DNA from: an uncultured virus (IMG/VR IMGVR_UViG_3300031884_000010)
Taxonomy: Duplodnaviria > Heunggongvirae > Uroviricota > Caudoviricetes
Virus record (IMG/VR): IMGVR_UViG_3300031884_000010
Direction: 5' to 3' (one strand)
DNA length: 64,000 bases
Of this stretch, positions 1 to 64,000 are shown one piece after another. Position numbers and translations under genes: made by a program. The stretch's first letter is position 1. Each line of letters begins with the position of its first letter. The notes beneath the pieces are model-generated. The model searched no databases, was not told the origin of the DNA, and saw only the letters and a list, made by a program, of their open reading frames with translations.

Positions 1-352
1 TGATGATCCACTCGAGCGGGTCCAGGGCATCCGGGACCAAGAATCGATCGTTGGCCGACACCAGGCCGTAGGCGGGGGCATTGGCAGGGAGAGAAATCGA
101 GGCGTCCCCCACGAGGCCCGGGCCCAGCCGTGTCCGCATGTTCTCCAGAGCCTTGGCCGACACGCTGGTGAGCCCGGCCCGGAAGATGTCCGAAGGGACG
201 TCGTAGGTCCCGCCCTCACCGATGCAGAGAGGACAGTCCATCCGGGCCGCCCCCTCAGCCCCGGTGCAGGGGCACCGATGCCACCGCTCCCATTGGAGCC
301 GGGTGCCCAGCTGACCAGAGAGGAGGTTGGTGAAGGGTTGGGCCAGCATCAT
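1..352 (-). CDS. Neck/head-closure protein, 3' end beyond window edge
   Basis: Translated by hand: MMLAQPF...WERWHRCPC...DCPLCIGEGGTY. The CPC..CxxCxGxG motif is typical of SPO1/A511-type neck proteins; GGAGG SD; ATG overlaps the upstream TGA. Confidence 0.65.
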   Translation of the reverse strand, partial: MMLAQPFTNLLSGQLGTRLQWERWHRCPCTGAEGAARMDCPLCIGEGGTYDVPSDIFRAGLTSVSAKALENMRTRLGPGLVGDASISLPANAPAYGLVSANDRFLVPDALDPLEWII

Positions 353-621
353 GGCCTCCGGGAAATGTGGTTGTCGATCCAAGCGAGAAGGGCCAGGGAG
401 TCGGCTTGCAACTTGTCCTGGGCCTGGGCCTCCCGATTCTTCCGCGGGGTGTTCCCGCGGTCCTCGGATGCTTGGAGCGCAGCCCATTCCAACTGGAAGG
501 GGGCCATTCGAAGCACCTCGGGGTGCCAAGGATGAAGCCCGAGAGCCTTGCTCCCGACCCAGACAAGCTGGGCGCGAGAACTAGGCCGTTGCCAATTCGC
601 CTGGAGCGCTGCCGCTTCGAA
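349..621 (-). CDS. Frameshift extension of tail chaperone (gpGT-like)
   Basis: Open +1 frame FEAAALQANWQRP...SRRP with no start of its own; fills the gap exactly to the next ATG. Confidence 0.55.
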   Translation of the reverse strand, partial: FEAAALQANWQRPSSRAQLVWVGSKALGLHPWHPEVLRMAPFQLEWAALQASEDRGNTPRKNREAQAQDKLQADSLALLAWIDNHISRRP

Positions 622-1012
622 AGGCCGCCCTCCACTTGCTGTAGGCCCGGTAGACGTCCAGGATCGCCTCGACGTCGGGGAGCCTGTTGAGGTCCAAGAC
701 GGGAGAGCCACCCTTCTCGGGCACGCGATACCACGGGGCCGGAGCCTTCGTGGTGAGCACCTGCAGGGAGGCGATCGCCTCAGCGACATAGCCACCGAGG
801 GGCCCGATGAGCCGCTCGATGGTGAGGCTGTCGCCGACGGTGGCATAACGGATGACCACCTGCCCATCCAGCGCAGGAAAGGACTCAGAATGGAAATCCA
901 TGCTAAACTCCGGGATGGCCTGCAAGACAGCATCCTGGGCAGCCAGAACAGGGATCACCGCAGGATCAAGGCCGGCAGCAGCCCGAATGACAGGATCATC
1001 AAAGGAAGTCAT
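581..1012 (-). CDS. Tail assembly chaperone (gpG-like)
   Basis: 143 aa, next gene downstream of tail tube, ends ...KWRAAFRSG...; overlapping +1 ORF continues to 349. Confidence 0.65.
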   Translation of the reverse strand: MTSFDDPVIRAAAGLDPAVIPVLAAQDAVLQAIPEFSMDFHSESFPALDGQVVIRYATVGDSLTIERLIGPLGGYVAEAIASLQVLTTKAPAPWYRVPEKGGSPVLDLNRLPDVEAILDVYRAYSKWRAAFRSGSAPGELATA

Positions 1013-1200
1013 ACAAACTCCGAAGCGTGCGGAACTATTGGAAATAGGTCGATTAATTTGTGGTTCGAATTGAATTGGTCAATCAACAGAACACGAGGCA
1101 TTGATGGCACGAAAGTGGGAAAAATTGGCCCATTTGTTAAAAATGGGTATGTTCAACTGAAAAGACCAAGGAAACCATAATCAAAAAGTAAAGGTGGCCC

Positions 1201-1234
1201 GCCGAACGGTAGTAAAACGGGGGCCGAACGGTAG
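1201..1234. repeat. 12-bp direct repeat GCCGAACGGTAG x2 in AT-rich intergenic tract
   Basis: Copies at 1201-1212 and 1223-1234. Confidence 0.85.
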
Positions 1235-1240
1235 AGGAAA

Positions 1241-1657
1241 CTACCGCGTCCGCAGAGCCTGGAAACTGAAGCGCTGGGTGACAAGCTGCCCAGCCTGAAT
1301 CCCAGAGCCGGCCGAGGCGAGGGTGCAGCCCTCGAGCACCTGGATGGGCTTGCTCGTGATCGTGTCCAAGATCACAAGGTCGAAGGTCCCCGTCCGGATG
1401 ACATCCGCGGCCGTGCGGGCCCCAAGCTTGGAATTCTGGATCATCATGTCGCGGACATAGTAGCGCTGGAGGTCGCCCGACACCGCGTAGCGGGTCTGCT
1501 GGTGCTCCTGGACCTCTACCGAGCCCACCACGAACACGGGCTGCACGCCCATGTCGATGGACCAGGAGACGCCCTGGAACCAGCCGGCATCCACGCCGTC
1601 GATCATGATCCTGGCGACGTGGCCGCCAAGGACTTTTGCGTCATTGATATCCGCCAT
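1241..1657 (-). CDS. Tail tube protein
   Basis: 138 aa directly after sheath; GWFQGVSWSIDMGVQPVFVVGS and terminal FSFQAL pattern of contractile tail tubes. Confidence 0.85.
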   Translation of the reverse strand: MADINDAKVLGGHVARIMIDGVDAGWFQGVSWSIDMGVQPVFVVGSVEVQEHQQTRYAVSGDLQRYYVRDMMIQNSKLGARTAADVIRTGTFDLVILDTITSKPIQVLEGCTLASAGSGIQAGQLVTQRFSFQALRTR

Positions 1658-1669
1658 GGCGAACTCCTA

Positions 1670-3415
1670 TCAGAGAGAGATCTGGATGGGCGTGAGTTTC
1701 ACCGCCACGGTGATGTAGTCGGTCTCGCCCACGGGGTGGACCGTGACGGTGATATTCCAGGACTCGATTCCATCGCTGGTGACCTGGAGGTTTTCCCAAG
1801 CCGGCACCTGGGCGCCATTGACGTAGCCGGGCGTCAGGAAGCCGCCAGGGTTCTGGGCCGAGCGCACGCTGGCATCCAGGAACTGGGAGGCAGCATTCTT
1901 GATAAGGTAGCCCGTGACGAGGTCCAGGGGAGAGCCCACATAGGGAAGCAGGACCACCTGGAAACCGCGGGAAATGTCGTCCTGGATCCGGAGTCCGAGG
2001 AGTTTCCGGTACGCCACGTTGCTTCCGCCCTGATAGGTCGTGATGGCCTGCTCCACCTTGGCCTGGCCCGTCACCGGGTCCAGGTCGATGGGGCAGACAC
2101 CCGCGATGAGCAGGTTGGAGATGTCGGAATCCGAGGCGTTGGGGAACTCGAGGCCGTAGGAGATGACGCTCTTGCCAGTGGCCGGGGTGCTCGAGAAGGA
2201 GCCCGCGGCCAGGCCGCAGACCTGGGCAGCAGACCCATGGCCGCCCAGCTGCTCCTGGAGGCCAGTGAGGGGATTGAGCCCCACCGTGCCATTCCAGACG
2301 TAGACGCAGGGGCCGTTGTAGGTCGGAGCGGCAGCCATGGCGGCAGCAGCCGTCTGGGCAGGAGCGCCGCCCAGGAACAGGATCCGGTAACGCTTCTGGA
2401 CAGCCGTCCGCATGGTGAGGACATGCTGGTAGGCAAGTCCCTGCGCCGTGGGATCCGTGGTGCACAGAAACAGGAACTGGACATCGGCCGTGGCCAAGAC
2501 CGAGAGGCCATTGGTCCAGTCCGTGGAGGTCACGGTGTCTGCGTTGGTGCCGGTGGCGCCCGTGAGGTAGGTCTCGGCCACCACAGAAAGGGGGCCGAAG
2601 GTCCCGGGGGCGGCGTCGGTGGCCGTCACCTGGAACTGCGAATTGGTCAACTTCCAGATGAGCGCACCCTGACTGGCGGGGAGAAGGGTGGCCGTGGTCA
2701 GGATGGCCGGGGCAGAGGCCAGGATCGGGTTGTCCATCCATCGGATGGGCATGGAGGGATCGCCCGTGACCAAGGCCGTCCAACCGGCACGCGCCTGGAT
2801 GAAGGCCACGAGGTTGGAGAGGGTGACGCTGTCGGTGGGATAGGCCAGGGTGGCCACCGCGACCGAGTTCTCATACATCGTGCAGACCTGGGCGACATGG
2901 TCAAAGACCACCTTCGGGGTGGTGGCCGTCGAGGTCACCGAGATCCCATTGCCCACGGAGAAGGTCTGCTGCACGCCGTCCAACCGCTTCCGGATCGTGA
3001 CATCCCAGGGCTGGTAGGCGCCCACGGCCACCTGGACCGAGATCCCGTTGGTGTGGCGGCCGTAGTCGATGCTGGTGAAGGTTGTCCCAGCCAAGGTGGC
3101 TGTCGCCTGGGTGGGGGCCCCGATCCTGCAGAAGCGGACCAACCCCGCCCCAGGCATCGTGGGGTCGGCACTGGGCTGGAAGATCCTCTGGAGGTAGCTG
3201 AGGACCGCCCCGCCGCGGAGCACGGACGCCGCCTGCGAGAACGAGGTGAAATTGTAGACCTGACCCGGGACACCGCCGTCAGCGGTCCCGAGGACACCCA
3301 CCGTCCCCATGAGGGTTGGGTTGTTGGGAACCATGGCGGAAGCGTCGATGGTCGTGAACACGCCGGGGCGAACGACGGCCGAACCCCCTGCATTGATGCC
3401 GATCTGTCCAGGCAT
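1670..3415 (-). CDS. Tail sheath protein
   Basis: 581 aa; N-terminal RPGVFTTIDAS, C-terminal sheath core (VEQAITT, RIQDDIS, VHPVGETDYITV); AAGGAG SD. Confidence 0.92.
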   Translation of the reverse strand: MPGQIGINAGGSAVVRPGVFTTIDASAMVPNNPTLMGTVGVLGTADGGVPGQVYNFTSFSQAASVLRGGAVLSYLQRIFQPSADPTMPGAGLVRFCRIGAPTQATATLAGTTFTSIDYGRHTNGISVQVAVGAYQPWDVTIRKRLDGVQQTFSVGNGISVTSTATTPKVVFDHVAQVCTMYENSVAVATLAYPTDSVTLSNLVAFIQARAGWTALVTGDPSMPIRWMDNPILASAPAILTTATLLPASQGALIWKLTNSQFQVTATDAAPGTFGPLSVVAETYLTGATGTNADTVTSTDWTNGLSVLATADVQFLFLCTTDPTAQGLAYQHVLTMRTAVQKRYRILFLGGAPAQTAAAAMAAAPTYNGPCVYVWNGTVGLNPLTGLQEQLGGHGSAAQVCGLAAGSFSSTPATGKSVISYGLEFPNASDSDISNLLIAGVCPIDLDPVTGQAKVEQAITTYQGGSNVAYRKLLGLRIQDDISRGFQVVLLPYVGSPLDLVTGYLIKNAASQFLDASVRSAQNPGGFLTPGYVNGAQVPAWENLQVTSDGIESWNITVTVHPVGETDYITVAVKLTPIQISL

Positions 3416-3424
3416 GTGACCTCC

Positions 3425-4246
3425 TTAAACCGTGATGAAGCCAAAGCCAGAGCGCACCGGGATAGACCGGCGAGACTCTAACTGGCATGTGAATCGGGAA
3501 TTGACGAGGAAAGCCGGAACGCCAACGGTCTCGAAGTCCTCACTCTCCTCGATCGTGAAGGAGGGCTCGGACATGCCGGCGTGCGGAGCGAGGTCCAGCA
3601 GGATGTCCATGGCCTCGGCAACCCACTGCCCTACCCGGGAGCGATCCTCGGGCTTGTCGGTCCATCCGACCAGGGAGAGCGTGGCCGAGTAGATGCGGCC
3701 CTCGTTCAAGGAGGAGCCAACCACGCCCTGGGACTCGCCGATGAACTGGGCGGCCGGGGAGAGGCTGTCCAACTGGACCGAGAGCATGGGCCAGCCGGTC
3801 ACATCCCGCGGATAGGTGCGCCGAATGGCGAGGGCCTTGGTGCCGGGAAGCGGAAGGTCGGCGGCCATTTCCTGCAACCGATCCACGATCCAGTCCAGGA
3901 CCCATGGGAACTCAGAACTGCCCTGGGTGGTCAGGTCCACCCCGGTAACGGTCGGGCCCAGGGTCCAGACTCCGCCGATCTGGCAGAACCAGGTGACCAC
4001 GAGGCCAGAGACTCGAGGGGCACCCCAAAGATGGGACCACCAGGTGCCATCGGACCCAACGGCCAGATCCACGGAGACTAGGTCAGGGTTGGCGTCCGTC
4101 TCGCTGACGGCCGGGACGGGCCCCACAAAGGCCCGGACGGCCGTGGCAGGCACCAAGGTGGCGGCATCCTCAGCACGGGCCGTAAGGAGGGCCGCCCCGC
4201 CGAATGCGAGGGGCTTCAGGAAGTAGGTATCCCACTGAGCGGCCAC
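3425..4246 (-). CDS. Putative tail terminator/completion protein
   Basis: 273 aa immediately upstream of sheath; YPRDVTGWPMLSVQL...QFIGE motif typical of tail terminators. Confidence 0.55.
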   Translation of the reverse strand: MAAQWDTYFLKPLAFGGAALLTARAEDAATLVPATAVRAFVGPVPAVSETDANPDLVSVDLAVGSDGTWWSHLWGAPRVSGLVVTWFCQIGGVWTLGPTVTGVDLTTQGSSEFPWVLDWIVDRLQEMAADLPLPGTKALAIRRTYPRDVTGWPMLSVQLDSLSPAAQFIGESQGVVGSSLNEGRIYSATLSLVGWTDKPEDRSRVGQWVAEAMDILLDLAPHAGMSEPSFTIEESEDFETVGVPAFLVNSRFTCQLESRRSIPVRSGFGFITV

Positions 4247-4367
4247 GAGACGAGAGTCGCCCGGTCCCTAGACCCCAAAACATGACTTGGCCCCCTTGGT
4301 GCCCCAGGCCGGGCACCCCAGACCGCCCAAGCAGGGCCTCCCATTTCACCCTCCCAGAGAGGCAGAG

Positions 4368-5939
4368 ATGACGGATCCCAGGTACGATGCAGCCCGAGCA
4401 AAGCTGCGGCGATTCCTCCCGCCGCCGCCCCCGGACTCAGGATGGGGATACGCCCGCCAGCGCATCGAGGCCCAGTTCCTTGGGCCCGTGTCCGACGACC
4501 AGGCCACGCTCGGAGAAGCACAGCTGCTCTTCCCTGCCATCCTCTCCCGATCTGACAGCGACCCCACCAATTGGGACAACGACGCCCACAACTGGATCTT
4601 CTCCCCAACCGTCCCGGCCTATTCGGGAGCCCAAGGGGACTGGCTCGACCTCTGGGGGAAGGTGCTGGGGGTGCCCAGGGAGCCAGGGGAATCTGATGCG
4701 CTCTACGGACCCAGGATCCTGGGCGAAATTCTATCCCCTACCACCACGAACATTGGGCTGGCCCAGGCCATCGACCAGGGCATGGGGGTGGTCGGGACGC
4801 AGGTGGTCGAGGCTGAAGGGGTCCTGAACGTCGGGCGCCTGAACAGCCCCGAACTGCATTTCAACTCAGCCACGACCACCATCACCAAGCGCCTGAACAT
4901 GGCAGGGGGCCTGGGGGGGAACGACCTGACGGCCTGTTTCTTGATCCAGGTCCCCACCGGGATCCAGCTGCCCTACGACAAGGACTCCATTCAGCGGATC
5001 GCCGATCGCCGGAAGGCGGCCGGGACCAGGCTGGTGGGAATCTACATGGCCGGCGGCGGCTCCATCATGGTCCCCAACAACGTGACCGTCGGCCTAGAGA
5101 TCACAGCTACCATCACGCCGGTGGCCGGAGCTTCCTACAACTGGGTCCTCACCGGGAGCGCCCTGATCGACTCGGGCCAGGGAACCAACCAGATCACCTT
5201 CCACGCCACAGCCGAGGGAACGGTTGGCCTGGCGGTCCTGGTGACCAGCCCCGCGGGCCCCGCGAACTACTGGAAGCCGATCCAGGCGTTCAACCCCATT
5301 TCCACCGTCATCACGACGCCCCTCTACCAATACGCCGGGACCTTCCTTGCGGTGGCCAGCGTCCCATCCACCAGCGCCTCCTCGACCATCGCGTGGACAG
5401 GGACCGGGATCGAGTTTGAAGGCCCGACCAACACCCCCATCGTGACCTTCGACGTTGGCGTGGCTGGAACCCTCGCAAACCTCACCGTCACCATCACGAG
5501 CGCCACTGGAACCTCCTACAACTCGACAGTCCAGATCAAATCGATCCCATACACCAGCCCTGCCACATTCACCAGCAGTAGCTTGTCGCCCGCAGCCTTC
5601 CAGGACTTCACCCTCGACCTCGGCTGGGAATACCACCTCACCCAGATGGCAACCGACCACCCTGCCCTCCTCCGGGTCTACAACACAGCCAGTGATCGCG
5701 GGGCGGACAACGGTAGGTCGCTGATCGCCGATCCGCCAACCGGAACAAACATCGTATTCGAGGGCGCCACGAGCGCAACGCAACTCAGCTTCACGATGCC
5801 CGACCTCTACATCGGCACCAACGGAGACACCCCGCGGACGAAAACCGCCTACTGCCGCCTATTCAACCTCGACATCGTCAGCCAGGTCATCAACCTCACC
5901 CTCACGCGCACCGAGACGAAAACAAGCGGAACCTTCTAG
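4368..5939 (+). CDS. Baseplate wedge (gpI/DUF2313-like N-terminus) with Ig-like C-terminal domains
   Basis: ATG 4368 after GAGG; AQGDWLDLWGKVLGVPREPGESDALY and RRKAAG motifs of baseplate wedge proteins; Thr/Val-rich beta domains follow. Confidence 0.7.
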   Translation: MTDPRYDAARAKLRRFLPPPPPDSGWGYARQRIEAQFLGPVSDDQATLGEAQLLFPAILSRSDSDPTNWDNDAHNWIFSPTVPAYSGAQGDWLDLWGKVLGVPREPGESDALYGPRILGEILSPTTTNIGLAQAIDQGMGVVGTQVVEAEGVLNVGRLNSPELHFNSATTTITKRLNMAGGLGGNDLTACFLIQVPTGIQLPYDKDSIQRIADRRKAAGTRLVGIYMAGGGSIMVPNNVTVGLEITATITPVAGASYNWVLTGSALIDSGQGTNQITFHATAEGTVGLAVLVTSPAGPANYWKPIQAFNPISTVITTPLYQYAGTFLAVASVPSTSASSTIAWTGTGIEFEGPTNTPIVTFDVGVAGTLANLTVTITSATGTSYNSTVQIKSIPYTSPATFTSSSLSPAAFQDFTLDLGWEYHLTQMATDHPALLRVYNTASDRGADNGRSLIADPPTGTNIVFEGATSATQLSFTMPDLYIGTNGDTPRTKTAYCRLFNLDIVSQVINLTLTRTETKTSGTF

Positions 5940-5948
5940 GAGAGAACG

Positions 5949-8144
5949 ATGAGCACATTCCTCGCATTCAATGACAACCTTATTTCCCCAGGTGCCAGCG
6001 TCGCAACCGTGAAGTCCACCATTGTCGGGTGCCTAACGGCCCAGGGATGGCAGGAGGTCGCCAAGGGAACCATGGTCGCTGCCGCCATCGGAACCCTTGG
6101 GACAACGGCCAATTTCTTCGACAACAATATCTGGGTCTCTGGCGGATCTAACGCATGGACCACGGGGATGTATGCCGGAGTTCAGCTTCTCGCGGTTGAC
6201 ACTGTAGGAAGTTATCGAATCACAGCCGATTATCTGAATTCGAATTGGGCACCCCAGGCGTGGACACTCGATTGGTCGGACGACGGGAGCACGTGGACCA
6301 CGGCAGACACACAAACCGGGCAAATCAATTGGTATAACCTCGAGGAGCGAACATTCACGGTTGGCGGGACACCGGGAAATCACCTTTACTGGAGAATTAA
6401 AACAACCGCCGTCAATATTGGGACGTCTTGCTGGATGGGCCAGATTCGCCTTGTCCTCTCGGACGGCAGCGTGGCTTGTGCGGCTAACGCTTATTCATAC
6501 CTCATTCCACCACTAGCAATGACCATTGGCAACAGCGTAGCAAGAGACGTTGTGCTAATGACGTTCACCAGCACAACGATTGGAATGTGGGCCGCGTCTC
6601 AAACGTCGGTCTGGTTACCGCAGGTTATCCAGTTATACCAAAAGACAGCAGGTACCGTGGCATGCGCGGTAAGCCTTCCGACCACCGCAGCAGGAACATT
6701 CAATATCACGGCCAGCCAAAGCGGAACCACGCTTACCGTCACCGCGGCATCAGGAGTTCTGGCGGTAGGCTCAAAACTAACCGGAATAGGCATGACCTAC
6801 GGGTCAACAATTATTGCTCTTGGAACAGGCACCGGAGGGACCGGGACCTATACCATGAGCAATAGCCAAACCGTCGCAAGCACAACCATCCTTGCCACTG
6901 GGGGCATCACCATCACGGGCGCCACCGGAACAGCTGGAAGCCTTTCCACGGACAACCTGCGGGCCCTCTATGTGGCGCTCAAGAACAGCGCCGACGCAAG
7001 CGTGAATGACTGGACCTTCATCTACCAAAAACCAGCACCACAGAATGCCGACGACTCCAACGACTACATCCATTGCATCCGCAAAACAGCTGGACCGTGG
7101 GTGAATTTCGCGGTGAATGCAAACGTCAACATGTATAACGCATCAATGCCGACTCCACCGACAATTCAATCACAGTCATCCTTCTATACCGGGAACCATA
7201 CAATTACAATCGACACGGTTAATGGATTTATTTACTATCTGCAAATCAATTCGATGGGATTTGCGTTGGCAACCAAAACCACCGCAAATTATTATGGGCC
7301 ACTGCATGCTTGTTATGCCGACCACACGAAGGCATTGGCAGCAATGCCTTCAACATTAGACTCGCGCCTTGTGACGCCGATTGAGCTACTGGTGGGATGG
7401 GACGATGCATCAAGTGACACGGGAGCCTACGGAAATCCTAGTAAAATATGGAAGCTGTCTGCATCACAATGTGCATCATTTCTTCCGCCAATACCCTCAG
7501 TATTGTCAGCCTCTTTCTGCTCCAATGACCACCCTTTTATTTCAACAAGATTGCGCGACTCTTTTATAGATTCTGTTTCATGCGCAACCAACGGTTCCGC
7601 CTATACATACGCAAGGGATTATCCTGCGACATTGTATGGATCAGGTATTTTCCCAGCCACCACATATGACTACCCCGCAAACGATTTCCAAATCCATAAA
7701 TGCGCCTGCGCTGGAACTTCAGCATTCATGGGGGCCAACGTAATGGTGGACTTCAACCCTAATCTTTATTCGAGTGCGGTGGTTCCAATTTTAGACATTC
7801 AAGATTGGTATAAATTCCGGGGCACAGCCACCAACGAGGCCCTCGCAATGGTCGCAGACACCGTCATTGGAACCACCCTGAACCAAACCATGGATAGCGT
7901 GACGGCCTACACCAGCCTTGCCCTCACGAGCACATCCGGATTCGCAACCTCTGGATACATTGTGATCGAGGGCGAGGTCATCCAATACACGGGGATCGCC
8001 GGAAACACGCTCACAGGCGTCACTCGCGCCATGTATGGAACCATCATGCAGACCCACTTCACGGGAGACGGCGTCTGGCAGGGCTTGTGGTTCACCATCA
8101 TCAACGGCGGTGCACTCTTCTGCGGTTATACGAAGCCGAGCTAA
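5949..8144 (+). CDS. Tail fibre/adsorption protein with discoidin (F5/8-like) domain
   Basis: 731 aa; [21 protein letters not shown] discoidin motif, [12 protein letters not shown] fibre motif, [12 protein letters not shown]; visibly lower GC. Confidence 0.65.
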
Positions 8145-8153
8145 GGAGGGGGA

Positions 8154-11150
8154 ATGACCGCACCAGTAAAAGCATTCACGAATCCCACTTACCTATCAAA
8201 GTGGATGGTGCCGAACGTGCCGGTGCCCGTCACCGCATACCCAAAACCGCCAGCCATGCTCCGAGAGGCGGTCCAGTTACCAAGAAATATCCCAAAAAAC
8301 CAACTCATTACCACATACACAAAAAGCGCAAAACCACTCCCAATAGCCTTCTTCCCAAGAGTGCCAACGCCTCCTATGGGGCGCCAGGTCTTGATGACCC
8401 TGCCGGCAATCTACAAAGACAAGACGATCACGAGCACCGTCACCGCCAGCCCGCGCCCGACAAGCGGGCCTATCTGGCCACGGACGGTGGTCCTGCTTGC
8501 CGGGGCAGGCGCAACCGGAGGATCCCCAGCCCCCGTGACATCGGCCACCCCAATCCAACCGCAGGCGTCCTTCGTGGGCAACCCATCCACGGCCGTCGTG
8601 TGCGCCAACTCCACGCCGGTGGTCGTCGGGCTGGCCTTCGTGATCACTTCCCCCAACTCAGGCATCCCGATCCCGGCCGCGAACGTCGTGGTCGCGGTGA
8701 GCGGGGGGACGGCCTCCCCTGTGGTCGGCGACGGAACCGGAAACTTCACCACCACGGTGACACTCACGGCCAACCCGGGCACGACCACGACGGCCGGGGT
8801 CTCCATACAGGCGTCGGACCAGGTCGGCCAGTTTTCGAACGTCATAAACCTCTCCATCGTGGCCACCGGGGTCAACACCAACGGGCCAGTGAACTACATC
8901 GATTTCCCAGCCAACACCGCTTCCCCCCTGGGCACCACATTCACACCCTACGCCCTGGGCACCCTGTCGAACGTGATCACCAGCATGGCCGGGAAAAGCC
9001 TTACGGCGATCGGGTGCATCAGCCCCAGCGACCTCACATCAAGCATCTACGGAAAGACCTTCTCCTTCGGGTGGTCGATCGACGGGACCGTCCAGGGTGC
9101 AACCCTTGCATGGAACGCCTTGGGAGGGGATCCAACCACGGTTCTTGCCCCGACGTGGGTTACCCAAATCACCTTCCCGGCGACTCTCGGAGCCGGAACC
9201 CACACGGTGATCCAGCAACTTACCGTCAATGGATTGCTCTCGGCTTCGGCACCGCAGACCATCAACATTCTTCCATCGAACTACTCGGCCCCGACCATCG
9301 GCGACCTTTCGGTGGTGGCCTGGAGCGGGCAATACAGCGTGCTTCGACTTCTGGCGGCAACCCTCCCCAATGACATCGCCACGATCGCCATCACCGTGGA
9401 CTCGGGGACGCCCAATTGGATGAATTGGTCCACCGCCTGGCAGATGACGCTGGGCCCATCCCAGATGGCATACAGCCCAGGATTCCAGGGAGTCTGCGTC
9501 TACAAGAGCGGGGTTTCGGGAGCCGGGATACCCCTGGTCGACCATGTGGCCAGCCCATTGACCGCAGGAACCGTCCAATTTATCCCTCCTGCCATCATCG
9601 CCGGGACATACGCAACGCTAGACCTCGCCACGGCCCCCATCGACGCCGGCTGCTTCTCGGGAAGCCACACGGTGACCGTAACGCTCACCGATGCAGCCGG
9701 AAAGACGACCTCGATCACCAAGATCCTCACATTCCCCAGTCCCACCATGGACAACAGCCGGTTCTCGCTCACCACCACGGTCTCTTACGGGCTGGGGAGC
9801 ACGCCCTACATCGCAGGCACGAGCACCACCTATGACCAGTATGGTGGGGCACACACAACGAACATCTCCTATACCAACCCCATCAAGATCCCAGCCATGG
9901 GCGGCAACCTCCTGGTGATCTTCTGCCCGGATGGGTTCCCGCAGGTTCCATGGCTCCCAGGCAACAGCATCCCGAGCAGCACAGACCTGATCGCCGGACT
10001 GCAGATCGCATTCCCAACCGCGACAGGTTGGGCTTCAAATACCGGGTATCAGTCCTATGTAAACAAATACCCACTTGGACCTAATACGGCAGTAATCGAC
10101 CTCAGAAATATTTTCAATCCGGCCGGTAGCGCCCAAATGTCTATCGTCAACCCGGATGCAACACTGGCAACAGGCGGGAAGCAATTCAACTACGGCGTGT
10201 GGCAGTGGGGGGCAGCAGCGCTTCCAAAAGCAGCGACCCTCGCCGCGGGGATCACCCAGTCCTATCCATGGCCAATGAACGTCCTTAGCATGGTTCCCGA
10301 GACGCAGGCCGGAATCAGCAAGGTCGACCTGATGATCGGATCCACGGTCATCGGGACGGCTGTCCCGGCATCTGGATCCTTTTACCCCTACACGCAAACA
10401 TCCCAATCTGCATGGACCAGCAACAACCCGATCGCACCCGGACAGAGCGTCAACACGCCACTGAATAACGTCTATCCGTTCACGGCCTACAACATTCCGG
10501 TTGCCGGTTTCGCATTCAACCCCTCCGCCCTGGACCTCTCGGGAACCCAGGGGACCATGACCATCCGTGTGACATGCTCAGACGGGAGCACCACGACCAC
10601 ACCGACCAACGCCTATTCCACCACCCCGGGCAATCCATTCTATGCCCCCGGAGGAATCCCAGACGGATCCCAATACCTCCGAATTCCATACCTGCCGACG
10701 GGATGCACCACCACCACTCAGACCGGGCCATTCACGCAATCTGTCGTCAACCCTACCGTTGGAACCATCAACATCACATCCGGGGCCGGGACAAAGACAT
10801 ACCCCCACGTTTCAATGACCGCGGCCAGCCTCACGAATTACACCGGAACCCCCGGTGGAATCGGGTTCACCTGGCCGACATTCGCAGCGGCTGGGATCAC
10901 GGAGACATGCGCCCAGTTGATGGAAGTCGCATGGCCTTCAACCGTGATGGTGCTCTCCGGTGGCGCAACGCCTGGAATCTGGACAAACCCCTCAACACCT
11001 GGAACAAGCGGGTTCTTCACGAATATTGGGGCACAAGGGCTTTTGTGCTGCCAACCGGGCCGATACCTGGTCCGTTTCCAGCAGAACGGGACCTTCGACG
11101 GAACCCATTACCGAATCTATTACGCCGACGTCGTCATTGACATCACCTAA
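8154..11150 (+). CDS. Large Thr/Pro/Gly-rich virion adhesin/fibre with Ig-like domains
   Basis: 998 aa, AAGGAGG SD, beta-rich composition (GSHTVTVTLTDAAGKTTS), inside fibre block. Confidence 0.55.
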   Translation: MTAPVKAFTNPTYLSKWMVPNVPVPVTAYPKPPAMLREAVQLPRNIPKNQLITTYTKSAKPLPIAFFPRVPTPPMGRQVLMTLPAIYKDKTITSTVTASPRPTSGPIWPRTVVLLAGAGATGGSPAPVTSATPIQPQASFVGNPSTAVVCANSTPVVVGLAFVITSPNSGIPIPAANVVVAVSGGTASPVVGDGTGNFTTTVTLTANPGTTTTAGVSIQASDQVGQFSNVINLSIVATGVNTNGPVNYIDFPANTASPLGTTFTPYALGTLSNVITSMAGKSLTAIGCISPSDLTSSIYGKTFSFGWSIDGTVQGATLAWNALGGDPTTVLAPTWVTQITFPATLGAGTHTVIQQLTVNGLLSASAPQTINILPSNYSAPTIGDLSVVAWSGQYSVLRLLAATLPNDIATIAITVDSGTPNWMNWSTAWQMTLGPSQMAYSPGFQGVCVYKSGVSGAGIPLVDHVASPLTAGTVQFIPPAIIAGTYATLDLATAPIDAGCFSGSHTVTVTLTDAAGKTTSITKILTFPSPTMDNSRFSLTTTVSYGLGSTPYIAGTSTTYDQYGGAHTTNISYTNPIKIPAMGGNLLVIFCPDGFPQVPWLPGNSIPSSTDLIAGLQIAFPTATGWASNTGYQSYVNKYPLGPNTAVIDLRNIFNPAGSAQMSIVNPDATLATGGKQFNYGVWQWGAAALPKAATLAAGITQSYPWPMNVLSMVPETQAGISKVDLMIGSTVIGTAVPASGSFYPYTQTSQSAWTSNNPIAPGQSVNTPLNNVYPFTAYNIPVAGFAFNPSALDLSGTQGTMTIRVTCSDGSTTTTPTNAYSTTPGNPFYAPGGIPDGSQYLRIPYLPTGCTTTTQTGPFTQSVVNPTVGTINITSGAGTKTYPHVSMTAASLTNYTGTPGGIGFTWPTFAAAGITETCAQLMEVAWPSTVMVLSGGATPGIWTNPSTPGTSGFFTNIGAQGLLCCQPGRYLVRFQQNGTFDGTHYRIYYADVVIDIT

Positions 11151-11161
11151 GCGGAGCACGC

Positions 11162-12364
11162 ATGAGCCAATACCTGCACCCCCTCTACGGCGAGTATGTC
11201 CAGGACATCGCCATCAGCCAGTCGATCCCACTCCCGATGGGGGTCTATGCAGGCATGGTGCCGTCAATTGCGGGCCCTGGGGGATCCTCCGGATGGACCG
11301 CCACCCTCAGCCCTGACGCAGACGGATTCAGCTACTGGAGGACCCGCGGGAGCGTGAGCGCCGGCCGCTTCGTGATCCAGGAGACGGCACCCATCAACGT
11401 CTCCATCGCGGCGCCGGATGCCACCAACCCCCGCATTGACCTCATCGTGGGCGTCCACCAGTGGGTGGCGGGGCCGGTCGACCCGAGCACCCTTGAGCCC
11501 ACAGGTGTCTACACGACACCCCAGCAGGCGACCTACGTCGTGATCCAGGGCACCCCCGCGGCCACCCCGACCATCCCCAGCGTCCCAGACCCCATGACCG
11601 GGGGGGGGCGGGCCACCATCCTGGCAACCGTCACGGTGGCGCCCAGTGCCCCTCCCATCATCGATTGGTATCACCCCAACGACCTACGCCTGGACTTCAT
11701 GGCCGGGGTCACCCAGGAGGTCATCGACGCACGCCGGACATACGACACGCTGGATGCCCGGATCGCAGCCATTGCCATGACCCCCGGGGCCACCGGCCCT
11801 GCTGGCCCGACAGGCCCTGCCGGCCCCACGGGCCCCACAGGCCCTGCCGGGGCAAGTTCAACCTCCGCAGGCTACTTCAACATCAAGGCCGCGACGTCCG
11901 CGCCGGGGACCTACCCATCAACCGCGACGATCGACGGCAGCTGCTCGGCCCTGACCCTAATCAGCAACACAGGCCGGAACGTGGTCTTCCACGCGACCCA
12001 GAACTGCAACGTCATCATCGGCGGGTCATCCTTCGCCCAGGGGACGGACGATGCCAACCCGGGCGGAGGCCACTGCTACTACATCCAGACGGTGTCCGCC
12101 GGAGCCGGGCAAAGCTATTCCACCAAGATCTGGCTAAGTAACGTCGGCAGCGGAGACACGGTGGCTGCCGCAATCAACCTCAACCAGACAGTGCTGAACT
12201 CCAGCGGAACCCCTGTGGGCGGGAACCAGGTATTCCCCCAGATCATCATCCCCCTGACCACCGGGGAGAGCCTGACCATCAACTGGGACGATGCGAACAC
12301 GCAGTATCGCTGGGACACAACCCAGGTGCAGTGGGCGTGGGCCATCAGCGTCGGAGCGCTCTAA
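11162..12364 (+). CDS. Tail fibre protein with short collagen-like repeat
   Basis: 400 aa; APDATNPRIDLIV baseplate-attachment motif, EVIDAR..YDTLDARI, GATGPAGPTGPAGPTGPTGPAG. Confidence 0.75.
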   Translation: MSQYLHPLYGEYVQDIAISQSIPLPMGVYAGMVPSIAGPGGSSGWTATLSPDADGFSYWRTRGSVSAGRFVIQETAPINVSIAAPDATNPRIDLIVGVHQWVAGPVDPSTLEPTGVYTTPQQATYVVIQGTPAATPTIPSVPDPMTGGGRATILATVTVAPSAPPIIDWYHPNDLRLDFMAGVTQEVIDARRTYDTLDARIAAIAMTPGATGPAGPTGPAGPTGPTGPAGASSTSAGYFNIKAATSAPGTYPSTATIDGSCSALTLISNTGRNVVFHATQNCNVIIGGSSFAQGTDDANPGGGHCYYIQTVSAGAGQSYSTKIWLSNVGSGDTVAAAINLNQTVLNSSGTPVGGNQVFPQIIIPLTTGESLTINWDDANTQYRWDTTQVQWAWAISVGAL

Positions 12365-13185
12365 AACGAGCCAAGCATCTCGCGCAGGTCGGCCTCCAGG
12401 GCCCGCTCGATCTCCGGGCGGGCCCTGACCCATGAAACCTCGAGCGCGGTCTGCAGGGGGGCCATGGCGGCCGTGGCGGGGCGCATCCAGGAGCCGGGGG
12501 CCGACTTCTCAGACATCACCCGGAAGGTGAGATAGGTCGTCTGCCCGTTCTTGCCCATGCGGACCATGCCGGCGAACCGCTTGGCCTCCGCCATGGAGAA
12601 CCCGGCCGCGGCAAGGGCCTTCTTGGACCCGAGCCGGTCCTGCCATTGGTAGGTGAACTTCGGGACGGTCCAGCCGGTGGCGGACTGGCGGGTGGTCGGG
12701 GAGCCCAGGGCCCGGGAGTGGGCCATCGTCTTGGCTAGGGCGTAGACAGCCCGAGGCATGGCCTTCAGGCGCACGGTGTTCTCCACCCCATGCCGGAAGG
12801 GGATGATCAAGTAGCGATGACCGTCCTTGGCCTGTCGGGCCTTCGGGGCGGTCGCCAGGTTCTTCTTCATGTCGTATTCGGGGGCGCCCTCCTCGATGGC
12901 CTTGGCGTAGGGGGCCGCATTCCCGATGGCCCACGTGAGAAGGCCCCGCTTGTCCCGATAGGCGGCCTTCGCCAGAATCCCGGTCGGACGCTTTATGGCC
13001 CCCTTCCCTGGGATGGGCTGGCCCTGCAGGTAGCTGACATAGGTCGCGTGGGCATCCTCGACATAGCCCTCGAGGGCATCGCGGGTGTTCTGCCAGACCC
13101 CAAGGCCCATGACCACGGCCTCGAGTTCGGCCCGGACGGAGTCGAGATTCAACCAGGCGATCGAGAGGGAGAAGTCACCGGCCAC
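12361..13185 (-). CDS. Neck/tail-completion protein (HK97 gp10-like)
   Basis: 274 aa; NAAPYAKAIEEG, GHRYLIIPFRHG, YLTFRVMSEKS..SW motifs seen in SPO1/A511-type neck genes. Confidence 0.65.
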   Translation of the reverse strand: MAGDFSLSIAWLNLDSVRAELEAVVMGLGVWQNTRDALEGYVEDAHATYVSYLQGQPIPGKGAIKRPTGILAKAAYRDKRGLLTWAIGNAAPYAKAIEEGAPEYDMKKNLATAPKARQAKDGHRYLIIPFRHGVENTVRLKAMPRAVYALAKTMAHSRALGSPTTRQSATGWTVPKFTYQWQDRLGSKKALAAAGFSMAEAKRFAGMVRMGKNGQTTYLTFRVMSEKSAPGSWMRPATAAMAPLQTALEVSWVRARPEIERALEADLREMLGSF

Positions 13186-13188
13186 AGA

Positions 13189-13995
13189 TCACCCATTTGG
13201 GCCAAGGAAGGTGGATGGGGAGAGCCCTGAGTCGGGGGGAGCCTCGTCTGGGATGGCGGTCTTGCCGCTGATCGTGCCCCCGCTGTGAATGTGGTTCTTG
13301 GCCCAGGTCCAGAAGTCCTCCATGCAGAACCTATTCGCACCATCCTGGAAGGTCTGAGAGGCGAAGCCATGGAGGGCCAGGTGCCCATCCGGATCCACCT
13401 CGACCGAGCCGCCCGATGGGTGGGCCACCGTGAGCGTGCCATCCGGGGCCATGGTGAGGATGCCGGCGTGGCTGTGGGCCACCTCCAGGGTGCCGTCGGG
13501 GTGCAGGCGCAGAGAACCTGCGGTGGGATGGTCCAGGGCCACCCAGGGGGCCGGCGTGACGGTCACAGGGGGCACGTTGGAACCGTGGGGCTGGTCCAGG
13601 GGGCCACCCTCCCCATCCCCGCCTTGCTCCACGACACGAAGGCAGAGGCCCGAAGGGTGGTCCAACTGCATATCGCCATTCCTATGCAGGTGCCTATGCA
13701 CTGCCGACTCGTGCCGGAAGGAGTCCAGGAAGGGCTCCGCCTCTACCTGGTTCGCGTCCTGCCAGTGGATGGAGCCCAACCAGACGGACAAGTTCTCGTC
13801 CACCTCGACCACGAGGCCCAGTTCCCCCTCCTGGGGGAGACTGATGGACGCGCCACCCGAGGCGTGGGCCCTGGAAGCCAGCACCCGGACGAACCGCTGG
13901 CCAGTGGAGGGGAAATAGACCCCATCACGGAACGCCACCATCACGCCATGGCGGTCCCAGAGCACCTTCGTGACCACAGCCGGAGAGATCATCAT
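13189..13995 (-). CDS. Baseplate central spike (gpV-like)
   Basis: ATG 13995; OB-fold motif SLPQEGELGLV..WLGS, beta-helix repeats, C-terminal HxH (NHIHSG) metal-binding tip. Confidence 0.75.
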   Translation of the reverse strand: MMISPAVVTKVLWDRHGVMVAFRDGVYFPSTGQRFVRVLASRAHASGGASISLPQEGELGLVVEVDENLSVWLGSIHWQDANQVEAEPFLDSFRHESAVHRHLHRNGDMQLDHPSGLCLRVVEQGGDGEGGPLDQPHGSNVPPVTVTPAPWVALDHPTAGSLRLHPDGTLEVAHSHAGILTMAPDGTLTVAHPSGGSVEVDPDGHLALHGFASQTFQDGANRFCMEDFWTWAKNHIHSGGTISGKTAIPDEAPPDSGLSPSTFLGPNG

Positions 13996-13997
13996 CG

Positions 13998-16082
13998 TCA
14001 GTCCCCCGTCTGGGCCACGGTATGGGCGTGGGGCCCGCTTACCCAACCGGGGTGCCCGGAGGGATAGATGGCGTAGTGAATCCATTGCTTCCCGGTCGCG
14101 GGGTCCGTCTCGAAAACCATCTGCTTGTAGACCAGCGAGTCCGTGGCCCCCAGCAACTGGATCCAGGCCGTGGCCAGAGCGCCGGAGCCCGCGGGCATCT
14201 GGAAGTCGAACGCGAGGCCCAGCGTGTGGTCGCTGTTGGTGGCGCCCTTCCATTTGGCGTTCAAGGCCGGGCTCCGGTAGACCGAGGTCAAGGTGATGGG
14301 CCCGACGATGGCCTCCACCGGCTTGATCCCGTTCAGCACCAGGGAGGCGAGGTTCACCTTGACGGCGTCCGAGGGGTTCTTGTCCTGCAGCTCGGGGTTG
14401 GAGGTCACAAAGAGGTCGTAGGGCTGCCCAGAGGCCGGGCTGACGCCGCCCACAGGCTTGACCGCGCCCGGCTGGGAATGGACTGGGTCCATGTGGAGAC
14501 GGAAGGGGGTCGCAACCTCCGGCGCCGTGGTGTAGAGCACCTTCTCCAGCTTCACCAGATCCCGCACGGCCGAAGGATAGCCATCCGCGGTGACGCCCTC
14601 GAGCGCCCGGGTGGTGCCCACGGAGGTCTCGGCATGCAGGCCCTTCTCGGAGGCCGTGAGGGTGTGGGAGACGGAAATCACATACCCAGTCGTCGGGGAG
14701 GACTGGCTCTCGGAGTGGTCCTCGAGGACCATGCCAGGATGAATGCCGGGCCAGAGAGGGTAGGAACGGGACTGGTCGAGCAGGAACGGGAGCGGGGCCT
14801 CCTGCCAGCCCACCCGGTCGAGCACCTGGGGGAGAATCTTTTGGATGTAGTCCGCCTCGGTCTGGATGTATTGCCCGATGCTCACCTGCCGGGAGGAGAA
14901 CCCATAGCGGGCCACCAGGTTCCGGTCCACCAGGAAGCCCAGGAACACCTTGTCGGCCGTCAGGCCGTTGGGGCTCCCGTCGCTGGCCCCCGCGAAACTG
15001 AGCAAGAAGGAATTGGGGCGCACGGCGTCGTTCCAGGAGGTCGTCACGCTCAAGGCCGCCGGGAAGCCGTCCGGGGTGCCGGCCACAGCCACATCTAGCG
15101 TGCGCCAGAGAGAGTCATCATCGACCTTCGGAGAGATATCGGCGTTCACATCCTTGGCCGCCGGGCCGGGCCAGGGCCGAGGCCGGAACACCACCGTAGG
15201 GATCTCCTGGTAGTCCGAGGAATTGGGATCCTGGGCGTAGGTGATGAAGAACTCGTGGACGTCGGGCTCCACGAGGCCCATGAACAGACCCCAGATGGCC
15301 CCGCGCTGCTGCAGATACCAGTCTCCGGTGGCCAGCACCACCAGGTTGAAGGCCGTCTGCCAGTCGCGGGCCGCCACCGCCTCGTCGGGGACGTTCTTGG
15401 CGGTCTGATAGGTCGAACCGAAGCCCGCAAGCTGCCCGCGGACCCCGAACTCGAGGAACTGGTTGACCGAGCCCGTCACGAACACATCGAGCAGATCCGA
15501 GACGGGCATGTTGGCCTTCATGCTCGTCAGCTGCTGATAGAAGGACCAGCCCTTGCCGTAGGGGCTGTTCTTGGAATTCAGGGCCTGGATGATGGACTGC
15601 CAATCCAGCCACTGCTCCGAGAAGGTCTTCTGGAGGCCCTGGGCTGATACGTCCATGCGCCAGCGGTAACTCCCGGCGTCCCCCTGCCGGGTCCACTGGA
15701 TATTGGCCAGGTGGCCGTCGAAGGCACAGCGCCAGTGCATGGTCTCGGAGTCGAACAATTCCACCCGGAGAAGGTCATGGGGGCGGATCTTGTGGCGCAG
15801 GGCGTCCCCGATGGGCCCCAGCAGCAGACTCAAAGAGGCGCCATGGCCCTGGAAGGTCTCCTGGGTCCGAAGGGACACGAGCCCGAGCGTGCCGGAGGTA
15901 AAGGTCGGCTGGGCCTCGTCCGGAAAGTAGGGGGAGGCCCAGGGAACCCCGCCCAGGTAGATGCCCGAAACCCCAGCCATGGGATCGATGACCACAGCGT
16001 AGGCCCGGGCTGCGTCCTCGGTGCGCTCGAGCACCGAAAGCGTGAGGCGGAAAAGAGGGCGGTAGATCACGCCTGGATCCAC
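13998..16082 (-). CDS. Baseplate hub protein fused to C-terminal peptidase M15A domain
   Basis: 694 aa upstream of spike; C-terminal TSVYRSPALN..GATNSDHTLGLAFD...WIH is an M15A Zn-peptidase signature. Confidence 0.75.
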   Translation of the reverse strand: MDPGVIYRPLFRLTLSVLERTEDAARAYAVVIDPMAGVSGIYLGGVPWASPYFPDEAQPTFTSGTLGLVSLRTQETFQGHGASLSLLLGPIGDALRHKIRPHDLLRVELFDSETMHWRCAFDGHLANIQWTRQGDAGSYRWRMDVSAQGLQKTFSEQWLDWQSIIQALNSKNSPYGKGWSFYQQLTSMKANMPVSDLLDVFVTGSVNQFLEFGVRGQLAGFGSTYQTAKNVPDEAVAARDWQTAFNLVVLATGDWYLQQRGAIWGLFMGLVEPDVHEFFITYAQDPNSSDYQEIPTVVFRPRPWPGPAAKDVNADISPKVDDDSLWRTLDVAVAGTPDGFPAALSVTTSWNDAVRPNSFLLSFAGASDGSPNGLTADKVFLGFLVDRNLVARYGFSSRQVSIGQYIQTEADYIQKILPQVLDRVGWQEAPLPFLLDQSRSYPLWPGIHPGMVLEDHSESQSSPTTGYVISVSHTLTASEKGLHAETSVGTTRALEGVTADGYPSAVRDLVKLEKVLYTTAPEVATPFRLHMDPVHSQPGAVKPVGGVSPASGQPYDLFVTSNPELQDKNPSDAVKVNLASLVLNGIKPVEAIVGPITLTSVYRSPALNAKWKGATNSDHTLGLAFDFQMPAGSGALATAWIQLLGATDSLVYKQMVFETDPATGKQWIHYAIYPSGHPGWVSGPHAHTVAQTGD

Positions 16083-17326
16083 TGCGGATAGGTGATGGAC
16101 ACGCCACCGTCCACAGCAGAGCCCGTGAACACGACGGCCCGGGAGGTTGCCCCGGCGTAGGCATCGCCATCGACAAGAGGAGTGACGTCTGCGGCGAAGA
16201 TGGGGTCCACCACATTTGGGGCCGCATCGGAAGCAAGCCAGATGGTGGGGACGACCTTCAGGATGTCGGGATCGGCCGCAGCCAGCGCCACCAGGAGGTT
16301 GGCGTAGGAGACGGCGTCGGTGACCTGGAGGGTGGCGAAGTAGGCAGCCAGCGCAGCATTCAGCGCCGTCTGGATATCACTCCACCGGCTGGCCCCCGTC
16401 GGGGAGAGGGTGACCGAAGCGCGGACCTTCACGGACACATAAGTCACAGGAATGATCACCACCCGGATGCCGGCCGCCTTCCATCCGGGAATCTTCCGGC
16501 CCGTCCCATCGATGTAGCCGAATATTGCATTGTTCAAGGCCGACAGGGTGCCCGCGGGAAGCGTGGTCACCTGGCTCCCAATGTCGACAACCAACCAGAC
16601 CAGGCCGGCGAAGGGGGTGCCCGCCGGAGGGGAAGCCATGGCGAAGGGCTCTACCACCTTGACGCTGCTCACCACGCCGGTGCTCATGGCTGCGAACTCG
16701 AGGGCATCGGCGGTCCCGCGCTGCAAGGTGGAGATGAACCCCTGAAAGCGATTCATGCGGGCGTCCGGCGTCTCGGCGTCAGAACCACCCGTGAGGGGGC
16801 TGGGATTCTGGACGGCATCCACACCGAGGATAGGGATGCCCACCTGATTGATGACCCCGGCCGCCACGTTCCCCGCAACCCCCGGGACCGTGGCCACGAC
16901 GGGAACCGAGGCTGAGGCGAGGGTTCCCACGAGAATGGACCCGTCCGCGGTGGTCAGATACTGCGAACCATCCGATCCAATGAGTTTGGTCCCAGCCGGG
17001 ATGGAAACCGCCAGGGTGGTGGGGGCCGTGACGCACTGGAATACCACCCCACCCGTGGCCGCCTGGGCCGGGAGGAGGGAGAACCCGAAGGCCGTGAAGG
17101 CGGACTCGGACACGGCCCACTTGATGGCAGAAGCTGTCCGGACGTCGTATTCCTCGAGCACGAGCCCCACAGCCTCCAGGTGCCCGCGCTCCAGGGAGCC
17201 GATGGTGAGGTCCGTCGGGAGGGACGGCAGGACGCCGTCAGAGGTGTCCGGGTTGGCCTGGAGCCAGGAGATCATGTCTAGGGTGGTCTGGTCCCACCGC
17301 CTGATCTGAAAGCCGCTGCTAGACAT
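16067..17326 (-). CDS. Baseplate J-like protein
   Basis: TDLTIGSLERGHLEAV, IPAGT, PGVAGNVAAGVI, GGSDAETPDARMNRF, RGTADALE, GWKAAGI. Confidence 0.9.
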   Translation of the reverse strand: MSSSGFQIRRWDQTTLDMISWLQANPDTSDGVLPSLPTDLTIGSLERGHLEAVGLVLEEYDVRTASAIKWAVSESAFTAFGFSLLPAQAATGGVVFQCVTAPTTLAVSIPAGTKLIGSDGSQYLTTADGSILVGTLASASVPVVATVPGVAGNVAAGVINQVGIPILGVDAVQNPSPLTGGSDAETPDARMNRFQGFISTLQRGTADALEFAAMSTGVVSSVKVVEPFAMASPPAGTPFAGLVWLVVDIGSQVTTLPAGTLSALNNAIFGYIDGTGRKIPGWKAAGIRVVIIPVTYVSVKVRASVTLSPTGASRWSDIQTALNAALAAYFATLQVTDAVSYANLLVALAAADPDILKVVPTIWLASDAAPNVVDPIFAADVTPLVDGDAYAGATSRAVVFTGSAVDGGVSITYPQWIQA

Positions 17327-18905
17327 TCCACGCCTCCATCTTGGACACCGCGCCGGCCAGGTCGAGAGGACCCAGAACGGTGGAGAGATTGGCCGAAATG
17401 GCCACCACATCGTCGGTCACGTTCACCGAGAGGGAATTGACGGCCGTCACCCGGGGGTCGGCCTGGAGGGTCAACCCAACCTCGTCACGGAGCGCCAACA
17501 CCGAGGCCAGGTCGAGGGGGCCACCGAGGTAGGTGAAGATCCGGGAACCGTAGTCCGGATGATGAGGGAGATACCCAAGGGGGCACTGGATTCGGCGAAG
17601 CAGGGCGTTCTGTAGGTTCCTGACCCCACCCACCAGCACCCCAGGGACACCCGCGGGATCCAGGTCGGTGCCAATCAAATCGGGGGGAGCCACCCCTGGG
17701 ACGGCAGGGCTTACCGGGAGAGCATCGCCCACGTGTAGCACCGTCCCCGGGAAAGGGAGGGTGGGAGGGGTGCTGGCCACAGGCGAGGCCGAGGTATCCA
17801 CGAAGGGATAGCGAAGGCCGTTCTGGTCGGCCAGAGCGGGCCAATTCGCCAGAGAGGACGACTGGGAGGCCACCTGCTGGATCGTGCCGTTGGAAGGGAT
17901 CGTAGGGGCCAGAGCGGGCGAAGGAGCGGCCGAGGCGCCGATGGTTGTGCCCCAGGTCTTGATCTGGCCCAGCAGCAGGACGGTGTCCACCACCGCGGCC
18001 CGGTAGCCAGCCTGCGCGTCCGACCTGAAGGTGGCAGGCTGCGTGGCCGCCAAGATCCCCCGCGCCGCCTGAACAGCACGACTGATGGTGTCCGACACCC
18101 CGGTGATCTCGCCCACGAGGTTGGCACGAAGGGTGGTGATCGAGGATTCCAGGGTGGCAAGGCCGTTCGCCAGATCCTTCGCAAAGCCGGTCACATCGTG
18201 ATAGGCGCCAAGGACAGCTTTGAGGGCCTTCAGATTGTCGACCGCGGCCCCCGGCTTCGGAGGCGCAGGGACCGTGTCCTTGGGCTTGGGAGGTATGTTT
18301 TCAAGACACCAGAACGAGAAATTGTAGGACCACTCATTGGGGCGACCAGCGGAGCGCTCCTCGCTGGGAAGTTCCGTGGGCATGATCCACCAGGACCACA
18401 GGCGCCACTCGGACCACACCCCATTCCGAATGGAGAAGTTGAGCCGGAGAGGATCCAGCCCCTGGAGGCCACGCTGCTTGTTGAGGCCGGCCCAGTCCAG
18501 GAAGAACTTGCGGACGGCCTGCATGTTGGAGAACCCAGGGCTCTCGGCATTGGGATCCATCGCCCCGCCAACCCCATAGGTTCCCCGGATCGTGCACCGG
18601 GCGAGGCCGAGCCCGCCCTCCACGACGACGGGATTCCCCTGAAGGTCCATCGTCACATCGGCACGGAGGGGCTGAGTGAAGGAGATGCTGTTCGGCGCCA
18701 GCCGGAATACCACGGAGGGCTTGATCCCGCTTAGGACAGCCTTCTTCGCCGGAGCGGTCCCTTCCCACACCTCGATCATGTAGGTGGGAGGCGTTGGAAG
18801 GCGGTTGGTGCCCCCACTCCGCTTCAAAGCTGAACCCACCGCCGAAGTGGTGATGGAATTCGAAAGGCTCTGGACCCCGGAAGCTGCTCCGTCGAACAAA
18901 CCCAT
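17319..18905 (-). CDS. Baseplate fusion protein: tube-initiator-like N-terminus, LysM-like middle, gp25-like C-terminus
   Basis: C-terminal GVRNLQNALLRRI..PLGYLPHHPDYGS...DPRV is gp25/gpW-like; WPALADQNGLRYPFV is LysM-like. Confidence 0.65.
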   Translation of the reverse strand: MGLFDGAASGVQSLSNSITTSAVGSALKRSGGTNRLPTPPTYMIEVWEGTAPAKKAVLSGIKPSVVFRLAPNSISFTQPLRADVTMDLQGNPVVVEGGLGLARCTIRGTYGVGGAMDPNAESPGFSNMQAVRKFFLDWAGLNKQRGLQGLDPLRLNFSIRNGVWSEWRLWSWWIMPTELPSEERSAGRPNEWSYNFSFWCLENIPPKPKDTVPAPPKPGAAVDNLKALKAVLGAYHDVTGFAKDLANGLATLESSITTLRANLVGEITGVSDTISRAVQAARGILAATQPATFRSDAQAGYRAAVVDTVLLLGQIKTWGTTIGASAAPSPALAPTIPSNGTIQQVASQSSSLANWPALADQNGLRYPFVDTSASPVASTPPTLPFPGTVLHVGDALPVSPAVPGVAPPDLIGTDLDPAGVPGVLVGGVRNLQNALLRRIQCPLGYLPHHPDYGSRIFTYLGGPLDLASVLALRDEVGLTLQADPRVTAVNSLSVNVTDDVVAISANLSTVLGPLDLAGAVSKMEAWNV

Positions 18906-18915
18906 GGAGCCCCCC

Positions 18916-19686
18916 TCAGAGATAGATCACGCTGGGACCTTCCCAGACGTCCAGGATCCGGTTGAGGAGGGTCTCGGCCTCCTTGCCCAGCCGGTCCTCC
19001 ATGTCCTTGAACACATAGGCAGAGCCACGAGACTGAGACAGGCCATCGGCGCTCTCCGTCGTCAGCTGCGCCGGATTGATCCACAGCGACATCGTCGGCA
19101 TGAGTTGAAGCATCGCCCGGAGGGCCACCAGGCGCTTGATCTGGGGCCACTGAAGCATGGCCGTTTCGTCCAGGCCGGCATGGTATTCGATCTGGGCCGT
19201 GGCAGGCAGTCGCCAACTCAGCATGCCGATCCCCTGGGCCAGGGCGTATGGAGCGGTTCCCGCGGCAGGGGCGACCAGGATCTCGTTCGTCTGCCGGTCC
19301 ACCCGGAGCCAGTCCGTGGGAATGGGGAACTGGCCCACCAACGACCCCGGGATGTTCAGCACGATGCTGACGACATCCACGATGGGCCGCACCCGCGTGC
19401 GGAGGCGGGGATACCCATCACCAGGGATGCACCCGGGCCACTGCATGGGATATTCGTATTCGGACCCGGCCGGGAGCGCAACGGGAGCCGAGGCCGACTG
19501 CATCGGGAGGAAGTGAGTCACACCGAAGCGCGTCCCCAGTTCCTTCCCGACCATGCTCTCGGCGTAGGCGATGGCGTCGGCCATTTCGATATCGAGGGAG
19601 GGGTCGGCAAGCGCGGGATAGGCGGACTGGAGGCCCATAAGGAACCCCCCCCGCAGGCTCTGTGCAGTAACACCAGACCCGGCCAT
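18916..19686 (-). CDS. Head-tail adaptor protein
   Basis: 256 aa two genes after capsid; DAIAYAE, RPIVDV, IEYHAGL, SADGLSQS motifs. Confidence 0.65.
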   Translation of the reverse strand: MAGSGVTAQSLRGGFLMGLQSAYPALADPSLDIEMADAIAYAESMVGKELGTRFGVTHFLPMQSASAPVALPAGSEYEYPMQWPGCIPGDGYPRLRTRVRPIVDVVSIVLNIPGSLVGQFPIPTDWLRVDRQTNEILVAPAAGTAPYALAQGIGMLSWRLPATAQIEYHAGLDETAMLQWPQIKRLVALRAMLQLMPTMSLWINPAQLTTESADGLSQSRGSAYVFKDMEDRLGKEAETLLNRILDVWEGPSVIYL

Positions 19687-19701
19687 GCCGACCCCCCCTG
19701 A

Positions 19702-20088
19702 TTACTTCGACTTCTTGGCGTCCGCGACCGTCTGGGCGGCAGCGGCAGCAGCTTCGGCGGCCTCGGCATCAGCCTTGGCCTTGTCAGCGGCAGCAGCTTC
19801 ATCCGCGGCAGCCTGTTCGGCGACCTTGGCAGCGGCAGCAGCCTCGTCGGCGGCGGCCTGGGCGGCGGCGGCCTCAGCGGCAGCAGCTTCCGGGTCGGTG
19901 GAGACAGGGAAAGGCAGACCACCGCCGTAGCGGGAGTAGGCCGGATTCCTGGTCAGGTCGGCAACCTGCTCCTCGGAGCCCTCGCTGACCCAGATGTCGT
20001 CCTCGCCGAGCGGAATGAACACGAGCCCGTCAATGACCGGGGGCGTACAGGGTTTGCCCTTGTGGGCCACGATGACCATGTCGGCCAT
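19702..20088 (-). CDS. Small capsid-adjacent protein with Ala/Glu/Lys-rich tail
   Basis: 128 aa after capsid gene, GGAGG SD. Confidence 0.7.
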   Translation of the reverse strand: MADMVIVAHKGKPCTPPVIDGLVFIPLGEDDIWVSEGSEEQVADLTRNPAYSRYGGGLPFPVSTDPEAAAAEAAAAQAAADEAAAAAKVAEQAAADEAAAADKAKADAEAAEAAAAAAQTVADAKKSK

Positions 20089-20104
20089 AGAACCTCCATC
20101 GAGA

Positions 20105-20141
20105 AATGGCCAGGCAGCCCCAGGGGAACCGCCTGGCCATT
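20105..20141 (-). terminator. Hairpin after capsid gene (terminator/attenuator or stabiliser)
   Basis: Perfect 11-bp inverted repeat AATGGCCAGGC/GCCTGGCCATT; U-tract weak. Confidence 0.5.
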
Positions 20142-20154
20142 AGGTTTAGAACCC

Positions 20155-21624
20155 CTAGTTGAAGGGATCCCAGGTCTTGGCGGTCGGCAGGATGTTCTTG
20201 ATCAGGCCGAGTTTCTTGGGGACCGCGATGCGGAGGGCGGCCAGGTAGAACATGACGAACCGATACTGCAGGGCCGTCATGGCCAGGGGAAGCTTGCTGG
20301 GGGGGGCCATCTGCAGGAGGCGGAAGGCGCCGACGTTGGGGCTGCTGGACAGCACCAGGGCATCGGAGCAACCGGGCAGGTCGGCGTTGTAGTCGATGAA
20401 GGGCGTGGTGGCACCGGCCTTCACGACGCGGCCGATGTAGCGCATGTCGGTGGCGAGGTTGGTGCCATTCTTCCGGCCGCGGTAGACCTTGTAGTAGGTC
20501 TCCGTGTTGCCGGCGGAGGCGGTGATGGTGAGGGTCACCGCGTCACCGGCGGACACAGCCACAGCCGAGGCGAGGATGGCGGGGTTGGAAACCACACCGG
20601 CAGAGCAGGCTTCCGCGGCGTAGTAGTAGTTCCCAGCGTGGGCCGCGAGGAACTGGGAGGCGCCGTTGGCACCGTGGGCCGCCGTCACGGAGACGGGGGT
20701 CTGGCCGGTGATGGAACTGGAATCGGCATAGGTGCTGATGGGGGCCTTGATGCGCTCGTCCAGGAAGGGATGGGGCTCGAGGTCCATGATGCCGTTGCCG
20801 ATGCCGAGGCCGTTGTAGCGCACGGCCTTGACCAAGGCGCCGAGCACGGTGCTGGGCACGTTCTGGTCGAGGTTCACGCGGTAGCTGGACTCGAGGTGGG
20901 TGTCGAAGTCCGCCTTGGTCAGCGGGCTGACCAGGAGGAGATCGGGGGAGCCCCAGTTCCCGAAGCCGGCGAGGTTCGCGGCCAGGGGCGCGACCTGGGA
21001 GCCGCTGTTGAGGGCGGTTCCGCGGAGATCGGTCACGTTCTGGGGAGCGCGGGCCTTGATGCTGGGCACCAGGCCGGTGAACTCCAGGGTGTCGATCGTG
21101 GCGTCGCCGTAGATCAGCGACCACTCGATGGACTGGAGGACCCGGGACAGGGCCGAGAAGATTTCCTGCTCGGAACTGTTGAAGTCCACGACACCGGCGG
21201 CCTGCTGGAGAGCGCCCTGCAGCGCGGTCGGGACGGTGATGCCGCCGTATTCCGCGAACAGCTTGAGTTCCGTGACTTCCCGGTGGTAGCTGCCATTCCG
21301 GTCGGGGAGGTTGGAGGCCGTCTCGTTGGCGATGGAGCCACCGGGATAGCCGCCGATGCCGTCCTGCACGACCTGCTCATCGATCAGCGACCAGCTGGTG
21401 TGCCGATTGGGGAACAGGCGGTTGAACAGCACGAAGTGGGGGTTCTGGACGGTGGCGATGGCGAGTTCACTCTCCACCGACTCCACGCGGAACGCACCAC
21501 CGCCGGTGAGGGAGGCGATGTTCGTGCCTGCCTGGGTGCTCGTCAAGGACTTGACGATGTTACGGATTCGAGGATCCGCGGAAGTCTCGGCCATTTGACC
21601 GAGGATGGAAACCACGTCGAACAT
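20155..21624 (-). CDS. Major capsid protein (SPO1/A511-like)
   Basis: 489 aa after protease and scaffold; IVKSL, LTGGGAFRVES, IEWSLIYGD..LEFTGL, DLRG, SKLPLA. Confidence 0.92.
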   Translation of the reverse strand: MFDVVSILGQMAETSADPRIRNIVKSLTSTQAGTNIASLTGGGAFRVESVESELAIATVQNPHFVLFNRLFPNRHTSWSLIDEQVVQDGIGGYPGGSIANETASNLPDRNGSYHREVTELKLFAEYGGITVPTALQGALQQAAGVVDFNSSEQEIFSALSRVLQSIEWSLIYGDATIDTLEFTGLVPSIKARAPQNVTDLRGTALNSGSQVAPLAANLAGFGNWGSPDLLLVSPLTKADFDTHLESSYRVNLDQNVPSTVLGALVKAVRYNGLGIGNGIMDLEPHPFLDERIKAPISTYADSSSITGQTPVSVTAAHGANGASQFLAAHAGNYYYAAEACSAGVVSNPAILASAVAVSAGDAVTLTITASAGNTETYYKVYRGRKNGTNLATDMRYIGRVVKAGATTPFIDYNADLPGCSDALVLSSSPNVGAFRLLQMAPPSKLPLAMTALQYRFVMFYLAALRIAVPKKLGLIKNILPTAKTWDPFN

Positions 21625-21677
21625 GGTGCCTCCAAGAATCGGCGCTAGGGCCGGGAAGTGAGTGAGAAGGGGCGGTG

Positions 21678-22457
21678 CTAATGAATGCGGTTCTGCCTGG
21701 CGGCCTGGATTGCGCCGTCCTGCGTGAGGGCCCCGGACTTCATCTGGGCGAAGATCTGGTCCGGAGTGAGGGGAATGGGAGCGTTGGAATCCGGCACCAG
21801 CGCCTTGGCGACGACACGGGTGACGGCCTTGGGGAGAGGAGCGGGGGCGCTGGGGATGTGGCCTTCGGGCTGCATTTCGGCCAGGGCCTTGGACAGCTTC
21901 CGGTTCGTCGCGGTCTGGCCATGCTTGAGGGTCTGGACCTCGTCGTGCAGCGCCTGCAGGACCACCTGCTGGTCCTCCATCGCGTGGAGGATGGTGCCGA
22001 GAATGGTCATGAGGTCCGGGCCGCCCTTGAGCAATTCGTTGGGCTCGGCTTCGCCGGTGCCGTTGCCGTAAGCCTTCTCCAGCCGACGGATCTCCTCGGG
22101 GTCGAAGTCCAGGTTGCCAAAGGCATCGCCTTCGCCCATGGACTTCTCGACCGGACGGCCTTCATCCTCGGAGCCGTCGTCGTTGGCGTCGCCGCCTTCG
22201 GAACCTTCGTCGCCGTCGGGTTCGCCACCCTCGCCGGCGGCGCCGGCTTCATCGCCTCCGCCGGCATCCTGGCCCGCGCCAGCCTCTTCGCCAGCTGCGG
22301 CCATGCCATCTTCCGTGGGGGCCGCGCCTTCGAGGCGAGGGTCCAGAGAATCGGGATCGGCAGGCGGCTCGGCAGCCTGGCCACCGGGCTTGAGGCCGTC
22401 GAGGCTCTTGAGGACGGAGCGAACCTGTTCCTGGATCTTGGCGAAATTGATCGACAT
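21678..22457 (-). CDS. Capsid scaffolding protein
   Basis: ATG 22457 after AGGAGG; acidic low-complexity plus coiled coil; between protease and capsid. Confidence 0.7.
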   Translation of the reverse strand: MSINFAKIQEQVRSVLKSLDGLKPGGQAAEPPADPDSLDPRLEGAAPTEDGMAAAGEEAGAGQDAGGGDEAGAAGEGGEPDGDEGSEGGDANDDGSEDEGRPVEKSMGEGDAFGNLDFDPEEIRRLEKAYGNGTGEAEPNELLKGGPDLMTILGTILHAMEDQQVVLQALHDEVQTLKHGQTATNRKLSKALAEMQPEGHIPSAPAPLPKAVTRVVAKALVPDSNAPIPLTPDQIFAQMKSGALTQDGAIQAARQNRIH

Positions 22458-22468
22458 GGAATTACCTC

Positions 22469-23326
22469 CTACGAATTGGCGGAAGGGGTGGGAAGCATGG
22501 TCAGGAGCACCGCGAGGGCATGCTCTGGGGGGATGCCGCGCTGCCCTGCGAGGGCAACGAAGCCGTCCACGCCCATTTCGGGCTGGGCGTCGTTGAGGGT
22601 CCGGAGGATGGAAATGACGTCGGGGTCCTTCGACTTGGAAGGAGACAGGGCCTTCGCCGCCTGGCGGGGGGTCAGGTTGGCCAGCGCCTCCTCGATGTCG
22701 GCCACCCCAGAGAACGCCTTGGCGAACGCTCGGAGGGGCACGGTCGAAACCGGGCCCACATCGTGGTTGACCGGGGTCCGAGATAGACCGATGGAATGCC
22801 ACCGGATGCCCCGGATCTCCTGGGTCGGGAGCCCATCCTCGACCACGGGGGCCTCAGAGAACACATCACCGGCGATGGAGGGATACCAGGTTGTCGGGGG
22901 GGAGGTCTGCAGGCTGTCCCAGAACAGGTCCGCAGACTCCGTGAACTGGTTCTGGCCCCGGGCGGAGTAGATGGCCGCCTTCACCCAGACCGAGTCACCG
23001 TCCACCCGGGCGTCCAGGGGCTTGCCGATCTCGAAAGCGTAGGGGTTGACCTTGGTCCCTCGGATCTCGCCAAGGACCGAAGCGTGGTCAAGGTCGATCT
23101 TCCCGTATTGGAGGAAGTAGGGGATGGACTTGGCGAGGGCTGAAAGCAGCACCTTCTCGCCCTGGAGGTCCCGGACCTCGGACGACGCCTGCATGTAGAG
23201 GATGCGCTGGCCCTGTTCCTCGGCGACCTGAGCCTTGAGGGCCAGGCGGGGGAACTGGAACGAGACAGGCAGCGCCGAACCCCCGATAGGGGCTGCAAGG
23301 GCAGCTGCAAGGCCGAGAACACTCAT
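22469..23326 (-). CDS. Prohead protease
   Basis: ASSEVRDLQGE, GKIDLDH, EIGKP, YPSIAG, SIGLSRTPVN motifs; upstream of scaffold and capsid. Confidence 0.85.
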   Translation of the reverse strand: MSVLGLAAALAAPIGGSALPVSFQFPRLALKAQVAEEQGQRILYMQASSEVRDLQGEKVLLSALAKSIPYFLQYGKIDLDHASVLGEIRGTKVNPYAFEIGKPLDARVDGDSVWVKAAIYSARGQNQFTESADLFWDSLQTSPPTTWYPSIAGDVFSEAPVVEDGLPTQEIRGIRWHSIGLSRTPVNHDVGPVSTVPLRAFAKAFSGVADIEEALANLTPRQAAKALSPSKSKDPDVISILRTLNDAQPEMGVDGFVALAGQRGIPPEHALAVLLTMLPTPSANS

Positions 23327-23457
23327 GCCTCGGATTCTTTGGCCCAAACCCATCTTTCTACTGGATGGGTGCCCGCTACATGCCCCATGTTGGGCCACCA
23401 GGGACGCCAGGCCGTGGCCCGAAACCCACGCTGGCCTCTACAGAACAGGAGTCAGCC

Positions 23458-26400
23458 ATGGGTCTGAACGAAACCCTCCGATCCCTCCTTAAGGCCCATG
23501 TGAAGGGCCACACGCGAGTGGTGAACGGCAAGGTGATCTACATCCACGACTACGACTCCAGCAAGCCCCAGGGCCGTGCCGCGGAACTTCACGAGCGCAC
23601 CACCATCGGGAAGCACCGGAGTGGCACCCACTACCTCCGCGCCACCGACGCTGAGGACGGAACCCAAATCCAGGCCACTGCCAACAGGCTGGGCATCAAG
23701 ACCGACAAGCGCCGCGCCGGGGCCAACCACTTCGGCCGCGTGGGCGCATACGACCACTACCATGTGGAGAGCCCCGAGCACGCGCTGGCCATCCACGAGG
23801 AACTGAAGAAGCTCGCCGGCAAGGGCGCTCCCGAGATGCAGGAGCCCGGGCCCGAGGCCAAGGTTGCCGCGAAGAAGGCCGCGCCCAAGGACCACACCGA
23901 GGCCAACATCGTCGCCCACGACGCCGAGGAGGAATCCGAACTCCTCCAGGGGAAGGGAGACAAGGCCGCCCATGCCCACGCTCGGACGGTCTCTGCCCAC
24001 AACGGGACCGCATTCAAGCACCCCCACCCCACGACCGCGAACCTGCACGAGCTGGCCGCGCAGGCCCACCGGGAGGCCCACGCCGAGAACGGCGAGGAAG
24101 GCCACCTGAAGGCCGCAGAGCACCACGACACCCTGGCGGCCTACCACCACGGCGAGGGTAAGAAGAAATACGAGGCGTTCAAGGCGAAGCAGGCGTCAGA
24201 TTACGAATCCCACCGGACGAAGGCGAAGGAGGCCAGCGAGGCCGCTCATACGGCCAGCCTCACCGCCAACACGAAGGATGAACACGCACGGGCGCTCGGC
24301 CTCCACCACCAAGCGATGCTCGAGCACCAGGAGGCCGGGAAGGCCACAACCCACGCGGGCCGAAAGTCCATGCATGAGGCGAACTTCGCCGAGCACTCCG
24401 ACATGATCAACGGCCACAGCGCCAGGATGACCACTGGGGGCGGCAAGGACGCCACCCTCGAGGCCCGGGCCGCCAGCAACCTGACCAGGATCCCCGATAA
24501 GGACCTGAAGCCCGAGGACTACGACAAGGCCATCGCAGCCCACAACCGCGCTGGATCCGCCCATGTGGTCGCCATGGACAAGGGGCAGGCGGGGAGCCGA
24601 GCCCACCACAGCAGCCAGGCGGACCAGCATGCCCAGGACGCACGGACGATCGAGGCGATGAAGGCCGAGCACCTAAAGGAACATGGCAATGCCTCCGCCG
24701 GCGGCAACCCTCCAAGCGAGGACTCCAACGGAACCCCCAAACTTCGCGCCCACAATGCCACCCGTGTGGCCAACGAATTGTCCGAGAAGGCGAACAACAG
24801 CAACAGCCCCGAGGACCACACGGCCGCAGCCGAGGCCCATGAGAAGGCCCGGATACTCCATCACGAAGCCCAGCCGTCGGGATTCGACGCACCCGGAGCC
24901 GAGGAGCACCGCTTCGCCAAGAAATACCACGGGAACACGGCGGAAACCCACAAGGAGAAGGCGAAGGAACTCAGCCAGCCGAAAATCCGCAAGATCGTGG
25001 AAGATCAGCAGGCGAAGGAGAAGGCCGAAGGCCCCCAGGGCGACAGCCCCAAGCTCAAGGCCGCCAAGGCCAAGAACTGGGGCAAGCCCAGCGAATTCCC
25101 CAACGGCGACATGCGGGAAATCCTCCACCCCGGGGACGGGAACCGAAAAAACCAGGCCGCCCGGAAACCCAGCGATTGGGACGAGGCCGTGCAGGAGAGT
25201 GGGCCCATTGGCGACCACCCGGACGAAATCGGAGCCTTGAAGCACCTGCATGCCGCCCACGGCACCCACTGGGTTCCCAAGCCGCTCAACGACATCAACG
25301 ATCATCCGCACAGGGAGAACGACACCGACTACAGCGGGCAGGTTCGCGGCAAGCGCCCCCCCATGGAATTCATCGCCAAGGACAGCAAGGGGCGCCACTT
25401 CTACGTGAACACCGAAGGCGGGAAATACGCCCGATACGCCCGCCACATCCCTGACGAGATCGCGGAGAAGGCGGGGATCACGACCCCGCACCCCATGGAC
25501 AAACTTGGTGAAGCCGGGAAGGCATCAAGGAAGGTGCTCGACATCTCATCCGAGATCGGTCAATCGGGGATAACCCCAGAGAACCATCCAAGGTGGACGG
25601 AGCGGGAGTCCTTGTCCAAAGAGGCGGCCAAACTTCACACCGAAGCCGCCAAGCAGGCCCACACCAAGGGCGACCACAAACTGGCAGAACTCCATGAAAA
25701 GTGGGCAAAGTCACACGGAGGGTCTACAGACGAGCCCGTCACGGTGAAGCCTGCCGAGGAGCCCAAGGGCCACGCGATCCCCAAGCCGACCACCATGCCC
25801 CCCCTCGCGGGAGCACGGCCCAGTGATGTCGCCGAGCACGGCGCCCAGGCATCCGACCTCAGCCGAAAGGCCGAGGCGCTGAAGAATGGCGCAGGCGGTT
25901 ACCCCCACGAACGCGCTGCCATCACCGCCCACAATGCAACCCTGAACGCTCGAGTCGGTAGCCTACAGGCCGCCAGCGGTGGGGACCATGGTCGGGCAGC
26001 CCTCTTGCACACCGCTGCAGCCCAGGCCCACGGAGAAGCCGCCACCGCCGCCAAGGGGCCCATGAGTGACGGTCACGAGATGATCGCCTCCGGACACAGC
26101 GACCTCGCCAAGAAGCATGCAGCCATCGCCGATGCCTCCAACGCAGAGAAGGAAGCCAACAAGGCCCGCGCCAAGGCCAAGCTGCCGGAATACACCGCCA
26201 AGGCGAACGAGGCCGGCAAGAAAGCATTCGCCATGACCCGCAAGGGGAACGACGACCCGGACGGAGAGGGCAAGGTCGAGGGGCACCACGACGTCGCCTC
26301 GAAACTCCACGCCCATGCCGCCAACCTCCACCGGGAGGCCCGGGAAATGGCCCACACGGCCGGGGAGGCCCAGCCGCTCCTCTACCACGACGAGATGAGC

Positions 26401-28206
26401 AACCACCACTCCGAGGCTCATGTGCAGCACAAGCATGAGATCGAACACCCCGGGCAGGTCGCCCGGGCCGGAACCCAGCAGATGATCCGGGCCGCCTCCG
26501 CCTTCGAGAAGCACTACGGGGAGAACAAGCCGGAGCCCACCCCCGGCGCCTCCGCCAAGGACTCCGTCGCCTCAACCCACGACGGCCTGACCTACGCGCA
26601 GCGCCTGGCTGGGAAATCCAACAGCCCCATGGAAAAGAGCCGTCTACACGATGCCGGCCACTCCTCAGAGGTCGCCTACGCGACGGGCGGCAAGCAGGAC
26701 CACATGAAGGCCCACTACGACCACCTCGCCGCTGCAGGACAAGCCAACCACCCGGACATCAAGGCCCACCACGAGAAATACGCCCAGATCCACAAGGAAA
26801 AGGCTGACGCGATCGTCCCCTCCGCGGCCCCCAAGCCGAAGCACCCCGCCAATGTCGCCTACGATGAGGCTCACCGCGTCCCCAACGTGAGGATCAATAA
26901 GAAGAACTGGCCCAAGTTTGGCGACAACACCCGGACTAGCACCCAGAAGGTGACGAAGGACGCCACCGACGCCACCACGAAGGCCGAAGGCAGCGGAACC
27001 GCCGAGGATCACCAGGCCGCTTCCGACGCTCACTGGAAGGCAGCCCAGGCCCATGAAATCGCCTACAGCGGACCCGGCCAGACCTACTACTCCGGCCACA
27101 GCCGGGCCAACGACGCCCACATGAAGGCTGGGATCTACCACCAGCAGAAGGCCATGGAGGCGAAGAAGGCCGGCAAGACCAACGCGACTGCTGCGAAGGA
27201 ACCGCCCCTCGCCCCCGAGGCCAAGGACTACGACAAACGAGTCCGCGCCTACGAGAAGAAGGGCATGAGCCGCTCGGATGCCCAGGGCGTAGTCGATGCC
27301 GAGGACATGAAGGCCCGGAGCAACCCCTCGGGAAAAGCTGAGGGGGCCTCGCAGGCCCCCGCCTATCCCAACCTTAAGGGAGACGCCAAGAAGATGGGGC
27401 TCCACGAATTCTTGGATAAACACAATATCGAACATTTAAATGAGCACCTGGACAATGGGCTGACTCCGTCCAATAGGCCCCACGCCGAACTCCACCCAGA
27501 TCGAATGGACCCATCTGAATGGGACGACTGGGATGAGCACAAAACGTGGGCTGGCAACACCATGCCTACATCCAAGAAACACATAGAGGGCCTCCGTGAA
27601 TCAATCCGAAAGGGCGCCAAGACCAACCCTGTTCTGGTAGACCACCAGGAACCTGGTAAATACAGACCACAGGTCATAGACGGCCATCATCGTGTCGCCG
27701 CACACAAAGAGGAGAACAAGCCGGCGCCCGTCGGATTTAACGCCAAAACCCTCGCTGGCACTTGGGCGAGTGAGAACGGGAAACCAAACACCCAAAAAGA
27801 CCGGGATCGGATGGAGTCGGAATACAGGGCCCACCTTGCAACTAAGCCGGCTGCGTTAAAACCCCCCGCCGCCCCCAAAGGTGAGGTAACCGGCGCCAAG
27901 GAAAAAACCCGAGAGGCCGTCAACAATGCAGACCAGGGCGACGGTGGAAGCCGAGCCTACGACCACAAGTGGGACAACGACAAGGGGAGCCCCAGCACCG
28001 CCAAGGCCATGGATGCCACGCACAAGCTGTCCTATGTGGACGGGTTCCCAAAGGAGCACGCAGAGGCCGCGAAGCACCACCGTGCCGCTGCAAGGGAATA
28101 CCGCCTCGGAGAGCGTGACAAGAGTATCTCCGCGATCAAGGCAAACAAACGTGCCGACTACCACGACGCCATGGCCGAACACCATGAAACCCACTCGAAG
28201 AAATAG
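23458..28206 (+). CDS. Very large His/Ala/Lys-rich probable internal head protein with ParB/Srx-like domain near C-terminus
   Basis: ATG 23458 after AGGAG; N-terminal LLKAHVKGHTRVVNGKV; many HxxAAxAH repeats; NPVLVD...VIDGHHRVAA ParB-like motif (~27580-27730). Confidence 0.75.
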   Translation: MGLNETLRSLLKAHVKGHTRVVNGKVIYIHDYDSSKPQGRAAELHERTTIGKHRSGTHYLRATDAEDGTQIQATANRLGIKTDKRRAGANHFGRVGAYDHYHVESPEHALAIHEELKKLAGKGAPEMQEPGPEAKVAAKKAAPKDHTEANIVAHDAEEESELLQGKGDKAAHAHARTVSAHNGTAFKHPHPTTANLHELAAQAHREAHAENGEEGHLKAAEHHDTLAAYHHGEGKKKYEAFKAKQASDYESHRTKAKEASEAAHTASLTANTKDEHARALGLHHQAMLEHQEAGKATTHAGRKSMHEANFAEHSDMINGHSARMTTGGGKDATLEARAASNLTRIPDKDLKPEDYDKAIAAHNRAGSAHVVAMDKGQAGSRAHHSSQADQHAQDARTIEAMKAEHLKEHGNASAGGNPPSEDSNGTPKLRAHNATRVANELSEKANNSNSPEDHTAAAEAHEKARILHHEAQPSGFDAPGAEEHRFAKKYHGNTAETHKEKAKELSQPKIRKIVEDQQAKEKAEGPQGDSPKLKAAKAKNWGKPSEFPNGDMREILHPGDGNRKNQAARKPSDWDEAVQESGPIGDHPDEIGALKHLHAAHGTHWVPKPLNDINDHPHRENDTDYSGQVRGKRPPMEFIAKDSKGRHFYVNTEGGKYARYARHIPDEIAEKAGITTPHPMDKLGEAGKASRKVLDISSEIGQSGITPENHPRWTERESLSKEAAKLHTEAAKQAHTKGDHKLAELHEKWAKSHGGSTDEPVTVKPAEEPKGHAIPKPTTMPPLAGARPSDVAEHGAQASDLSRKAEALKNGAGGYPHERAAITAHNATLNARVGSLQAASGGDHGRAALLHTAAAQAHGEAATAAKGPMSDGHEMIASGHSDLAKKHAAIADASNAEKEANKARAKAKLPEYTAKANEAGKKAFAMTRKGNDDPDGEGKVEGHHDVASKLHAHAANLHREAREMAHTAGEAQPLLYHDEMSNHHSEAHVQHKHEIEHPGQVARAGTQQMIRAASAFEKHYGENKPEPTPGASAKDSVASTHDGLTYAQRLAGKSNSPMEKSRLHDAGHSSEVAYATGGKQDHMKAHYDHLAAAGQANHPDIKAHHEKYAQIHKEKADAIVPSAAPKPKHPANVAYDEAHRVPNVRINKKNWPKFGDNTRTSTQKVTKDATDATTKAEGSGTAEDHQAASDAHWKAAQAHEIAYSGPGQTYYSGHSRANDAHMKAGIYHQQKAMEAKKAGKTNATAAKEPPLAPEAKDYDKRVRAYEKKGMSRSDAQGVVDAEDMKARSNPSGKAEGASQAPAYPNLKGDAKKMGLHEFLDKHNIEHLNEHLDNGLTPSNRPHAELHPDRMDPSEWDDWDEHKTWAGNTMPTSKKHIEGLRESIRKGAKTNPVLVDHQEPGKYRPQVIDGHHRVAAHKEENKPAPVGFNAKTLAGTWASENGKPNTQKDRDRMESEYRAHLATKPAALKPPAAPKGEVTGAKEKTREAVNNADQGDGGSRAYDHKWDNDKGSPSTAKAMDATHKLSYVDGFPKEHAEAAKHHRAAAREYRLGERDKSISAIKANKRADYHDAMAEHHETHSKK

Positions 28207-28214
28207 GAGCCCAC

Positions 28215-29723
28215 ATGCCCGCCGACATCACCAACCAGAGTGCCGACCTCGCCACCCTGAACCCGTTTGACCCCAAGGCCCTCGGCAACGTGGCCCTGCA
28301 GGCCATCACGGCACTGGCCCAGGCCAAGCGCAAGACCCTGAACCTGACCACGCCGCTCCTGAAGCTGCCGGAGGCCGAAGGCGCCCGGGTGGCCCTGAAG
28401 GCCGCCGTCGAGGGGGGCTGCCCCAAGGAGCACCTTCGGGAACTGATGAAGGCAGCCTTCGGCGGGGACGTTGCCGGCCAGTCCAACCTGACCGTGGGCG
28501 AGGCCGCCCTCTTCCCGTCCATGGAGCCCGAGCTGGCCCAGGCGTCCATCCTCCCCGACCACGAGGAGGGCCTGGAGCGTGCGCTCGAGAAGGCCATGAA
28601 GGTCTGCTGCACCGAGCGCCCCATCGAGAAGGCCCAGGTCGCCGGATACACCCGGACCCACATGGGCAAGGTGATCCAGGTCCAGGAATACATGAACCAC
28701 CGCCAGGCAGCCATGAACGCGACGAAGCAGGCGCATGCGACCTCTGACGCCGCGCTCAAGGACAGGGGCCCCGAGGCCCACCAGAAGGCCGTGGCCTCCC
28801 ACCTGGATGCCCTCCGGCACCACACGGAGGCCCACGAAATGGCCCCGGCGGACGTCGCCCAGGACCACCAGGAACTCATGGAGCACCACCGCGCAGCTGC
28901 CCGCTGGCACGGCGATAAGGCCAAGGGCACCACCGGGGCCTACGGGGTCCAGAAAGAGGAGCCGGTGCGCGTGGCCACCAAGGCCCACCACGAGGCCAGC
29001 ACCCGGGTGGTCAATGGGAAGGTCGTCCAGGTGAAGCCCTACGAGGACCACCGGAAGGCCGCCGAGAAGGCCAGCAAGCACGCAGAGAAACTGGGAGCGG
29101 ACGCCCTCTTCGAGAACAAAGGCGTCTCCCATGTCCAGGCGGCCAAGGCCCACCAGGAAGCCCGCGACATGCACCTGGAGGCCGCCCTGGCATCCCCGTC
29201 CTATGAGAACTCAGAAGGGCACAAGGCTGTGGCTGCAACCCACAACGAACGTGCGTGGAAGCACGAGGTCTGGAACAAGGAGGCCGAGCACAAGGCGTCC
29301 ACTGAAGCCCAAAAGGCCCAACCCAAGGGTTCCCTCACCATCAAACATTTGACCCGGGACGACCTCGACTACAAGGGCGGAGGCCGCGGATACCTCGGCC
29401 ACGAATTCCGAGGCGACCACACCGACAAGGCCCTGATCGAAGCAGCCAACCACCACGGGCTGGACGAGCATGAACTCGAAACCTACGCCAAGAGCCGCCC
29501 CGGCCGCCACGACATGGACGCGACGACCTTCCTCATGGGAAAGACGGCGCCCCAGGGAGCCGAGGAATCCGACGAGGCCGCCCGGGCCCGGGAGGTCAAG
29601 GCCCACGGAAAGATCCCTCACGCGAAGCTGGTCGAGCACTTCCACAAGGCCATCGGAGCCGTGAAGAACGAGAAGTGGTTCAAAGAGGACGCCGAGGAAC
29701 GCCGGAACCCCGAGAAGAAGTAA
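28215..29723 (+). CDS. His-rich probable internal head protein with two copies of the KA...TR...GKV motif
   Basis: 502 aa, AGGAG SD; IEKAQVAGYTRTHMGKVIQVQEY and TKAHHEASTRVVNGKVVQVKPY. Confidence 0.7.
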   Translation: MPADITNQSADLATLNPFDPKALGNVALQAITALAQAKRKTLNLTTPLLKLPEAEGARVALKAAVEGGCPKEHLRELMKAAFGGDVAGQSNLTVGEAALFPSMEPELAQASILPDHEEGLERALEKAMKVCCTERPIEKAQVAGYTRTHMGKVIQVQEYMNHRQAAMNATKQAHATSDAALKDRGPEAHQKAVASHLDALRHHTEAHEMAPADVAQDHQELMEHHRAAARWHGDKAKGTTGAYGVQKEEPVRVATKAHHEASTRVVNGKVVQVKPYEDHRKAAEKASKHAEKLGADALFENKGVSHVQAAKAHQEARDMHLEAALASPSYENSEGHKAVAATHNERAWKHEVWNKEAEHKASTEAQKAQPKGSLTIKHLTRDDLDYKGGGRGYLGHEFRGDHTDKALIEAANHHGLDEHELETYAKSRPGRHDMDATTFLMGKTAPQGAEESDEAARAREVKAHGKIPHAKLVEHFHKAIGAVKNEKWFKEDAEERRNPEKK

Positions 29724-29762
29724 CCCCCGACCCACAACCCCCCATCCACCACAGGAGCAACC

Positions 29763-30284
29763 ATGCCCACCGTAGCAGCCAAGCCCACCACCCCCGGCCT
29801 CGGCCTTCCGATCGCCCCCGTCGCCCAGGGCATCGAGGGCCAGAACGACCTCCTCCTCGACGCCCTCCTCCACCTCTCCGCGAAGTCTGCCACCACGACC
29901 GCGGCCCCCGCCTATCCCGCCGTCGGAGACGCCTACATCGTCCCCGCCAGCGGCACGGGAGCCTTCGCCGGACAGACCAACAACGTGGCCCTCTGTCAGC
30001 CCCAGAGCATCAAGGACGGCGTCCCCTCCGCCGCCGTGAAGTGGGTGTTCCTCGCCCCCAAGCTGGGCATGACCGCCTTCTGCCAGGACACCGGCCTCGA
30101 ATTCGCCTGGAGCGGGACCGCATGGGGCGTCAAGGGCAGCGGTGGCATCCAGGGCCCCCTCACCGCCCCCGCCAACTCCAGCGCCGCGGGCAAGGCCGGC
30201 CAGTGCTACTTCGACGCCTCCGGCCTCCTCTACATCTGCATCGCCACGAACACCTGGCGGAAATTCACGGGTGCCACCTTCTAG
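29763..30284 (+). CDS. DUF2793-like virion protein
   Basis: TAAPAYPAVGDAYIVPASGTGAFAGQ...WVFLAPKLG DUF2793 pattern; C-terminal GKAGQCYFDASGLLYICIATNTWRK fibre-type module. Confidence 0.75.
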   Translation: MPTVAAKPTTPGLGLPIAPVAQGIEGQNDLLLDALLHLSAKSATTTAAPAYPAVGDAYIVPASGTGAFAGQTNNVALCQPQSIKDGVPSAAVKWVFLAPKLGMTAFCQDTGLEFAWSGTAWGVKGSGGIQGPLTAPANSSAAGKAGQCYFDASGLLYICIATNTWRKFTGATF

Positions 30285-30332
30285 GCCCTTGACGATCCCA
30301 ATGTGAATGGTCACGTAGCCATGGAGGCCCGC

Positions 30333-30446
30333 ATGAGCCGAACCGCCCGCACCATCGGCAATCCCCTGGTGTGGGCGGGGCTGGCCCTGTGCCTCCCCGG
30401 CGCCCTGCTGATCCTGGTCGGACAGTGGTTCCAGGAGCGTGGCTGA
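30333..30446 (+). CDS. Small membrane protein (37 aa)
   Basis: MSRTARTIGNPLVWAGLALCLPGALLILVGQWFQERG; GGAGG SD. Confidence 0.5.
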   Translation: MSRTARTIGNPLVWAGLALCLPGALLILVGQWFQERG

Positions 30447-30535
30447 TCGAAGGCCGCGCTACATCGCCCAACCCGGACCACCTCCCGACTGAGCACCGCC
30501 CCGCCAAGGGAATCTGGCTGGGCGGAGACACGCTG

Positions 30536-31177
30536 ATGGATCGCCTGAATGCCCTCTTTACCCTCGCCGAGCACCTCGCCCGCGATCCCGAGGCATCACG
30601 AGCCATCCAGAAGGCACAAGCCGAAACACGGCCCATCGAGAAGTCGGACTACGACCAGAACCGCCGCGGGCGGATCGTCCATGTCCACAACAAGGTGCTT
30701 CCGCGAGGACAGGAACAGCTACCTGCAGGGGTCGTACGGGGTGGAAAGACTGAAATCACGGCGTTGCTCAACAACACAGCCAAAGGGTTCTCGGCCGTGC
30801 GATTCGGCGATGTGGATACAAATCAAGCCATACGCATCCATGACGCCACTGGGTTCGAGGTGGAGGGATTCCACCACAGGATCGATAAGGCCGCCATCAA
30901 CCATGTAAGGAAGCACCATGGTCCCGGGAACGAAGATGATCCCGCCCTGGAACCAGTCACTGACGACGATATCCTTGCAATCCAATCCATCGTTGCGAAT
31001 CCAGACCACATCGAACGGGGAGAGGACCAGGACACAGGACTACCCAGCATCATCTACACGAAGAAGATGGGCGACACATTCGTGATGGTCGAGGAAATCC
31101 GCTACGGCAGGCGAGAACTCGCCCTCAAGACACTGATGAAGCGCCGAGCAAAGAATGGCCCGGGAGGGAGGCCATGA
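30536..31177 (+). CDS. PBECR3-like ribonuclease (phage barnase/EndoU/colicin E5-D/RelE fold) with N-terminal head-targeting leader
   Basis: GFHHRIDKAAINHVRKHHG...PVTDDDILAIQSIVANPD...IIYTKK...VEEIRYGRRELALKTL; leader carries IQKA and IEKS. Confidence 0.75.
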   Translation: MDRLNALFTLAEHLARDPEASRAIQKAQAETRPIEKSDYDQNRRGRIVHVHNKVLPRGQEQLPAGVVRGGKTEITALLNNTAKGFSAVRFGDVDTNQAIRIHDATGFEVEGFHHRIDKAAINHVRKHHGPGNEDDPALEPVTDDDILAIQSIVANPDHIERGEDQDTGLPSIIYTKKMGDTFVMVEEIRYGRRELALKTLMKRRAKNGPGGRP

Positions 31178-31447
31178 CGCGAGTCTGTGCCTTGCGGCCC
31201 ACCTCATACGCCCAAAGCGTTTCGGCTGGGGCTCCCCACCGGGCATGTAAAGGTTGGGGCCACTTGGGACCGAACGCAAGTCCTTACGCTCACGACCAAA
31301 GGGGGTTCCCGGTGAAGTCGGCGGCGATGTTATACCCTCCGACCCTACGCGCTGCGACCTACATTCGCCCGGAACACAGCGGGAGCGGGAACCAGAGTCA
31401 GGTTGAGCCCATCCCCACCAACCCGCAAGCCCCTTTGTGAGCACCAC

Positions 31448-34400
31448 ATGACCCAGCCCATCCAATTCCGCGACGCCGCCGGCAACGACCTCGACTGGAG
31501 GATCGTCGGGTGGTCGGCTGTCATCGCCCCCAAGCCCATCACCACCCCGGACATCGACGGTGCCGCGGACCAGGCGGAACCCCCGGGCCGGATCCGCAAG
31601 GGCACCGAGGCCCCCAGCTACAAGCGCGGGCGACTGGTGTTCCAGGGGATCCCTGTGGTCATCGAGAACCCCAAGGGGAGCGTGCGGAGGGGATATGGGC
31701 CGGATGGGAAGCCGTGGGCGAACGAACTGCAGGCGCACTATGGCTTCATCGCCCGCACCTTCGGCCAGGACGGCGACGGGGTGGACGTATTCGTAGGCCC
31801 GGACCCCGACAGCGACTTCGTGCTCATCATCCACCAGGTGGACCCAGCCACCGGCCAACCGGACGAGGACAAGGTGTGCCTCGGGTTCTCGAGCGCCCTA
31901 GCCGCCAAGACGGCCTACATGGGGAGCTACCAGAAGGGCTGGAAGGGCATGGGGTCCGTCACCCCAACCACGGTCCAGGGGCTGAAAGACTGGATCGCGG
32001 ACGGCCAGACCGACCGCCAGATCCTGAAATCCGAGCCCGATGCCGACGGGTGCCGCTGGATCACCGTCCACCACGGCGGAGGCGAGGGCCAGGCCATCAA
32101 GGTCATGCCGGCCCAGGGCCACAAGGGCACCTGGCGGGTGGTCGGTGGCGCCGGTGGGAGCCTCAACGGCCTCCGACTGCACGGACTCAAGAGCCCCGAG
32201 GAATACCAGAAGGAGGCCAAGGAGCGCCGCCAGCAGCAGAGCCTCGAGAAGAAGAAGCGCCAGCAGGACATGACCCCCGAGGAGCGCCACGCGGACAACG
32301 CGCTCGAGAAAGAAACCAAATCGAAGAACAAAGAGGTCCGGAAGAAGGCGGAGACTGCCTTCGCAGACAAGGTGCTGGGCCCCGAGCAGGGCAGCCTGCT
32401 GGGCGATGACGGGGAGCCCACGCCCGATGACCCCAAGGCCCAGGCCGAACACCACCGGGAGCGCCTGAAGGCAGCCCACATGGCCGTGCGCGAGGCCCAG
32501 AAGAAGCTGGTCCTCGACGTCGAGGCCCGGGTCCAGGCCGGCATCCCCACCATCGGGGGCTTCGCGCCCCACGGGCTGGACATCGATGATCTGGTCTCCG
32601 AGGCGGATCCCAAGGGCCCTGGCTACCAGCGGGCCCTGGCCAAGCGGGCGGAAATGTGCGGCCTGACGGCGGACAAGCTGGCGGAGCAGATCGCAGACAT
32701 CAAGGAGCGCCGGAACGCCGGGGAGGGGAAGCCCAGCCCCGCGGAGCCCGAACAGGCCAAGGATGGGGAGAAAACGGCCCTGCCAGGCATGGAGGGCGCC
32801 GTAGGAAAGGACGACCACGAGACGAAGAAGGCAGCCAACATCGAGGCCCACAAGGCCGGGAAGGAAATCCAAGCCCACAAGGCCGCGGCCACCCGGGAGG
32901 CCGTGAAGGAGGTCATCAAGAAGAACGAGAACCTGGCAGCGCTCCTGCAGGCCCGGAAGGAACTGCGGGCCGTCTATAAGGCCGCCACCCCGGAGGCCAA
33001 GGAGCGGGTGTTCGCCGAGGGGTTCCAGATGGCCGTCGGGGAGGGCGACACCGCCGCGCTCGAGCAGGACGTCTATCAGCAGATGCTCACCAACAACGTC
33101 GTGGGCTTCCTGCGGGAAGTCGGGGAAGCCTATCCCGAGGGAGAGCCCCTGGACCGCTTCGACCCCAAGGCCATGGAGGGCTTGCACGCCACCCGCGGGG
33201 CCGCTGCCTTCGACGCCCTGCACGAGATCGCCCTGGCGGCCGTGGGCCAGGGGATGATCGAGCGCGACGTCGTGGAGGCCCTGGGCCCGGAGGGTGCCGC
33301 CCAGCTAGTGGGCCGGGGCATCCGGAGGGAGTTCAGCCCGGAGGACCAGGCGTCCATCCTCGAAGCCCTGGAGCACCACCACCTGAAAGAACAAGAGGCC
33401 CTGCCCGGCGTCGTGGACGAGGCCCAGGCACTGAAGGCCGAAGCCAACCGCCTCCGGGCGGACCTGGCGGAGAACCCCCGCGACCTGACCATGGCCGTGG
33501 AGATGCAGAAGAACCGCCTGGCCACCTTGAAGGAAGCCCGACGGACCCTGGGAGGAGCACTGGGCCGCCTCGAGGCCCGGGCAGCCCTGATCGCCGATCT
33601 GCAGCGGGGCAAGGACCAGGACATGATGACCCTCCCCCTGGGGAAGATGACCCCGGAGAAGGCGGTCCAGACCGCGGCCTCCATGGGCATGAAGGAGGGC
33701 GACTACAAGATCGACCACGAGAGCGGCGAGGCCGTGATCCACATGAACCCGCAGGGCCAGGACCGCCTGGTGCAGCCGGTGGACATGGCGGCCACCCACG
33801 AGCGGGACCTGGCCCTGGCCATCAAGGGCGGCCAGCTTGACACGCCCGGATACCTCCCCAAAGGCTTCGCCGATCGCACCGACAGCCGATACGACCACCC
33901 CATCCAGGAGGCCCCCCAGTTCCGCAAGCGCCTCCAGGTGACCGACGGCATGAGCCCCACGGAGGTCCACGACGCCCTGGCGGACCATGTTGGGGCCCGG
34001 ATCGCCGATGGGGAGCGCCCCTCGGACATCCTGAACGACGTCATGTCGGGAACCTTCATGGCGGACAGCGTCCACGAGGGAGCGATGAAGGACTACGTCG
34101 ACACCCTGCAGCAGGTGTTTCCCCTCCAGGAGCAGGTGAAGGACAAGGACGGGAAGCCGGTCGTCCAGAAGGCCGAGGACGGCACCGAATATCCCAAGAT
34201 GCGCCTCCGCACGATGGAGGAACTGGCCCCCCACTTCGACAAGATGCTGGACGCCTACCTGACCAAGCAGGGCGTGGCCGGCGACGCGGCACTGTCCCGC
34301 CAGCGCGTGGATGCCGACCACCCAGACTTCGCCGAGGCGGTCCACCGATCGCTGGCGGAGGACCCCCGGACGGTCGCCGCATTTACCCCTCCCGGGGAAC

Positions 34401-36850
34401 TCACACCCGAGCACCAAAGCCACATCCGCGACTACTTCTACCGGGAAATCAAGGGCGTGGACCCCGAGGCCCATCGCGCCAAGGCTGAATCCCAGGTGGA
34501 CGGCCCCCCCGACAAGGCCGGCGAGGAACCCAAGCCGAAGGCCGCAGCCCAGACCAAAGACGAGAAGGTCCACACCCGCGCCATGGAGATCGCCGGCCCC
34601 CAGCCGGAGGAATGGGAAGTGGATATGTTCGGGGAGCAGACCCACTCCCCCGTCTGGGTCGACTGGAAGGCCCGCTATGACGGCGCCAAGGAGGCCGCGG
34701 AGAACGGCCAGGACGGCGACCTCGAGGCCAACACCAGCACCTACATCGCCCCCAGTGGGCAGAAGGTCCAGGCGTCGGCCGCGGCCCCCCAGGTCGAGGA
34801 CAGCCCATGGGCGCAGTATGTCCAGGCCATGGGAGGGCTGAAGCAGGCCCAGGCCGCGGTCCAGGACAGCATGAAGGGAGCCTTTGCCCAGCGGTTCAAG
34901 GCCCAGCACGAGCGCCTCACCGGCAAGGGCCTGAAGCTGGGCCAGACAGACCTCGCGCACCGGGAGCGGTTCATCGGCGCCACCATGGACCCCGACAAGT
35001 TGGCGGCCATGCGGAAGAACCAGGCCAGCCTCGCCACGGGCCTCCGGAAGCGCGACTCCCGCGGCCGTCTCCAGGAAGGCGCCGTGGCCGACATGATGGA
35101 GGAGGCCCGGAAGAAGCGCCAGGCAGCCCTCCAGGGCCAGGCACCCCTATTCGAGAAGGAGGAGGAGCCCGGCCTGCGCCCCACCCTCGGCCCCACCCTC
35201 GAGGCCCAGATCCGAGCCCACATCCCGGGCCTGGCCGTTGCCTTCGAAGGAATTCGGCGGGGGATGAACGTCCACGAGAAGGTGGCGATGGACGGCGACA
35301 AGAAGGTCCAGCAGCGGGCCATCCGAGCCATCATCCACCTGCAGCGCCAGGGGCTCTTCCTCGGCGCCGGATCCGGCAAGACGCCGATCATGCTGGGGAG
35401 CCTCACGGAACTCCACCACAGCGGGAAGGTCAAGAAGTCCATCCTGGCGGTGCCCAGCATCGTGCAGAAGCAGTTCGGGGCAGAAGCCATCCGGTTCATC
35501 GACCCCAACAGTGGCTTCCATGTCCACGCCCAGCCGGGCGAGAGCTATGAGGAGCGCCTCCGGGCCTACCAGGACCCCGACAAGCACGCCGTGGTCGTCA
35601 CCCACCAGAGCCTGCGGGATGACACCCTGCACATCCTGGGCGACCACCTGGGCATGGACCCCGAGCGGACCCACGACTGGGCCATGAGCGTGCCCAAGGA
35701 CAAACTGGCCAACACCGTGAAGGAAGCATTCGCCAAGGCCGGCATCGACTTCCAGGCCCTCATGGTGGACGAGGCCCACGGGGCCCTGGACCGACTCGGG
35801 AAGGAGGACAGCACCTTCTCCCGCATCATGGACGCCCACAGCCGGAACGTCTCCCACATGGTCATGGCCACGGCCGACCCCATGAAGAACGACGTCTCCG
35901 AGATTTACAGCGACCTGAACCACCTGGACCCCCACAACTACCCCGACGAGGGCAAGGACGAGTTCATGCGCCGGTTTGGCGGGGACGCCGAACTGTGCAA
36001 GCGCAGCCTGGCCCAGCAGCTGACCCGCTACTGGACCAACGGCCGCGTCACCCTCCCCAAAGAGGCCCACCGGGTGGATGACGGGATCGAACTCGAGCCC
36101 CACCAGCACGAGGCCGTGGCCAAGGTCGACATGGCCGTGGGCAAGCTCCGGACGGGCGCCGAGGGCGAGGAACGCCTGAAGTGGGCCAAGGAACTGGCCC
36201 CGGAAGCCTTCGAAGGCCATCCCGAGGGCGACCATGAGGCCATCGCCAAGATGGTGGCCCGCAGCGTGGGCACCTTCCGCGAGTCGGCCATGAACCGGAT
36301 CATCAACCTGGACCCCGCCGGCGGGAAGATGATCGCAGCCGTGAAGCAGGCCAAGGACGCGAAGGCCGAGGGCAAGCCCATGGTCATCTTTGCCCGGAAC
36401 CTGGGCGCCGTGGCCTCCCTGCACAAGAACCTCGAGGCCGCGGGCCTGAAGGTGGCCAGCCTCACCGGCAAGGACTCCAGCAAGAACAAGGGCGAGAAGG
36501 TGTCGGCCTACCAGCGGGGCGAGAACGATGTGATCGTGATGAGCGACGCCGGCGCCGTCGGGGCCAACCTGCAGGAAGGCAAGATCCTGGTGAACTATGA
36601 CCAGGCGAACACGGCCATGCTGATGAACCAGAGGCAGGCCCGGATCAACCGGATCGGCCAGACCGACAACGTGGAGATCCGGCACCTGCTGGCGAACCAC
36701 AGCTGGGAGAAGCAGAACACCGAGCGCGTGAAGCGGAAGGATACCCTGGGGGCCGTGTTCCAGAGCCCCGAGGGCTTCCTGGACGACACCGGCCTCGCCG
36801 GCGACCTCCGCGAGATCCGGGCCCGCAGGAACCAGGAGAGAGTGGCATGA
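31448..36850 (+). CDS. Polyvalent protein: InPase (inorganic pyrophosphatase-like) domain plus SNF2/SWI2 helicase
   Basis: IENPKGSVRRG..HYGFI..DGDGVDVFVG..DEDKVCLGF InPase motifs; helicase motifs GAGSGKT, VDEAH, GANLQ, QRQARINRIGQ. Confidence 0.88.
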   Translation: MTQPIQFRDAAGNDLDWRIVGWSAVIAPKPITTPDIDGAADQAEPPGRIRKGTEAPSYKRGRLVFQGIPVVIENPKGSVRRGYGPDGKPWANELQAHYGFIARTFGQDGDGVDVFVGPDPDSDFVLIIHQVDPATGQPDEDKVCLGFSSALAAKTAYMGSYQKGWKGMGSVTPTTVQGLKDWIADGQTDRQILKSEPDADGCRWITVHHGGGEGQAIKVMPAQGHKGTWRVVGGAGGSLNGLRLHGLKSPEEYQKEAKERRQQQSLEKKKRQQDMTPEERHADNALEKETKSKNKEVRKKAETAFADKVLGPEQGSLLGDDGEPTPDDPKAQAEHHRERLKAAHMAVREAQKKLVLDVEARVQAGIPTIGGFAPHGLDIDDLVSEADPKGPGYQRALAKRAEMCGLTADKLAEQIADIKERRNAGEGKPSPAEPEQAKDGEKTALPGMEGAVGKDDHETKKAANIEAHKAGKEIQAHKAAATREAVKEVIKKNENLAALLQARKELRAVYKAATPEAKERVFAEGFQMAVGEGDTAALEQDVYQQMLTNNVVGFLREVGEAYPEGEPLDRFDPKAMEGLHATRGAAAFDALHEIALAAVGQGMIERDVVEALGPEGAAQLVGRGIRREFSPEDQASILEALEHHHLKEQEALPGVVDEAQALKAEANRLRADLAENPRDLTMAVEMQKNRLATLKEARRTLGGALGRLEARAALIADLQRGKDQDMMTLPLGKMTPEKAVQTAASMGMKEGDYKIDHESGEAVIHMNPQGQDRLVQPVDMAATHERDLALAIKGGQLDTPGYLPKGFADRTDSRYDHPIQEAPQFRKRLQVTDGMSPTEVHDALADHVGARIADGERPSDILNDVMSGTFMADSVHEGAMKDYVDTLQQVFPLQEQVKDKDGKPVVQKAEDGTEYPKMRLRTMEELAPHFDKMLDAYLTKQGVAGDAALSRQRVDADHPDFAEAVHRSLAEDPRTVAAFTPPGELTPEHQSHIRDYFYREIKGVDPEAHRAKAESQVDGPPDKAGEEPKPKAAAQTKDEKVHTRAMEIAGPQPEEWEVDMFGEQTHSPVWVDWKARYDGAKEAAENGQDGDLEANTSTYIAPSGQKVQASAAAPQVEDSPWAQYVQAMGGLKQAQAAVQDSMKGAFAQRFKAQHERLTGKGLKLGQTDLAHRERFIGATMDPDKLAAMRKNQASLATGLRKRDSRGRLQEGAVADMMEEARKKRQAALQGQAPLFEKEEEPGLRPTLGPTLEAQIRAHIPGLAVAFEGIRRGMNVHEKVAMDGDKKVQQRAIRAIIHLQRQGLFLGAGSGKTPIMLGSLTELHHSGKVKKSILAVPSIVQKQFGAEAIRFIDPNSGFHVHAQPGESYEERLRAYQDPDKHAVVVTHQSLRDDTLHILGDHLGMDPERTHDWAMSVPKDKLANTVKEAFAKAGIDFQALMVDEAHGALDRLGKEDSTFSRIMDAHSRNVSHMVMATADPMKNDVSEIYSDLNHLDPHNYPDEGKDEFMRRFGGDAELCKRSLAQQLTRYWTNGRVTLPKEAHRVDDGIELEPHQHEAVAKVDMAVGKLRTGAEGEERLKWAKELAPEAFEGHPEGDHEAIAKMVARSVGTFRESAMNRIINLDPAGGKMIAAVKQAKDAKAEGKPMVIFARNLGAVASLHKNLEAAGLKVASLTGKDSSKNKGEKVSAYQRGENDVIVMSDAGAVGANLQEGKILVNYDQANTAMLMNQRQARINRIGQTDNVEIRHLLANHSWEKQNTERVKRKDTLGAVFQSPEGFLDDTGLAGDLREIRARRNQERVA

Positions 36851-37167
36851 GCACCCAGACCCCCCAGCCAGCCGCCAAGGACCCCCAGCAGCCCCAGGAG
36901 GGCCAGGAGGAGGCCCAGGCCACCCTCGACCCCATGGAGGAGGCCCGCCACCTGCTGGCCGGTATCGAGGCGGACATCCAGGGTGGTCAGGCGGAACTCG
37001 CCCGGACCCTCCACGAAGGCCACGAGCATTTCCGCAAGGGCATGGAGAAGGCCACCAAGGGCCTCCAGGACGAGGATCTGGACAACTGGACGCACCAGGC
37101 CGCGGCCCTGGCGAGGGTCCAGGACGCCACCGCGGGGGTCAAAATGCCATCCGAGGACAAAAGTTGA
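36847..37167 (+). CDS. Hypothetical protein
   Basis: 106 aa, ATGA-coupled to helicase gene. Confidence 0.7.
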   Translation: MSTQTPQPAAKDPQQPQEGQEEAQATLDPMEEARHLLAGIEADIQGGQAELARTLHEGHEHFRKGMEKATKGLQDEDLDNWTHQAAALARVQDATAGVKMPSEDKS

Positions 37168-37208
37168 GGTAGGTCGAAAAAAACTTCAACGATTCGGAGT
37201 ATTAGGGA

Positions 37209-37267
37209 TGGACAATGGTGCGCGACGCCCCATTCTGACTGTGCGCCCCGAAAAGCGCCCACAGGAG
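37209..37267 (+). promoter_or_regulatory. Putative promoter TGGACA-16-CATTCT with leader hairpin and SD
   Basis: Same layout recurs at 39223-39282. Confidence 0.5.
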
Positions 37268-37272
37268 CCCAC

Positions 37273-37542
37273 ATGAACAACACCGAGTTCAACGCCCTAG
37301 TCGCCGGTGACCTGGTGCGGGTCATCAAGTCCGGCAAGGTCTACCGGACCCGCACGGTCGTCACCCTGGCCCAGAAGCAGGAGCAGAACGAGCGCTTCGC
37401 TGCCGGCACCAGCACCTGCCGCTGGGACCGGATGGAGCGCAACTCCACCGACTTCCTCATGCAGCGCGACGGCAAGGACTTCGGCCCCATCCGCGACCTC
37501 AAGCCTGAGAACATCGAGCGAGTGGACGGGGGTGCGAAGTGA
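37273..37542 (+). CDS. Hypothetical early protein
   Basis: 89 aa, AGGAG SD. Confidence 0.75.
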   Translation: MNNTEFNALVAGDLVRVIKSGKVYRTRTVVTLAQKQEQNERFAAGTSTCRWDRMERNSTDFLMQRDGKDFGPIRDLKPENIERVDGGAK

Positions 37543-37817
37543 GCCCCGTCGAGAAACTGATCTCCGACGCCGCCAAGGCCAACATGAGCATCAAGTGGGA
37601 GGAGCCCTACAAGGTGGAGATCCGCCGGCGGGGCAGCGACCGCCCGGTGATCATCTACCTCAAGGGCCTCGACGCCTTCGACTGGGCCTTCCAGGTCCCC
37701 GCCCCCAAAGGGCCCTCCCCCAAGACCATCCGCACCATCCAGGGGGTTCGCACCGCCCTCGCCCTCACACCCAAGAACGACGATGGCTATGCCGAGCGCA
37801 TGCAGGGGGTCCAATGA
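37539..37817 (+). CDS. Hypothetical early protein
   Basis: 92 aa, GTGA overlap. Confidence 0.7.
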   Translation: MSPVEKLISDAAKANMSIKWEEPYKVEIRRRGSDRPVIIYLKGLDAFDWAFQVPAPKGPSPKTIRTIQGVRTALALTPKNDDGYAERMQGVQ

Positions 37818-38095
37818 GCACCCACGCCCCAGGCCCCTGGATCGCCCTGCCGGAAGCCTTCCTGCACCAGACCAGGATCATGAACGAGAACAGGGAGACG
37901 GTCGCCGTCGTCCCCGTCTGGACCGACGGCACCGAGAACGAGCACATCATCGAGGCCGCGCCGGACATGCTCAAGGCCCTCCAGACCATCGAGAGGATCG
38001 TGCTGGACGACTACACCATCGAGGAAACCATCAACGGGAAGGCCATCCTGCTCCAGATTCGGAACGCCGTCGCCGCGGCCGAAGGGAGGGGATGA
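37814..38095 (+). CDS. Conserved small phage protein (HxPGPW...AAPDML type)
   Basis: MSTHAPGPW...IIEAAPDMLKALQ; ATGA overlap. Confidence 0.7.
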   Translation: MSTHAPGPWIALPEAFLHQTRIMNENRETVAVVPVWTDGTENEHIIEAAPDMLKALQTIERIVLDDYTIEETINGKAILLQIRNAVAAAEGRG

Positions 38096-38388
38096 TGGAC
38101 ATCGCCACCCTCAGCCAGACCACCTACGCCTGCCCGCAGGCCATCTACGACGCCGTGCAGCACGCCATGCGCGAAGGAACCGTGGAGATGGTTTTCCAAC
38201 GGGCCCCCACCTACGCCGTGCCAGAGATGCCTGTCGATGCCGGGCCCATCATCTACACGCTGGTCACCCTCTGGTGGCCCACCTTGCCGAAGAAGGACGA
38301 CCGATGGATGCCGTGCAAGATGCTCCGCTGGCAGGTGCCGGCCATCGGCGGGGGAACCCGCATCGTCGGATACGGACCCGCCCGATGA
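38092..38388 (+). CDS. Hypothetical early protein
   Basis: ATGA overlap, GGGAGG SD. Confidence 0.65.
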   Translation: MMDIATLSQTTYACPQAIYDAVQHAMREGTVEMVFQRAPTYAVPEMPVDAGPIIYTLVTLWWPTLPKKDDRWMPCKMLRWQVPAIGGGTRIVGYGPAR

Positions 38389-38603
38389 ACACCGTCCTGC
38401 CAGCCGGACCATACTCCGACCTCGCCAAGCACACGGGGGGCGTCGCCAAGCTGGCGGAGGCCCTGCATGTGGACCGCAAGACGATCCGCACCGCAGCTGT
38501 CGCAGGCCGATGGCTCACGGGCGAACCAGGGGCACGCCTGAAGGCCCTGTGCCACGCCTACAAGGTCACGATCCCGGAAGGGATGAAACCAGACTGGGTC
38601 TGA
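38385..38603 (+). CDS. Cro-like helix-turn-helix protein
   Basis: GGVAKLAEALHVDRKTIR HTH pattern; 72 aa. Confidence 0.7.
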   Translation: MNTVLPAGPYSDLAKHTGGVAKLAEALHVDRKTIRTAAVAGRWLTGEPGARLKALCHAYKVTIPEGMKPDWV

Positions 38604-38606
38604 GCC

Positions 38607-38747
38607 TCACGCGGCCCAGGGGAGGCTAAGTCGCCCCCCTGGCTCCGCAGGAATGTCAGGGGGGGCACCCTCAGCCGCAGGCGCGAACTGGAACGCCTGG
38701 GCCTCGAGGAAGGAACCGAGGGAGAAAACGCAGACTGGCATGAACAT
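38607..38747 (-). CDS. Small orphan ORF (46 aa) with its own promoter
   Basis: MFMPVCVFSLGSFLEAQAFQFAPAAEGAPPDIPAEPGGRLSLPWAA; AGGAGG SD. Confidence 0.5.
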   Translation of the reverse strand: MFMPVCVFSLGSFLEAQAFQFAPAAEGAPPDIPAEPGGRLSLPWAA

Positions 38748-38765
38748 ATAAAGCCTCCTGCTACC

Positions 38766-38793
38766 AGGGTAGGCCGTTCGTTGTGCATGTCAA
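38766..38793 (-). promoter_or_regulatory. Sigma70-like promoter TTGACA-16-TACCCT
   Basis: Perfect -35 at 38793-38788; -10-like hexamer at 38771-38766 just upstream of the SD. Confidence 0.55.
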
Positions 38794-38835
38794 CAATTCG
38801 ACACATTAACACAAAGCAGACCCAGTCCAGAGGCA

Positions 38836-38860
38836 AATAAAAAGGCCCCCGAAGGGGCCT
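38836..38860 (-). terminator. Intrinsic terminator
   Basis: Minus strand AGGCCCC-TTCG-GGGGCCT followed by TTTTAT. Confidence 0.85.
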
Positions 38861-39071
38861 AGTTCCGCGGTGCTTCCAGATTCCGGACTGTGCGGACGCG
38901 TCTGCCGATTACGCTGCTGGACCAGGGCCAGATCGCCTATCCCACGGCGCTGACATCCTCGGGCTCTTGAGGGAGCAGGGACGAGGAGAATAAAGATCGC
39001 AGGGCACCCAGGAGTGCGCCCAGGCCATGTTCCGCGCCAGCAAAACGATGTGGCCCTGCGAAGTCAAAGAA

Positions 39072-39148
39072 TGGAAGCGGGGGCCAGATTCGAACTGGCG
39101 ACTTTCGGCGTATGAAACCGACGCTCTACCGGACTGAGCTACCCCGCA
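39072..39148 (-). tRNA. tRNA-CAT (Met/fMet-like), CCA encoded
   Basis: 77-nt cloverleaf TGCGGGG TA GCTC AGTCCGGTA GAGC G TCGGT TTCATAC GCCGA AAGTC GCCAG TTCGAAT CTGGC CCCCGCT T CCA. Confidence 0.92.
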
Positions 39149-39288
39149 AGGGTGGGCCCCCTCAAGGGCGCAGGGACGAATATGGGATAGAAAAAGAAAA
39201 TAATCAATCTCAATTTTAACCCTGGACAATCCCAATACAGACCCGAAGATGTCTCGTGCGGCCCGAAAACCCGCACAAGGAGACACGC
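39149..39288. promoter_or_regulatory. AT-rich divergent control region (tRNA leftward, early operon rightward)
   Basis: TGGACA(39223)-16-GAAGAT then hairpin GTGCGG/CCGCAC and AAGGAG; ATCCCAAT-like boxes. Confidence 0.55.
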
Positions 39289-39579
39289 ATGGGATACAAG
39301 GAGCACTCCCCCTGGGCCATCCGAACGGTGGTCATCCTCAGCAAAGCAGCCGTGGTCGGCGTGTTCCTGCTGGTGGGCGCCGCCTTCCTCTACGGCGAGT
39401 GGGGCGACAGGGTAGAGCAGGAGCACCTGCGCGAGAACGAAGCCCGCACCGCTGCTGAGTGGCGCGAGGCCGTCCACCAGTGGAACCAGGGCGCCCAGAA
39501 GCGCAAGGCCATGCAGGCGGAGATGGATCAACTGCGGGCCACCATCATGGCCTCCAAGCAAGCCAGCCTCCAGCGATGA
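39289..39579 (+). CDS. Membrane-anchored coiled-coil protein
   Basis: One hydrophobic helix then coiled coil; AAGGAG SD. Confidence 0.7.
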   Translation: MGYKEHSPWAIRTVVILSKAAVVGVFLLVGAAFLYGEWGDRVEQEHLRENEARTAAEWREAVHQWNQGAQKRKAMQAEMDQLRATIMASKQASLQR

Positions 39580-39827
39580 ACGCCCTCTCCTACCGCGCCA
39601 GGAAGAACAGCGTCCACCTGCGGATCGTCGCATACCACCCAAGCATGGAGCCCATGCCCGATGACCACCTGCGCGTGGTGTTCCAGGTGGTCGAGCGGGG
39701 CCGCCCCATCGCCGAGGACCCCGTATTCGAGGAGAACGCCTCCGCGCTCTGCCTCGCACGGGAACTCCACCTCATGCGTGAGGAAGGCTGGGAGATAGAG
39801 CCCTGGGAGGCGCCCTATGGCCACTGA
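39576..39827 (+). CDS. Hypothetical protein
   Basis: ATGA overlap; MNALSYRARK... Confidence 0.65.
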   Translation: MNALSYRARKNSVHLRIVAYHPSMEPMPDDHLRVVFQVVERGRPIAEDPVFEENASALCLARELHLMREEGWEIEPWEAPYGH

Positions 39828-40122
39828 ATTCGACGGACTGCCCCTCTTCGCGCATATCCCATACTCGAATCCAACCACATCCAGGGATGCAGCAGAAACA
39901 GTCCGGCCACACCTAGCCGAACTCGAGCAGAAAGTGCTCGACGCCATCCGTGCCAGGCGAGGAGCAACCTGCGACGAAGTGGAAACGATGACGGGACTCT
40001 CCCATCAGACGGCCAGCGCACGCATCCGCGGCCTCGCGCTTAAGGGCCGGATACAAGACGCCGGAGAAACACGCGCCACACGAAGTGGACGCAAGGCCAT
40101 TGTCTGGACCACCGCAGCTTAA
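39817..40122 (+). CDS. Winged-helix DNA-binding protein
   Basis: TSRDAA..VLDAI..GATCDEV..LSHQTASARIRGL..TRSGRKAIVW. Confidence 0.8.
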   Translation: MATEFDGLPLFAHIPYSNPTTSRDAAETVRPHLAELEQKVLDAIRARRGATCDEVETMTGLSHQTASARIRGLALKGRIQDAGETRATRSGRKAIVWTTAA

Positions 40123-40159
40123 CCCCCGCCCACCGAAAGGGCCCATACAGGAGCACAGC

Positions 40160-41242
40160 ATGTCCGAAACCATCACCGCGCCAGCCGAGGAGATCATCGT
40201 CCCCCCGGAGGGCGGTCCCAGCGAACTGGTCCTCGTCAAGCGCCCCAACCCGGCGACCATCTTCACCGACCAGACCTTCATCGAGGCCCTGCTGGCCAAG
40301 ATCGAAGAAGCCGCCACGGCGTTCGAACCGGACCTCACCACCGACAAGGGTCGGAAGAAGATCGCCAGTCAAGCCTACCGGGTCGCCCAGACCAAGACCT
40401 ACCTCGACGGCATGGGCAAGGATCTGGTGGCCGACTACAAGGAACTTCCCAAGCTGATCGACGCCGGCCGCAAGACCCTGCGCGACCGCCTGGACATCCT
40501 GCGGGACAAGGTCCGCCAGCCCCTCACCGACCTCGAGGCGGAGCAGGAGCGCCAGCAGAAGGTGATCGCCGGCATCAGGTGCATCCCCACTGCCTGCGCG
40601 ACGGCCACCGCCGACACCATCCAGTCCACCATCGATAGCCTGGGGACCGAAACAGAGGACTTCCCCGGATTCACCGAGGCCAAGACCGAAACCCTGGCCA
40701 CCCTCCGGGAAATGCTGGCCAAGCGCCAGGCCCATGAAGCCGAGCAGGCCGAACTGGCCAGGCTCCGCGAGGAGGCTGAGGCCCGCCGGAAGGCCGACGA
40801 GGCCGCGGAGATCGCCCGCAAGGCCGCGGAGCAGGCCACCAAGGATGCCGAGGCCCGGGCCCAGGCAGAGAAGGACGCCGCCTACCGCCGGGAACAGGAT
40901 GCCATCGCGGACAGGAACCGCGCCGAACAGGCCCAGAAGGACGCAGAGGCCCGCCTGGATCGGGAACGCTCCGAAGCAGCCGAGCGCGAGGCCATCGCCC
41001 GCCGTGAGGCAGCCGCGGAGGAGCGCCGGCGCCAGGAGGAGCAGCAGGCCACAGACCGCCGCGCAGCCGAGGCCCGGGAACAGGACCAGGCCAACCGCAA
41101 GCGCGTGATGAACGAGGCCCTGGAGGATCTGAAGGCCCAGGTGCCCACCTACCCCGAGGGGATCCAGGTGGACGCCCTCCTGAAGAAGATCCTCCTGGCC
41201 GTCGAACAGGGCAAGGTCCGCCACACCCGGATCGAGTTCTGA
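40160..41242 (+). CDS. Phage coiled-coil protein (often annotated 'TolA-like')
   Basis: PDLTTDKGRKKIASQAYRVAQTKTYLDGMGKDLV motif then long E/A/R coil. Confidence 0.75.
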   Translation: MSETITAPAEEIIVPPEGGPSELVLVKRPNPATIFTDQTFIEALLAKIEEAATAFEPDLTTDKGRKKIASQAYRVAQTKTYLDGMGKDLVADYKELPKLIDAGRKTLRDRLDILRDKVRQPLTDLEAEQERQQKVIAGIRCIPTACATATADTIQSTIDSLGTETEDFPGFTEAKTETLATLREMLAKRQAHEAEQAELARLREEAEARRKADEAAEIARKAAEQATKDAEARAQAEKDAAYRREQDAIADRNRAEQAQKDAEARLDRERSEAAEREAIARREAAAEERRRQEEQQATDRRAAEAREQDQANRKRVMNEALEDLKAQVPTYPEGIQVDALLKKILLAVEQGKVRHTRIEF

Positions 41243-41246
41243 GCCC

Positions 41247-41363
41247 ATGGCCCCCAAGAAACTCACCCCCAAACGCCGCAAGGCCCTCGTCAAACGCCTC
41301 CTCGACCGCCTGGTCGCTGACGCCAAGGCCCGGGCCGTCGCCAACCTAACGAGGACCGCATGA
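41247..41363 (+). CDS. Small basic peptide (38 aa)
   Basis: MAPKKLTPKRRKALVKRLLDRL...; stop overlaps the next ATG. Confidence 0.45.
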   Translation: MAPKKLTPKRRKALVKRLLDRLVADAKARAVANLTRTA

Positions 41364-41998
41364 GCGTCACCGCCAGCCACCGCGCACGAGAAGCATTCCT
41401 CCAACAGATCCTGGCCATGGAGCCCGAATACGCCACCGGGTTCGCCCGCGGGGCCAGCGGCATAGCCCATAAGACCATCTGGAACGAGGGAAACCTCCGC
41501 GAAGCCCTGGGTATCCCCGTGGTGACCCCGGCCCCGATCCTGTTCACTATCGAGGTCTCGCACCCCATCGCCTTCGACGCCGGAGCCCGGATGCGCTTCG
41601 AGGTCACAGCCGAGGCCCTGGCCAAAGCAGCTGCCCATGAGGCCGAGCAGGGCATCATCGCTGGCGCCTTCACCGAATGTCAGCGCCTGATCAAGCAGGT
41701 TGAGGAACTCCGGCAGCGGATCTTCACCCTCGAGGGAGGACTGTCCACCGACACCCCGGCAGTCTACCTCGTCGCCCAGGAGGTCGCCCGGGCCCGGGCG
41801 AAATACCCCGTGACCAACTTCCACGACCGGATCGACGGATTCGTCCAGGAAGCCGGGGAGGCCATGCAGGCCCTCCTGAAGCTGAAGCACAACGGGACCA
41901 ACATCGCCCCGGACGGCACCGACCTGCTGGCCCACGCCCGCGAGGAGGTCATCCAGGCCGCCGGCCAGTGCGTCCGACTGCTCGAGGAGGCCCTGTGA
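41360..41998 (+). CDS. Protein with C-terminal MazG-like NTP pyrophosphatase fold
   Basis: EVARARAKYP..VQEAGEAMQAL...REEVIQAAGQCVRLLE. Confidence 0.55.
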   Translation: MSVTASHRAREAFLQQILAMEPEYATGFARGASGIAHKTIWNEGNLREALGIPVVTPAPILFTIEVSHPIAFDAGARMRFEVTAEALAKAAAHEAEQGIIAGAFTECQRLIKQVEELRQRIFTLEGGLSTDTPAVYLVAQEVARARAKYPVTNFHDRIDGFVQEAGEAMQALLKLKHNGTNIAPDGTDLLAHAREEVIQAAGQCVRLLEEAL

Positions 41999-42258
41999 TC
42001 GAGGTCCGAGGCTTCCGCTGCAGCCACTGCGACGCAGCCCGCCGGGTCCGCCGGACCTACGCCACCAGCCAGTCCTGCTTCAAGCACGAGCGGGCCTGCT
42101 ACATGAACCCCCTCAACGCCGCCTGCGCCACCTGTCGCAAGTGGGCCGTCGAGGAGGACCATGGCCACGCCTGCACGGAGGCCCATGACCGCGGCCCAGA
42201 GAAGGTCGACGCGTCCTTCCCCGTCAGGCACTGCCCCTTCTGGGAGGCCAAGCCATGA
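41995..42258 (+). CDS. Cys-rich zinc-binding protein
   Basis: GTGA overlap; CSHC, HERAC, CATC, CPFW. Confidence 0.65.
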   Translation: MIEVRGFRCSHCDAARRVRRTYATSQSCFKHERACYMNPLNAACATCRKWAVEEDHGHACTEAHDRGPEKVDASFPVRHCPFWEAKP

Positions 42259-42407
42259 AGGCACTCACCTACCAGGACTGGCTAGACGCCGGGTTCCAGG
42301 TCCGCAAGGGCCAGAAATCCAAGGCCAAGAACAAGGCCAGAGAGCCCACCTTCACCCGGGACCAGGTGGAGATCGCCAACGAACGCCCCCCCCGGGAGGA
42401 AGCGTGA
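42255..42407 (+). CDS. Small phage protein (50 aa)
   Basis: MKALTYQDWLDAGFQVRKGQKS...; ATGA/GTGA coupled at both ends. Confidence 0.6.
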   Translation: MKALTYQDWLDAGFQVRKGQKSKAKNKAREPTFTRDQVEIANERPPREEA

Positions 42408-42592
42408 TCAAGCCCGACACCTGCATCAAGTGTGAGAAGGCTGAACCCGAGTGGGGGTCATTCCTCTGCAAGCCGTGCCAGGACACCCTCAAGGTCCCGG
42501 CCGAATCCAGTCGCCCCGAGCAGGGCAAGCCCGTGGCCAAGCGCACCGTCCGCCCCTACCACAAGAACCGATTTGGAGAATTCGCCCGATGA
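42404..42592 (+). CDS. Small zinc-finger protein
   Basis: CIKC...LCKPC; GGAGG SD. Confidence 0.55.
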   Translation: MIKPDTCIKCEKAEPEWGSFLCKPCQDTLKVPAESSRPEQGKPVAKRTVRPYHKNRFGEFAR

Positions 42593-43059
42593 GCAACTAC
42601 CTGAAGCACCCCACGGGGAACCTCCCTGCCCCCCGCATCTTCGGCCGCTGGATGGTCACGGGCCCCGAATTCGAGGACGGGTCCGGCTGGAGCATGTGCC
42701 AGCACGAGAACGACAAGTGCCAGAAGTGCGTCGCCTCCTTCAGCGACGAGGACGATGCCACCGAAACCGCCCGGATCCTCGACAAGTGGGACACGGCCAT
42801 CGCCCAGGGCCGCGAGGCCGCCAAGCAGATGGGCATCCACCTGGCCGTCCATCTGCGGGAAGCGGACGCAGCCGGCAAGATGACCACGGTCGTGGACGAG
42901 ACGGTCCCCGACGACACGATCATCATCGAGAAGGACGGCCAGGAGGTCGCCCGCCTCGTGGGGATCGCCATGGAACCCGAGGAGCCCAAGGCCCCCCAGG
43001 TCACCCACGAACTCTCCGGCGTCGCCCGACCCTACAAGGGACTGCCGAAACCCCAGTAA
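42589..43059 (+). CDS. Hypothetical protein
   Basis: ATGA overlap, 156 aa. Confidence 0.65.
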   Translation: MSNYLKHPTGNLPAPRIFGRWMVTGPEFEDGSGWSMCQHENDKCQKCVASFSDEDDATETARILDKWDTAIAQGREAAKQMGIHLAVHLREADAAGKMTTVVDETVPDDTIIIEKDGQEVARLVGIAMEPEEPKAPQVTHELSGVARPYKGLPKPQ

Positions 43060-43157
43060 GGTTCGGCAGAAGGTCAGATGCCGGAACCATCAACCCAAGC
43101 CCAGGGCGGCCTCGTGGCGGTCCTGTCCATCTGCACGACCCTCGAAAGGAACACGCC

Positions 43158-43472
43158 ATGGACCTGAAAGAATTAAATAACCTGGAAAGCCTGGCTGCCG
43201 GGGCAAGGCGCGAAGCCACACTAGCCACAGAAAGAGCCCAACATGCCGCCAAGTTCCGAGGCGAGTTGGCCGAACCAGAAACCAAGGTCAGCCTGGAGTG
43301 CAAGATCTCGGATTGGGTCGCTCCGTTGGTCCGCAAGAAGTTCAGCGATGCCGTTCTGGAGCACGCGCCATCTATCTTCCGCATGATCGAACTGCGGGAG
43401 CAGGCTGAGGCAAAGCGCCTCACCGCGCAGGCTGAAATCTTCGAAGCCCAGATCACAGCTGCAATCCTCTGA
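43158..43472 (+). CDS. Hypothetical protein (unit 1)
   Basis: AAGGA SD, 104 aa. Confidence 0.7.
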   Translation: MDLKELNNLESLAAGARREATLATERAQHAAKFRGELAEPETKVSLECKISDWVAPLVRKKFSDAVLEHAPSIFRMIELREQAEAKRLTAQAEIFEAQITAAIL

Positions 43473-43489
43473 TGTCCAGGAGGTGCCCG

Positions 43490-43624
43490 ATGTGGAAAGC
43501 CATCCTCTGTTTCTTCTGGGAGCCGTGGTCCTGCGATGCGTCTAACCCCTACAAAATCACTCGGACCTGTGCCCGATGCGGAAGGCAGGAAGTTCTGGCT
43601 TTCGGAATGTGGCACCGGATCTGA
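43490..43624 (+). CDS. Small Cys protein, DUF1660-like (unit 2)
   Basis: MWKAILCFFW...RTCARCGRQE; AGGAGG SD. Confidence 0.6.
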   Translation: MWKAILCFFWEPWSCDASNPYKITRTCARCGRQEVLAFGMWHRI

Positions 43625-43645
43625 AGTTGTCCAGAAAGGTGAACC

Positions 43646-43993
43646 ATGAACCCGATGCCCGACCCCAAGCGCAGCGAGTGGCAGGCTGACCCCCTAAAGT
43701 GGATCTTCGCCATGACGGAATGGGGCGAGGAAGCCAAAGCGGAGATCGCCGGGCTGGAAATGATGGTCAAGGGTGCCATCTCCCTGGGGACCGAAAGGAC
43801 CCTGGAGCGTGACGAAGCCCGTTCCAGGATTGCGGGTCTGGAGGCGCAGAACCGCCACGACGATGCCGCTGATACCGAGTGCCGGAACCTGCTGATGGAG
43901 GAGAACGACAACCTCCGCGCCCAGATTGCGACACTCAAGGAACGCCTTGAGCAGCCGTGTCTTGCCTGTGGCTTCATCAACCCCGCCGAATAG
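43646..43993 (+). CDS. Coiled-coil hypothetical protein (unit 3)
   Basis: 115 aa, AAGG SD. Confidence 0.65.
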   Translation: MNPMPDPKRSEWQADPLKWIFAMTEWGEEAKAEIAGLEMMVKGAISLGTERTLERDEARSRIAGLEAQNRHDDAADTECRNLLMEENDNLRAQIATLKERLEQPCLACGFINPAE

Positions 43994-44021
43994 GCTCTTG
44001 TCCAAGATAAGGAACCTCGCC

Positions 44022-44396
44022 GTGTGGAACCCATTCAAGCGAAAACCGAAACGACTAGGCGACCTGATGGCTGACTACCTGAAAGCCGGGGAACAAATCT
44101 TCGGCGTGGGCTATAACGAGCGCGAACACCAGAAGTATGAAGAACTCAGGGCAACCGTCCAATGCGCTGAGGACGAAAGCCTAGCCGATGGAATCCGGCG
44201 ACTCGCCCTCCGCGTTAAGGATCTGGAACGGTCAGAGCGTGGGCTGGCGGAGGAGCGTGACCACGCCGAGGAGTGGGCGGACAAACTGGCTGAAGCCATC
44301 GCCCGCCACTTCCGCGAGGACATTGGCGAACACTCCAATATCAACCTTCCTTGGGCGAATGCCCACAACCTCATCGACGGTAACTTCTGCCGTTGA
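44022..44396 (+). CDS. Hypothetical protein (unit 4)
   Basis: GTG after TAAGGA; ERDHAEEWADKLA..IGEHSNINLPW phage motif. Confidence 0.65.
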   Translation: MWNPFKRKPKRLGDLMADYLKAGEQIFGVGYNEREHQKYEELRATVQCAEDESLADGIRRLALRVKDLERSERGLAEERDHAEEWADKLAEAIARHFREDIGEHSNINLPWANAHNLIDGNFCR

Positions 44397-44416
44397 TGTC
44401 CAAGATCGGAGGCACT

Positions 44417-45313
44417 GTGAGCGCCATTGACCATCTAAATCGGATCATGGAAGCTGCCGCTGGGCTGGGGCGCAATGTCCCGCCTGACGAAGCAATCCGG
44501 AGAAGCGTCCTGGTGACTTCCACGATGACCGACCAAATGGAAAGGTCTAACCACCGGATGCTGGCAGGGGCATCAACACTTGGGAACATCCGGGTGGCCT
44601 ATGAGGTGCCAATTGATTTGTACAAGGAGCTACAAGCATCCAAGATCGACCCGGAGGATATTCCAACCGAGCTTATCGTGATCCCTCACCCAAGGATCTT
44701 TCTTCGGGCATTCGACCAAGAAACAAAAAAGGGGTTCTTCTACTTCCTGGCCATGGATCATTTTGACGGGTTCCGGGTGCTCACCGTGTTCATGCCGACC
44801 GGGTCGCTTCCCGTAAAACTTATTCCGGGTCTTTCCGTCGCAGACTCCATTCGTAAAACGGAATTTCAGATCGGGCCATTCCGTGGTGACGGATCTTATA
44901 CGCCAGAAGGGAAGATGTTTGAGATGTTGGAGACAGTCGTGAAGGTGGCCCTGTTTCTGTCGGCTACCAATGACTATGAAGATGTCGATGTGCCCCCGAT
45001 TGGTGGCGGGAAGAAGAATCGAAACAAACCCGACTTCATGAAGCAGCCAGCCACCCGAAGGATCATTGGTGGGAAGTTCGTTTCAGCGCTGAACCGTTAT
45101 CGCAAGACCCGATCTACCGGAGCCGCCACGTCAATTACACATGGCGATACCAAACCTCACCTTCGCGCTGGGCACTGGCATCTCTACTGGACCGGGAAAG
45201 GTAGCAAGACGGGAACTGGGCCAAAAATCCCCAAGGTCCAATGGTTGCATCCTTGCCTTGTGAACGCTGACGAGGTTGGCGAGGTTGAGATCCAACGCAC
45301 CATCAAAAACTGA
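44417..45313 (+). CDS. AcrVA2-like protein (unit 5)
   Basis: GTG after GGAGG; C-terminal KPHLRAGHWHLYWTG...VQWLHPCLVN matches the PHxRxxHWH..W..P..VN motif of the AcrVA2 family; visibly lower GC. Confidence 0.55.
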   Translation: MSAIDHLNRIMEAAAGLGRNVPPDEAIRRSVLVTSTMTDQMERSNHRMLAGASTLGNIRVAYEVPIDLYKELQASKIDPEDIPTELIVIPHPRIFLRAFDQETKKGFFYFLAMDHFDGFRVLTVFMPTGSLPVKLIPGLSVADSIRKTEFQIGPFRGDGSYTPEGKMFEMLETVVKVALFLSATNDYEDVDVPPIGGGKKNRNKPDFMKQPATRRIIGGKFVSALNRYRKTRSTGAATSITHGDTKPHLRAGHWHLYWTGKGSKTGTGPKIPKVQWLHPCLVNADEVGEVEIQRTIKN

Positions 45314-45332
45314 ATCTGTCCAGGAGTCTGAC

Positions 45333-45593
45333 ATGAACTTCTCGCTTGTTTACCTCCTGGTCTGTCTGGCCCTCTTTCTTGGGTTCAAGGTCGGGGCACG
45401 GTGGGGGAATCGTCCACCTCGTCCTGGCCGAATCGAAATCCCAAGCAACCTATTCCAGGAACTGGTAAACCTCGCATGGTGCGCCAGCACCCACACGGAC
45501 GCCCATCAGGTCTATGGCACCTCCGAGCAGGACGCCACCAACACCGCCCAGGCCGCGCAAAACACCCTAGACCGATTCAACCGCGCCAAGTAG
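45333..45593 (+). CDS. Membrane-anchored hypothetical protein (unit 6)
   Basis: N-terminal hydrophobic helix; AGGAG SD. Confidence 0.65.
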   Translation: MNFSLVYLLVCLALFLGFKVGARWGNRPPRPGRIEIPSNLFQELVNLAWCASTHTDAHQVYGTSEQDATNTAQAAQNTLDRFNRAK

Positions 45594-45616
45594 GCGTATG
45601 TCCAGAGGCACACCAC

Positions 45617-45844
45617 ATGCTGCTCAAAGACTTCATCGAAAAACTCCAATACATCGAGAAGGAAAGCCGAGGCACCCACCACTTTGACGGGAAGGTGGAA
45701 GTGTTTTTCTACTTGGACGATCCCACCGATGAGGTTGATGTAGAGATAGACCTGCATCCAGAAGACCCGGTTGAGCCGTGGATATTGATGGGCTGTGGCT
45801 GCTGGGCTGGTGCGAATGTTCTCCTTCAAATTAACCGCAAGTGA
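45617..45844 (+). CDS. Acidic hypothetical protein (unit 7)
   Basis: 75 aa, GAGG SD; GCGCW motif. Confidence 0.65.
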   Translation: MLLKDFIEKLQYIEKESRGTHHFDGKVEVFFYLDDPTDEVDVEIDLHPEDPVEPWILMGCGCWAGANVLLQINRK

Positions 45845-45861
45845 TCTTGTCCAGGAGCCCC

Positions 45862-46044
45862 ATGCCTAAACCCGTCATAGTCTCAGCGACATGCCAACCG
45901 GCCCCCGATGAACTCAGCCTCTGCGACCCAGAGATCCGCGCCTTGTTCGAGGGCACACAATACTTCATCGGCACGCCCACCATGGCCCAACTGGTCAAGG
46001 AATTGCGCCTGCTGCGCGAGGCACTCGCCAAGGAGAAGCCATGA
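45862..46044 (+). CDS. Hypothetical protein
   Basis: AGGAG SD after last TGTCCA; stop overlaps the next ATG. Confidence 0.6.
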   Translation: MPKPVIVSATCQPAPDELSLCDPEIRALFEGTQYFIGTPTMAQLVKELRLLREALAKEKP

Positions 46045-46448
46045 AGAAGAAGCTGAAGGCCAAGATCAAGGCGCTTGCGGCCCAGGTGGCAGCACTCGAT
46101 GACCGGACAGCCCGCCTCGTGAATGAAGTGGCCCTCCTCAAGCGCTTCATCCGGGCCACGCCCGAGGAGCAGAAGGCCCTCCTGGAAACGTGGGACGCCC
46201 AGGACAAGGCCCTCCGAGCCATCCACAAGACGATGGAGGACACCCTCCTATTCGGGGCCCAGAGCACCACACTCGAGCCCGTGTTCCAGGGATTCCCAGC
46301 CCCCAAGGGGTTCACGCATGACACCGGAACCGTCCATGTAGGCCCCGAAGTGGTGGCGCTCACCTCCGGCCCGCTGGCCGAGGGAATGACCATCCACTAC
46401 CCGGGACACCCGCTGGACGGAGCGACGATCACCCGGGCCAGCGACTAG
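46041..46448 (+). CDS. Hypothetical protein
   Basis: 135 aa, AAGGAG SD. Confidence 0.65.
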   Translation: MKKKLKAKIKALAAQVAALDDRTARLVNEVALLKRFIRATPEEQKALLETWDAQDKALRAIHKTMEDTLLFGAQSTTLEPVFQGFPAPKGFTHDTGTVHVGPEVVALTSGPLAEGMTIHYPGHPLDGATITRASD

Positions 46449-46576
46449 AGGTCGAGCCACCCGAACACGAGGCGCCCGAGGGCCGCGAAGAAGTCAAGGA
46501 ACGCCTCTACCAACAGGGACCACCGGCTGCGCTCATGCCTCGCCCAGATCTGCTCTAGCCTTTCGTCTGGTTTCAT
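46445..46576 (-). CDS. Small hydrophobic ORF (43 aa)
   Basis: MKPDERLEQIWARHERSRWSLLVEAFLDFFAALGRLVFGWLDL; stop overlaps the convergent stop. Confidence 0.4.
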   Translation of the reverse strand: MKPDERLEQIWARHERSRWSLLVEAFLDFFAALGRLVFGWLDL

Positions 46577-46597
46577 GGGCCACCCCATTAAGAGCGC

Positions 46598-46894
46598 TCA
46601 AGACAGGTTGGGCTCCACCACCAGCGAGGACACCCGGCTGAACACCGAGCGACCCGTGCTGGCATCCTGCACCTGCAGCTGGTAAACCCCCGCCACAGGG
46701 AAGTCGCCGGCGCCCACCTGGTAGGCCACCTTCCCCGACGGGCCGTCCACCAGCCCCACAGGGAGGGGAATGGGAACCGTCGTCGGAAGGGAGGCCGGCG
46801 CCTTGATGACCAGGTTGACGGCGGTCGCCGCGCTCAGATCAAGGCCGGTGGCCAGGGAAAGGACATAACCGAAGCTGCCAGCCTGCACGCTCAT
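46598..46894 (-). CDS. Small Ig/BppU-like virion protein
   Basis: DLSAAT..GKVAYQV..GDFPVAGVYQLQV. Confidence 0.55.
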   Translation of the reverse strand: MSVQAGSFGYVLSLATGLDLSAATAVNLVIKAPASLPTTVPIPLPVGLVDGPSGKVAYQVGAGDFPVAGVYQLQVQDASTGRSVFSRVSSLVVEPNLS

Positions 46895-47361
46895 CAGAAC
46901 TCCAGGGAAGTGGTGGGGGGAGTGAAGGTCACGACGGCCGGCCCCGGAGGGACGAACCCCACGCTTGTGCCGGGACGCAGCACGGCGCCAGCCAAGGCCC
47001 CGGACGCCGGGAGAACCACCGTCCCATTGAGCGGGGCGGGGCCATCCACCAGTTGAAACTCCAGGCCCAGGTCCAACAGCGACCCGGCCATGCTCATGAC
47101 CTGGCCGACGATCTCATATCCACCCGCCACGAGGAGTCCCAGGGAGACGCGCCCGCCCAGGTCCCTGCCACTCGAGCCCCATGCGACCACAGGAACGGGG
47201 ACCTCGGCCAGAGAGGACACGTTCCGGAGGGTCACCTGCCCCCCCACCCCATGGGCATCCTGGACGAGCGATGTGCCCCCGATGAGCCCCAGGACGTCCG
47301 TGGCGGACAGACTGATCCAGAGGTCCGGCATGTCACCGCGGAAGAAGGTCGGGATGCTCAT
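46894..47361 (-). CDS. Probable virion protein
   Basis: 155 aa, translationally coupled within the block. Confidence 0.55.
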   Translation of the reverse strand: MSIPTFFRGDMPDLWISLSATDVLGLIGGTSLVQDAHGVGGQVTLRNVSSLAEVPVPVVAWGSSGRDLGGRVSLGLLVAGGYEIVGQVMSMAGSLLDLGLEFQLVDGPAPLNGTVVLPASGALAGAVLRPGTSVGFVPPGPAVVTFTPPTTSLEF

Positions 47362-49115
47362 AGGCGCTCCACCCAGAAGGACACGCGGAACAAGGGCCGG
47401 ACAGACAGCGCAGCCGGGGCCATCGAGGGCGTGACCTCGGCCACACCGGACAGGTTGATGGAGGTCGTGAGGAGGGCCACGGCCGCGGACTGGAGGATGG
47501 CGGAGCCCACGAATCGGATGACGGTGGTCAAGGCGGCCGGGGCCGAGGCCACCGTGCTGGCCGTCCCCCCGAGGGGGATCCCGGTCGAGAGGTTCCCAGA
47601 GGCCGTGCTCGAGCAGGCGGCCGTGCCCTGGAACTGGGTCTTCACCTGCAGCGCGGCCGGGGCGACCGTCGCCACCGAGGCCAGGGAACCCACAAGCTGG
47701 ATGCCCGTGGTGAGGTTGGCGCCCCCGACGTTGGACACGAGGGCCGCGGCCGAACCCAGAAGCTGGATGTTCGAATAGAGGTTGCCCAGGCCGAAGGACG
47801 CCACCGAGGCCGTGCCGGCCAGCTGCACCTTCGTGGTCAAGGTGGCCGTGATGACCGACGACACCGCGGCCAGGGCGCCGGTGAGGGGCCGATACAGCGT
47901 CGGGTTGCCGGTGACGGACGCCACACAGGGGGCAGAGCCCACGAGGCTGATGCCAGTGGAAAGGGTGGCTGTCGCCACATTCGAGACGGCCGCCAGGACG
48001 GGGCCCAGCAGAGGGATGGCGGTCGCCAGGTTGGCGGTTGGGATGCTGGCGACGCAGGCCAACGACCCCGCGAGAGGGATCCCCGTCGAAAGAGCGCCTG
48101 AAGCCGTGCTCGAGGACGCCGCGGCACCCACCAGGCCGGAGGACATGGAGCCCGTGGCAGAGGCAGAGGCCAGAGCCGAGCCCACCAAGTGGATGCCGGT
48201 TGACAGGGCGCCAGAGGCCGAACTGAGCGCCGAAGGGGCGCAGGACAGCAGGATGGAGGTGGCGAGAGCCGGCGGGGCGGCCGTGGACACAGCCTGCAGG
48301 GCCCCGGCCAGGGCGATGCCCGTCGAGAGGGAGACGGTCGCAGTGGTCTGGGCAGCCAGGGCCCCCGCCAGGCGGATCTGGGTCGTGAGGACCGCGGACC
48401 CGACGTTGGACACGACCGCGGAGGCCGACCCGAGCAGCTGGATCTGGGTAATCAGCCCGGCAATCTGAATGGAGGCGACGCAGGAGAGGGCGCCCGTGAG
48501 CGCAATCCCCGTCGAGAGCGCAGCCGGCCCCGCGGTCGCCTGGCAGGCGATCGAAGCCGTCAACGCCTTCGGGATGAGCAACTGGGCCGTGATGACCGAG
48601 GCCACGCAGGGGCCCGACCCTACCAATTGGATGCCGGTCGTCAAGGAGGCAGAGGCGCTGGAGGCAACCGCGGCCGTCCCCGTCATGCTCCCGCCACCCG
48701 TGGTGAGGTCAGTCGGACCAGTCGAGGTCACACAGGCCGCGGAACCGACCAGGGCAATGCCTGTGGTCAGATTGGCCGTGATGACGTTCGCAACAGCCGC
48801 CAGAGCCGGACCCAGGAGCGGAATCGCCGTCGAGAGGGCCGCGGTCGCCGTCGAGGCGCATGCCGCGGAGCCGGAAAGGGGAATGCCAGTGGTGAGCCCT
48901 GCAGGGCCCGCGGTGGCCACCACCTGCAGCGAGGCCGCAAGGGCAACCCCAGTGGAGAGGGTGGCAGACGACGAGGAGGCCGCGGAAACAGAGGCGGCCA
49001 ACGGGATCCCTGTCGTCAAGGACCCGCTGGCCGTGGCCTGCGCCGAAACCGACGCGCCAAACGAGGCGCCCGATGAGCCGGACGCCTCGTAGACGGATCG
49101 GAGGGCGAGAAGCAT
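47358..49115 (-). CDS. Tandem-repeat Ala/Ser/Thr-rich virion fibre protein
   Basis: Roughly 20+ copies of a ~23-24 aa unit L(S/T)T(G/A)IxLxGxxxxVAS... Confidence 0.7.
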   Translation of the reverse strand: MLLALRSVYEASGSSGASFGASVSAQATASGSLTTGIPLAASVSAASSSSATLSTGVALAASLQVVATAGPAGLTTGIPLSGSAACASTATAALSTAIPLLGPALAAVANVITANLTTGIALVGSAACVTSTGPTDLTTGGGSMTGTAAVASSASASLTTGIQLVGSGPCVASVITAQLLIPKALTASIACQATAGPAALSTGIALTGALSCVASIQIAGLITQIQLLGSASAVVSNVGSAVLTTQIRLAGALAAQTTATVSLSTGIALAGALQAVSTAAPPALATSILLSCAPSALSSASGALSTGIHLVGSALASASATGSMSSGLVGAAASSSTASGALSTGIPLAGSLACVASIPTANLATAIPLLGPVLAAVSNVATATLSTGISLVGSAPCVASVTGNPTLYRPLTGALAAVSSVITATLTTKVQLAGTASVASFGLGNLYSNIQLLGSAAALVSNVGGANLTTGIQLVGSLASVATVAPAALQVKTQFQGTAACSSTASGNLSTGIPLGGTASTVASAPAALTTVIRFVGSAILQSAAVALLTTSINLSGVAEVTPSMAPAALSVRPLFRVSFWVERL

Positions 49116-49129
49116 TTAGGAACCGCCTA

Positions 49130-49762
49130 CTAGGTCGGGACTTCTTCCCACTGCATGGACAGAAGGAGCGAGGCCGCAACGGACGCGATGTTGGTGTAGA
49201 CGCAGGCGTAGCCTCCGGGCGGCAGGATGACGCTCCCCTCCAGGTCGATAAGCTGGAAGGGCTGTACGCCGTAGGCGCTGACCGCCGCCGTCCCGATCTC
49301 GCCGAAGATGTCACGGAGCACCGGAGCGGTGGGGAGCGTGGCGGCTGCGTCCACGAGGCCCTGGCCGCTCGGCCCATTGACGAAATTGTTGGACGGCGTG
49401 AGGGGCGTCGTGTGGGTGACGTTGGTCCCGTTGTTGAATCCGGTCATCAGGCCCAAGGCGAGGGTCGTGGTCTGGGCCAGGATCTGCGCGATGCCCACCT
49501 TGTTGAGCACGAGGTTGACCGTGCTGCCGATGGGGTTCGACAGGCAAAGGCCCGTGTAGGTGGTCGCAAAGGCCGCCGAGGTCGCCACGGCGGCCTGATT
49601 GGCTGTGGCGAATAGGGCCTTGTTGTATGCCGTCTCGTAGTAGCGCCCGTGAAGCTCCTGCATGATCAGTTCCGCGAGGCGGCCTGACCGGAGCATGGCG
49701 GGCGTGTTGACGCCGAGGGCGGGGTTGGTGGCCTGTGCGCCGACCTGGGACTGGAGAAGCAT
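49130..49762 (-). CDS. Probable virion/fibre protein
   Basis: 210 aa beta-rich (HGRYYE, LSNPIGS, ILPPG, WEEVP); GAGG SD. Confidence 0.6.
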   Translation of the reverse strand: MLLQSQVGAQATNPALGVNTPAMLRSGRLAELIMQELHGRYYETAYNKALFATANQAAVATSAAFATTYTGLCLSNPIGSTVNLVLNKVGIAQILAQTTTLALGLMTGFNNGTNVTHTTPLTPSNNFVNGPSGQGLVDAAATLPTAPVLRDIFGEIGTAAVSAYGVQPFQLIDLEGSVILPPGGYACVYTNIASVAASLLLSMQWEEVPT

Positions 49763-49770
49763 GGGTTACC

Positions 49771-51327
49771 TCACTTGTAGAAGATGCTGCCGGTGATGGA
49801 GGCGGTGGTGGATCCGTTGTATCCGGTGACGCAGGCAAAGGACATGGCGCTGGCGCCGTTCATGATCCCGAGGGGGGACATAACGGTGAGGCTGGCGCTG
49901 GCGGGGATGAGGAAAACGCAAGTCGGGGCCGTGGTGCCCAAGGTGACGCTGCCCGAGGCCACGTTCCAGAAACTGAGGTAGACCGGGGACGCCGTATTGT
50001 TGAGGATGCTGAAGCCGTAGAGGCTTCCCGCAGAAGCCTTGAGAGCCGTAAGGGCGCCCGTGGCGTTCACGTTCACATTGGAGAGGGCCGCCGTCGCACT
50101 CGTGCTCGGACATGGCGAGTCCAGAATGGGGGTCGTGTTCGGCGTGTTCCCGATCTGGGCGGTCCAAGTTCCACCCTGGGAAGCAGTACAAAGCAGACTT
50201 CCTGCCGTATTCTGTGTCACAGATAGAATCTGAGGGTTCAGATCAGTCGTTGAGAGCCGGGTGAAACCTTGGCAAACGGCGCCGACCAAGTAGGCGTTGG
50301 ATCTGCACCGAAGGTAACGGAGGTTACATTTTCCAGAGTAAAAATTATGCGTGCTGGCACTCGGGCTAATTAGGGCGTTAACCGGGATCCCCGTCAAAAC
50401 CGAAATGTCGTAGACCGGCACCGCAACCCAGCTAACGCCATCATTGCTTTCCTCGAAGATGTAGTTGCCCTGCGACAACCCTGCCCCGATATTGATCTGA
50501 GCGAGAAAGGATCGGTAGGAAGTGGTGCCCCCGGCCATCGTGTCGATAGGAGCGGTGTTGCCCGTCAGCACATTCCAAGGGGCAGGAGATGCTGCGGACG
50601 GGAAGTAGAAGGCTTGTCCGACAATCAGCAGATCCTGGGCCTGATCCGACGCGATGGTAACGGGCATGGACCTCGTGGACGGCTGCTGCCCCGGAAGGCC
50701 GGGCACCACAGAGAGCGCCACGCCCGTCTGTGGGTCCAGCGCCTGGGTGAGCCGGTCCATGCCGTAGTCGCCCACGACACACCGGCCAATGACATTGGTC
50801 ACCACCGAGCCCTGCATGGCCTCCGCATTCAGGCGGACGTATCGGGTCGCCACCTTGAGGACGAAGATGCCAGATCGCGTGATCGAATCCGTGGTGACCA
50901 ATTCGTCCAGGCCCATCACCTGAAGCTGGAACCACGACCCCGTGCTCTGGTCGTTGGACCCCTCCACAGTGATCAACCCGTTCCAGGCCCCCACAAGCTG
51001 GATGACCAGGGTGTCCTGCCCGATGGTGTCGATGGCCGTCTGCGGGGCCGGGGTGGAGATGGTGCCGGTCTGGAGGACGGAGGCGTCCACATCGTTGACG
51101 TTCATGACCGAATTGGGCGACATCGCCACCACGAGGGCCGGATCCGCCGCCACAGGAGCGGTGGAGGCGGCCTTGACCGCGGCGACGTTGCTCCAGTTCT
51201 GAGGATCGCCAACGCTGATGACCTGGCGGTCTACGGTCGTGGAGCCCGAATTGGTAAGCTGGACAGCATCGACGTTCGGGCCCCCGCCAGCGGGAGCGAC
51301 CTGAACGGGACTAGGAGTGAGTGTCAT
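49771..51327 (-). CDS. Probable virion fibre protein
   Basis: 518 aa with two EGSND/EESNDGxxW beta modules and C-terminal KASAGSLYG..VTLGTTAP module. Confidence 0.6.
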   Translation of the reverse strand: MTLTPSPVQVAPAGGGPNVDAVQLTNSGSTTVDRQVISVGDPQNWSNVAAVKAASTAPVAADPALVVAMSPNSVMNVNDVDASVLQTGTISTPAPQTAIDTIGQDTLVIQLVGAWNGLITVEGSNDQSTGSWFQLQVMGLDELVTTDSITRSGIFVLKVATRYVRLNAEAMQGSVVTNVIGRCVVGDYGMDRLTQALDPQTGVALSVVPGLPGQQPSTRSMPVTIASDQAQDLLIVGQAFYFPSAASPAPWNVLTGNTAPIDTMAGGTTSYRSFLAQINIGAGLSQGNYIFEESNDGVSWVAVPVYDISVLTGIPVNALISPSASTHNFYSGKCNLRYLRCRSNAYLVGAVCQGFTRLSTTDLNPQILSVTQNTAGSLLCTASQGGTWTAQIGNTPNTTPILDSPCPSTSATAALSNVNVNATGALTALKASAGSLYGFSILNNTASPVYLSFWNVASGSVTLGTTAPTCVFLIPASASLTVMSPLGIMNGASAMSFACVTGYNGSTTASITGSIFYK

Positions 51328-51344
51328 GGGGCCTCGATGGATAG

Positions 51345-51370
51345 GGGGCCCACCCCGAAAGGCGGGCCCC
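51345..51370. terminator. GC hairpin between 51391 and 51327 genes
   Basis: GGGGCCC..GGGCCCC stem; no strong U-tract. Confidence 0.4.
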
Positions 51371-51390
51371 GCAGCTGTGGGTCACCCGCC

Positions 51391-51864
51391 TTAGTTGTCG
51401 ATCTGGACGGACAACTGGCCGGCGGCGAAGGAGGGCGCCGCGTCGCCGTTGTTGATGGTCTTCGAGGTGCCGAGGTTGCCGTAGAACTGGAGGTTGCCCA
51501 CGGTGAGCGCATCGTAGATGCCGAAGCTGGTCACGACACCCCAGGAGGCCGTCGGCGAGGGGAAGGTCACGGGGTTGTTGTTGGAGGTCGTGCCGGATGT
51601 CCCGGTGCTGGCGACCGTGGTCCCCGCACCCTGCGTGCCCGCCCAGTTCGCCAGCGAGGAAGTGATGGCCACACGGGCGTAGGAACCGCCCGAGACTTCC
51701 ACCTCACTGCTGTTGGCGTCGTTGTCGGCCGTGGTGAACAGCGCGACATAGAGGGAGGTCGGCCCGGTGCCAGCCCCAGCCGAGGCGCCGGTGACGCCGA
51801 AAGCCTGGGCCCGGAAATACCAGTCGATGAAGTGGTTCTCGAGGAAATCCGACATTGCACTCAT
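51391..51864 (-). CDS. Conserved virion structural protein (fibre/appendage subunit)
   Basis: MSDFLEN..LYVALFT..EVSGGSYARVAI..FPSPTASWG..GIYDA..KTINNGD. Confidence 0.75.
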   Translation of the reverse strand: MSAMSDFLENHFIDWYFRAQAFGVTGASAGAGTGPTSLYVALFTTADNDANSSEVEVSGGSYARVAITSSLANWAGTQGAGTTVASTGTSGTTSNNNPVTFPSPTASWGVVTSFGIYDALTVGNLQFYGNLGTSKTINNGDAAPSFAAGQLSVQIDN

Positions 51865-51899
51865 GGAAACTCCTGTGCGCGGTCAGGCGCGAAAAAGGG

Positions 51900-52229
51900 T
51901 TAAGAGACGAAGGTGTTGACCGAGGCACCCGTGCCAGTGAGGGCTGTGACGATGGTCTGGACCCAAGCGCCCTCGCACACAACGGCGGACGCCTGCGTGT
52001 CGGATCCGGAGCCACTGAGGGTCAGGGTGGCTGCCGTGGCGAAGTTGACGCCATCCAGGGACACCTTGACCAGCACGGTGGCGGTCAGGGCGCCGGTGCC
52101 AGAGAGGTTGGCCTGCACGTTCCGCTGGGGTCGGCCGTTGATGGGCACGAACACAGCGCCCGCGGCACTGACGGCCTGGCCACCGGAGAGGATGGGCATG
52201 ACGTTGCGGGGGAGGACAGGAGTGGCCAT
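51900..52229 (-). CDS. Small virion protein
   Basis: 109 aa, VSLDGVNF beta motif; GAGG SD. Confidence 0.65.
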   Translation of the reverse strand: MATPVLPRNVMPILSGGQAVSAAGAVFVPINGRPQRNVQANLSGTGALTATVLVKVSLDGVNFATAATLTLSGSGSDTQASAVVCEGAWVQTIVTALTGTGASVNTFVS

Positions 52230-52237
52230 GGGTCACC

Positions 52238-53296
52238 TCAAGAACGGAGACGGCGGAGGACGAGGGTGCAGGCACAATTCGGATGGCAGGGGCAGGCCGC
52301 CCACCACAACTCGGAGGACACGCGCTCCCGGCCGAGTTTCCGGGACCAGAGCGAGGCAGAGCGGCCGACATTGGACTTGCCGACCCAGATCTGGGTGTCG
52401 CCGTTCTTCCCTGGAGCATCGGGCGCCACCACGCGGAACCGACGCATGTTCTGGTGACGACAGAAGGGACAGGCATTCGGGGCAGCGTGCCATTCGGCAG
52501 CCCAACCCTCCGCCGGGTCCACCGAGGAGAGCGTGCCGTTGGACACGGCGAAGGCCGTCTCGGTGAGCGCCACCCGGCGCCAATCCCGGTTCATGGCAGA
52601 GAACTGGTCGAACAACCGCTGCTGCAGCTTCCCCGAGCCGTCGCCGGCCTCCTTGGAGGTCACGAGGCAGGTGAGGAGGTTGTGGCGGGCCTGGGCCGAC
52701 AGGTTGGTCATGTGCTCGACCGCCCGGACCTTCGTCCACTGGAGGGAGAACGAGGTCGCCTTGGACCCATCCTTGAGCGCACCACCCCAAGATGGGAACT
52801 GGTCAGGATGCGCCACGCGCTCCCCGGCCCGGTGCATCAGGTGGGTGCGGAGGGCCAGCGCCTGGGCGGCCTGCTCCATGGACTCCCCGGGGAGGAGGGC
52901 CCCCACCAGGCGGTCGATGACGGTCTGCCATCCCTGCATGAGCCGCTCGGGCTGGAGGTCGGAGCGGAACAGGTCGGCGATGGCGCCCCAACCCGGCACA
53001 TGAGGAGAAGGAGGGAGGGCCTTGAGCACCGTTCGCACCGGCCGCCCCGTGACGTTCGCCAGGAGGCCCCGCAGGAACTCGGCACCTACATCGTAGAAAT
53101 CGGCCTCGATGGAGGCGATGACAGGATCGGGGTGTGGACCCCAGAACGGCCGCTCGGCCTCCACCTGCTGGGCCGTGGGGGGCGTGGCAGGCATGCGACG
53201 CCGACCGATCGCCTTCAGCGCCAGGCGAACAGCCGCAGGGAGGCGGGTGTCCCGATCGGCCAGAGCGGCCCCGAGGCGGGCGTCAAGGACGGCCAT
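52238..53296 (-). CDS. Head morphogenesis protein (MuF/SPP1 gp7-like)
   Basis: After portal; NRDWRRVALTE, ACPFC, HPNCAC. Confidence 0.85.
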   Translation of the reverse strand: MAVLDARLGAALADRDTRLPAAVRLALKAIGRRRMPATPPTAQQVEAERPFWGPHPDPVIASIEADFYDVGAEFLRGLLANVTGRPVRTVLKALPPSPHVPGWGAIADLFRSDLQPERLMQGWQTVIDRLVGALLPGESMEQAAQALALRTHLMHRAGERVAHPDQFPSWGGALKDGSKATSFSLQWTKVRAVEHMTNLSAQARHNLLTCLVTSKEAGDGSGKLQQRLFDQFSAMNRDWRRVALTETAFAVSNGTLSSVDPAEGWAAEWHAAPNACPFCRHQNMRRFRVVAPDAPGKNGDTQIWVGKSNVGRSASLWSRKLGRERVSSELWWAACPCHPNCACTLVLRRLRS

Positions 53297-53384
53297 GGTT
53301 GGCCTCGTCCTCTTCCACCACGACGCGCAGGAGCGCCAGGCAGCAGAAAACCCCAATGAGGATGATCAGAGCCCCTCGAATCAC
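53283..53384 (-). CDS. Small membrane peptide (33 aa)
   Basis: GTG overlaps portal TGA; MIRGALIILIGVFCCLALLRVVV... Confidence 0.4.
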   Translation of the reverse strand: MIRGALIILIGVFCCLALLRVVVEEDEANHGRP

Positions 53385-55258
53385 TGATCACCCCCAGTGG
53401 GGTCTGGGTGCAGATCCCCGAGGGAATCCGCGATCTCTCCGGCCTTGCCCTCGGGCGCCGAAGGTTCCTGGCCGTCGTCCACGCCCAGGTCGTCGGCATG
53501 GAAGGAGCCATCCGTGGAACCACCACCGGCCTCGTCATCCTTGGCCTGGGCCCCGATCCCAGCCAGCGCCTGCTGGTAGGAGGCACCGAGGGACGGATTG
53601 AGGGGGACGTTGCCCATGATGGGATCCGGATGAGGCTCGAAGCCCCAAAGCTTCCGGCCTTCGTTGAGGGTTCCCACCGCGTTCTGGCGCGTGAACTCGG
53701 CCTGCAAAAGACCACTGTCAGCGGGCATTTGCCCAACCCAGGCGATGGGATAGGGATCCATTCCCAGGGAGGTCCGCAGTTCGTCGATGGACTGCAGACG
53801 CTCCTTGGTCAGCTGCTTGGCCTTCACATCCCCGGGGTCAACCCCAGTGAAGGAGAACCGAGCCTTCGACCAATACCGGGAGGTGATGTTCTCGGTGATG
53901 AAGGATTCAATGTCAGACAGGAGCGGGTCCAGCCCCTTGTCCCGGGCCGCGGCCAGCTTCTCGGCCGTGTCGTCTCCACTCAGCGAGGACGTATTGCCCG
54001 CGGTAAAGGACTCGAGGCCGATCTCCTTCGTGTCCATGCCGTAGACGGCACACATGATCGACGCCTGCAGCGAGATCCACTTGGCGAAGGCCATCTCGGA
54101 GAACTCGGCGTTGGTGTTGACGTAGTTCGCGGTCGCCTGCTGGCCCCGGGACTGGAGCACGGGAAGGGTCCACTGGTTCTGGGCGCCACGCAGGCGGGCC
54201 TGCCAGCCGGCCTCGAAGGCCATCATCTGCTCCCGAGGGAACTGGCCGCTGAGGACCAGGATGCCCTTGGGAATCGCGTTGTTGTCCATGCCCTCGCGGG
54301 TGAAGGTGCAGGCGGACAGGAAATTGGTCAGGGTCTCCAGGGAGGACTCGAGTTCCGAGGTCCCGTAACCCTGGCGCTCCAGGTCGGTGGAGCGGTTGCG
54401 GACGAACAGCGCCGCCTCCTCATAGGAGAACTCCACCGCCCCGGGGGCGCCCATGCCGTTGGTGGCGGCATCCTGAACCAAGAAGATGTCGTCCCCAGCC
54501 TCGAGGTCGCCGAAGGTGGACGACAGAAAGAATGTGGCCGAGTCGCGGACATAGAAGGAATCCAAGCCCGATCCACCGCCGGCGGCCGTGTAGGGCACGG
54601 TCTCCACCGGAACGTGGTCGAACATGAGGGTGTCGTCGGTGAGGGCGGACAGGAAGTCGCGGAACCCCATCCGGCCCAGCCTCCGGCGCTGCAGCGGGTC
54701 AAACTCGATCCCCCCGCAGCTGATGACCTGGGAGAGCCAGGCGAAGTAGTCGGTGTCCTGGGGCGTGATTTCGTGAGAATGGTCGATGTGCCGCAGCTTC
54801 CAACCCACCTCGTCGTCCTTCATCGAAGGAGAGGCGAAGCGGAGCACCTGCCGGCGCCGGGTCCGGTGGATGGCCTGGGCGACCTCAATCCGGGTGGCCA
54901 ACTGGCGGAGGGCGACGAAGGGGATGCCAGGCTTGGGGATGTAGCGGCCCCCTGCCCCAAGCTGGGCCAGCATGGGCTTGGTCCGGGCCTTGGGGTCCGC
55001 GGACTGCACAGAGCCCGTCGCCAGGGCCTTGGCCACCGTGCGCTCGACCTTCTCAAGCTTGACCCAGTCCATCATCATCTGGGCCAGGTTTGGAGGGATC
55101 AGCCCAGGGTCGTTGTAGCCCTTGAGAACCTGGCGCCCAGCGTCCGCCACCTCGTCAGCCGGAGCGTGCGGGTCATAGGCCGTGCGCTCGGCTGCGCCAA
55201 GGTGGCCGAACGGAGCACCGCCGTTCGCGGGTTGGAATGACCAGAGGGGGCCCGTCAT
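53381..55258 (-). CDS. Portal protein
   Basis: 625 aa after terminase; VRNRSTD..GYGTSELE, IPKGIL, EMAFAKW, CAVYGMD..EIG, DKGLDPLL. Confidence 0.92.
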   Translation of the reverse strand: MTGPLWSFQPANGGAPFGHLGAAERTAYDPHAPADEVADAGRQVLKGYNDPGLIPPNLAQMMMDWVKLEKVERTVAKALATGSVQSADPKARTKPMLAQLGAGGRYIPKPGIPFVALRQLATRIEVAQAIHRTRRRQVLRFASPSMKDDEVGWKLRHIDHSHEITPQDTDYFAWLSQVISCGGIEFDPLQRRRLGRMGFRDFLSALTDDTLMFDHVPVETVPYTAAGGGSGLDSFYVRDSATFFLSSTFGDLEAGDDIFLVQDAATNGMGAPGAVEFSYEEAALFVRNRSTDLERQGYGTSELESSLETLTNFLSACTFTREGMDNNAIPKGILVLSGQFPREQMMAFEAGWQARLRGAQNQWTLPVLQSRGQQATANYVNTNAEFSEMAFAKWISLQASIMCAVYGMDTKEIGLESFTAGNTSSLSGDDTAEKLAAARDKGLDPLLSDIESFITENITSRYWSKARFSFTGVDPGDVKAKQLTKERLQSIDELRTSLGMDPYPIAWVGQMPADSGLLQAEFTRQNAVGTLNEGRKLWGFEPHPDPIMGNVPLNPSLGASYQQALAGIGAQAKDDEAGGGSTDGSFHADDLGVDDGQEPSAPEGKAGEIADSLGDLHPDPTGGDQ

Positions 55259-55267
55259 GCCTCCAGA

Positions 55268-57328
55268 TCACCATTCGCCGCCCTCCGCCCAGTCCTCGAC
55301 TGGTCCAGTGTCGGCGGGGTAGTGGGCCACACAGGACGGGTCGATAGCCTGCACGCGGAACTTGTTGAGGCCACAGAGGCCGCCAAGGGCATCCCGGTAG
55401 TGGGTGCAGTTCCCGCAGGTGCGCCTGGTGAGGATAGCCCGCTCCTGTGCCACGACGGCCACAGGGTTGCTCCCGTCCGAGACGGCCAGCGAGGGCACCC
55501 GGTCAGGATGCACCCCTGGCGGGGCCGTGGCAGCTGCCTGAAGCCTGGCGAGGGTGCCCTGGTCCACTGGGGCGGGGCCGGCCGCAGGAGCAGGCGTGGG
55601 GGCCAGCGTGGGGAACCCAGCACGATCCGAACCGGCCACGGCCGCCAGACCCCAGGCAGAGCGCCCCAGGGTGCAGAGATAGACGCCGATCGCCAGGGAC
55701 ATCACCCGGTCGTCATGGGAGCCCGGGAGGGCCTCGGGCTTGCCCAGCTTGTTCCGGTGGAAGCGCAGGGTCTCCACCCAGAACCGCGGGTCGGGGCAGT
55801 AGATGAGCCCCGTGCGGATCACCTCTGCCAGCGCGTCGAGGATCATGGGCCGGGTCTTGGTGTCGGTCGGGAACCCGGGCCGAAGGAACCGCTGCCCGCC
55901 CTGGTCATACTCGGCGTGCCGGTAGACCTCGGGATACTGGGCCTCCTCGAGCACATGGACCACCGTGTGGCCGTGGTTGTTCCGCTCGGGGGCGACGCAG
56001 GCCCGATACCGGCGGCCAAGGGCGTCCAACTTCCGGGCGAACTCCACCGGCGGGATGCGGCCATGGAGGGCGGCCACCACCCGGAGGGTCCGGGCGTGGA
56101 TGACGTAGCCAGACGAGAAGTCGGAGCCCCCCTGCTCTGGGTCGGCCACCGAGGACTCGCCACGGTCCAGGCCCTCGGCAATGTCGGCCGAAAGCACATA
56201 GGTCTCGCCCGGGAGGGGGTCCTGGTAGATCATCGCCCCCGTGCGGTCGAGCGTGAAGGGAACCGGGCTCCGCCGAAGGTCGTCCAGACGGGCCGCGGCA
56301 ACCTCCATGTCGAAGAAGGGCGTGCCGGTGGTGAGGAAGGCGCCGGCCAGGGTCTCGGGATACTCCTGGGGGAACTTGGAACCGACCTCAATTTTCTTGG
56401 CCCGGCGCCAGGCGATCTGCTGGAGGTCCAGCCCATGGAGCGACATGAGCGCCGCTTCCTCGGCGGTCAGCGGAGACTGGGTCTTCGGATCCCAGGGCTT
56501 CCGATACTCGGGATGCTCGAACCAGGCGTAGTAGACCACATGCCAGGGCATCGAGGGGTCACCCTCGCCCTCGAGGGCGGCCACGACGTCGGCGTGGTAG
56601 AGGTTCTGCCCGTTGGCTGTGGTCTCCAGGATGGCGTTCCCGGTGGCGGGCACGGCCTGCAGGTAGCTGTTCTTGAAGCCCTGGTAATCCCGGTAGAAGG
56701 CGGCCTCAGAGGCGTGCAGGTTGTGGATGACGCCACCGCGCCAGGGGTGGCCCGCCTCGGTGTCGATGACGAACTTGGAAGGCGGAAAGAGGGCCTGGTC
56801 CCCAGGGAACACGATCTGGAACTCATACTTGGAGTCCGAAGAAAGGCGCATTTCCCCCCGCATGGGCCCCGGAAGGTGGTCCCAGAAGATGCGGTAGGTC
56901 TCCAGAAGAATCTCGGCGATGTCCTTGTCGTGGGCCAAGATAACCGAGACGCGCCCCGGGTTCAGGAACCCATCCATGAAGAACAGGGCCGCGATGAAGG
57001 TCGAGAACCCCAGCTGCCTGGGCTTGACGATGAGGTCCCTGATCCCACGGAAGCGATCGGCGGCCTTCTCGCGGAAGCCCTCAACGTGCCGCTGACGGAG
57101 CGAGGCCCGGTAGCGCCGCTGGATGGGGTTAAGGACGAAGGGCCAGAGGGCCCCGCCGTCCTTCACCCGGACCTGAAGGTTCTGGGCACAGAACAAGAGC
57201 AACGAATGGGTGGTCGCCCGGATCTGCTTCTGCTCCGTCATCCCGTGCAGGGGGTCCAGCAGCCGGGCAGCTGCCGCCAGGGCCTCCTCGCGGTTCGTGG
57301 GAGAGGGATGGGCATCTAGCGCACGCAA
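55268..57328 (-). CDS. terL: Terminase large subunit
   Basis: KPRQLGFST Walker A, LHASEAAF, ETTANG, FPQEYP, DIAEG, ERNNHG, HDDRVMS. Confidence 0.95.
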   Translation of the reverse strand: MRALDAHPSPTNREEALAAAARLLDPLHGMTEQKQIRATTHSLLLFCAQNLQVRVKDGGALWPFVLNPIQRRYRASLRQRHVEGFREKAADRFRGIRDLIVKPRQLGFSTFIAALFFMDGFLNPGRVSVILAHDKDIAEILLETYRIFWDHLPGPMRGEMRLSSDSKYEFQIVFPGDQALFPPSKFVIDTEAGHPWRGGVIHNLHASEAAFYRDYQGFKNSYLQAVPATGNAILETTANGQNLYHADVVAALEGEGDPSMPWHVVYYAWFEHPEYRKPWDPKTQSPLTAEEAALMSLHGLDLQQIAWRRAKKIEVGSKFPQEYPETLAGAFLTTGTPFFDMEVAAARLDDLRRSPVPFTLDRTGAMIYQDPLPGETYVLSADIAEGLDRGESSVADPEQGGSDFSSGYVIHARTLRVVAALHGRIPPVEFARKLDALGRRYRACVAPERNNHGHTVVHVLEEAQYPEVYRHAEYDQGGQRFLRPGFPTDTKTRPMILDALAEVIRTGLIYCPDPRFWVETLRFHRNKLGKPEALPGSHDDRVMSLAIGVYLCTLGRSAWGLAAVAGSDRAGFPTLAPTPAPAAGPAPVDQGTLARLQAAATAPPGVHPDRVPSLAVSDGSNPVAVVAQERAILTRRTCGNCTHYRDALGGLCGLNKFRVQAIDPSCVAHYPADTGPVEDWAEGGEW

Positions 57329-57843
57329 TCGCCCCCCTCAACGGCCAATTGCCGGATCGCCACGGCCTGCAGAAACTCCAGCGAGGGGTCGCCGGTGGCA
57401 CGAAGCAGGATCTTCCCCGAGGCGCTGTCGGGAACCATCAAGAACACCCCCATCCGGACCTTCCGGTGCACCTCGCAGGCCAGGGCCGCGTCCGGATGGG
57501 GCGTCTCATGCAGCCCCAGCACCGCGGCCAGCGCGAAGGAGGCCCGGGCGGCCTCGGACCACCAGCCGATCTCGCACCCCATGGCAATGGCGGCATCGTG
57601 GCCGGCGCCCTTCCCATAACCGCGGGCCAGGACCGCATAGGACCGCCCCGATAGGCGGGCCAGTGCCCGGAAGGACTCCTCCTGGATCATGTCCAGGGTC
57701 ACGGTCAGCCGGTGGGCCTTCTGGATCCGCCCATAGAAGGTGTCCAGGGCCGCCGCGTGCCCCAGCAGGAGGGCCCACCAGGCGGACTCATACCGGCCCG
57801 AGGGCGGAGGGATGATCACGGGGTCGAACTGGGGACAGAGCAC
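57316..57843 (-). CDS. Hypothetical protein (start uncertain)
   Basis: ORF filling the gap between TerS candidate and TerL; overlaps TerL start. Confidence 0.5.
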   Translation of the reverse strand: MLCPQFDPVIIPPPSGRYESAWWALLLGHAAALDTFYGRIQKAHRLTVTLDMIQEESFRALARLSGRSYAVLARGYGKGAGHDAAIAMGCEIGWWSEAARASFALAAVLGLHETPHPDAALACEVHRKVRMGVFLMVPDSASGKILLRATGDPSLEFLQAVAIRQLAVEGGDCVR

Positions 57844-57850
57844 CGCGGGA

Positions 57851-58573
57851 CTACTCAACAGGGTCCTCCTCGGGAAGCACATCCATAACGTCGGCATCCT
57901 CGACAGGGTCCAGGCCCTCACGTATGAGGAGCCAGCGACCACCCCCACCGCCAGGGAGGACGACCTTCCCAATGTCCGGGTCCGCGGCCTCGGTCGTCGC
58001 CTTCAGCGCCCGGTGAAGCCCGGTGATGCCCCCGACGAGGTCAGACATGGACACCTGCTCCCGCTGCGCCTTCTCGATCACCTTCTGAACCAGGAACTGG
58101 GCGCCGGCGTGGATGGTCTCGCGGGCCCGGGCCTGCCGGACAGAGAGGAGCTTGGTGGTCTCGTCCTTCATGCGGAGCCCGAGCTTCGACTGGAAGGCCA
58201 GGCGGGCCTCCGGCCAATCCTCGTCCGACGAATGGCGCTCAACAGTGCGGAGGACCAAACCAAGGGCCGCAGAGAGGTCAACCAGCGACTCCCACTTCAC
58301 GGGAGTGGAGCTAGGGGCCCCTTCTGGCAGGAATCCGCAAACATACCGATGCTTTACCGACACCCAGTCAACACTTACGACAGACTCCTCAACCGCCTTG
58401 TTTTGAGTGGCTAACTCTGTGGCGGGAAGGGGCTTGGCCTTGTCGGGAGGGACCACGGGGGAGGTCGCCTTCTTGCGTGTCGGCGCCTTGGGCTTCTCGA
58501 CGGTCTTGCCGACAGCCTTCCTGCGCTTCTTCGGGGCGGCCTTCCGGGCACGCTTCGGGGCGGGGGCGGTCAT
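57851..58573 (-). CDS. Putative terminase small subunit
   Basis: Upstream of TerL; VDWVSVKHRYV..SLVDLSAALG..TVERHS..EDW HTH-type pattern. Confidence 0.6.
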   Translation of the reverse strand: MTAPAPKRARKAAPKKRRKAVGKTVEKPKAPTRKKATSPVVPPDKAKPLPATELATQNKAVEESVVSVDWVSVKHRYVCGFLPEGAPSSTPVKWESLVDLSAALGLVLRTVERHSSDEDWPEARLAFQSKLGLRMKDETTKLLSVRQARARETIHAGAQFLVQKVIEKAQREQVSMSDLVGGITGLHRALKATTEAADPDIGKVVLPGGGGGRWLLIREGLDPVEDADVMDVLPEEDPVE

Positions 58574-58794
58574 CCCGGAGCCTGCTGGGCCATCTTGGCG
58601 ACCTCGAGAAGCACCCGCCGGATGGTGGCAGCGGCCAGGTGGGGGGAGAGTTCTCCTGAGTCGAGGCCGAGGGCCAGACGATCCATGCAGAAGGTGGCGT
58701 GGGTCAACTGGGCCAGGTGAAGCCGGGACTTGAGCGCGTGGGCACAGAACAGCCCGCAGGACTTCTCAGCAGAGAGGGATTCTCCGGGCATCAC
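58570..58794 (-). CDS. Hypothetical protein
   Basis: 74 aa, coupled overlaps. Confidence 0.55.
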   Translation of the reverse strand: MMPGESLSAEKSCGLFCAHALKSRLHLAQLTHATFCMDRLALGLDSGELSPHLAAATIRRVLLEVAKMAQQAPG

Positions 58795-59033
58795 GGGAGC
58801 ACCTCCCAGTCCCGGGCCAGGAGGTCTGGGGAGGTCGCGTGCCAGGGCATCCCGAAATCGGCGGAGGCCAGGCGCACCTGGAAGTAGGGGAGCGGGCCCA
58901 GGGGCTTCCCCCCGACCATGATCTGGTTGCCAGGGACCAAGCGAACGGTGGACCCCTGGGGCCAGGAGGCCCGACGGGCGACCCGACCGGACTCGAGGAG
59001 GCCCAGGGCCTCGGCGAAGGGCAGAGCCTTCAT
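58791..59033 (-). CDS. DUF2829/Tad2-family protein
   Basis: FAEALGLLESGRVARRASW...PYFQV...PWHATSPDLLARDWEV. Confidence 0.8.
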   Translation of the reverse strand: MKALPFAEALGLLESGRVARRASWPQGSTVRLVPGNQIMVGGKPLGPLPYFQVRLASADFGMPWHATSPDLLARDWEVLP

Positions 59034-59320
59034 GGCTGCCCCGCCAACTCGAGGGTGGCCGGATGCCCGTCCAGGAGCACCCGCTGGGTGAGTTTCACCA
59101 GGTCCCCGAACGTGGGGATCCCGGCCCCAGGGGGCTGGCTGATGTCGAAGTGGACCCCGATCCCACGGCCATGGGGGTCAGCCCAGGACCCCACACGGAC
59201 AGCGTAGACGATCTGCTCCATGAAGGTGGCCTCATTGGGACGCATGAGGACCGTGGCGCCCGCGGCCAGCATGAACATGATGCGGGCGGGCCGGACGGCC
59301 CGGGGGTGGATGGGGATCAC
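59030..59320 (-). CDS. Hypothetical protein
   Basis: GTG after AGGAGG; coupled overlaps. Confidence 0.55.
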   Translation of the reverse strand: MIPIHPRAVRPARIMFMLAAGATVLMRPNEATFMEQIVYAVRVGSWADPHGRGIGVHFDISQPPGAGIPTFGDLVKLTQRVLLDGHPATLELAGQP

Positions 59321-59742
59321 GAAACCTCCTCGAGAGAGAGCAGCCGGTGCACGTGGGCCAGGAGCACGAGGTCGTCGCCATACCGGGCGGTGAAGTCGGC
59401 CTCGGCCAGATGACGGGAAGGGATGCCCTTCGCGCCCCCCCGGTGGTGGATGGGATCCAGAGGGATGACCTCGAAGTGGGAGGCCCGGCACCCCGCCCCG
59501 TAGGCCGTGCCGTCCGGGCGCAACCGGGAGTGGTGGAGTTCCGCAGGCGTGCCCGGGAACCCGTCGAGCCTGCAGGCCAGGCACCCGAGAGCGGCCACCT
59601 GGTCCATGTGCTCCTTCTCGGCCCGGGTCGGGGGCTTCCGCTTGGAGCGCTTCCTGGGCTTCCGGACAGCTGGCGCCCGGGAGGCCAGCCGCGGGGAGGA
59701 GGCCCGGAGGGGTGTGCGCCGGAGGAGCGGGGAGCGCTTCAT
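59317..59742 (-). CDS. Ref-like (RecA-dependent) HNH nuclease
   Basis: EKEHMDQVAALGCLAC...AELHH...SHFEVIPLDPIHHR; basic MKRSPL leader. Confidence 0.75.
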   Translation of the reverse strand: MKRSPLLRRTPLRASSPRLASRAPAVRKPRKRSKRKPPTRAEKEHMDQVAALGCLACRLDGFPGTPAELHHSRLRPDGTAYGAGCRASHFEVIPLDPIHHRGGAKGIPSRHLAEADFTARYGDDLVLLAHVHRLLSLEEVS

Positions 59743-59879
59743 CGGGCACCACATGAGGAGCAGAACACCGTGCCGTGCTGGGTGGACGACACCCTCTCCC
59801 CGCACCGCGGGCAGAACCCGAACAGGTGGCAGAGCACCCGGACCCAGTAGTTGAGGCGGTAGCGCAGGAACTGAATCAT
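59739..59879 (-). CDS. Zinc-ribbon peptide
   Basis: HLFGFCPRCGERV...FCSSCG. Confidence 0.55.
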   Translation of the reverse strand: MIQFLRYRLNYWVRVLCHLFGFCPRCGERVSSTQHGTVFCSSCGAR

Positions 59880-59998
59880 CGGCGACACCCACACGAGGGG
59901 CAGTAGACCAGGCCCCGAGGGCTCCGATCCACCCGGCGCCCGCACAGGTGGCAGAACCCCAGGAAATGGGAAAAAGAGCGCCAGAGGCGACGGATCAT
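59876..59998 (-). CDS. Zinc-ribbon peptide, paralogue of neighbour
   Basis: HFLGFCHLCGRRV...YCPSCG. Confidence 0.55.
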   Translation of the reverse strand: MIRRLWRSFSHFLGFCHLCGRRVDRSPRGLVYCPSCGCRR

Positions 59999-60237
59999 CG
60001 GGGCGCTCCACAGGAAGGGCATCGGGTGCCAGAGGGGACCAGGGTGTGGCAGTAGCAGCACCGGGCGCCGGCCGGAGGGATCGTGGGCAGCCATTCGGGC
60101 GCCTCCCCGATGCGGGTGACCCAGACGCCCTTGGGCACAGCATCGAGCCCCAAGGAGGCCCGGACCTCCTCGGGGGTCAGGAGACGAATCGCAGCCGATG
60201 GCCTGACGGCGGTGAGGATGGACAGGGTGTCGAGCAT
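59995..60237 (-). CDS. Protein with C-terminal zinc ribbon
   Basis: CCYCH...RCPSCGAPR; GGAGG SD. Confidence 0.55.
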   Translation of the reverse strand: MLDTLSILTAVRPSAAIRLLTPEEVRASLGLDAVPKGVWVTRIGEAPEWLPTIPPAGARCCYCHTLVPSGTRCPSCGAPR

Positions 60238-60542
60238 CACCCCTCCTCCCCGGCCCTGACGATCTCGACCGTCTGCTCTCGCGTGAGGCCCAGGCGCTTG
60301 CATGCCGCGATGAGGCTTGCTGAAATTTCCGCCTGCGGACGGCGAAACACCCAGCCCGGGCCTGCTTGGGATTTTTTCGCCACACCCAAGGAAACCAGGG
60401 TGCCGACATGCCTATGAAGCGTGCTGATAGCGGATTTGGTCGAGGCGGACAAATCCCGCAATGTGACAGCACGACCAAGGGCCTTCTGCTGGATGAGCCC
60501 AGCCTCGAGCACGCGACGATTGGCAGGAGAGAGGGGGGTCAT
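60237..60542 (-). CDS. Winged-helix DNA-binding protein
   Basis: VTLRDLSASTKSAISTLHRHVGTLVSLG. Confidence 0.65.
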   Translation of the reverse strand: MTPLSPANRRVLEAGLIQQKALGRAVTLRDLSASTKSAISTLHRHVGTLVSLGVAKKSQAGPGWVFRRPQAEISASLIAACKRLGLTREQTVEIVRAGEEG

Positions 60543-60787
60543 TGGCCAAACTCCGCGGGGCCGGTGGGAATCACGGCCGGAAGGATGAGACGGAGGGCCA
60601 GGCCCCCACCATGGAGGTCCGCCACCTGCAGGGAGGAGCGCCGGGCAACGAAAAGGTCGTCCTTGGTGATCACCGCTTCACCCCCGATACGGATCAAGAG
60701 GGCCCGGATCACCTCAGAGGACAGCTGGAGATCCGCATTGGCCTGGGCCAGGTTCTCCAGGGAGGTCGGGAGGTCGGGGCGACTCAT
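60539..60787 (-). CDS. Hypothetical protein
   Basis: ATGA-coupled; LLIRIGGEAVIT. Confidence 0.6.
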   Translation of the reverse strand: MSRPDLPTSLENLAQANADLQLSSEVIRALLIRIGGEAVITKDDLFVARRSSLQVADLHGGGLALRLILPAVIPTGPAEFGQ

Positions 60788-60894
60788 GGACGCCCCAGCA
60801 TGAGGCGGGCCCCCCGGGCGCCAAGATGAACCCCCAGGAAGAAGGATGCGATCACGAGGCAGGCGACCCATCCGAGAGGAAGGGAGGTGTTCAT
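60784..60894 (-). CDS. Small membrane peptide
   Basis: MNTSLPLGWVACLVIASFFLGVHLG...; ATGA coupled. Confidence 0.5.
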   Translation of the reverse strand: MNTSLPLGWVACLVIASFFLGVHLGARGARLMLGRP

Positions 60895-61001
60895 CCGCGG
60901 TGCTCCCGACGAAAGACCAGACCACGGCACCAACCCAGGTAGTAGGCCATACCATGGGAGCAGGCCAGGATGAGCAGGAAGGTTCCCAGGGACATACTCA
61001 T
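60891..61001 (-). CDS. Small membrane peptide
   Basis: MSMSLGTFLLILACSHGMAYYLGW...; ATGA coupled. Confidence 0.45.
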   Translation of the reverse strand: MSMSLGTFLLILACSHGMAYYLGWCRGLVFRREHRG

Positions 61002-61432
61002 GGCGCACCTGCCGCACACCGAGCACGACGTTCCTGTTTCACTCGCACGGCATCTCGCGAGGAACAAGCCTTGCACTTGTAATAAAGCCGGTTGTGGGCA
61101 GCATAGAAATAGAAATCGGACTCCGGCTTGGACTGGTTGCACTTCTCGCAGAGCTTCCACCAAACCCCGTCCACCAGCACACAATCCGAGTGCTCCCGCT
61201 TGTGGGTGGTGGCGTCCAGGGCCTCGAGATTCTCCAGGCCGTTGTCGAGCTTGTCGGCGTTCCGATGATGGATCTGAACCCCAGCAGGGATAGGGCCGTG
61301 CACCTCCTCCCAAACCAGGTCGTGAAGCATCCGAGCAGGGCGATCACCAAGGCGGCCGACGCGCACATACCCCTTCTTCGTCACCTGGGCGCGACCCCAG
61401 GGCGTCTCGATGGACGGCCCATACTTACCCAT
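60998..61432 (-). CDS. HNH endonuclease with C-terminal zinc finger
   Basis: HDLVWEEVHGPIP..IHHRNADKLDNGLENL; CEKC..CKAC. Confidence 0.85.
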   Translation of the reverse strand: MGKYGPSIETPWGRAQVTKKGYVRVGRLGDRPARMLHDLVWEEVHGPIPAGVQIHHRNADKLDNGLENLEALDATTHKREHSDCVLVDGVWWKLCEKCNQSKPESDFYFYAAHNRLYYKCKACSSRDAVRVKQERRARCAAGAP

Positions 61433-62852
61433 GCGAAGCCTCTCCAGGCTTCACCCGAATGGCGTCCATGCCGGTGATCATCTTCCAGCGCAAAGCGCAG
61501 ACGTCACAAAATTTAGGGTCCAACTCTACTAAGGCCGCCCGGCGCCTGGCCAGGTGGCAAGCGATGAGCGTCGAGCCAGAGCCCCCGAATGCATCCAACA
61601 CGAGGTCGCCAGGGTTGCTCGAGAGCTTGATAGCCCGGTCCAGGAGAGCAACAGGCTTGGTGGTCGGGTGAAGGACGTTCGAAGCCGTCTCCCGGCCCTG
61701 CTCCCAGACGGTGGTCTGGGTCCGGCCACCCTTCCAAGTGGGCTTCGCCTCGAAATCGGTGGCGTAGATGCCCTGGGAATGGTCCTCGATCACAAGGCCC
61801 CGCCCCACGACGTCGACCGGGACCGCCCCGGCCTCCTGCTCGGCCAGGAAGGCGTTCTCGTGGCGCCGGCGGAACTCGTCCATGCCCAGGCCCGCGGAGG
61901 GCTTCACCCAGATAATCTGGGTCTTCACCCGGAGGCCCACCTCCTCGAGCGCGTTCTGGAACTCGCGCTGCCGGTGGTAGGAGTGCCAGACATACCAGGC
62001 GGCCTGCTTCATGGAGGCGGCCCGGACACAGGCGAAGGCCCGGGTGAGGAGGTTCTCGAGGGCGGCCCGGTCCAGGGCGTCGTTCTTGATCTTCCCGCCA
62101 GCTGTGCCCTTGGCGTTGGAGGAGTAGTCCATCCCATAGGGCGGATCCGTGAGGACCAGGGCGCCCTCCTCCCCGCCGAGCAGCGTGCGCCAGACGAAAG
62201 GATCGGTGCTGTCCCCACAGATAAGCTTGTGGGGGCCCATGAGAATGACTTCGCCAAGCACCGTCTCGGGAACCGCGGGGGGCTCGGGGACGGTGTCGGG
62301 GTCCACCTTGGGGGGTTCCCCGCCACCCGGGATGGTTCCGAACAGATCCTCAAGGGCAGACAGCGTGAAGCCGGTCGCCTCGATATCGAAGGCGCCATTG
62401 TCGAGCCCAACCAGGATCTCCTGCAGGGAGGTCAGCGACCACGAACTGAGATCCACAGTCCGGTTATCAACCACGGTGTAGGCGGTGGCATCGCGGTCGT
62501 CCAGGTCGGCCACGATGACCGGGATGACGGTGTCGCCGTGCCCAGCATCGAGGAGCGCCTGGAGGCGACCATGGCCGGCGAGGAGGCGGTTGGTTCCCTT
62601 CTGGACCACAGGAAGGGCGACCAGCCCATGATGAGCGATGGACTTCTGAATGATCCGAAGCTGCTCCGCAGAATGCTCCCGAGGATTTCCAGCCCATGGG
62701 CGGAGGTCCCGAACCTTCATCTGGACCACCTCGGGAACCCGGAGGTCGGATCCTGAAGGCGCAGCAGGAGGTGGGCCAGCAGCGGCCGGCTTCTTGGGCG
62801 GGGCCGCGGGAGGAGCGGCCGGCTTCTTCTTGGGGTGCGCTTTAGCAGGCAA
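61425..62852 (-). CDS. ParB-N domain plus N4/N6 DNA methyltransferase
   Basis: NPREH..LLAGHGRL..DNR ParB domain; CGDS, TDPPY, HPTTKP, DAFGGSGST; likely TTG start after GAGG. Confidence 0.9.
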   Translation of the reverse strand: MPAKAHPKKKPAAPPAAPPKKPAAAGPPPAAPSGSDLRVPEVVQMKVRDLRPWAGNPREHSAEQLRIIQKSIAHHGLVALPVVQKGTNRLLAGHGRLQALLDAGHGDTVIPVIVADLDDRDATAYTVVDNRTVDLSSWSLTSLQEILVGLDNGAFDIEATGFTLSALEDLFGTIPGGGEPPKVDPDTVPEPPAVPETVLGEVILMGPHKLICGDSTDPFVWRTLLGGEEGALVLTDPPYGMDYSSNAKGTAGGKIKNDALDRAALENLLTRAFACVRAASMKQAAWYVWHSYHRQREFQNALEEVGLRVKTQIIWVKPSAGLGMDEFRRRHENAFLAEQEAGAVPVDVVGRGLVIEDHSQGIYATDFEAKPTWKGGRTQTTVWEQGRETASNVLHPTTKPVALLDRAIKLSSNPGDLVLDAFGGSGSTLIACHLARRRAALVELDPKFCDVCALRWKMITGMDAIRVKPGEASHG

Positions 62853-63438
62853 CTTCGGGACCTCGTGCCTTGGACTCGTAGCCCCAGGCGTGGCGGCGAT
62901 ACTGGCGGTAGGACCAGGGCTTGAGGCCCCGGACGGACGCCATCTCGCGGTAAAGGGGATAACTGTAGAGGAGCGGAGTGTCGGGGCCCATGGCACGGAG
63001 GGTCCAGCGGGCCACACGATTGGCCAGGGTCCGGTTCGCGTGGGAGGCGCCGATGGAAACCACCTGCACGCGAGAGAGGCTGATGTAGCGTTTGGTCTTG
63101 GTCGCAGCCGCACGCCGAGACAGGGCAACCAACAGGGCCGCATGCTCGGGACGCTGCCCAGTGACGTCCTCGATGACGTCAACCAGGCGATTCAGGCACA
63201 CGTAAATGGATTGATCGATATCCAAGCGAGTCCTCGGGCGACTCGTCAGGGAACCAATAAGATTGGGACCGTCAAGAGGGAAATTGCCCCCCGCCCAGCC
63301 CAAGCTGGACCAACTCGGATTCAAGCTGGAAGCCGTGCTGCCACCATTCGCGCTCCCTAGAGCCTTCCAGGTGGGGGCACTCCAGCAAGGAGCCCCCACG
63401 CCTGAAGGCTGATCTGCCCTTGTGGATCTCGGCGGCAC
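62842..63438 (-). CDS. Hypothetical basic protein (true start probably near 63276)
   Basis: ORF filling the gap upstream of the methylase; 5' part overlaps another ORF. Confidence 0.45.
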   Translation of the reverse strand: MPPRSTRADQPSGVGAPCWSAPTWKALGSANGGSTASSLNPSWSSLGWAGGNFPLDGPNLIGSLTSRPRTRLDIDQSIYVCLNRLVDVIEDVTGQRPEHAALLVALSRRAAATKTKRYISLSRVQVVSIGASHANRTLANRVARWTLRAMGPDTPLLYSYPLYREMASVRGLKPWSYRQYRRHAWGYESKARGPEVAC

Positions 63439-63469
63439 GCATGGCCGTTTCTTTGCTAGTCCTTAGCAT
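63272..63469 (-). CDS. Rmf/CrpP-fold-like small protein
   Basis: GRSAFRRG..LECPH...REWWQHGF; AAGGAGG SD. Confidence 0.5.
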   Translation of the reverse strand: MLRTSKETAMRAAEIHKGRSAFRRGGSLLECPHLEGSREREWWQHGFQLESELVQLGLGGGQFPS

Positions 63470-63761
63470 TGGCGGCCTCCTTGGCACGGCGAACAGCCTT
63501 CTGATGGAGGATGAGATCGGCGCCACGGGGAGAGGCGCAGCAGCGGCAGACCCCCTCGTCAGCGGAATGGAGCACCACCTTGGTCGGGCTCCGGTAGGTC
63601 TGGTGGTTCTGCATGTGGAGGTCGGTGTCCAGGGACCAGACCCGGAGGTTGGACTTGAGGCGGACCACCCGCAGGCCCTCGGGCGCCCCGCACTCGGTGC
63701 AGAAGCGAAGCCCGAGCGCCTTGTGTGCCTCGAGCCTCCGATCAAGCGACGTCTTCACCAT
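63456..63761 (-). CDS. Cys-containing hypothetical protein
   Basis: GGAGG SD; CTEC...CRCC. Confidence 0.55.
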   Translation of the reverse strand: MVKTSLDRRLEAHKALGLRFCTECGAPEGLRVVRLKSNLRVWSLDTDLHMQNHQTYRSPTKVVLHSADEGVCRCCASPRGADLILHQKAVRRAKEAANAKD

Positions 63762-64000
63762 CGAGGCCCTCCAGGATAAGGGATCCGAGGTCAACGACCT
63801 TCGGGAAGCCCGAGCGACGCTTGCAGAGCCAGACCTCCATCCGGGCCCCGCGGCTGTTCACCCAGTTATCCAACGGGACGAGGTAGTCGCAGCGCCGCAG
63901 CATGGTGATGCACTTCCGCATGGCAGCCTTCCAGACCTCCTCGGGCGTGCCCTTGGGCTCCAGAACATGAGCATGGGGGACGAAGGCCATGTAGTCCCCA
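63742..64000 (-). CDS. DUF4406/DUF1937-like protein, 5' end beyond window edge
   Basis: WKAAMRKCITMLRRCD..LDNWVNSRGARME. Confidence 0.75.
   Translation of the reverse strand, partial: GDYMAFVPHAHVLEPKGTPEEVWKAAMRKCITMLRRCDYLVPLDNWVNSRGARMEVWLCKRRSGFPKVVDLGSLILEGLDGEDVA

Follow-up and report, generated by a model that had tools for sequence, protein, structure and literature searches.

TGTCCA-bounded arrays of gene cassettes in early genome regions of uncultured freshwater phages

The 64,000-nucleotide stretch of DNA analysed here (the window) is phage DNA throughout, occurs in lake and freshwater metagenomes, and carries in its early region a true cassette array whose units meet at a 6-7 nt junction core containing TGTCCA. 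This array is not an integron. The same intercistronic linker recurs in arrays of other uncultured viral contigs, and breakpoints between relatives coincide with the hexamer. The cassettes may be joined by microhomology-based exchange at a functional linker, a reading that we hold with slightly less than even confidence.

Layout of the array in the window

The eight TGTCCA sites listed in a preliminary description of this DNA are all present on the + strand (Table 1), the - strand being free of the hexamer from 41742 to 47732, and their coordinates give the unit lengths reported there (349, 155, 371, 398, 920, 282 and 249 bp). Seven copies lie 0, 3, 5, 0, 3, 5 and 3 nt past the stop codon of a long ORF, and at these stop-linked sites the hexamer is followed by a Shine-Dalgarno (SD)-like purine run and, 8-18 nt away, a start codon. 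The first site is atypical, being 64 nt past the stop at 43059 and 28 nt ahead of its ATG; the spacer in front of it has a predicted fold of -17.4 kcal/mol and is, by alignment, an element common to four other contigs (L044, L041, L048 and L015). Each unit holds exactly one ORF, as proposed, and the count of seven units extends to eight, the eighth hexamer likewise standing ahead of an ORF, which overlaps the next gene via ATGA.

Table 1. Coordinates of the array and its borders in the window
Feature	Position	Strand	Remarks
Non-coding spacer ahead of hexamer 1	43060..43123	+	GGAACCATCAACCCA box and small GC hairpin ending just 5' of TGTCCA
Hexamer 1	43124..43129	+	begins the long leader TGTCCATCTGCACGACCCTCGAAAGG, whose 16-mer is found again in other viral contigs
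Cassette ORF 1, 104 aa	43158..43472	+	no Pfam/PHROG family over threshold
Hexamer 2	43473..43478	+	abuts stop TGA; lake-contig branch point with two alternative left neighbours
Cassette ORF 2, 44 aa	43490..43624	+	unit forms a separate lake contig
Hexamer 3	43628..43633	+	L001 identity stops at its last base
Cassette ORF 3, 115 aa	43646..43993	+	relative in L095 with the same leader type, in another array
Hexamer 4	43999..44004	+	lake-contig branch point; alternative right neighbour in run X1
Cassette ORF 4, 124 aa	44022..44396	+	phrog_6628, E 3.4e-7; L047 relative sits behind a hexamer
Hexamer 5	44397..44402	+	abuts stop TGA
Cassette ORF 5, 298 aa	44417..45313	+	phrog_6160, E 2.3e-23
Hexamer 6	45317..45322	+	
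Cassette ORF 6, 86 aa	45333..45593	+	
Hexamer 7	45599..45604	+	
Cassette ORF 7, 75 aa	45617..45844	+	unit GC 0.506, the minimum of the eight
Hexamer 8	45848..45853	+	
Cassette ORF 8, 60 aa	45862..46044	+	ATGA overlap with the next gene marks the array end
First backbone gene past the array, 135 aa	46041..46448	+	GC 0.652; last + gene ahead of the convergent late genes

All eight units are lower in GC (0.506-0.615) than their flanks (0.652-0.667), a difference first noted for some units only. Consistent with promoterless units, no sigma-70-like promoter is predicted on the + strand of 38500-47000, with a consensus that may not fit this host. The claim that most flanking early genes are instead joined by overlaps was checked in part, and 4-nt overlaps are found at 41360, 42255 and 46041. 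TGTCCA is limited to the eight low-GC cassette genes, the other early and late genes of the window being devoid of it. Fewer than one copy is indeed expected by chance (0.55-0.66 per strand in 2.73 kb; Poisson probability of at least eight copies approximately 1e-7 to 5e-7). However, 12 hexamers of the window, each with at most 30 copies in total, reach at least eight copies in some 2.73-kb span, and the TGTCCA count alone is therefore not decisive; it is the uniform stop/SD context, together with the evidence from other contigs, that lifts the pattern above chance.

An anti-defence content of the array had been proposed, and a few relatives do carry candidates of this kind (Mom, an orphan methylase, an RNA ligase and a PLD nuclease), but none of the eight cassette ORFs of the window has a Pfam match over the cut-off. 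Across arrays, the cassette ORFs are nearly all unrelated, with only three families, each of two members, among 75 of them. Elsewhere in the early region, searches of Pfam, PDB sequences and the Atlas gave no function for a 385-aa protein (40085-41242), and its candidacy as an annealing protein found no support in the same three sources. In the metatranscriptomes, one run held 7% of the sampled words and yielded two contigs (43473-43641 and 45983-46210), which show neither RNA ends nor strand and could stem from DNA carry-over, the uncovered parts being uninformative.

The linker in other phages

The layout stop-N0-8-TGTCCA-leader-start is also found in arrays of approximately 45 other uncultured viral contigs. 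Overall, a stop codon ends 0-8 nt ahead of 66 of the 80 signal-type sites, three of these 66 being counted twice because L001 repeats the window. In this stop-linked position TGTCCA occupies 64 sites, as opposed to 13 for the best unrelated hexamer, and ten of its one-mismatch variants are seen at 1-4 sites each; the preceding base is never G (0/64), i.e., the core reads HTGTCCA. The hexamer lies upstream of the SD with a bimodal spacing of 8-40 nt to the start codon, and the long leaders hold a conserved 20-nt element in which CCU...AGG pairing could mask the SD. Of 38 stretches matched by the 16-mer from the long leader, some 16 are true arrays, and the 21-mer TGTCCATCTGGAGGAACCATG matched 34 stretches with 26 distinct downstream ORF starts and 28 distinct upstream contexts; within 2.5 kb of the 21-mer matches, hexamers number 175 on the gene strand versus 44 on the other.

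The neighbours of the arrays are unrelated replication and recombination modules across contigs, and in the complete record G010 the signal-type copies all fall in one cluster. Homologues of the cassette ORFs had been expected to be TGTCCA-bounded elsewhere but in a different order, and a protein search found a TGTCCA-bounded relative of ORF 3 in a different array (that of L095); the distant relatives of ORF 5 in L012 and L013 are not bounded by the hexamer. Some junctions lack it, L058 providing a further one.

In 596 billion bases of prokaryote genomes the 21-mer linker is present in only two contigs, both phage-like, one in an Armatimonadota MAG and the other, of 1.4 kb, in a Methanomicrobiales MAG. 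Cultured phages gave no match to 42400-46500 at the DNA level, a 36-nt linker query returned only a 17-nt chance match, and all relatives of the portal protein are below 34% identity. A literature search for TGTCCA as a phage intergenic motif retrieved nothing relevant, judged by title and abstract.

Breakpoints between relatives

Indels and replacements among relatives break exactly at TGTCCA, as the preliminary description anticipated, in L001, in contig alignments and in branching lake contigs. L001 and the window match base for base along 13,549 nt (100% identity) and part past the A of the TGTCCA at 43633, beyond which an integrase module stands in L001 in place of the window sequence. 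A hexamer lies on either side of a 235-nt cassette that L026 and L048 have in common (97.9% identity), the last A of a hexamer is where the L012/L013 and L018/L046 alignments stop, and one cassette found in seven loci behind at least four different upstream genes shows a similarity that begins at the hexamer. Alignments over 47 sequences have 56 internal ends, of which 17 are no more than 1 nt from a hexamer edge (left 10/31, right 7/25), the chance for a random position to lie within 2 nt of an edge being 0.4%. Where an end is close to a site, it coincides exactly with the edge of the hexamer, and not with some other point of the 10-30-nt leader, in 6 of 7 cases on the right and 8 of 11 on the left.

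Variation of the same kind is seen within lake data, in which contigs of three runs branch at 43473, 43627/43633 and 44004. Two small cassettes have a depth of 2-5x their flanks, and the unit 43473-43633, with this same excess, forms its own contig; cassettes 4-8 remain in one unbranched contig in three DNA runs. A site-specific system that serially adds or removes cassettes had been suggested: the breakpoints at the hexamer agree with it, serial addition is seen just for cassettes 2 and 3, and joining by a recombinase did not find support. The flanks of such junctions show 100% identity for many kb, which suggests frequent or very recent events.

Two further observations concern the position of the junction itself. 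In one case the hexamer is joined to a non-site within an integrase gene, with CCA as microhomology. In another, L063 carries TGCCCA and L073 carries TGTCAA ahead of a right flank that is 98.7% identical, i.e., the variant segregates with the upstream unit, and these two variant cases hint at a fixed cut at the 3' edge.

Joining of the cassettes and comparison with known systems

The window holds no recombinase, as previously stated: its scanned ORFs lack PF00589, and tblastn with the L001 integrase finds nothing there. The co-occurrence of a recombinase with such arrays was not borne out, since among the three Pfam families checked tyrosine recombinases (PF00589) are present in 5 of 31 array-bearing records, or 1 of 9 if just the near-complete ones are counted, serine recombinases (PF00239) in 0 of 22 and PF12705 in 2 of 22; among 10-kb neighbourhoods of the arrays, any protein family is shared by at most three. 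The arrays of L001 and L012 abut a tyrosine integrase module, with the integrases downstream of the array, beside a tRNA-type att site. Two integron hallmarks described as missing are indeed absent, namely GTTRRRY, the boundaries carrying HTGTCCA, and long attC palindromes, no hexamer-associated inverted repeat being found in 42900-46500. The 40 nt upstream of 64 internal hexamers have a mean fold of -6.4 versus -8.5 kcal/mol in controls and form no hairpins, and an Rfam scan of 38500-47000 found tRNA only.

In the reading that we favour, HTGTCCA is the near-invariant core of a standard intercistronic linker (stop, 0-8 nt, TGTCCA, SD leader, start) that sets the bounds of accessory ORFs, promoterless and in most cases without relatives, in early regions of diverse uncultured freshwater phages. 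An upstream early promoter would read through the array and each ORF would be translated from its own SD, while cassettes would be gained, lost or replaced through breakage-and-joining or template switching between two hexamers, either of co-infecting relatives or within one array. As the sole sequence common to unrelated cassettes, the hexamer would therefore act as the microhomology, and every exchange product would restore an intact linker. A dedicated recombinase would be unnecessary, and the hexamer may be retained because it matters to how the cassette RNA is expressed, to how readily cassettes are exchanged, or to both. The hairpin-free internal sites, the paucity of PF00589 and PF00239 and the CCA junction at a non-site argue in this direction and against a dedicated enzyme. 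However, 6-7 common bases are very few for annealing-type recombination, a hexamer so invariant amid free flanks and unrelated core genes looks like the target of a sequence-specific reader, variants that travel with the upstream unit hint at something other than crossover anywhere inside the hexamer, and the junctions lacking the hexamer do not fit.

In a second explanation, possible though on balance doubtful, a dedicated sequence-specific DNA enzyme reads the asymmetric HTGTCCA, cuts at or just past CCA, and inserts, excises or swaps cassettes. Such an enzyme could be a recombinase, a nickase or a HUH-type nuclease, could come from the host or from a phage gene not recognised as such, and would act in an integron-like way without attC folding. 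The near-invariant hexamer with freely varying flanks and no G at -1, the use of an identical site by phages with unrelated core genes, breakpoints exactly on both hexamer edges without longer common homology, exchange between otherwise identical flanks, the segregating variants, the secondary site with only CCA in common and the integrase module adjoining two of the arrays are all consistent with it. In contrast, no recombinase family co-occurs with the arrays, no protein family extends beyond three neighbourhoods, and the site has no flanking inverted repeats or hairpins, which all tyrosine and serine recombinases and IS200/IS605-type enzymes known to us require. In its broadest form, which we likewise consider unlikely to be correct, freshwater phages of many lineages would share an integron-like system that recognises nothing beyond the bare, asymmetric 7-nt HTGTCCA at the cassette 3' end, where a trans-acting enzyme, possibly the host's, would cut, opening a common pool of accessory ORFs without relatives to unrelated phages.

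Even less probable is that UGUCCA serves solely at the RNA level, be it in intercistronic processing, in helping ribosomes to load or re-initiate, or as the target of a regulator, with no role in recombination, the breakpoints then reflecting selection that holds junctions at gene borders, where the short intergenic space is largely taken up by the hexamer. Its constant presence on the transcribed strand, close to the upstream stop and directly 5' of the SD, the reduced structure of the flanking RNA relative to controls, as in translation start regions, and the possible masking of the SD in long leaders would suit such a signal, for which the start-associated sequences of Cluster K mycobacteriophages, suspected of a role in translation in the available part of their description (PMC3203893), offer a precedent. 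Against it stand the lack of the hexamer at the other early and late genes of the window, the confinement of signal-type copies to one cluster in G010, the variable, bimodal spacing to the start, and breaks that prefer the hexamer edge to the rest of the leader. A role as a -10 or -35 promoter element was rejected because the conserved SD sits between hexamer and start. Pairing with the 3' end of 16S rRNA, judged by the E. coli sequence, was rejected on orientation.

Chance clustering, a general host-genome signal or an assembly artefact is highly improbable, since despite the 12 hexamers that cluster as densely, the stop/SD context is uniform in the window and about 45 other contigs, and a 6-nt repeat cannot mislead assemblers with k of at least 31, the same branches appearing in three runs. 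A host signal might be read from TGATGTCCA, which occurs 57 times in the MAG G002 against 10 for the reversed control (5.7x), but the 20 places inspected are all internal to long open frames, with no linker-type case among them, and the counts for Stop-NNN-TGTCCA (62 versus 40 in the control) and TGTCCA..GGAG..ATG (20 versus 16) are close to those of the controls; this MAG may not represent the host, so that the comparison may not bear on it. An origin of the TGATGTCCA enrichment in TGATG gene overlaps was rejected, the inspected places lying in coding frames. In the search for the host, a protein from the att-site flank of L013 was not found in a search of 151 genomes from the phylum of the MAG, and the flank proteins had no NCBIfam match.

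The arrays resemble integrons in their promoterless single-ORF units, mostly without relatives and in one orientation, with a short core right past the stop that seemingly belongs to the 3' end of the upstream unit, and in cassette presence or absence among close relatives with breakpoints at the core. Each integron cassette ends on its 3' side in an attC site, an imperfect palindrome some 60-140 bp long. In contrast, the arrays described here have no IntI beside them, no such palindrome and no GTTRRRY core, and they reside in phage early operons with a standardised SD leader for each ORF.

Other repeated elements offer partial parallels. Comeau et al. in 2014 reportedly treated the PeSLs of T4-type phages as regulatory cassettes. 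As far as the accessible part of their description goes, PeSLs are repeated intergenic motifs in variable regions with non-essential ORFs without relatives, each a composite of a strong sigma-70-like promoter and a stem-loop terminator, and indels or replacements between close relatives are ascribed to recombination between motifs (Arbiol et al. 2010, PMC2839356). The likeness lies in intergenic repeats among ORFs without relatives and in indels and replacements that end in repeats; unlike PeSLs as there described, the arrays have a 6-7 nt core, no promoter match (38500-47000, +) and no stem-loop at internal sites, and their core is common to phages with unrelated core genes. For circular products of recombination between adjacent repeats, another PeSL trait, the material covered here was assembled contigs, in which no joints were reported. 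The SAS/ESAS elements of Cluster K mycobacteriophages, in the part of the source available, are 13 bp long, include the SD, lie 3-7 bp from the start, are asymmetric and in one orientation ahead of non-structural genes of different families, and do not occur in the genome of the host (Pope et al. 2011, PMC3203893). TGTCCA shares with them the single orientation, the association with non-structural genes of different families and the lack of the linker in cellular genomes save phage-like contigs; mosaic breakpoints are not among the features reported for SAS in that part of PMC3203893. With respect to SAS as so described, TGTCCA differs in lying upstream of the SD, 8-40 nt from the start, and in being tied to the upstream stop.

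Coronavirus transcription-regulating sequences have an invariant 6-7-nt core ahead of each gene in one orientation, and at these cores templates are switched and genes gained or lost, the polymerase switching during transcription. The size of the core, its orientation and its link to gene gain and loss recall the present arrays; the difference is that coronaviruses are RNA viruses with discontinuous synthesis, of which the phage arrays give no sign.

The turnover of small accessory and counter-defence genes in phages is largely put down to illegitimate recombination, a rare event on whose products selection then acts. In the present arrays, a defined and searchable junction word marks the points of exchange in dozens of uncultured phages and is seen segregating inside single lake populations, so that cassette turnover becomes measurable from junction types counted in long reads. 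Swapping of genes between related phages at TGTCCA points to a simple, apparently undescribed route for trading accessory genes, and the hexamer is a handle to catalogue their shared pool. Enzyme-driven and microhomology-driven mosaicism become testable via six bases: if an enzyme reads TGTCCA, it would represent a new kind of minimal site-specific system, and if the integron-like system holds, unrelated phages would draw on one pool of accessory ORFs.

The linker between the cassettes

The whole window is phage DNA, with genes for a portal, a terminase, a head protein, baseplate J and a tail tube protein, and 19 DNA runs from lakes or freshwater contain the stretch almost in full (20 runs from 18 studies are listed for the stretch). 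The eight cassette ORFs of the array (104, 44, 115, 124, 298, 86, 75 and 60 aa, in order) lie at the distal end of an early operon convergent with the late genes, the last being joined to the next gene by an ATGA overlap. A motif count recovered all eight TGTCCA positions of the preliminary description, and its statement that the window lacks a recombinase was borne out by a search of the window genes. Lower GC, noted there for some units, holds for all eight (0.51-0.62, versus 0.65-0.67 in the flanks). The described context of stop codon and Shine-Dalgarno (SD) sequence stands for hexamers 2-8: their distances from the stop of the preceding long ORF are 0, 3, 5, 0, 3, 5 and 3 nt, and within the next 8-18 nt come an SD-like run and the start codon. 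Hexamer 1 differs, lying 64 nt past a stop and heading a 28-nt leader. TGTCCA occurs 54 times on both strands of the window (shuffles: mean 31.2, maximum 46, 0/100 reaching 54). The rarity argued from base composition is numerically right (~0.6 copies expected per strand per 2.73 kb, with P of at least eight ~1e-7), but 12 other window hexamers also reach eight copies in some 2.73-kb span; the real signal is therefore the uniform context of TGTCCA and not its number.

Positions of features in the window
Feature	Window position	Strand	Basis
TGTCCA hexamers 1-8 (starts)	43124, 43473, 43628, 43999, 44397, 45317, 45599, 45848	+	motif count
Early operon	39256-46448	+	
First-in-array element	43068-43123		
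Long leader	43124-43157		
Inverted repeat, cassette 2	43482-43502, 43596-43616		
1613-aa protein gene	23365-28206	+	
PBECR3 protein gene	30371-31177	+	
1815-aa protein gene	31403-36850	+	
tRNA-Met	39072-39148	-	
Tad2-like gene	58791-59033	-	
Ref-like gene	59317-59892	-	
ParB-methylase gene	61425-63182	-	

Several further features accompany the array. Cassette 2 has a 21-nt inverted repeat near both ends (76% complementary), without counterpart in any other cassette. Upstream of first-in-array hexamers, a conserved ~45-nt element, also present in contigs L044, L041, L048 and L015 (alignment A1), consists of GGAGCCGGAACCATCAACCCAGG, a small GC hairpin, CTCC/TTT and TGTCCA, in that order, and resembles either a decayed SD-start or some entry or regulatory element. 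Long leaders, for example those of the window and of two other loci (L091:309-340, L092:6694-6730), have TGTCCA-YCYGCAYGAMCC in common, followed 3' by a CCU...AGG pairing with the SD; this pairing shows compensating variation and may form a mini-hairpin masking the SD. Elsewhere, the - strand genes include a Tad2-like (anti-Thoeris) gene, a Ref-like RecA-dependent nuclease and a ParB-N6/N4 methylase fusion; the 1815-aa protein combines an inorganic pyrophosphatase-like domain at its N-terminus with a SNF2 helicase at its C-terminus, and a PBECR3 nuclease-domain protein and a 1613-aa protein without family match are encoded upstream of it. The phage-borne tRNA-Met, also found in the related contig L001, separates the large + strand genes from the early operon. 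Eight of the window's 12 + strand copies of TTGTTG fall in 49386-51578, inside - strand genes, reading CAACAA.

The same linker in unrelated phages

Many unrelated phages use one standard linker, whose core of 6-7 nt hardly varies. Among 38 viral stretches matching a 16-mer of the first leader, about 16 contigs are small-ORF arrays, each ORF following a stop, 0-8 nt, TGTCCA, a leader and a start codon; the remaining matches look like chance occurrences inside genes. The commonest of the short linkers, TGTCCATCTGGAGGAACCATG, had matches in 34 stretches, with 28 different contexts upstream and 26 different ORF starts downstream, and within 2.5 kb of these matches the gene strand carries 175 hexamers and the opposite one 44. 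This linker was present in only two contigs, both phage-like, of the prokaryote genome collection, and was not found in cultured phages. One complete record (G010) has its signal-type copies in one cluster only, the other copies being coding, and another array-bearing record (G011) has a single array with 11.

Across all loci, the stop-to-hexamer distance is 0-8 nt in 66 of 80 signal-type sites, peaking at 3 and 0, and the hexamer-to-start distance (8-40 nt) is bimodal. At the post-stop position TGTCCA occurs 64 times and the best unrelated hexamer 13 times, while ten one-mismatch variants appear 1-4 times each; the preceding base is G in 0/64. Counter to strict invariance, variant hexamers (TGTCTA, TGCCCA, TGTCAA) exist. 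Multiples of three are preferred for the stop-to-hexamer distance (0, 3 or 6 nt in 42/66 sites), and where stop and hexamer abut directly, in all array loci, TGA occurs 10 times and TAG never.

Only three families, of two members each, were found among 75 cassette ORFs; four of 65 scanned passed the Pfam cut-off (RNA ligase, N6/N4 methylase, PLD-like, PD-(D/E)XK), and one further ORF is Mom-like. The genes beside arrays belong to unrelated replication/recombination modules (primase, ERF with YqaJ, family A polymerase, VapE, DnaB, SNF2). The expectation that homologues elsewhere would also be TGTCCA-bounded holds for cassette 3, a relative of which, found by protein search in contig L095, lies within an array behind a leader of the same type (five hexamers on the gene strand, 0 on the other), but not for the 298-aa protein of cassette 5, whose distant relatives in contigs L012 and L013 are not bounded by hexamers.

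Exchange of whole ORFs at the linker core

Whole ORFs are exchanged at the linker core. In 47 sequences (310 kb), with alignments of at least 90% identity and at least 100 nt and internal ends only, 10/31 left ends are no more than 1 nt from a hexamer start and 7/25 right ends fall at, or 1 nt past, the last hexamer base; the breakage at TGTCCA proposed for indels was seen in 17 of 56 ends, versus a 0.4% chance that a random position falls within 2 nt of a hexamer edge. The other 39 ends lie away from hexamer edges, mostly in backbone genes. L001 is 100% identical to the window over 30085-43633 and diverges directly past the A of hexamer 3, continuing with a long leader, two small ORFs, a tyrosine integrase and a tRNA-like att site. 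A 235-nt cassette common to contigs L026 and L048 (97.9% identity, unrelated flanks) extends from the first base of one hexamer to the last base of the next, and another is found at seven loci, preceded by at least four different genes, similarity beginning at the hexamer. L012 and L013 are 99.7% alike as far as a hexamer, past which a PLD gene and an integrase in L012 stand where L013 carries two cassettes; similarity returns within the integrase gene 3' end, at a junction having only CCA in common with the hexamer. Against the pattern, one junction, in contig L058, lacks any hexamer.

L001:13544-15200 is a variant of the window from 43634 onward, in which a lysogeny module (57-aa ORF, 72-aa Xis-like ORF, 374-aa tyrosine integrase, tRNA 3' end as att site) replaces cassettes 3-8 in a sister genotype; the window's phage has no integrase. 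In L013:8063-8160, compared with L012:9020-9203, the last ~50 integrase codons alone are left, joined to the two cassettes (one Mom-like) at TGTCCA/CCTGCTG, where L012 reads CACCCA/CCTGCTG.

Logan contigs from three lake runs cover the stretch in pieces (42900-43502, 43473-43633, 43627-44004, 43975-46500), with loose ends leading to alternative neighbours at 43473 (two kinds), 43627, 43633 (the L001 leader) and 44004; the two small cassettes among these pieces reach 2-5 times the depth of their flanks, and cassettes 4-8 are without branches. Two IMG/VR contigs 100% identical to the window (L010, L011) begin within cassette 3, at 43898 and 43878, consistent with assemblies breaking at a cassette common to several genotypes.

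Possible mechanisms and known systems

Microhomology or template switching may well underlie exchange at a linker which would itself be conserved for expression or exchangeability, although we hold this short of probable. For a sequence-specific reader speak the exact word next to free flanks, its recurrence across lineages, exchanges whose flanks have nothing else in common, and two cases of a variant hexamer moving with the upstream unit; we hold a dedicated enzyme acting at the hexamer to be somewhat unlikely. A hexamer serving solely as an RNA signal appears distinctly improbable. In the metagenome-assembled genome G002, which may not be the host, TGATGTCCA occurs 57 times versus 10 for the reversed control, with 20/20 inspected places within long open frames, and neither stop-NNN-TGTCCA (62 versus 40) nor TGTCCA..GGAG..ATG (20 versus 16) is clearly enriched. 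Against cassettes joined by an integron-type system stand the absence of a GTTRRRY core and of any attC-like structure, as previously described, and of any protein family common to the array neighbourhoods; the earlier cassette proposal stands as to exchange of whole ORFs at the core, and neither tyrosine recombinases (5/31 array records) nor serine recombinases (0/22) co-occur with the arrays. Chance or artefact is scarcely credible.

In its workings the array is akin to integron cassettes and to PeSL shuffling in T4-type phages (PMC2839356), and it also has a likeness to the start-associated sequences known from Cluster K mycobacteriophages (PMC3203893), but it lacks the defining features of each of these families. 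The literature search made returned nothing relevant on TGTCCA in phage intergenic regions. A minimal site-specific cassette system common to phages is a tentative, rather doubtful reading; we place the TGTCCA array as a variant, apparently new, of known cassette-type arrangements.
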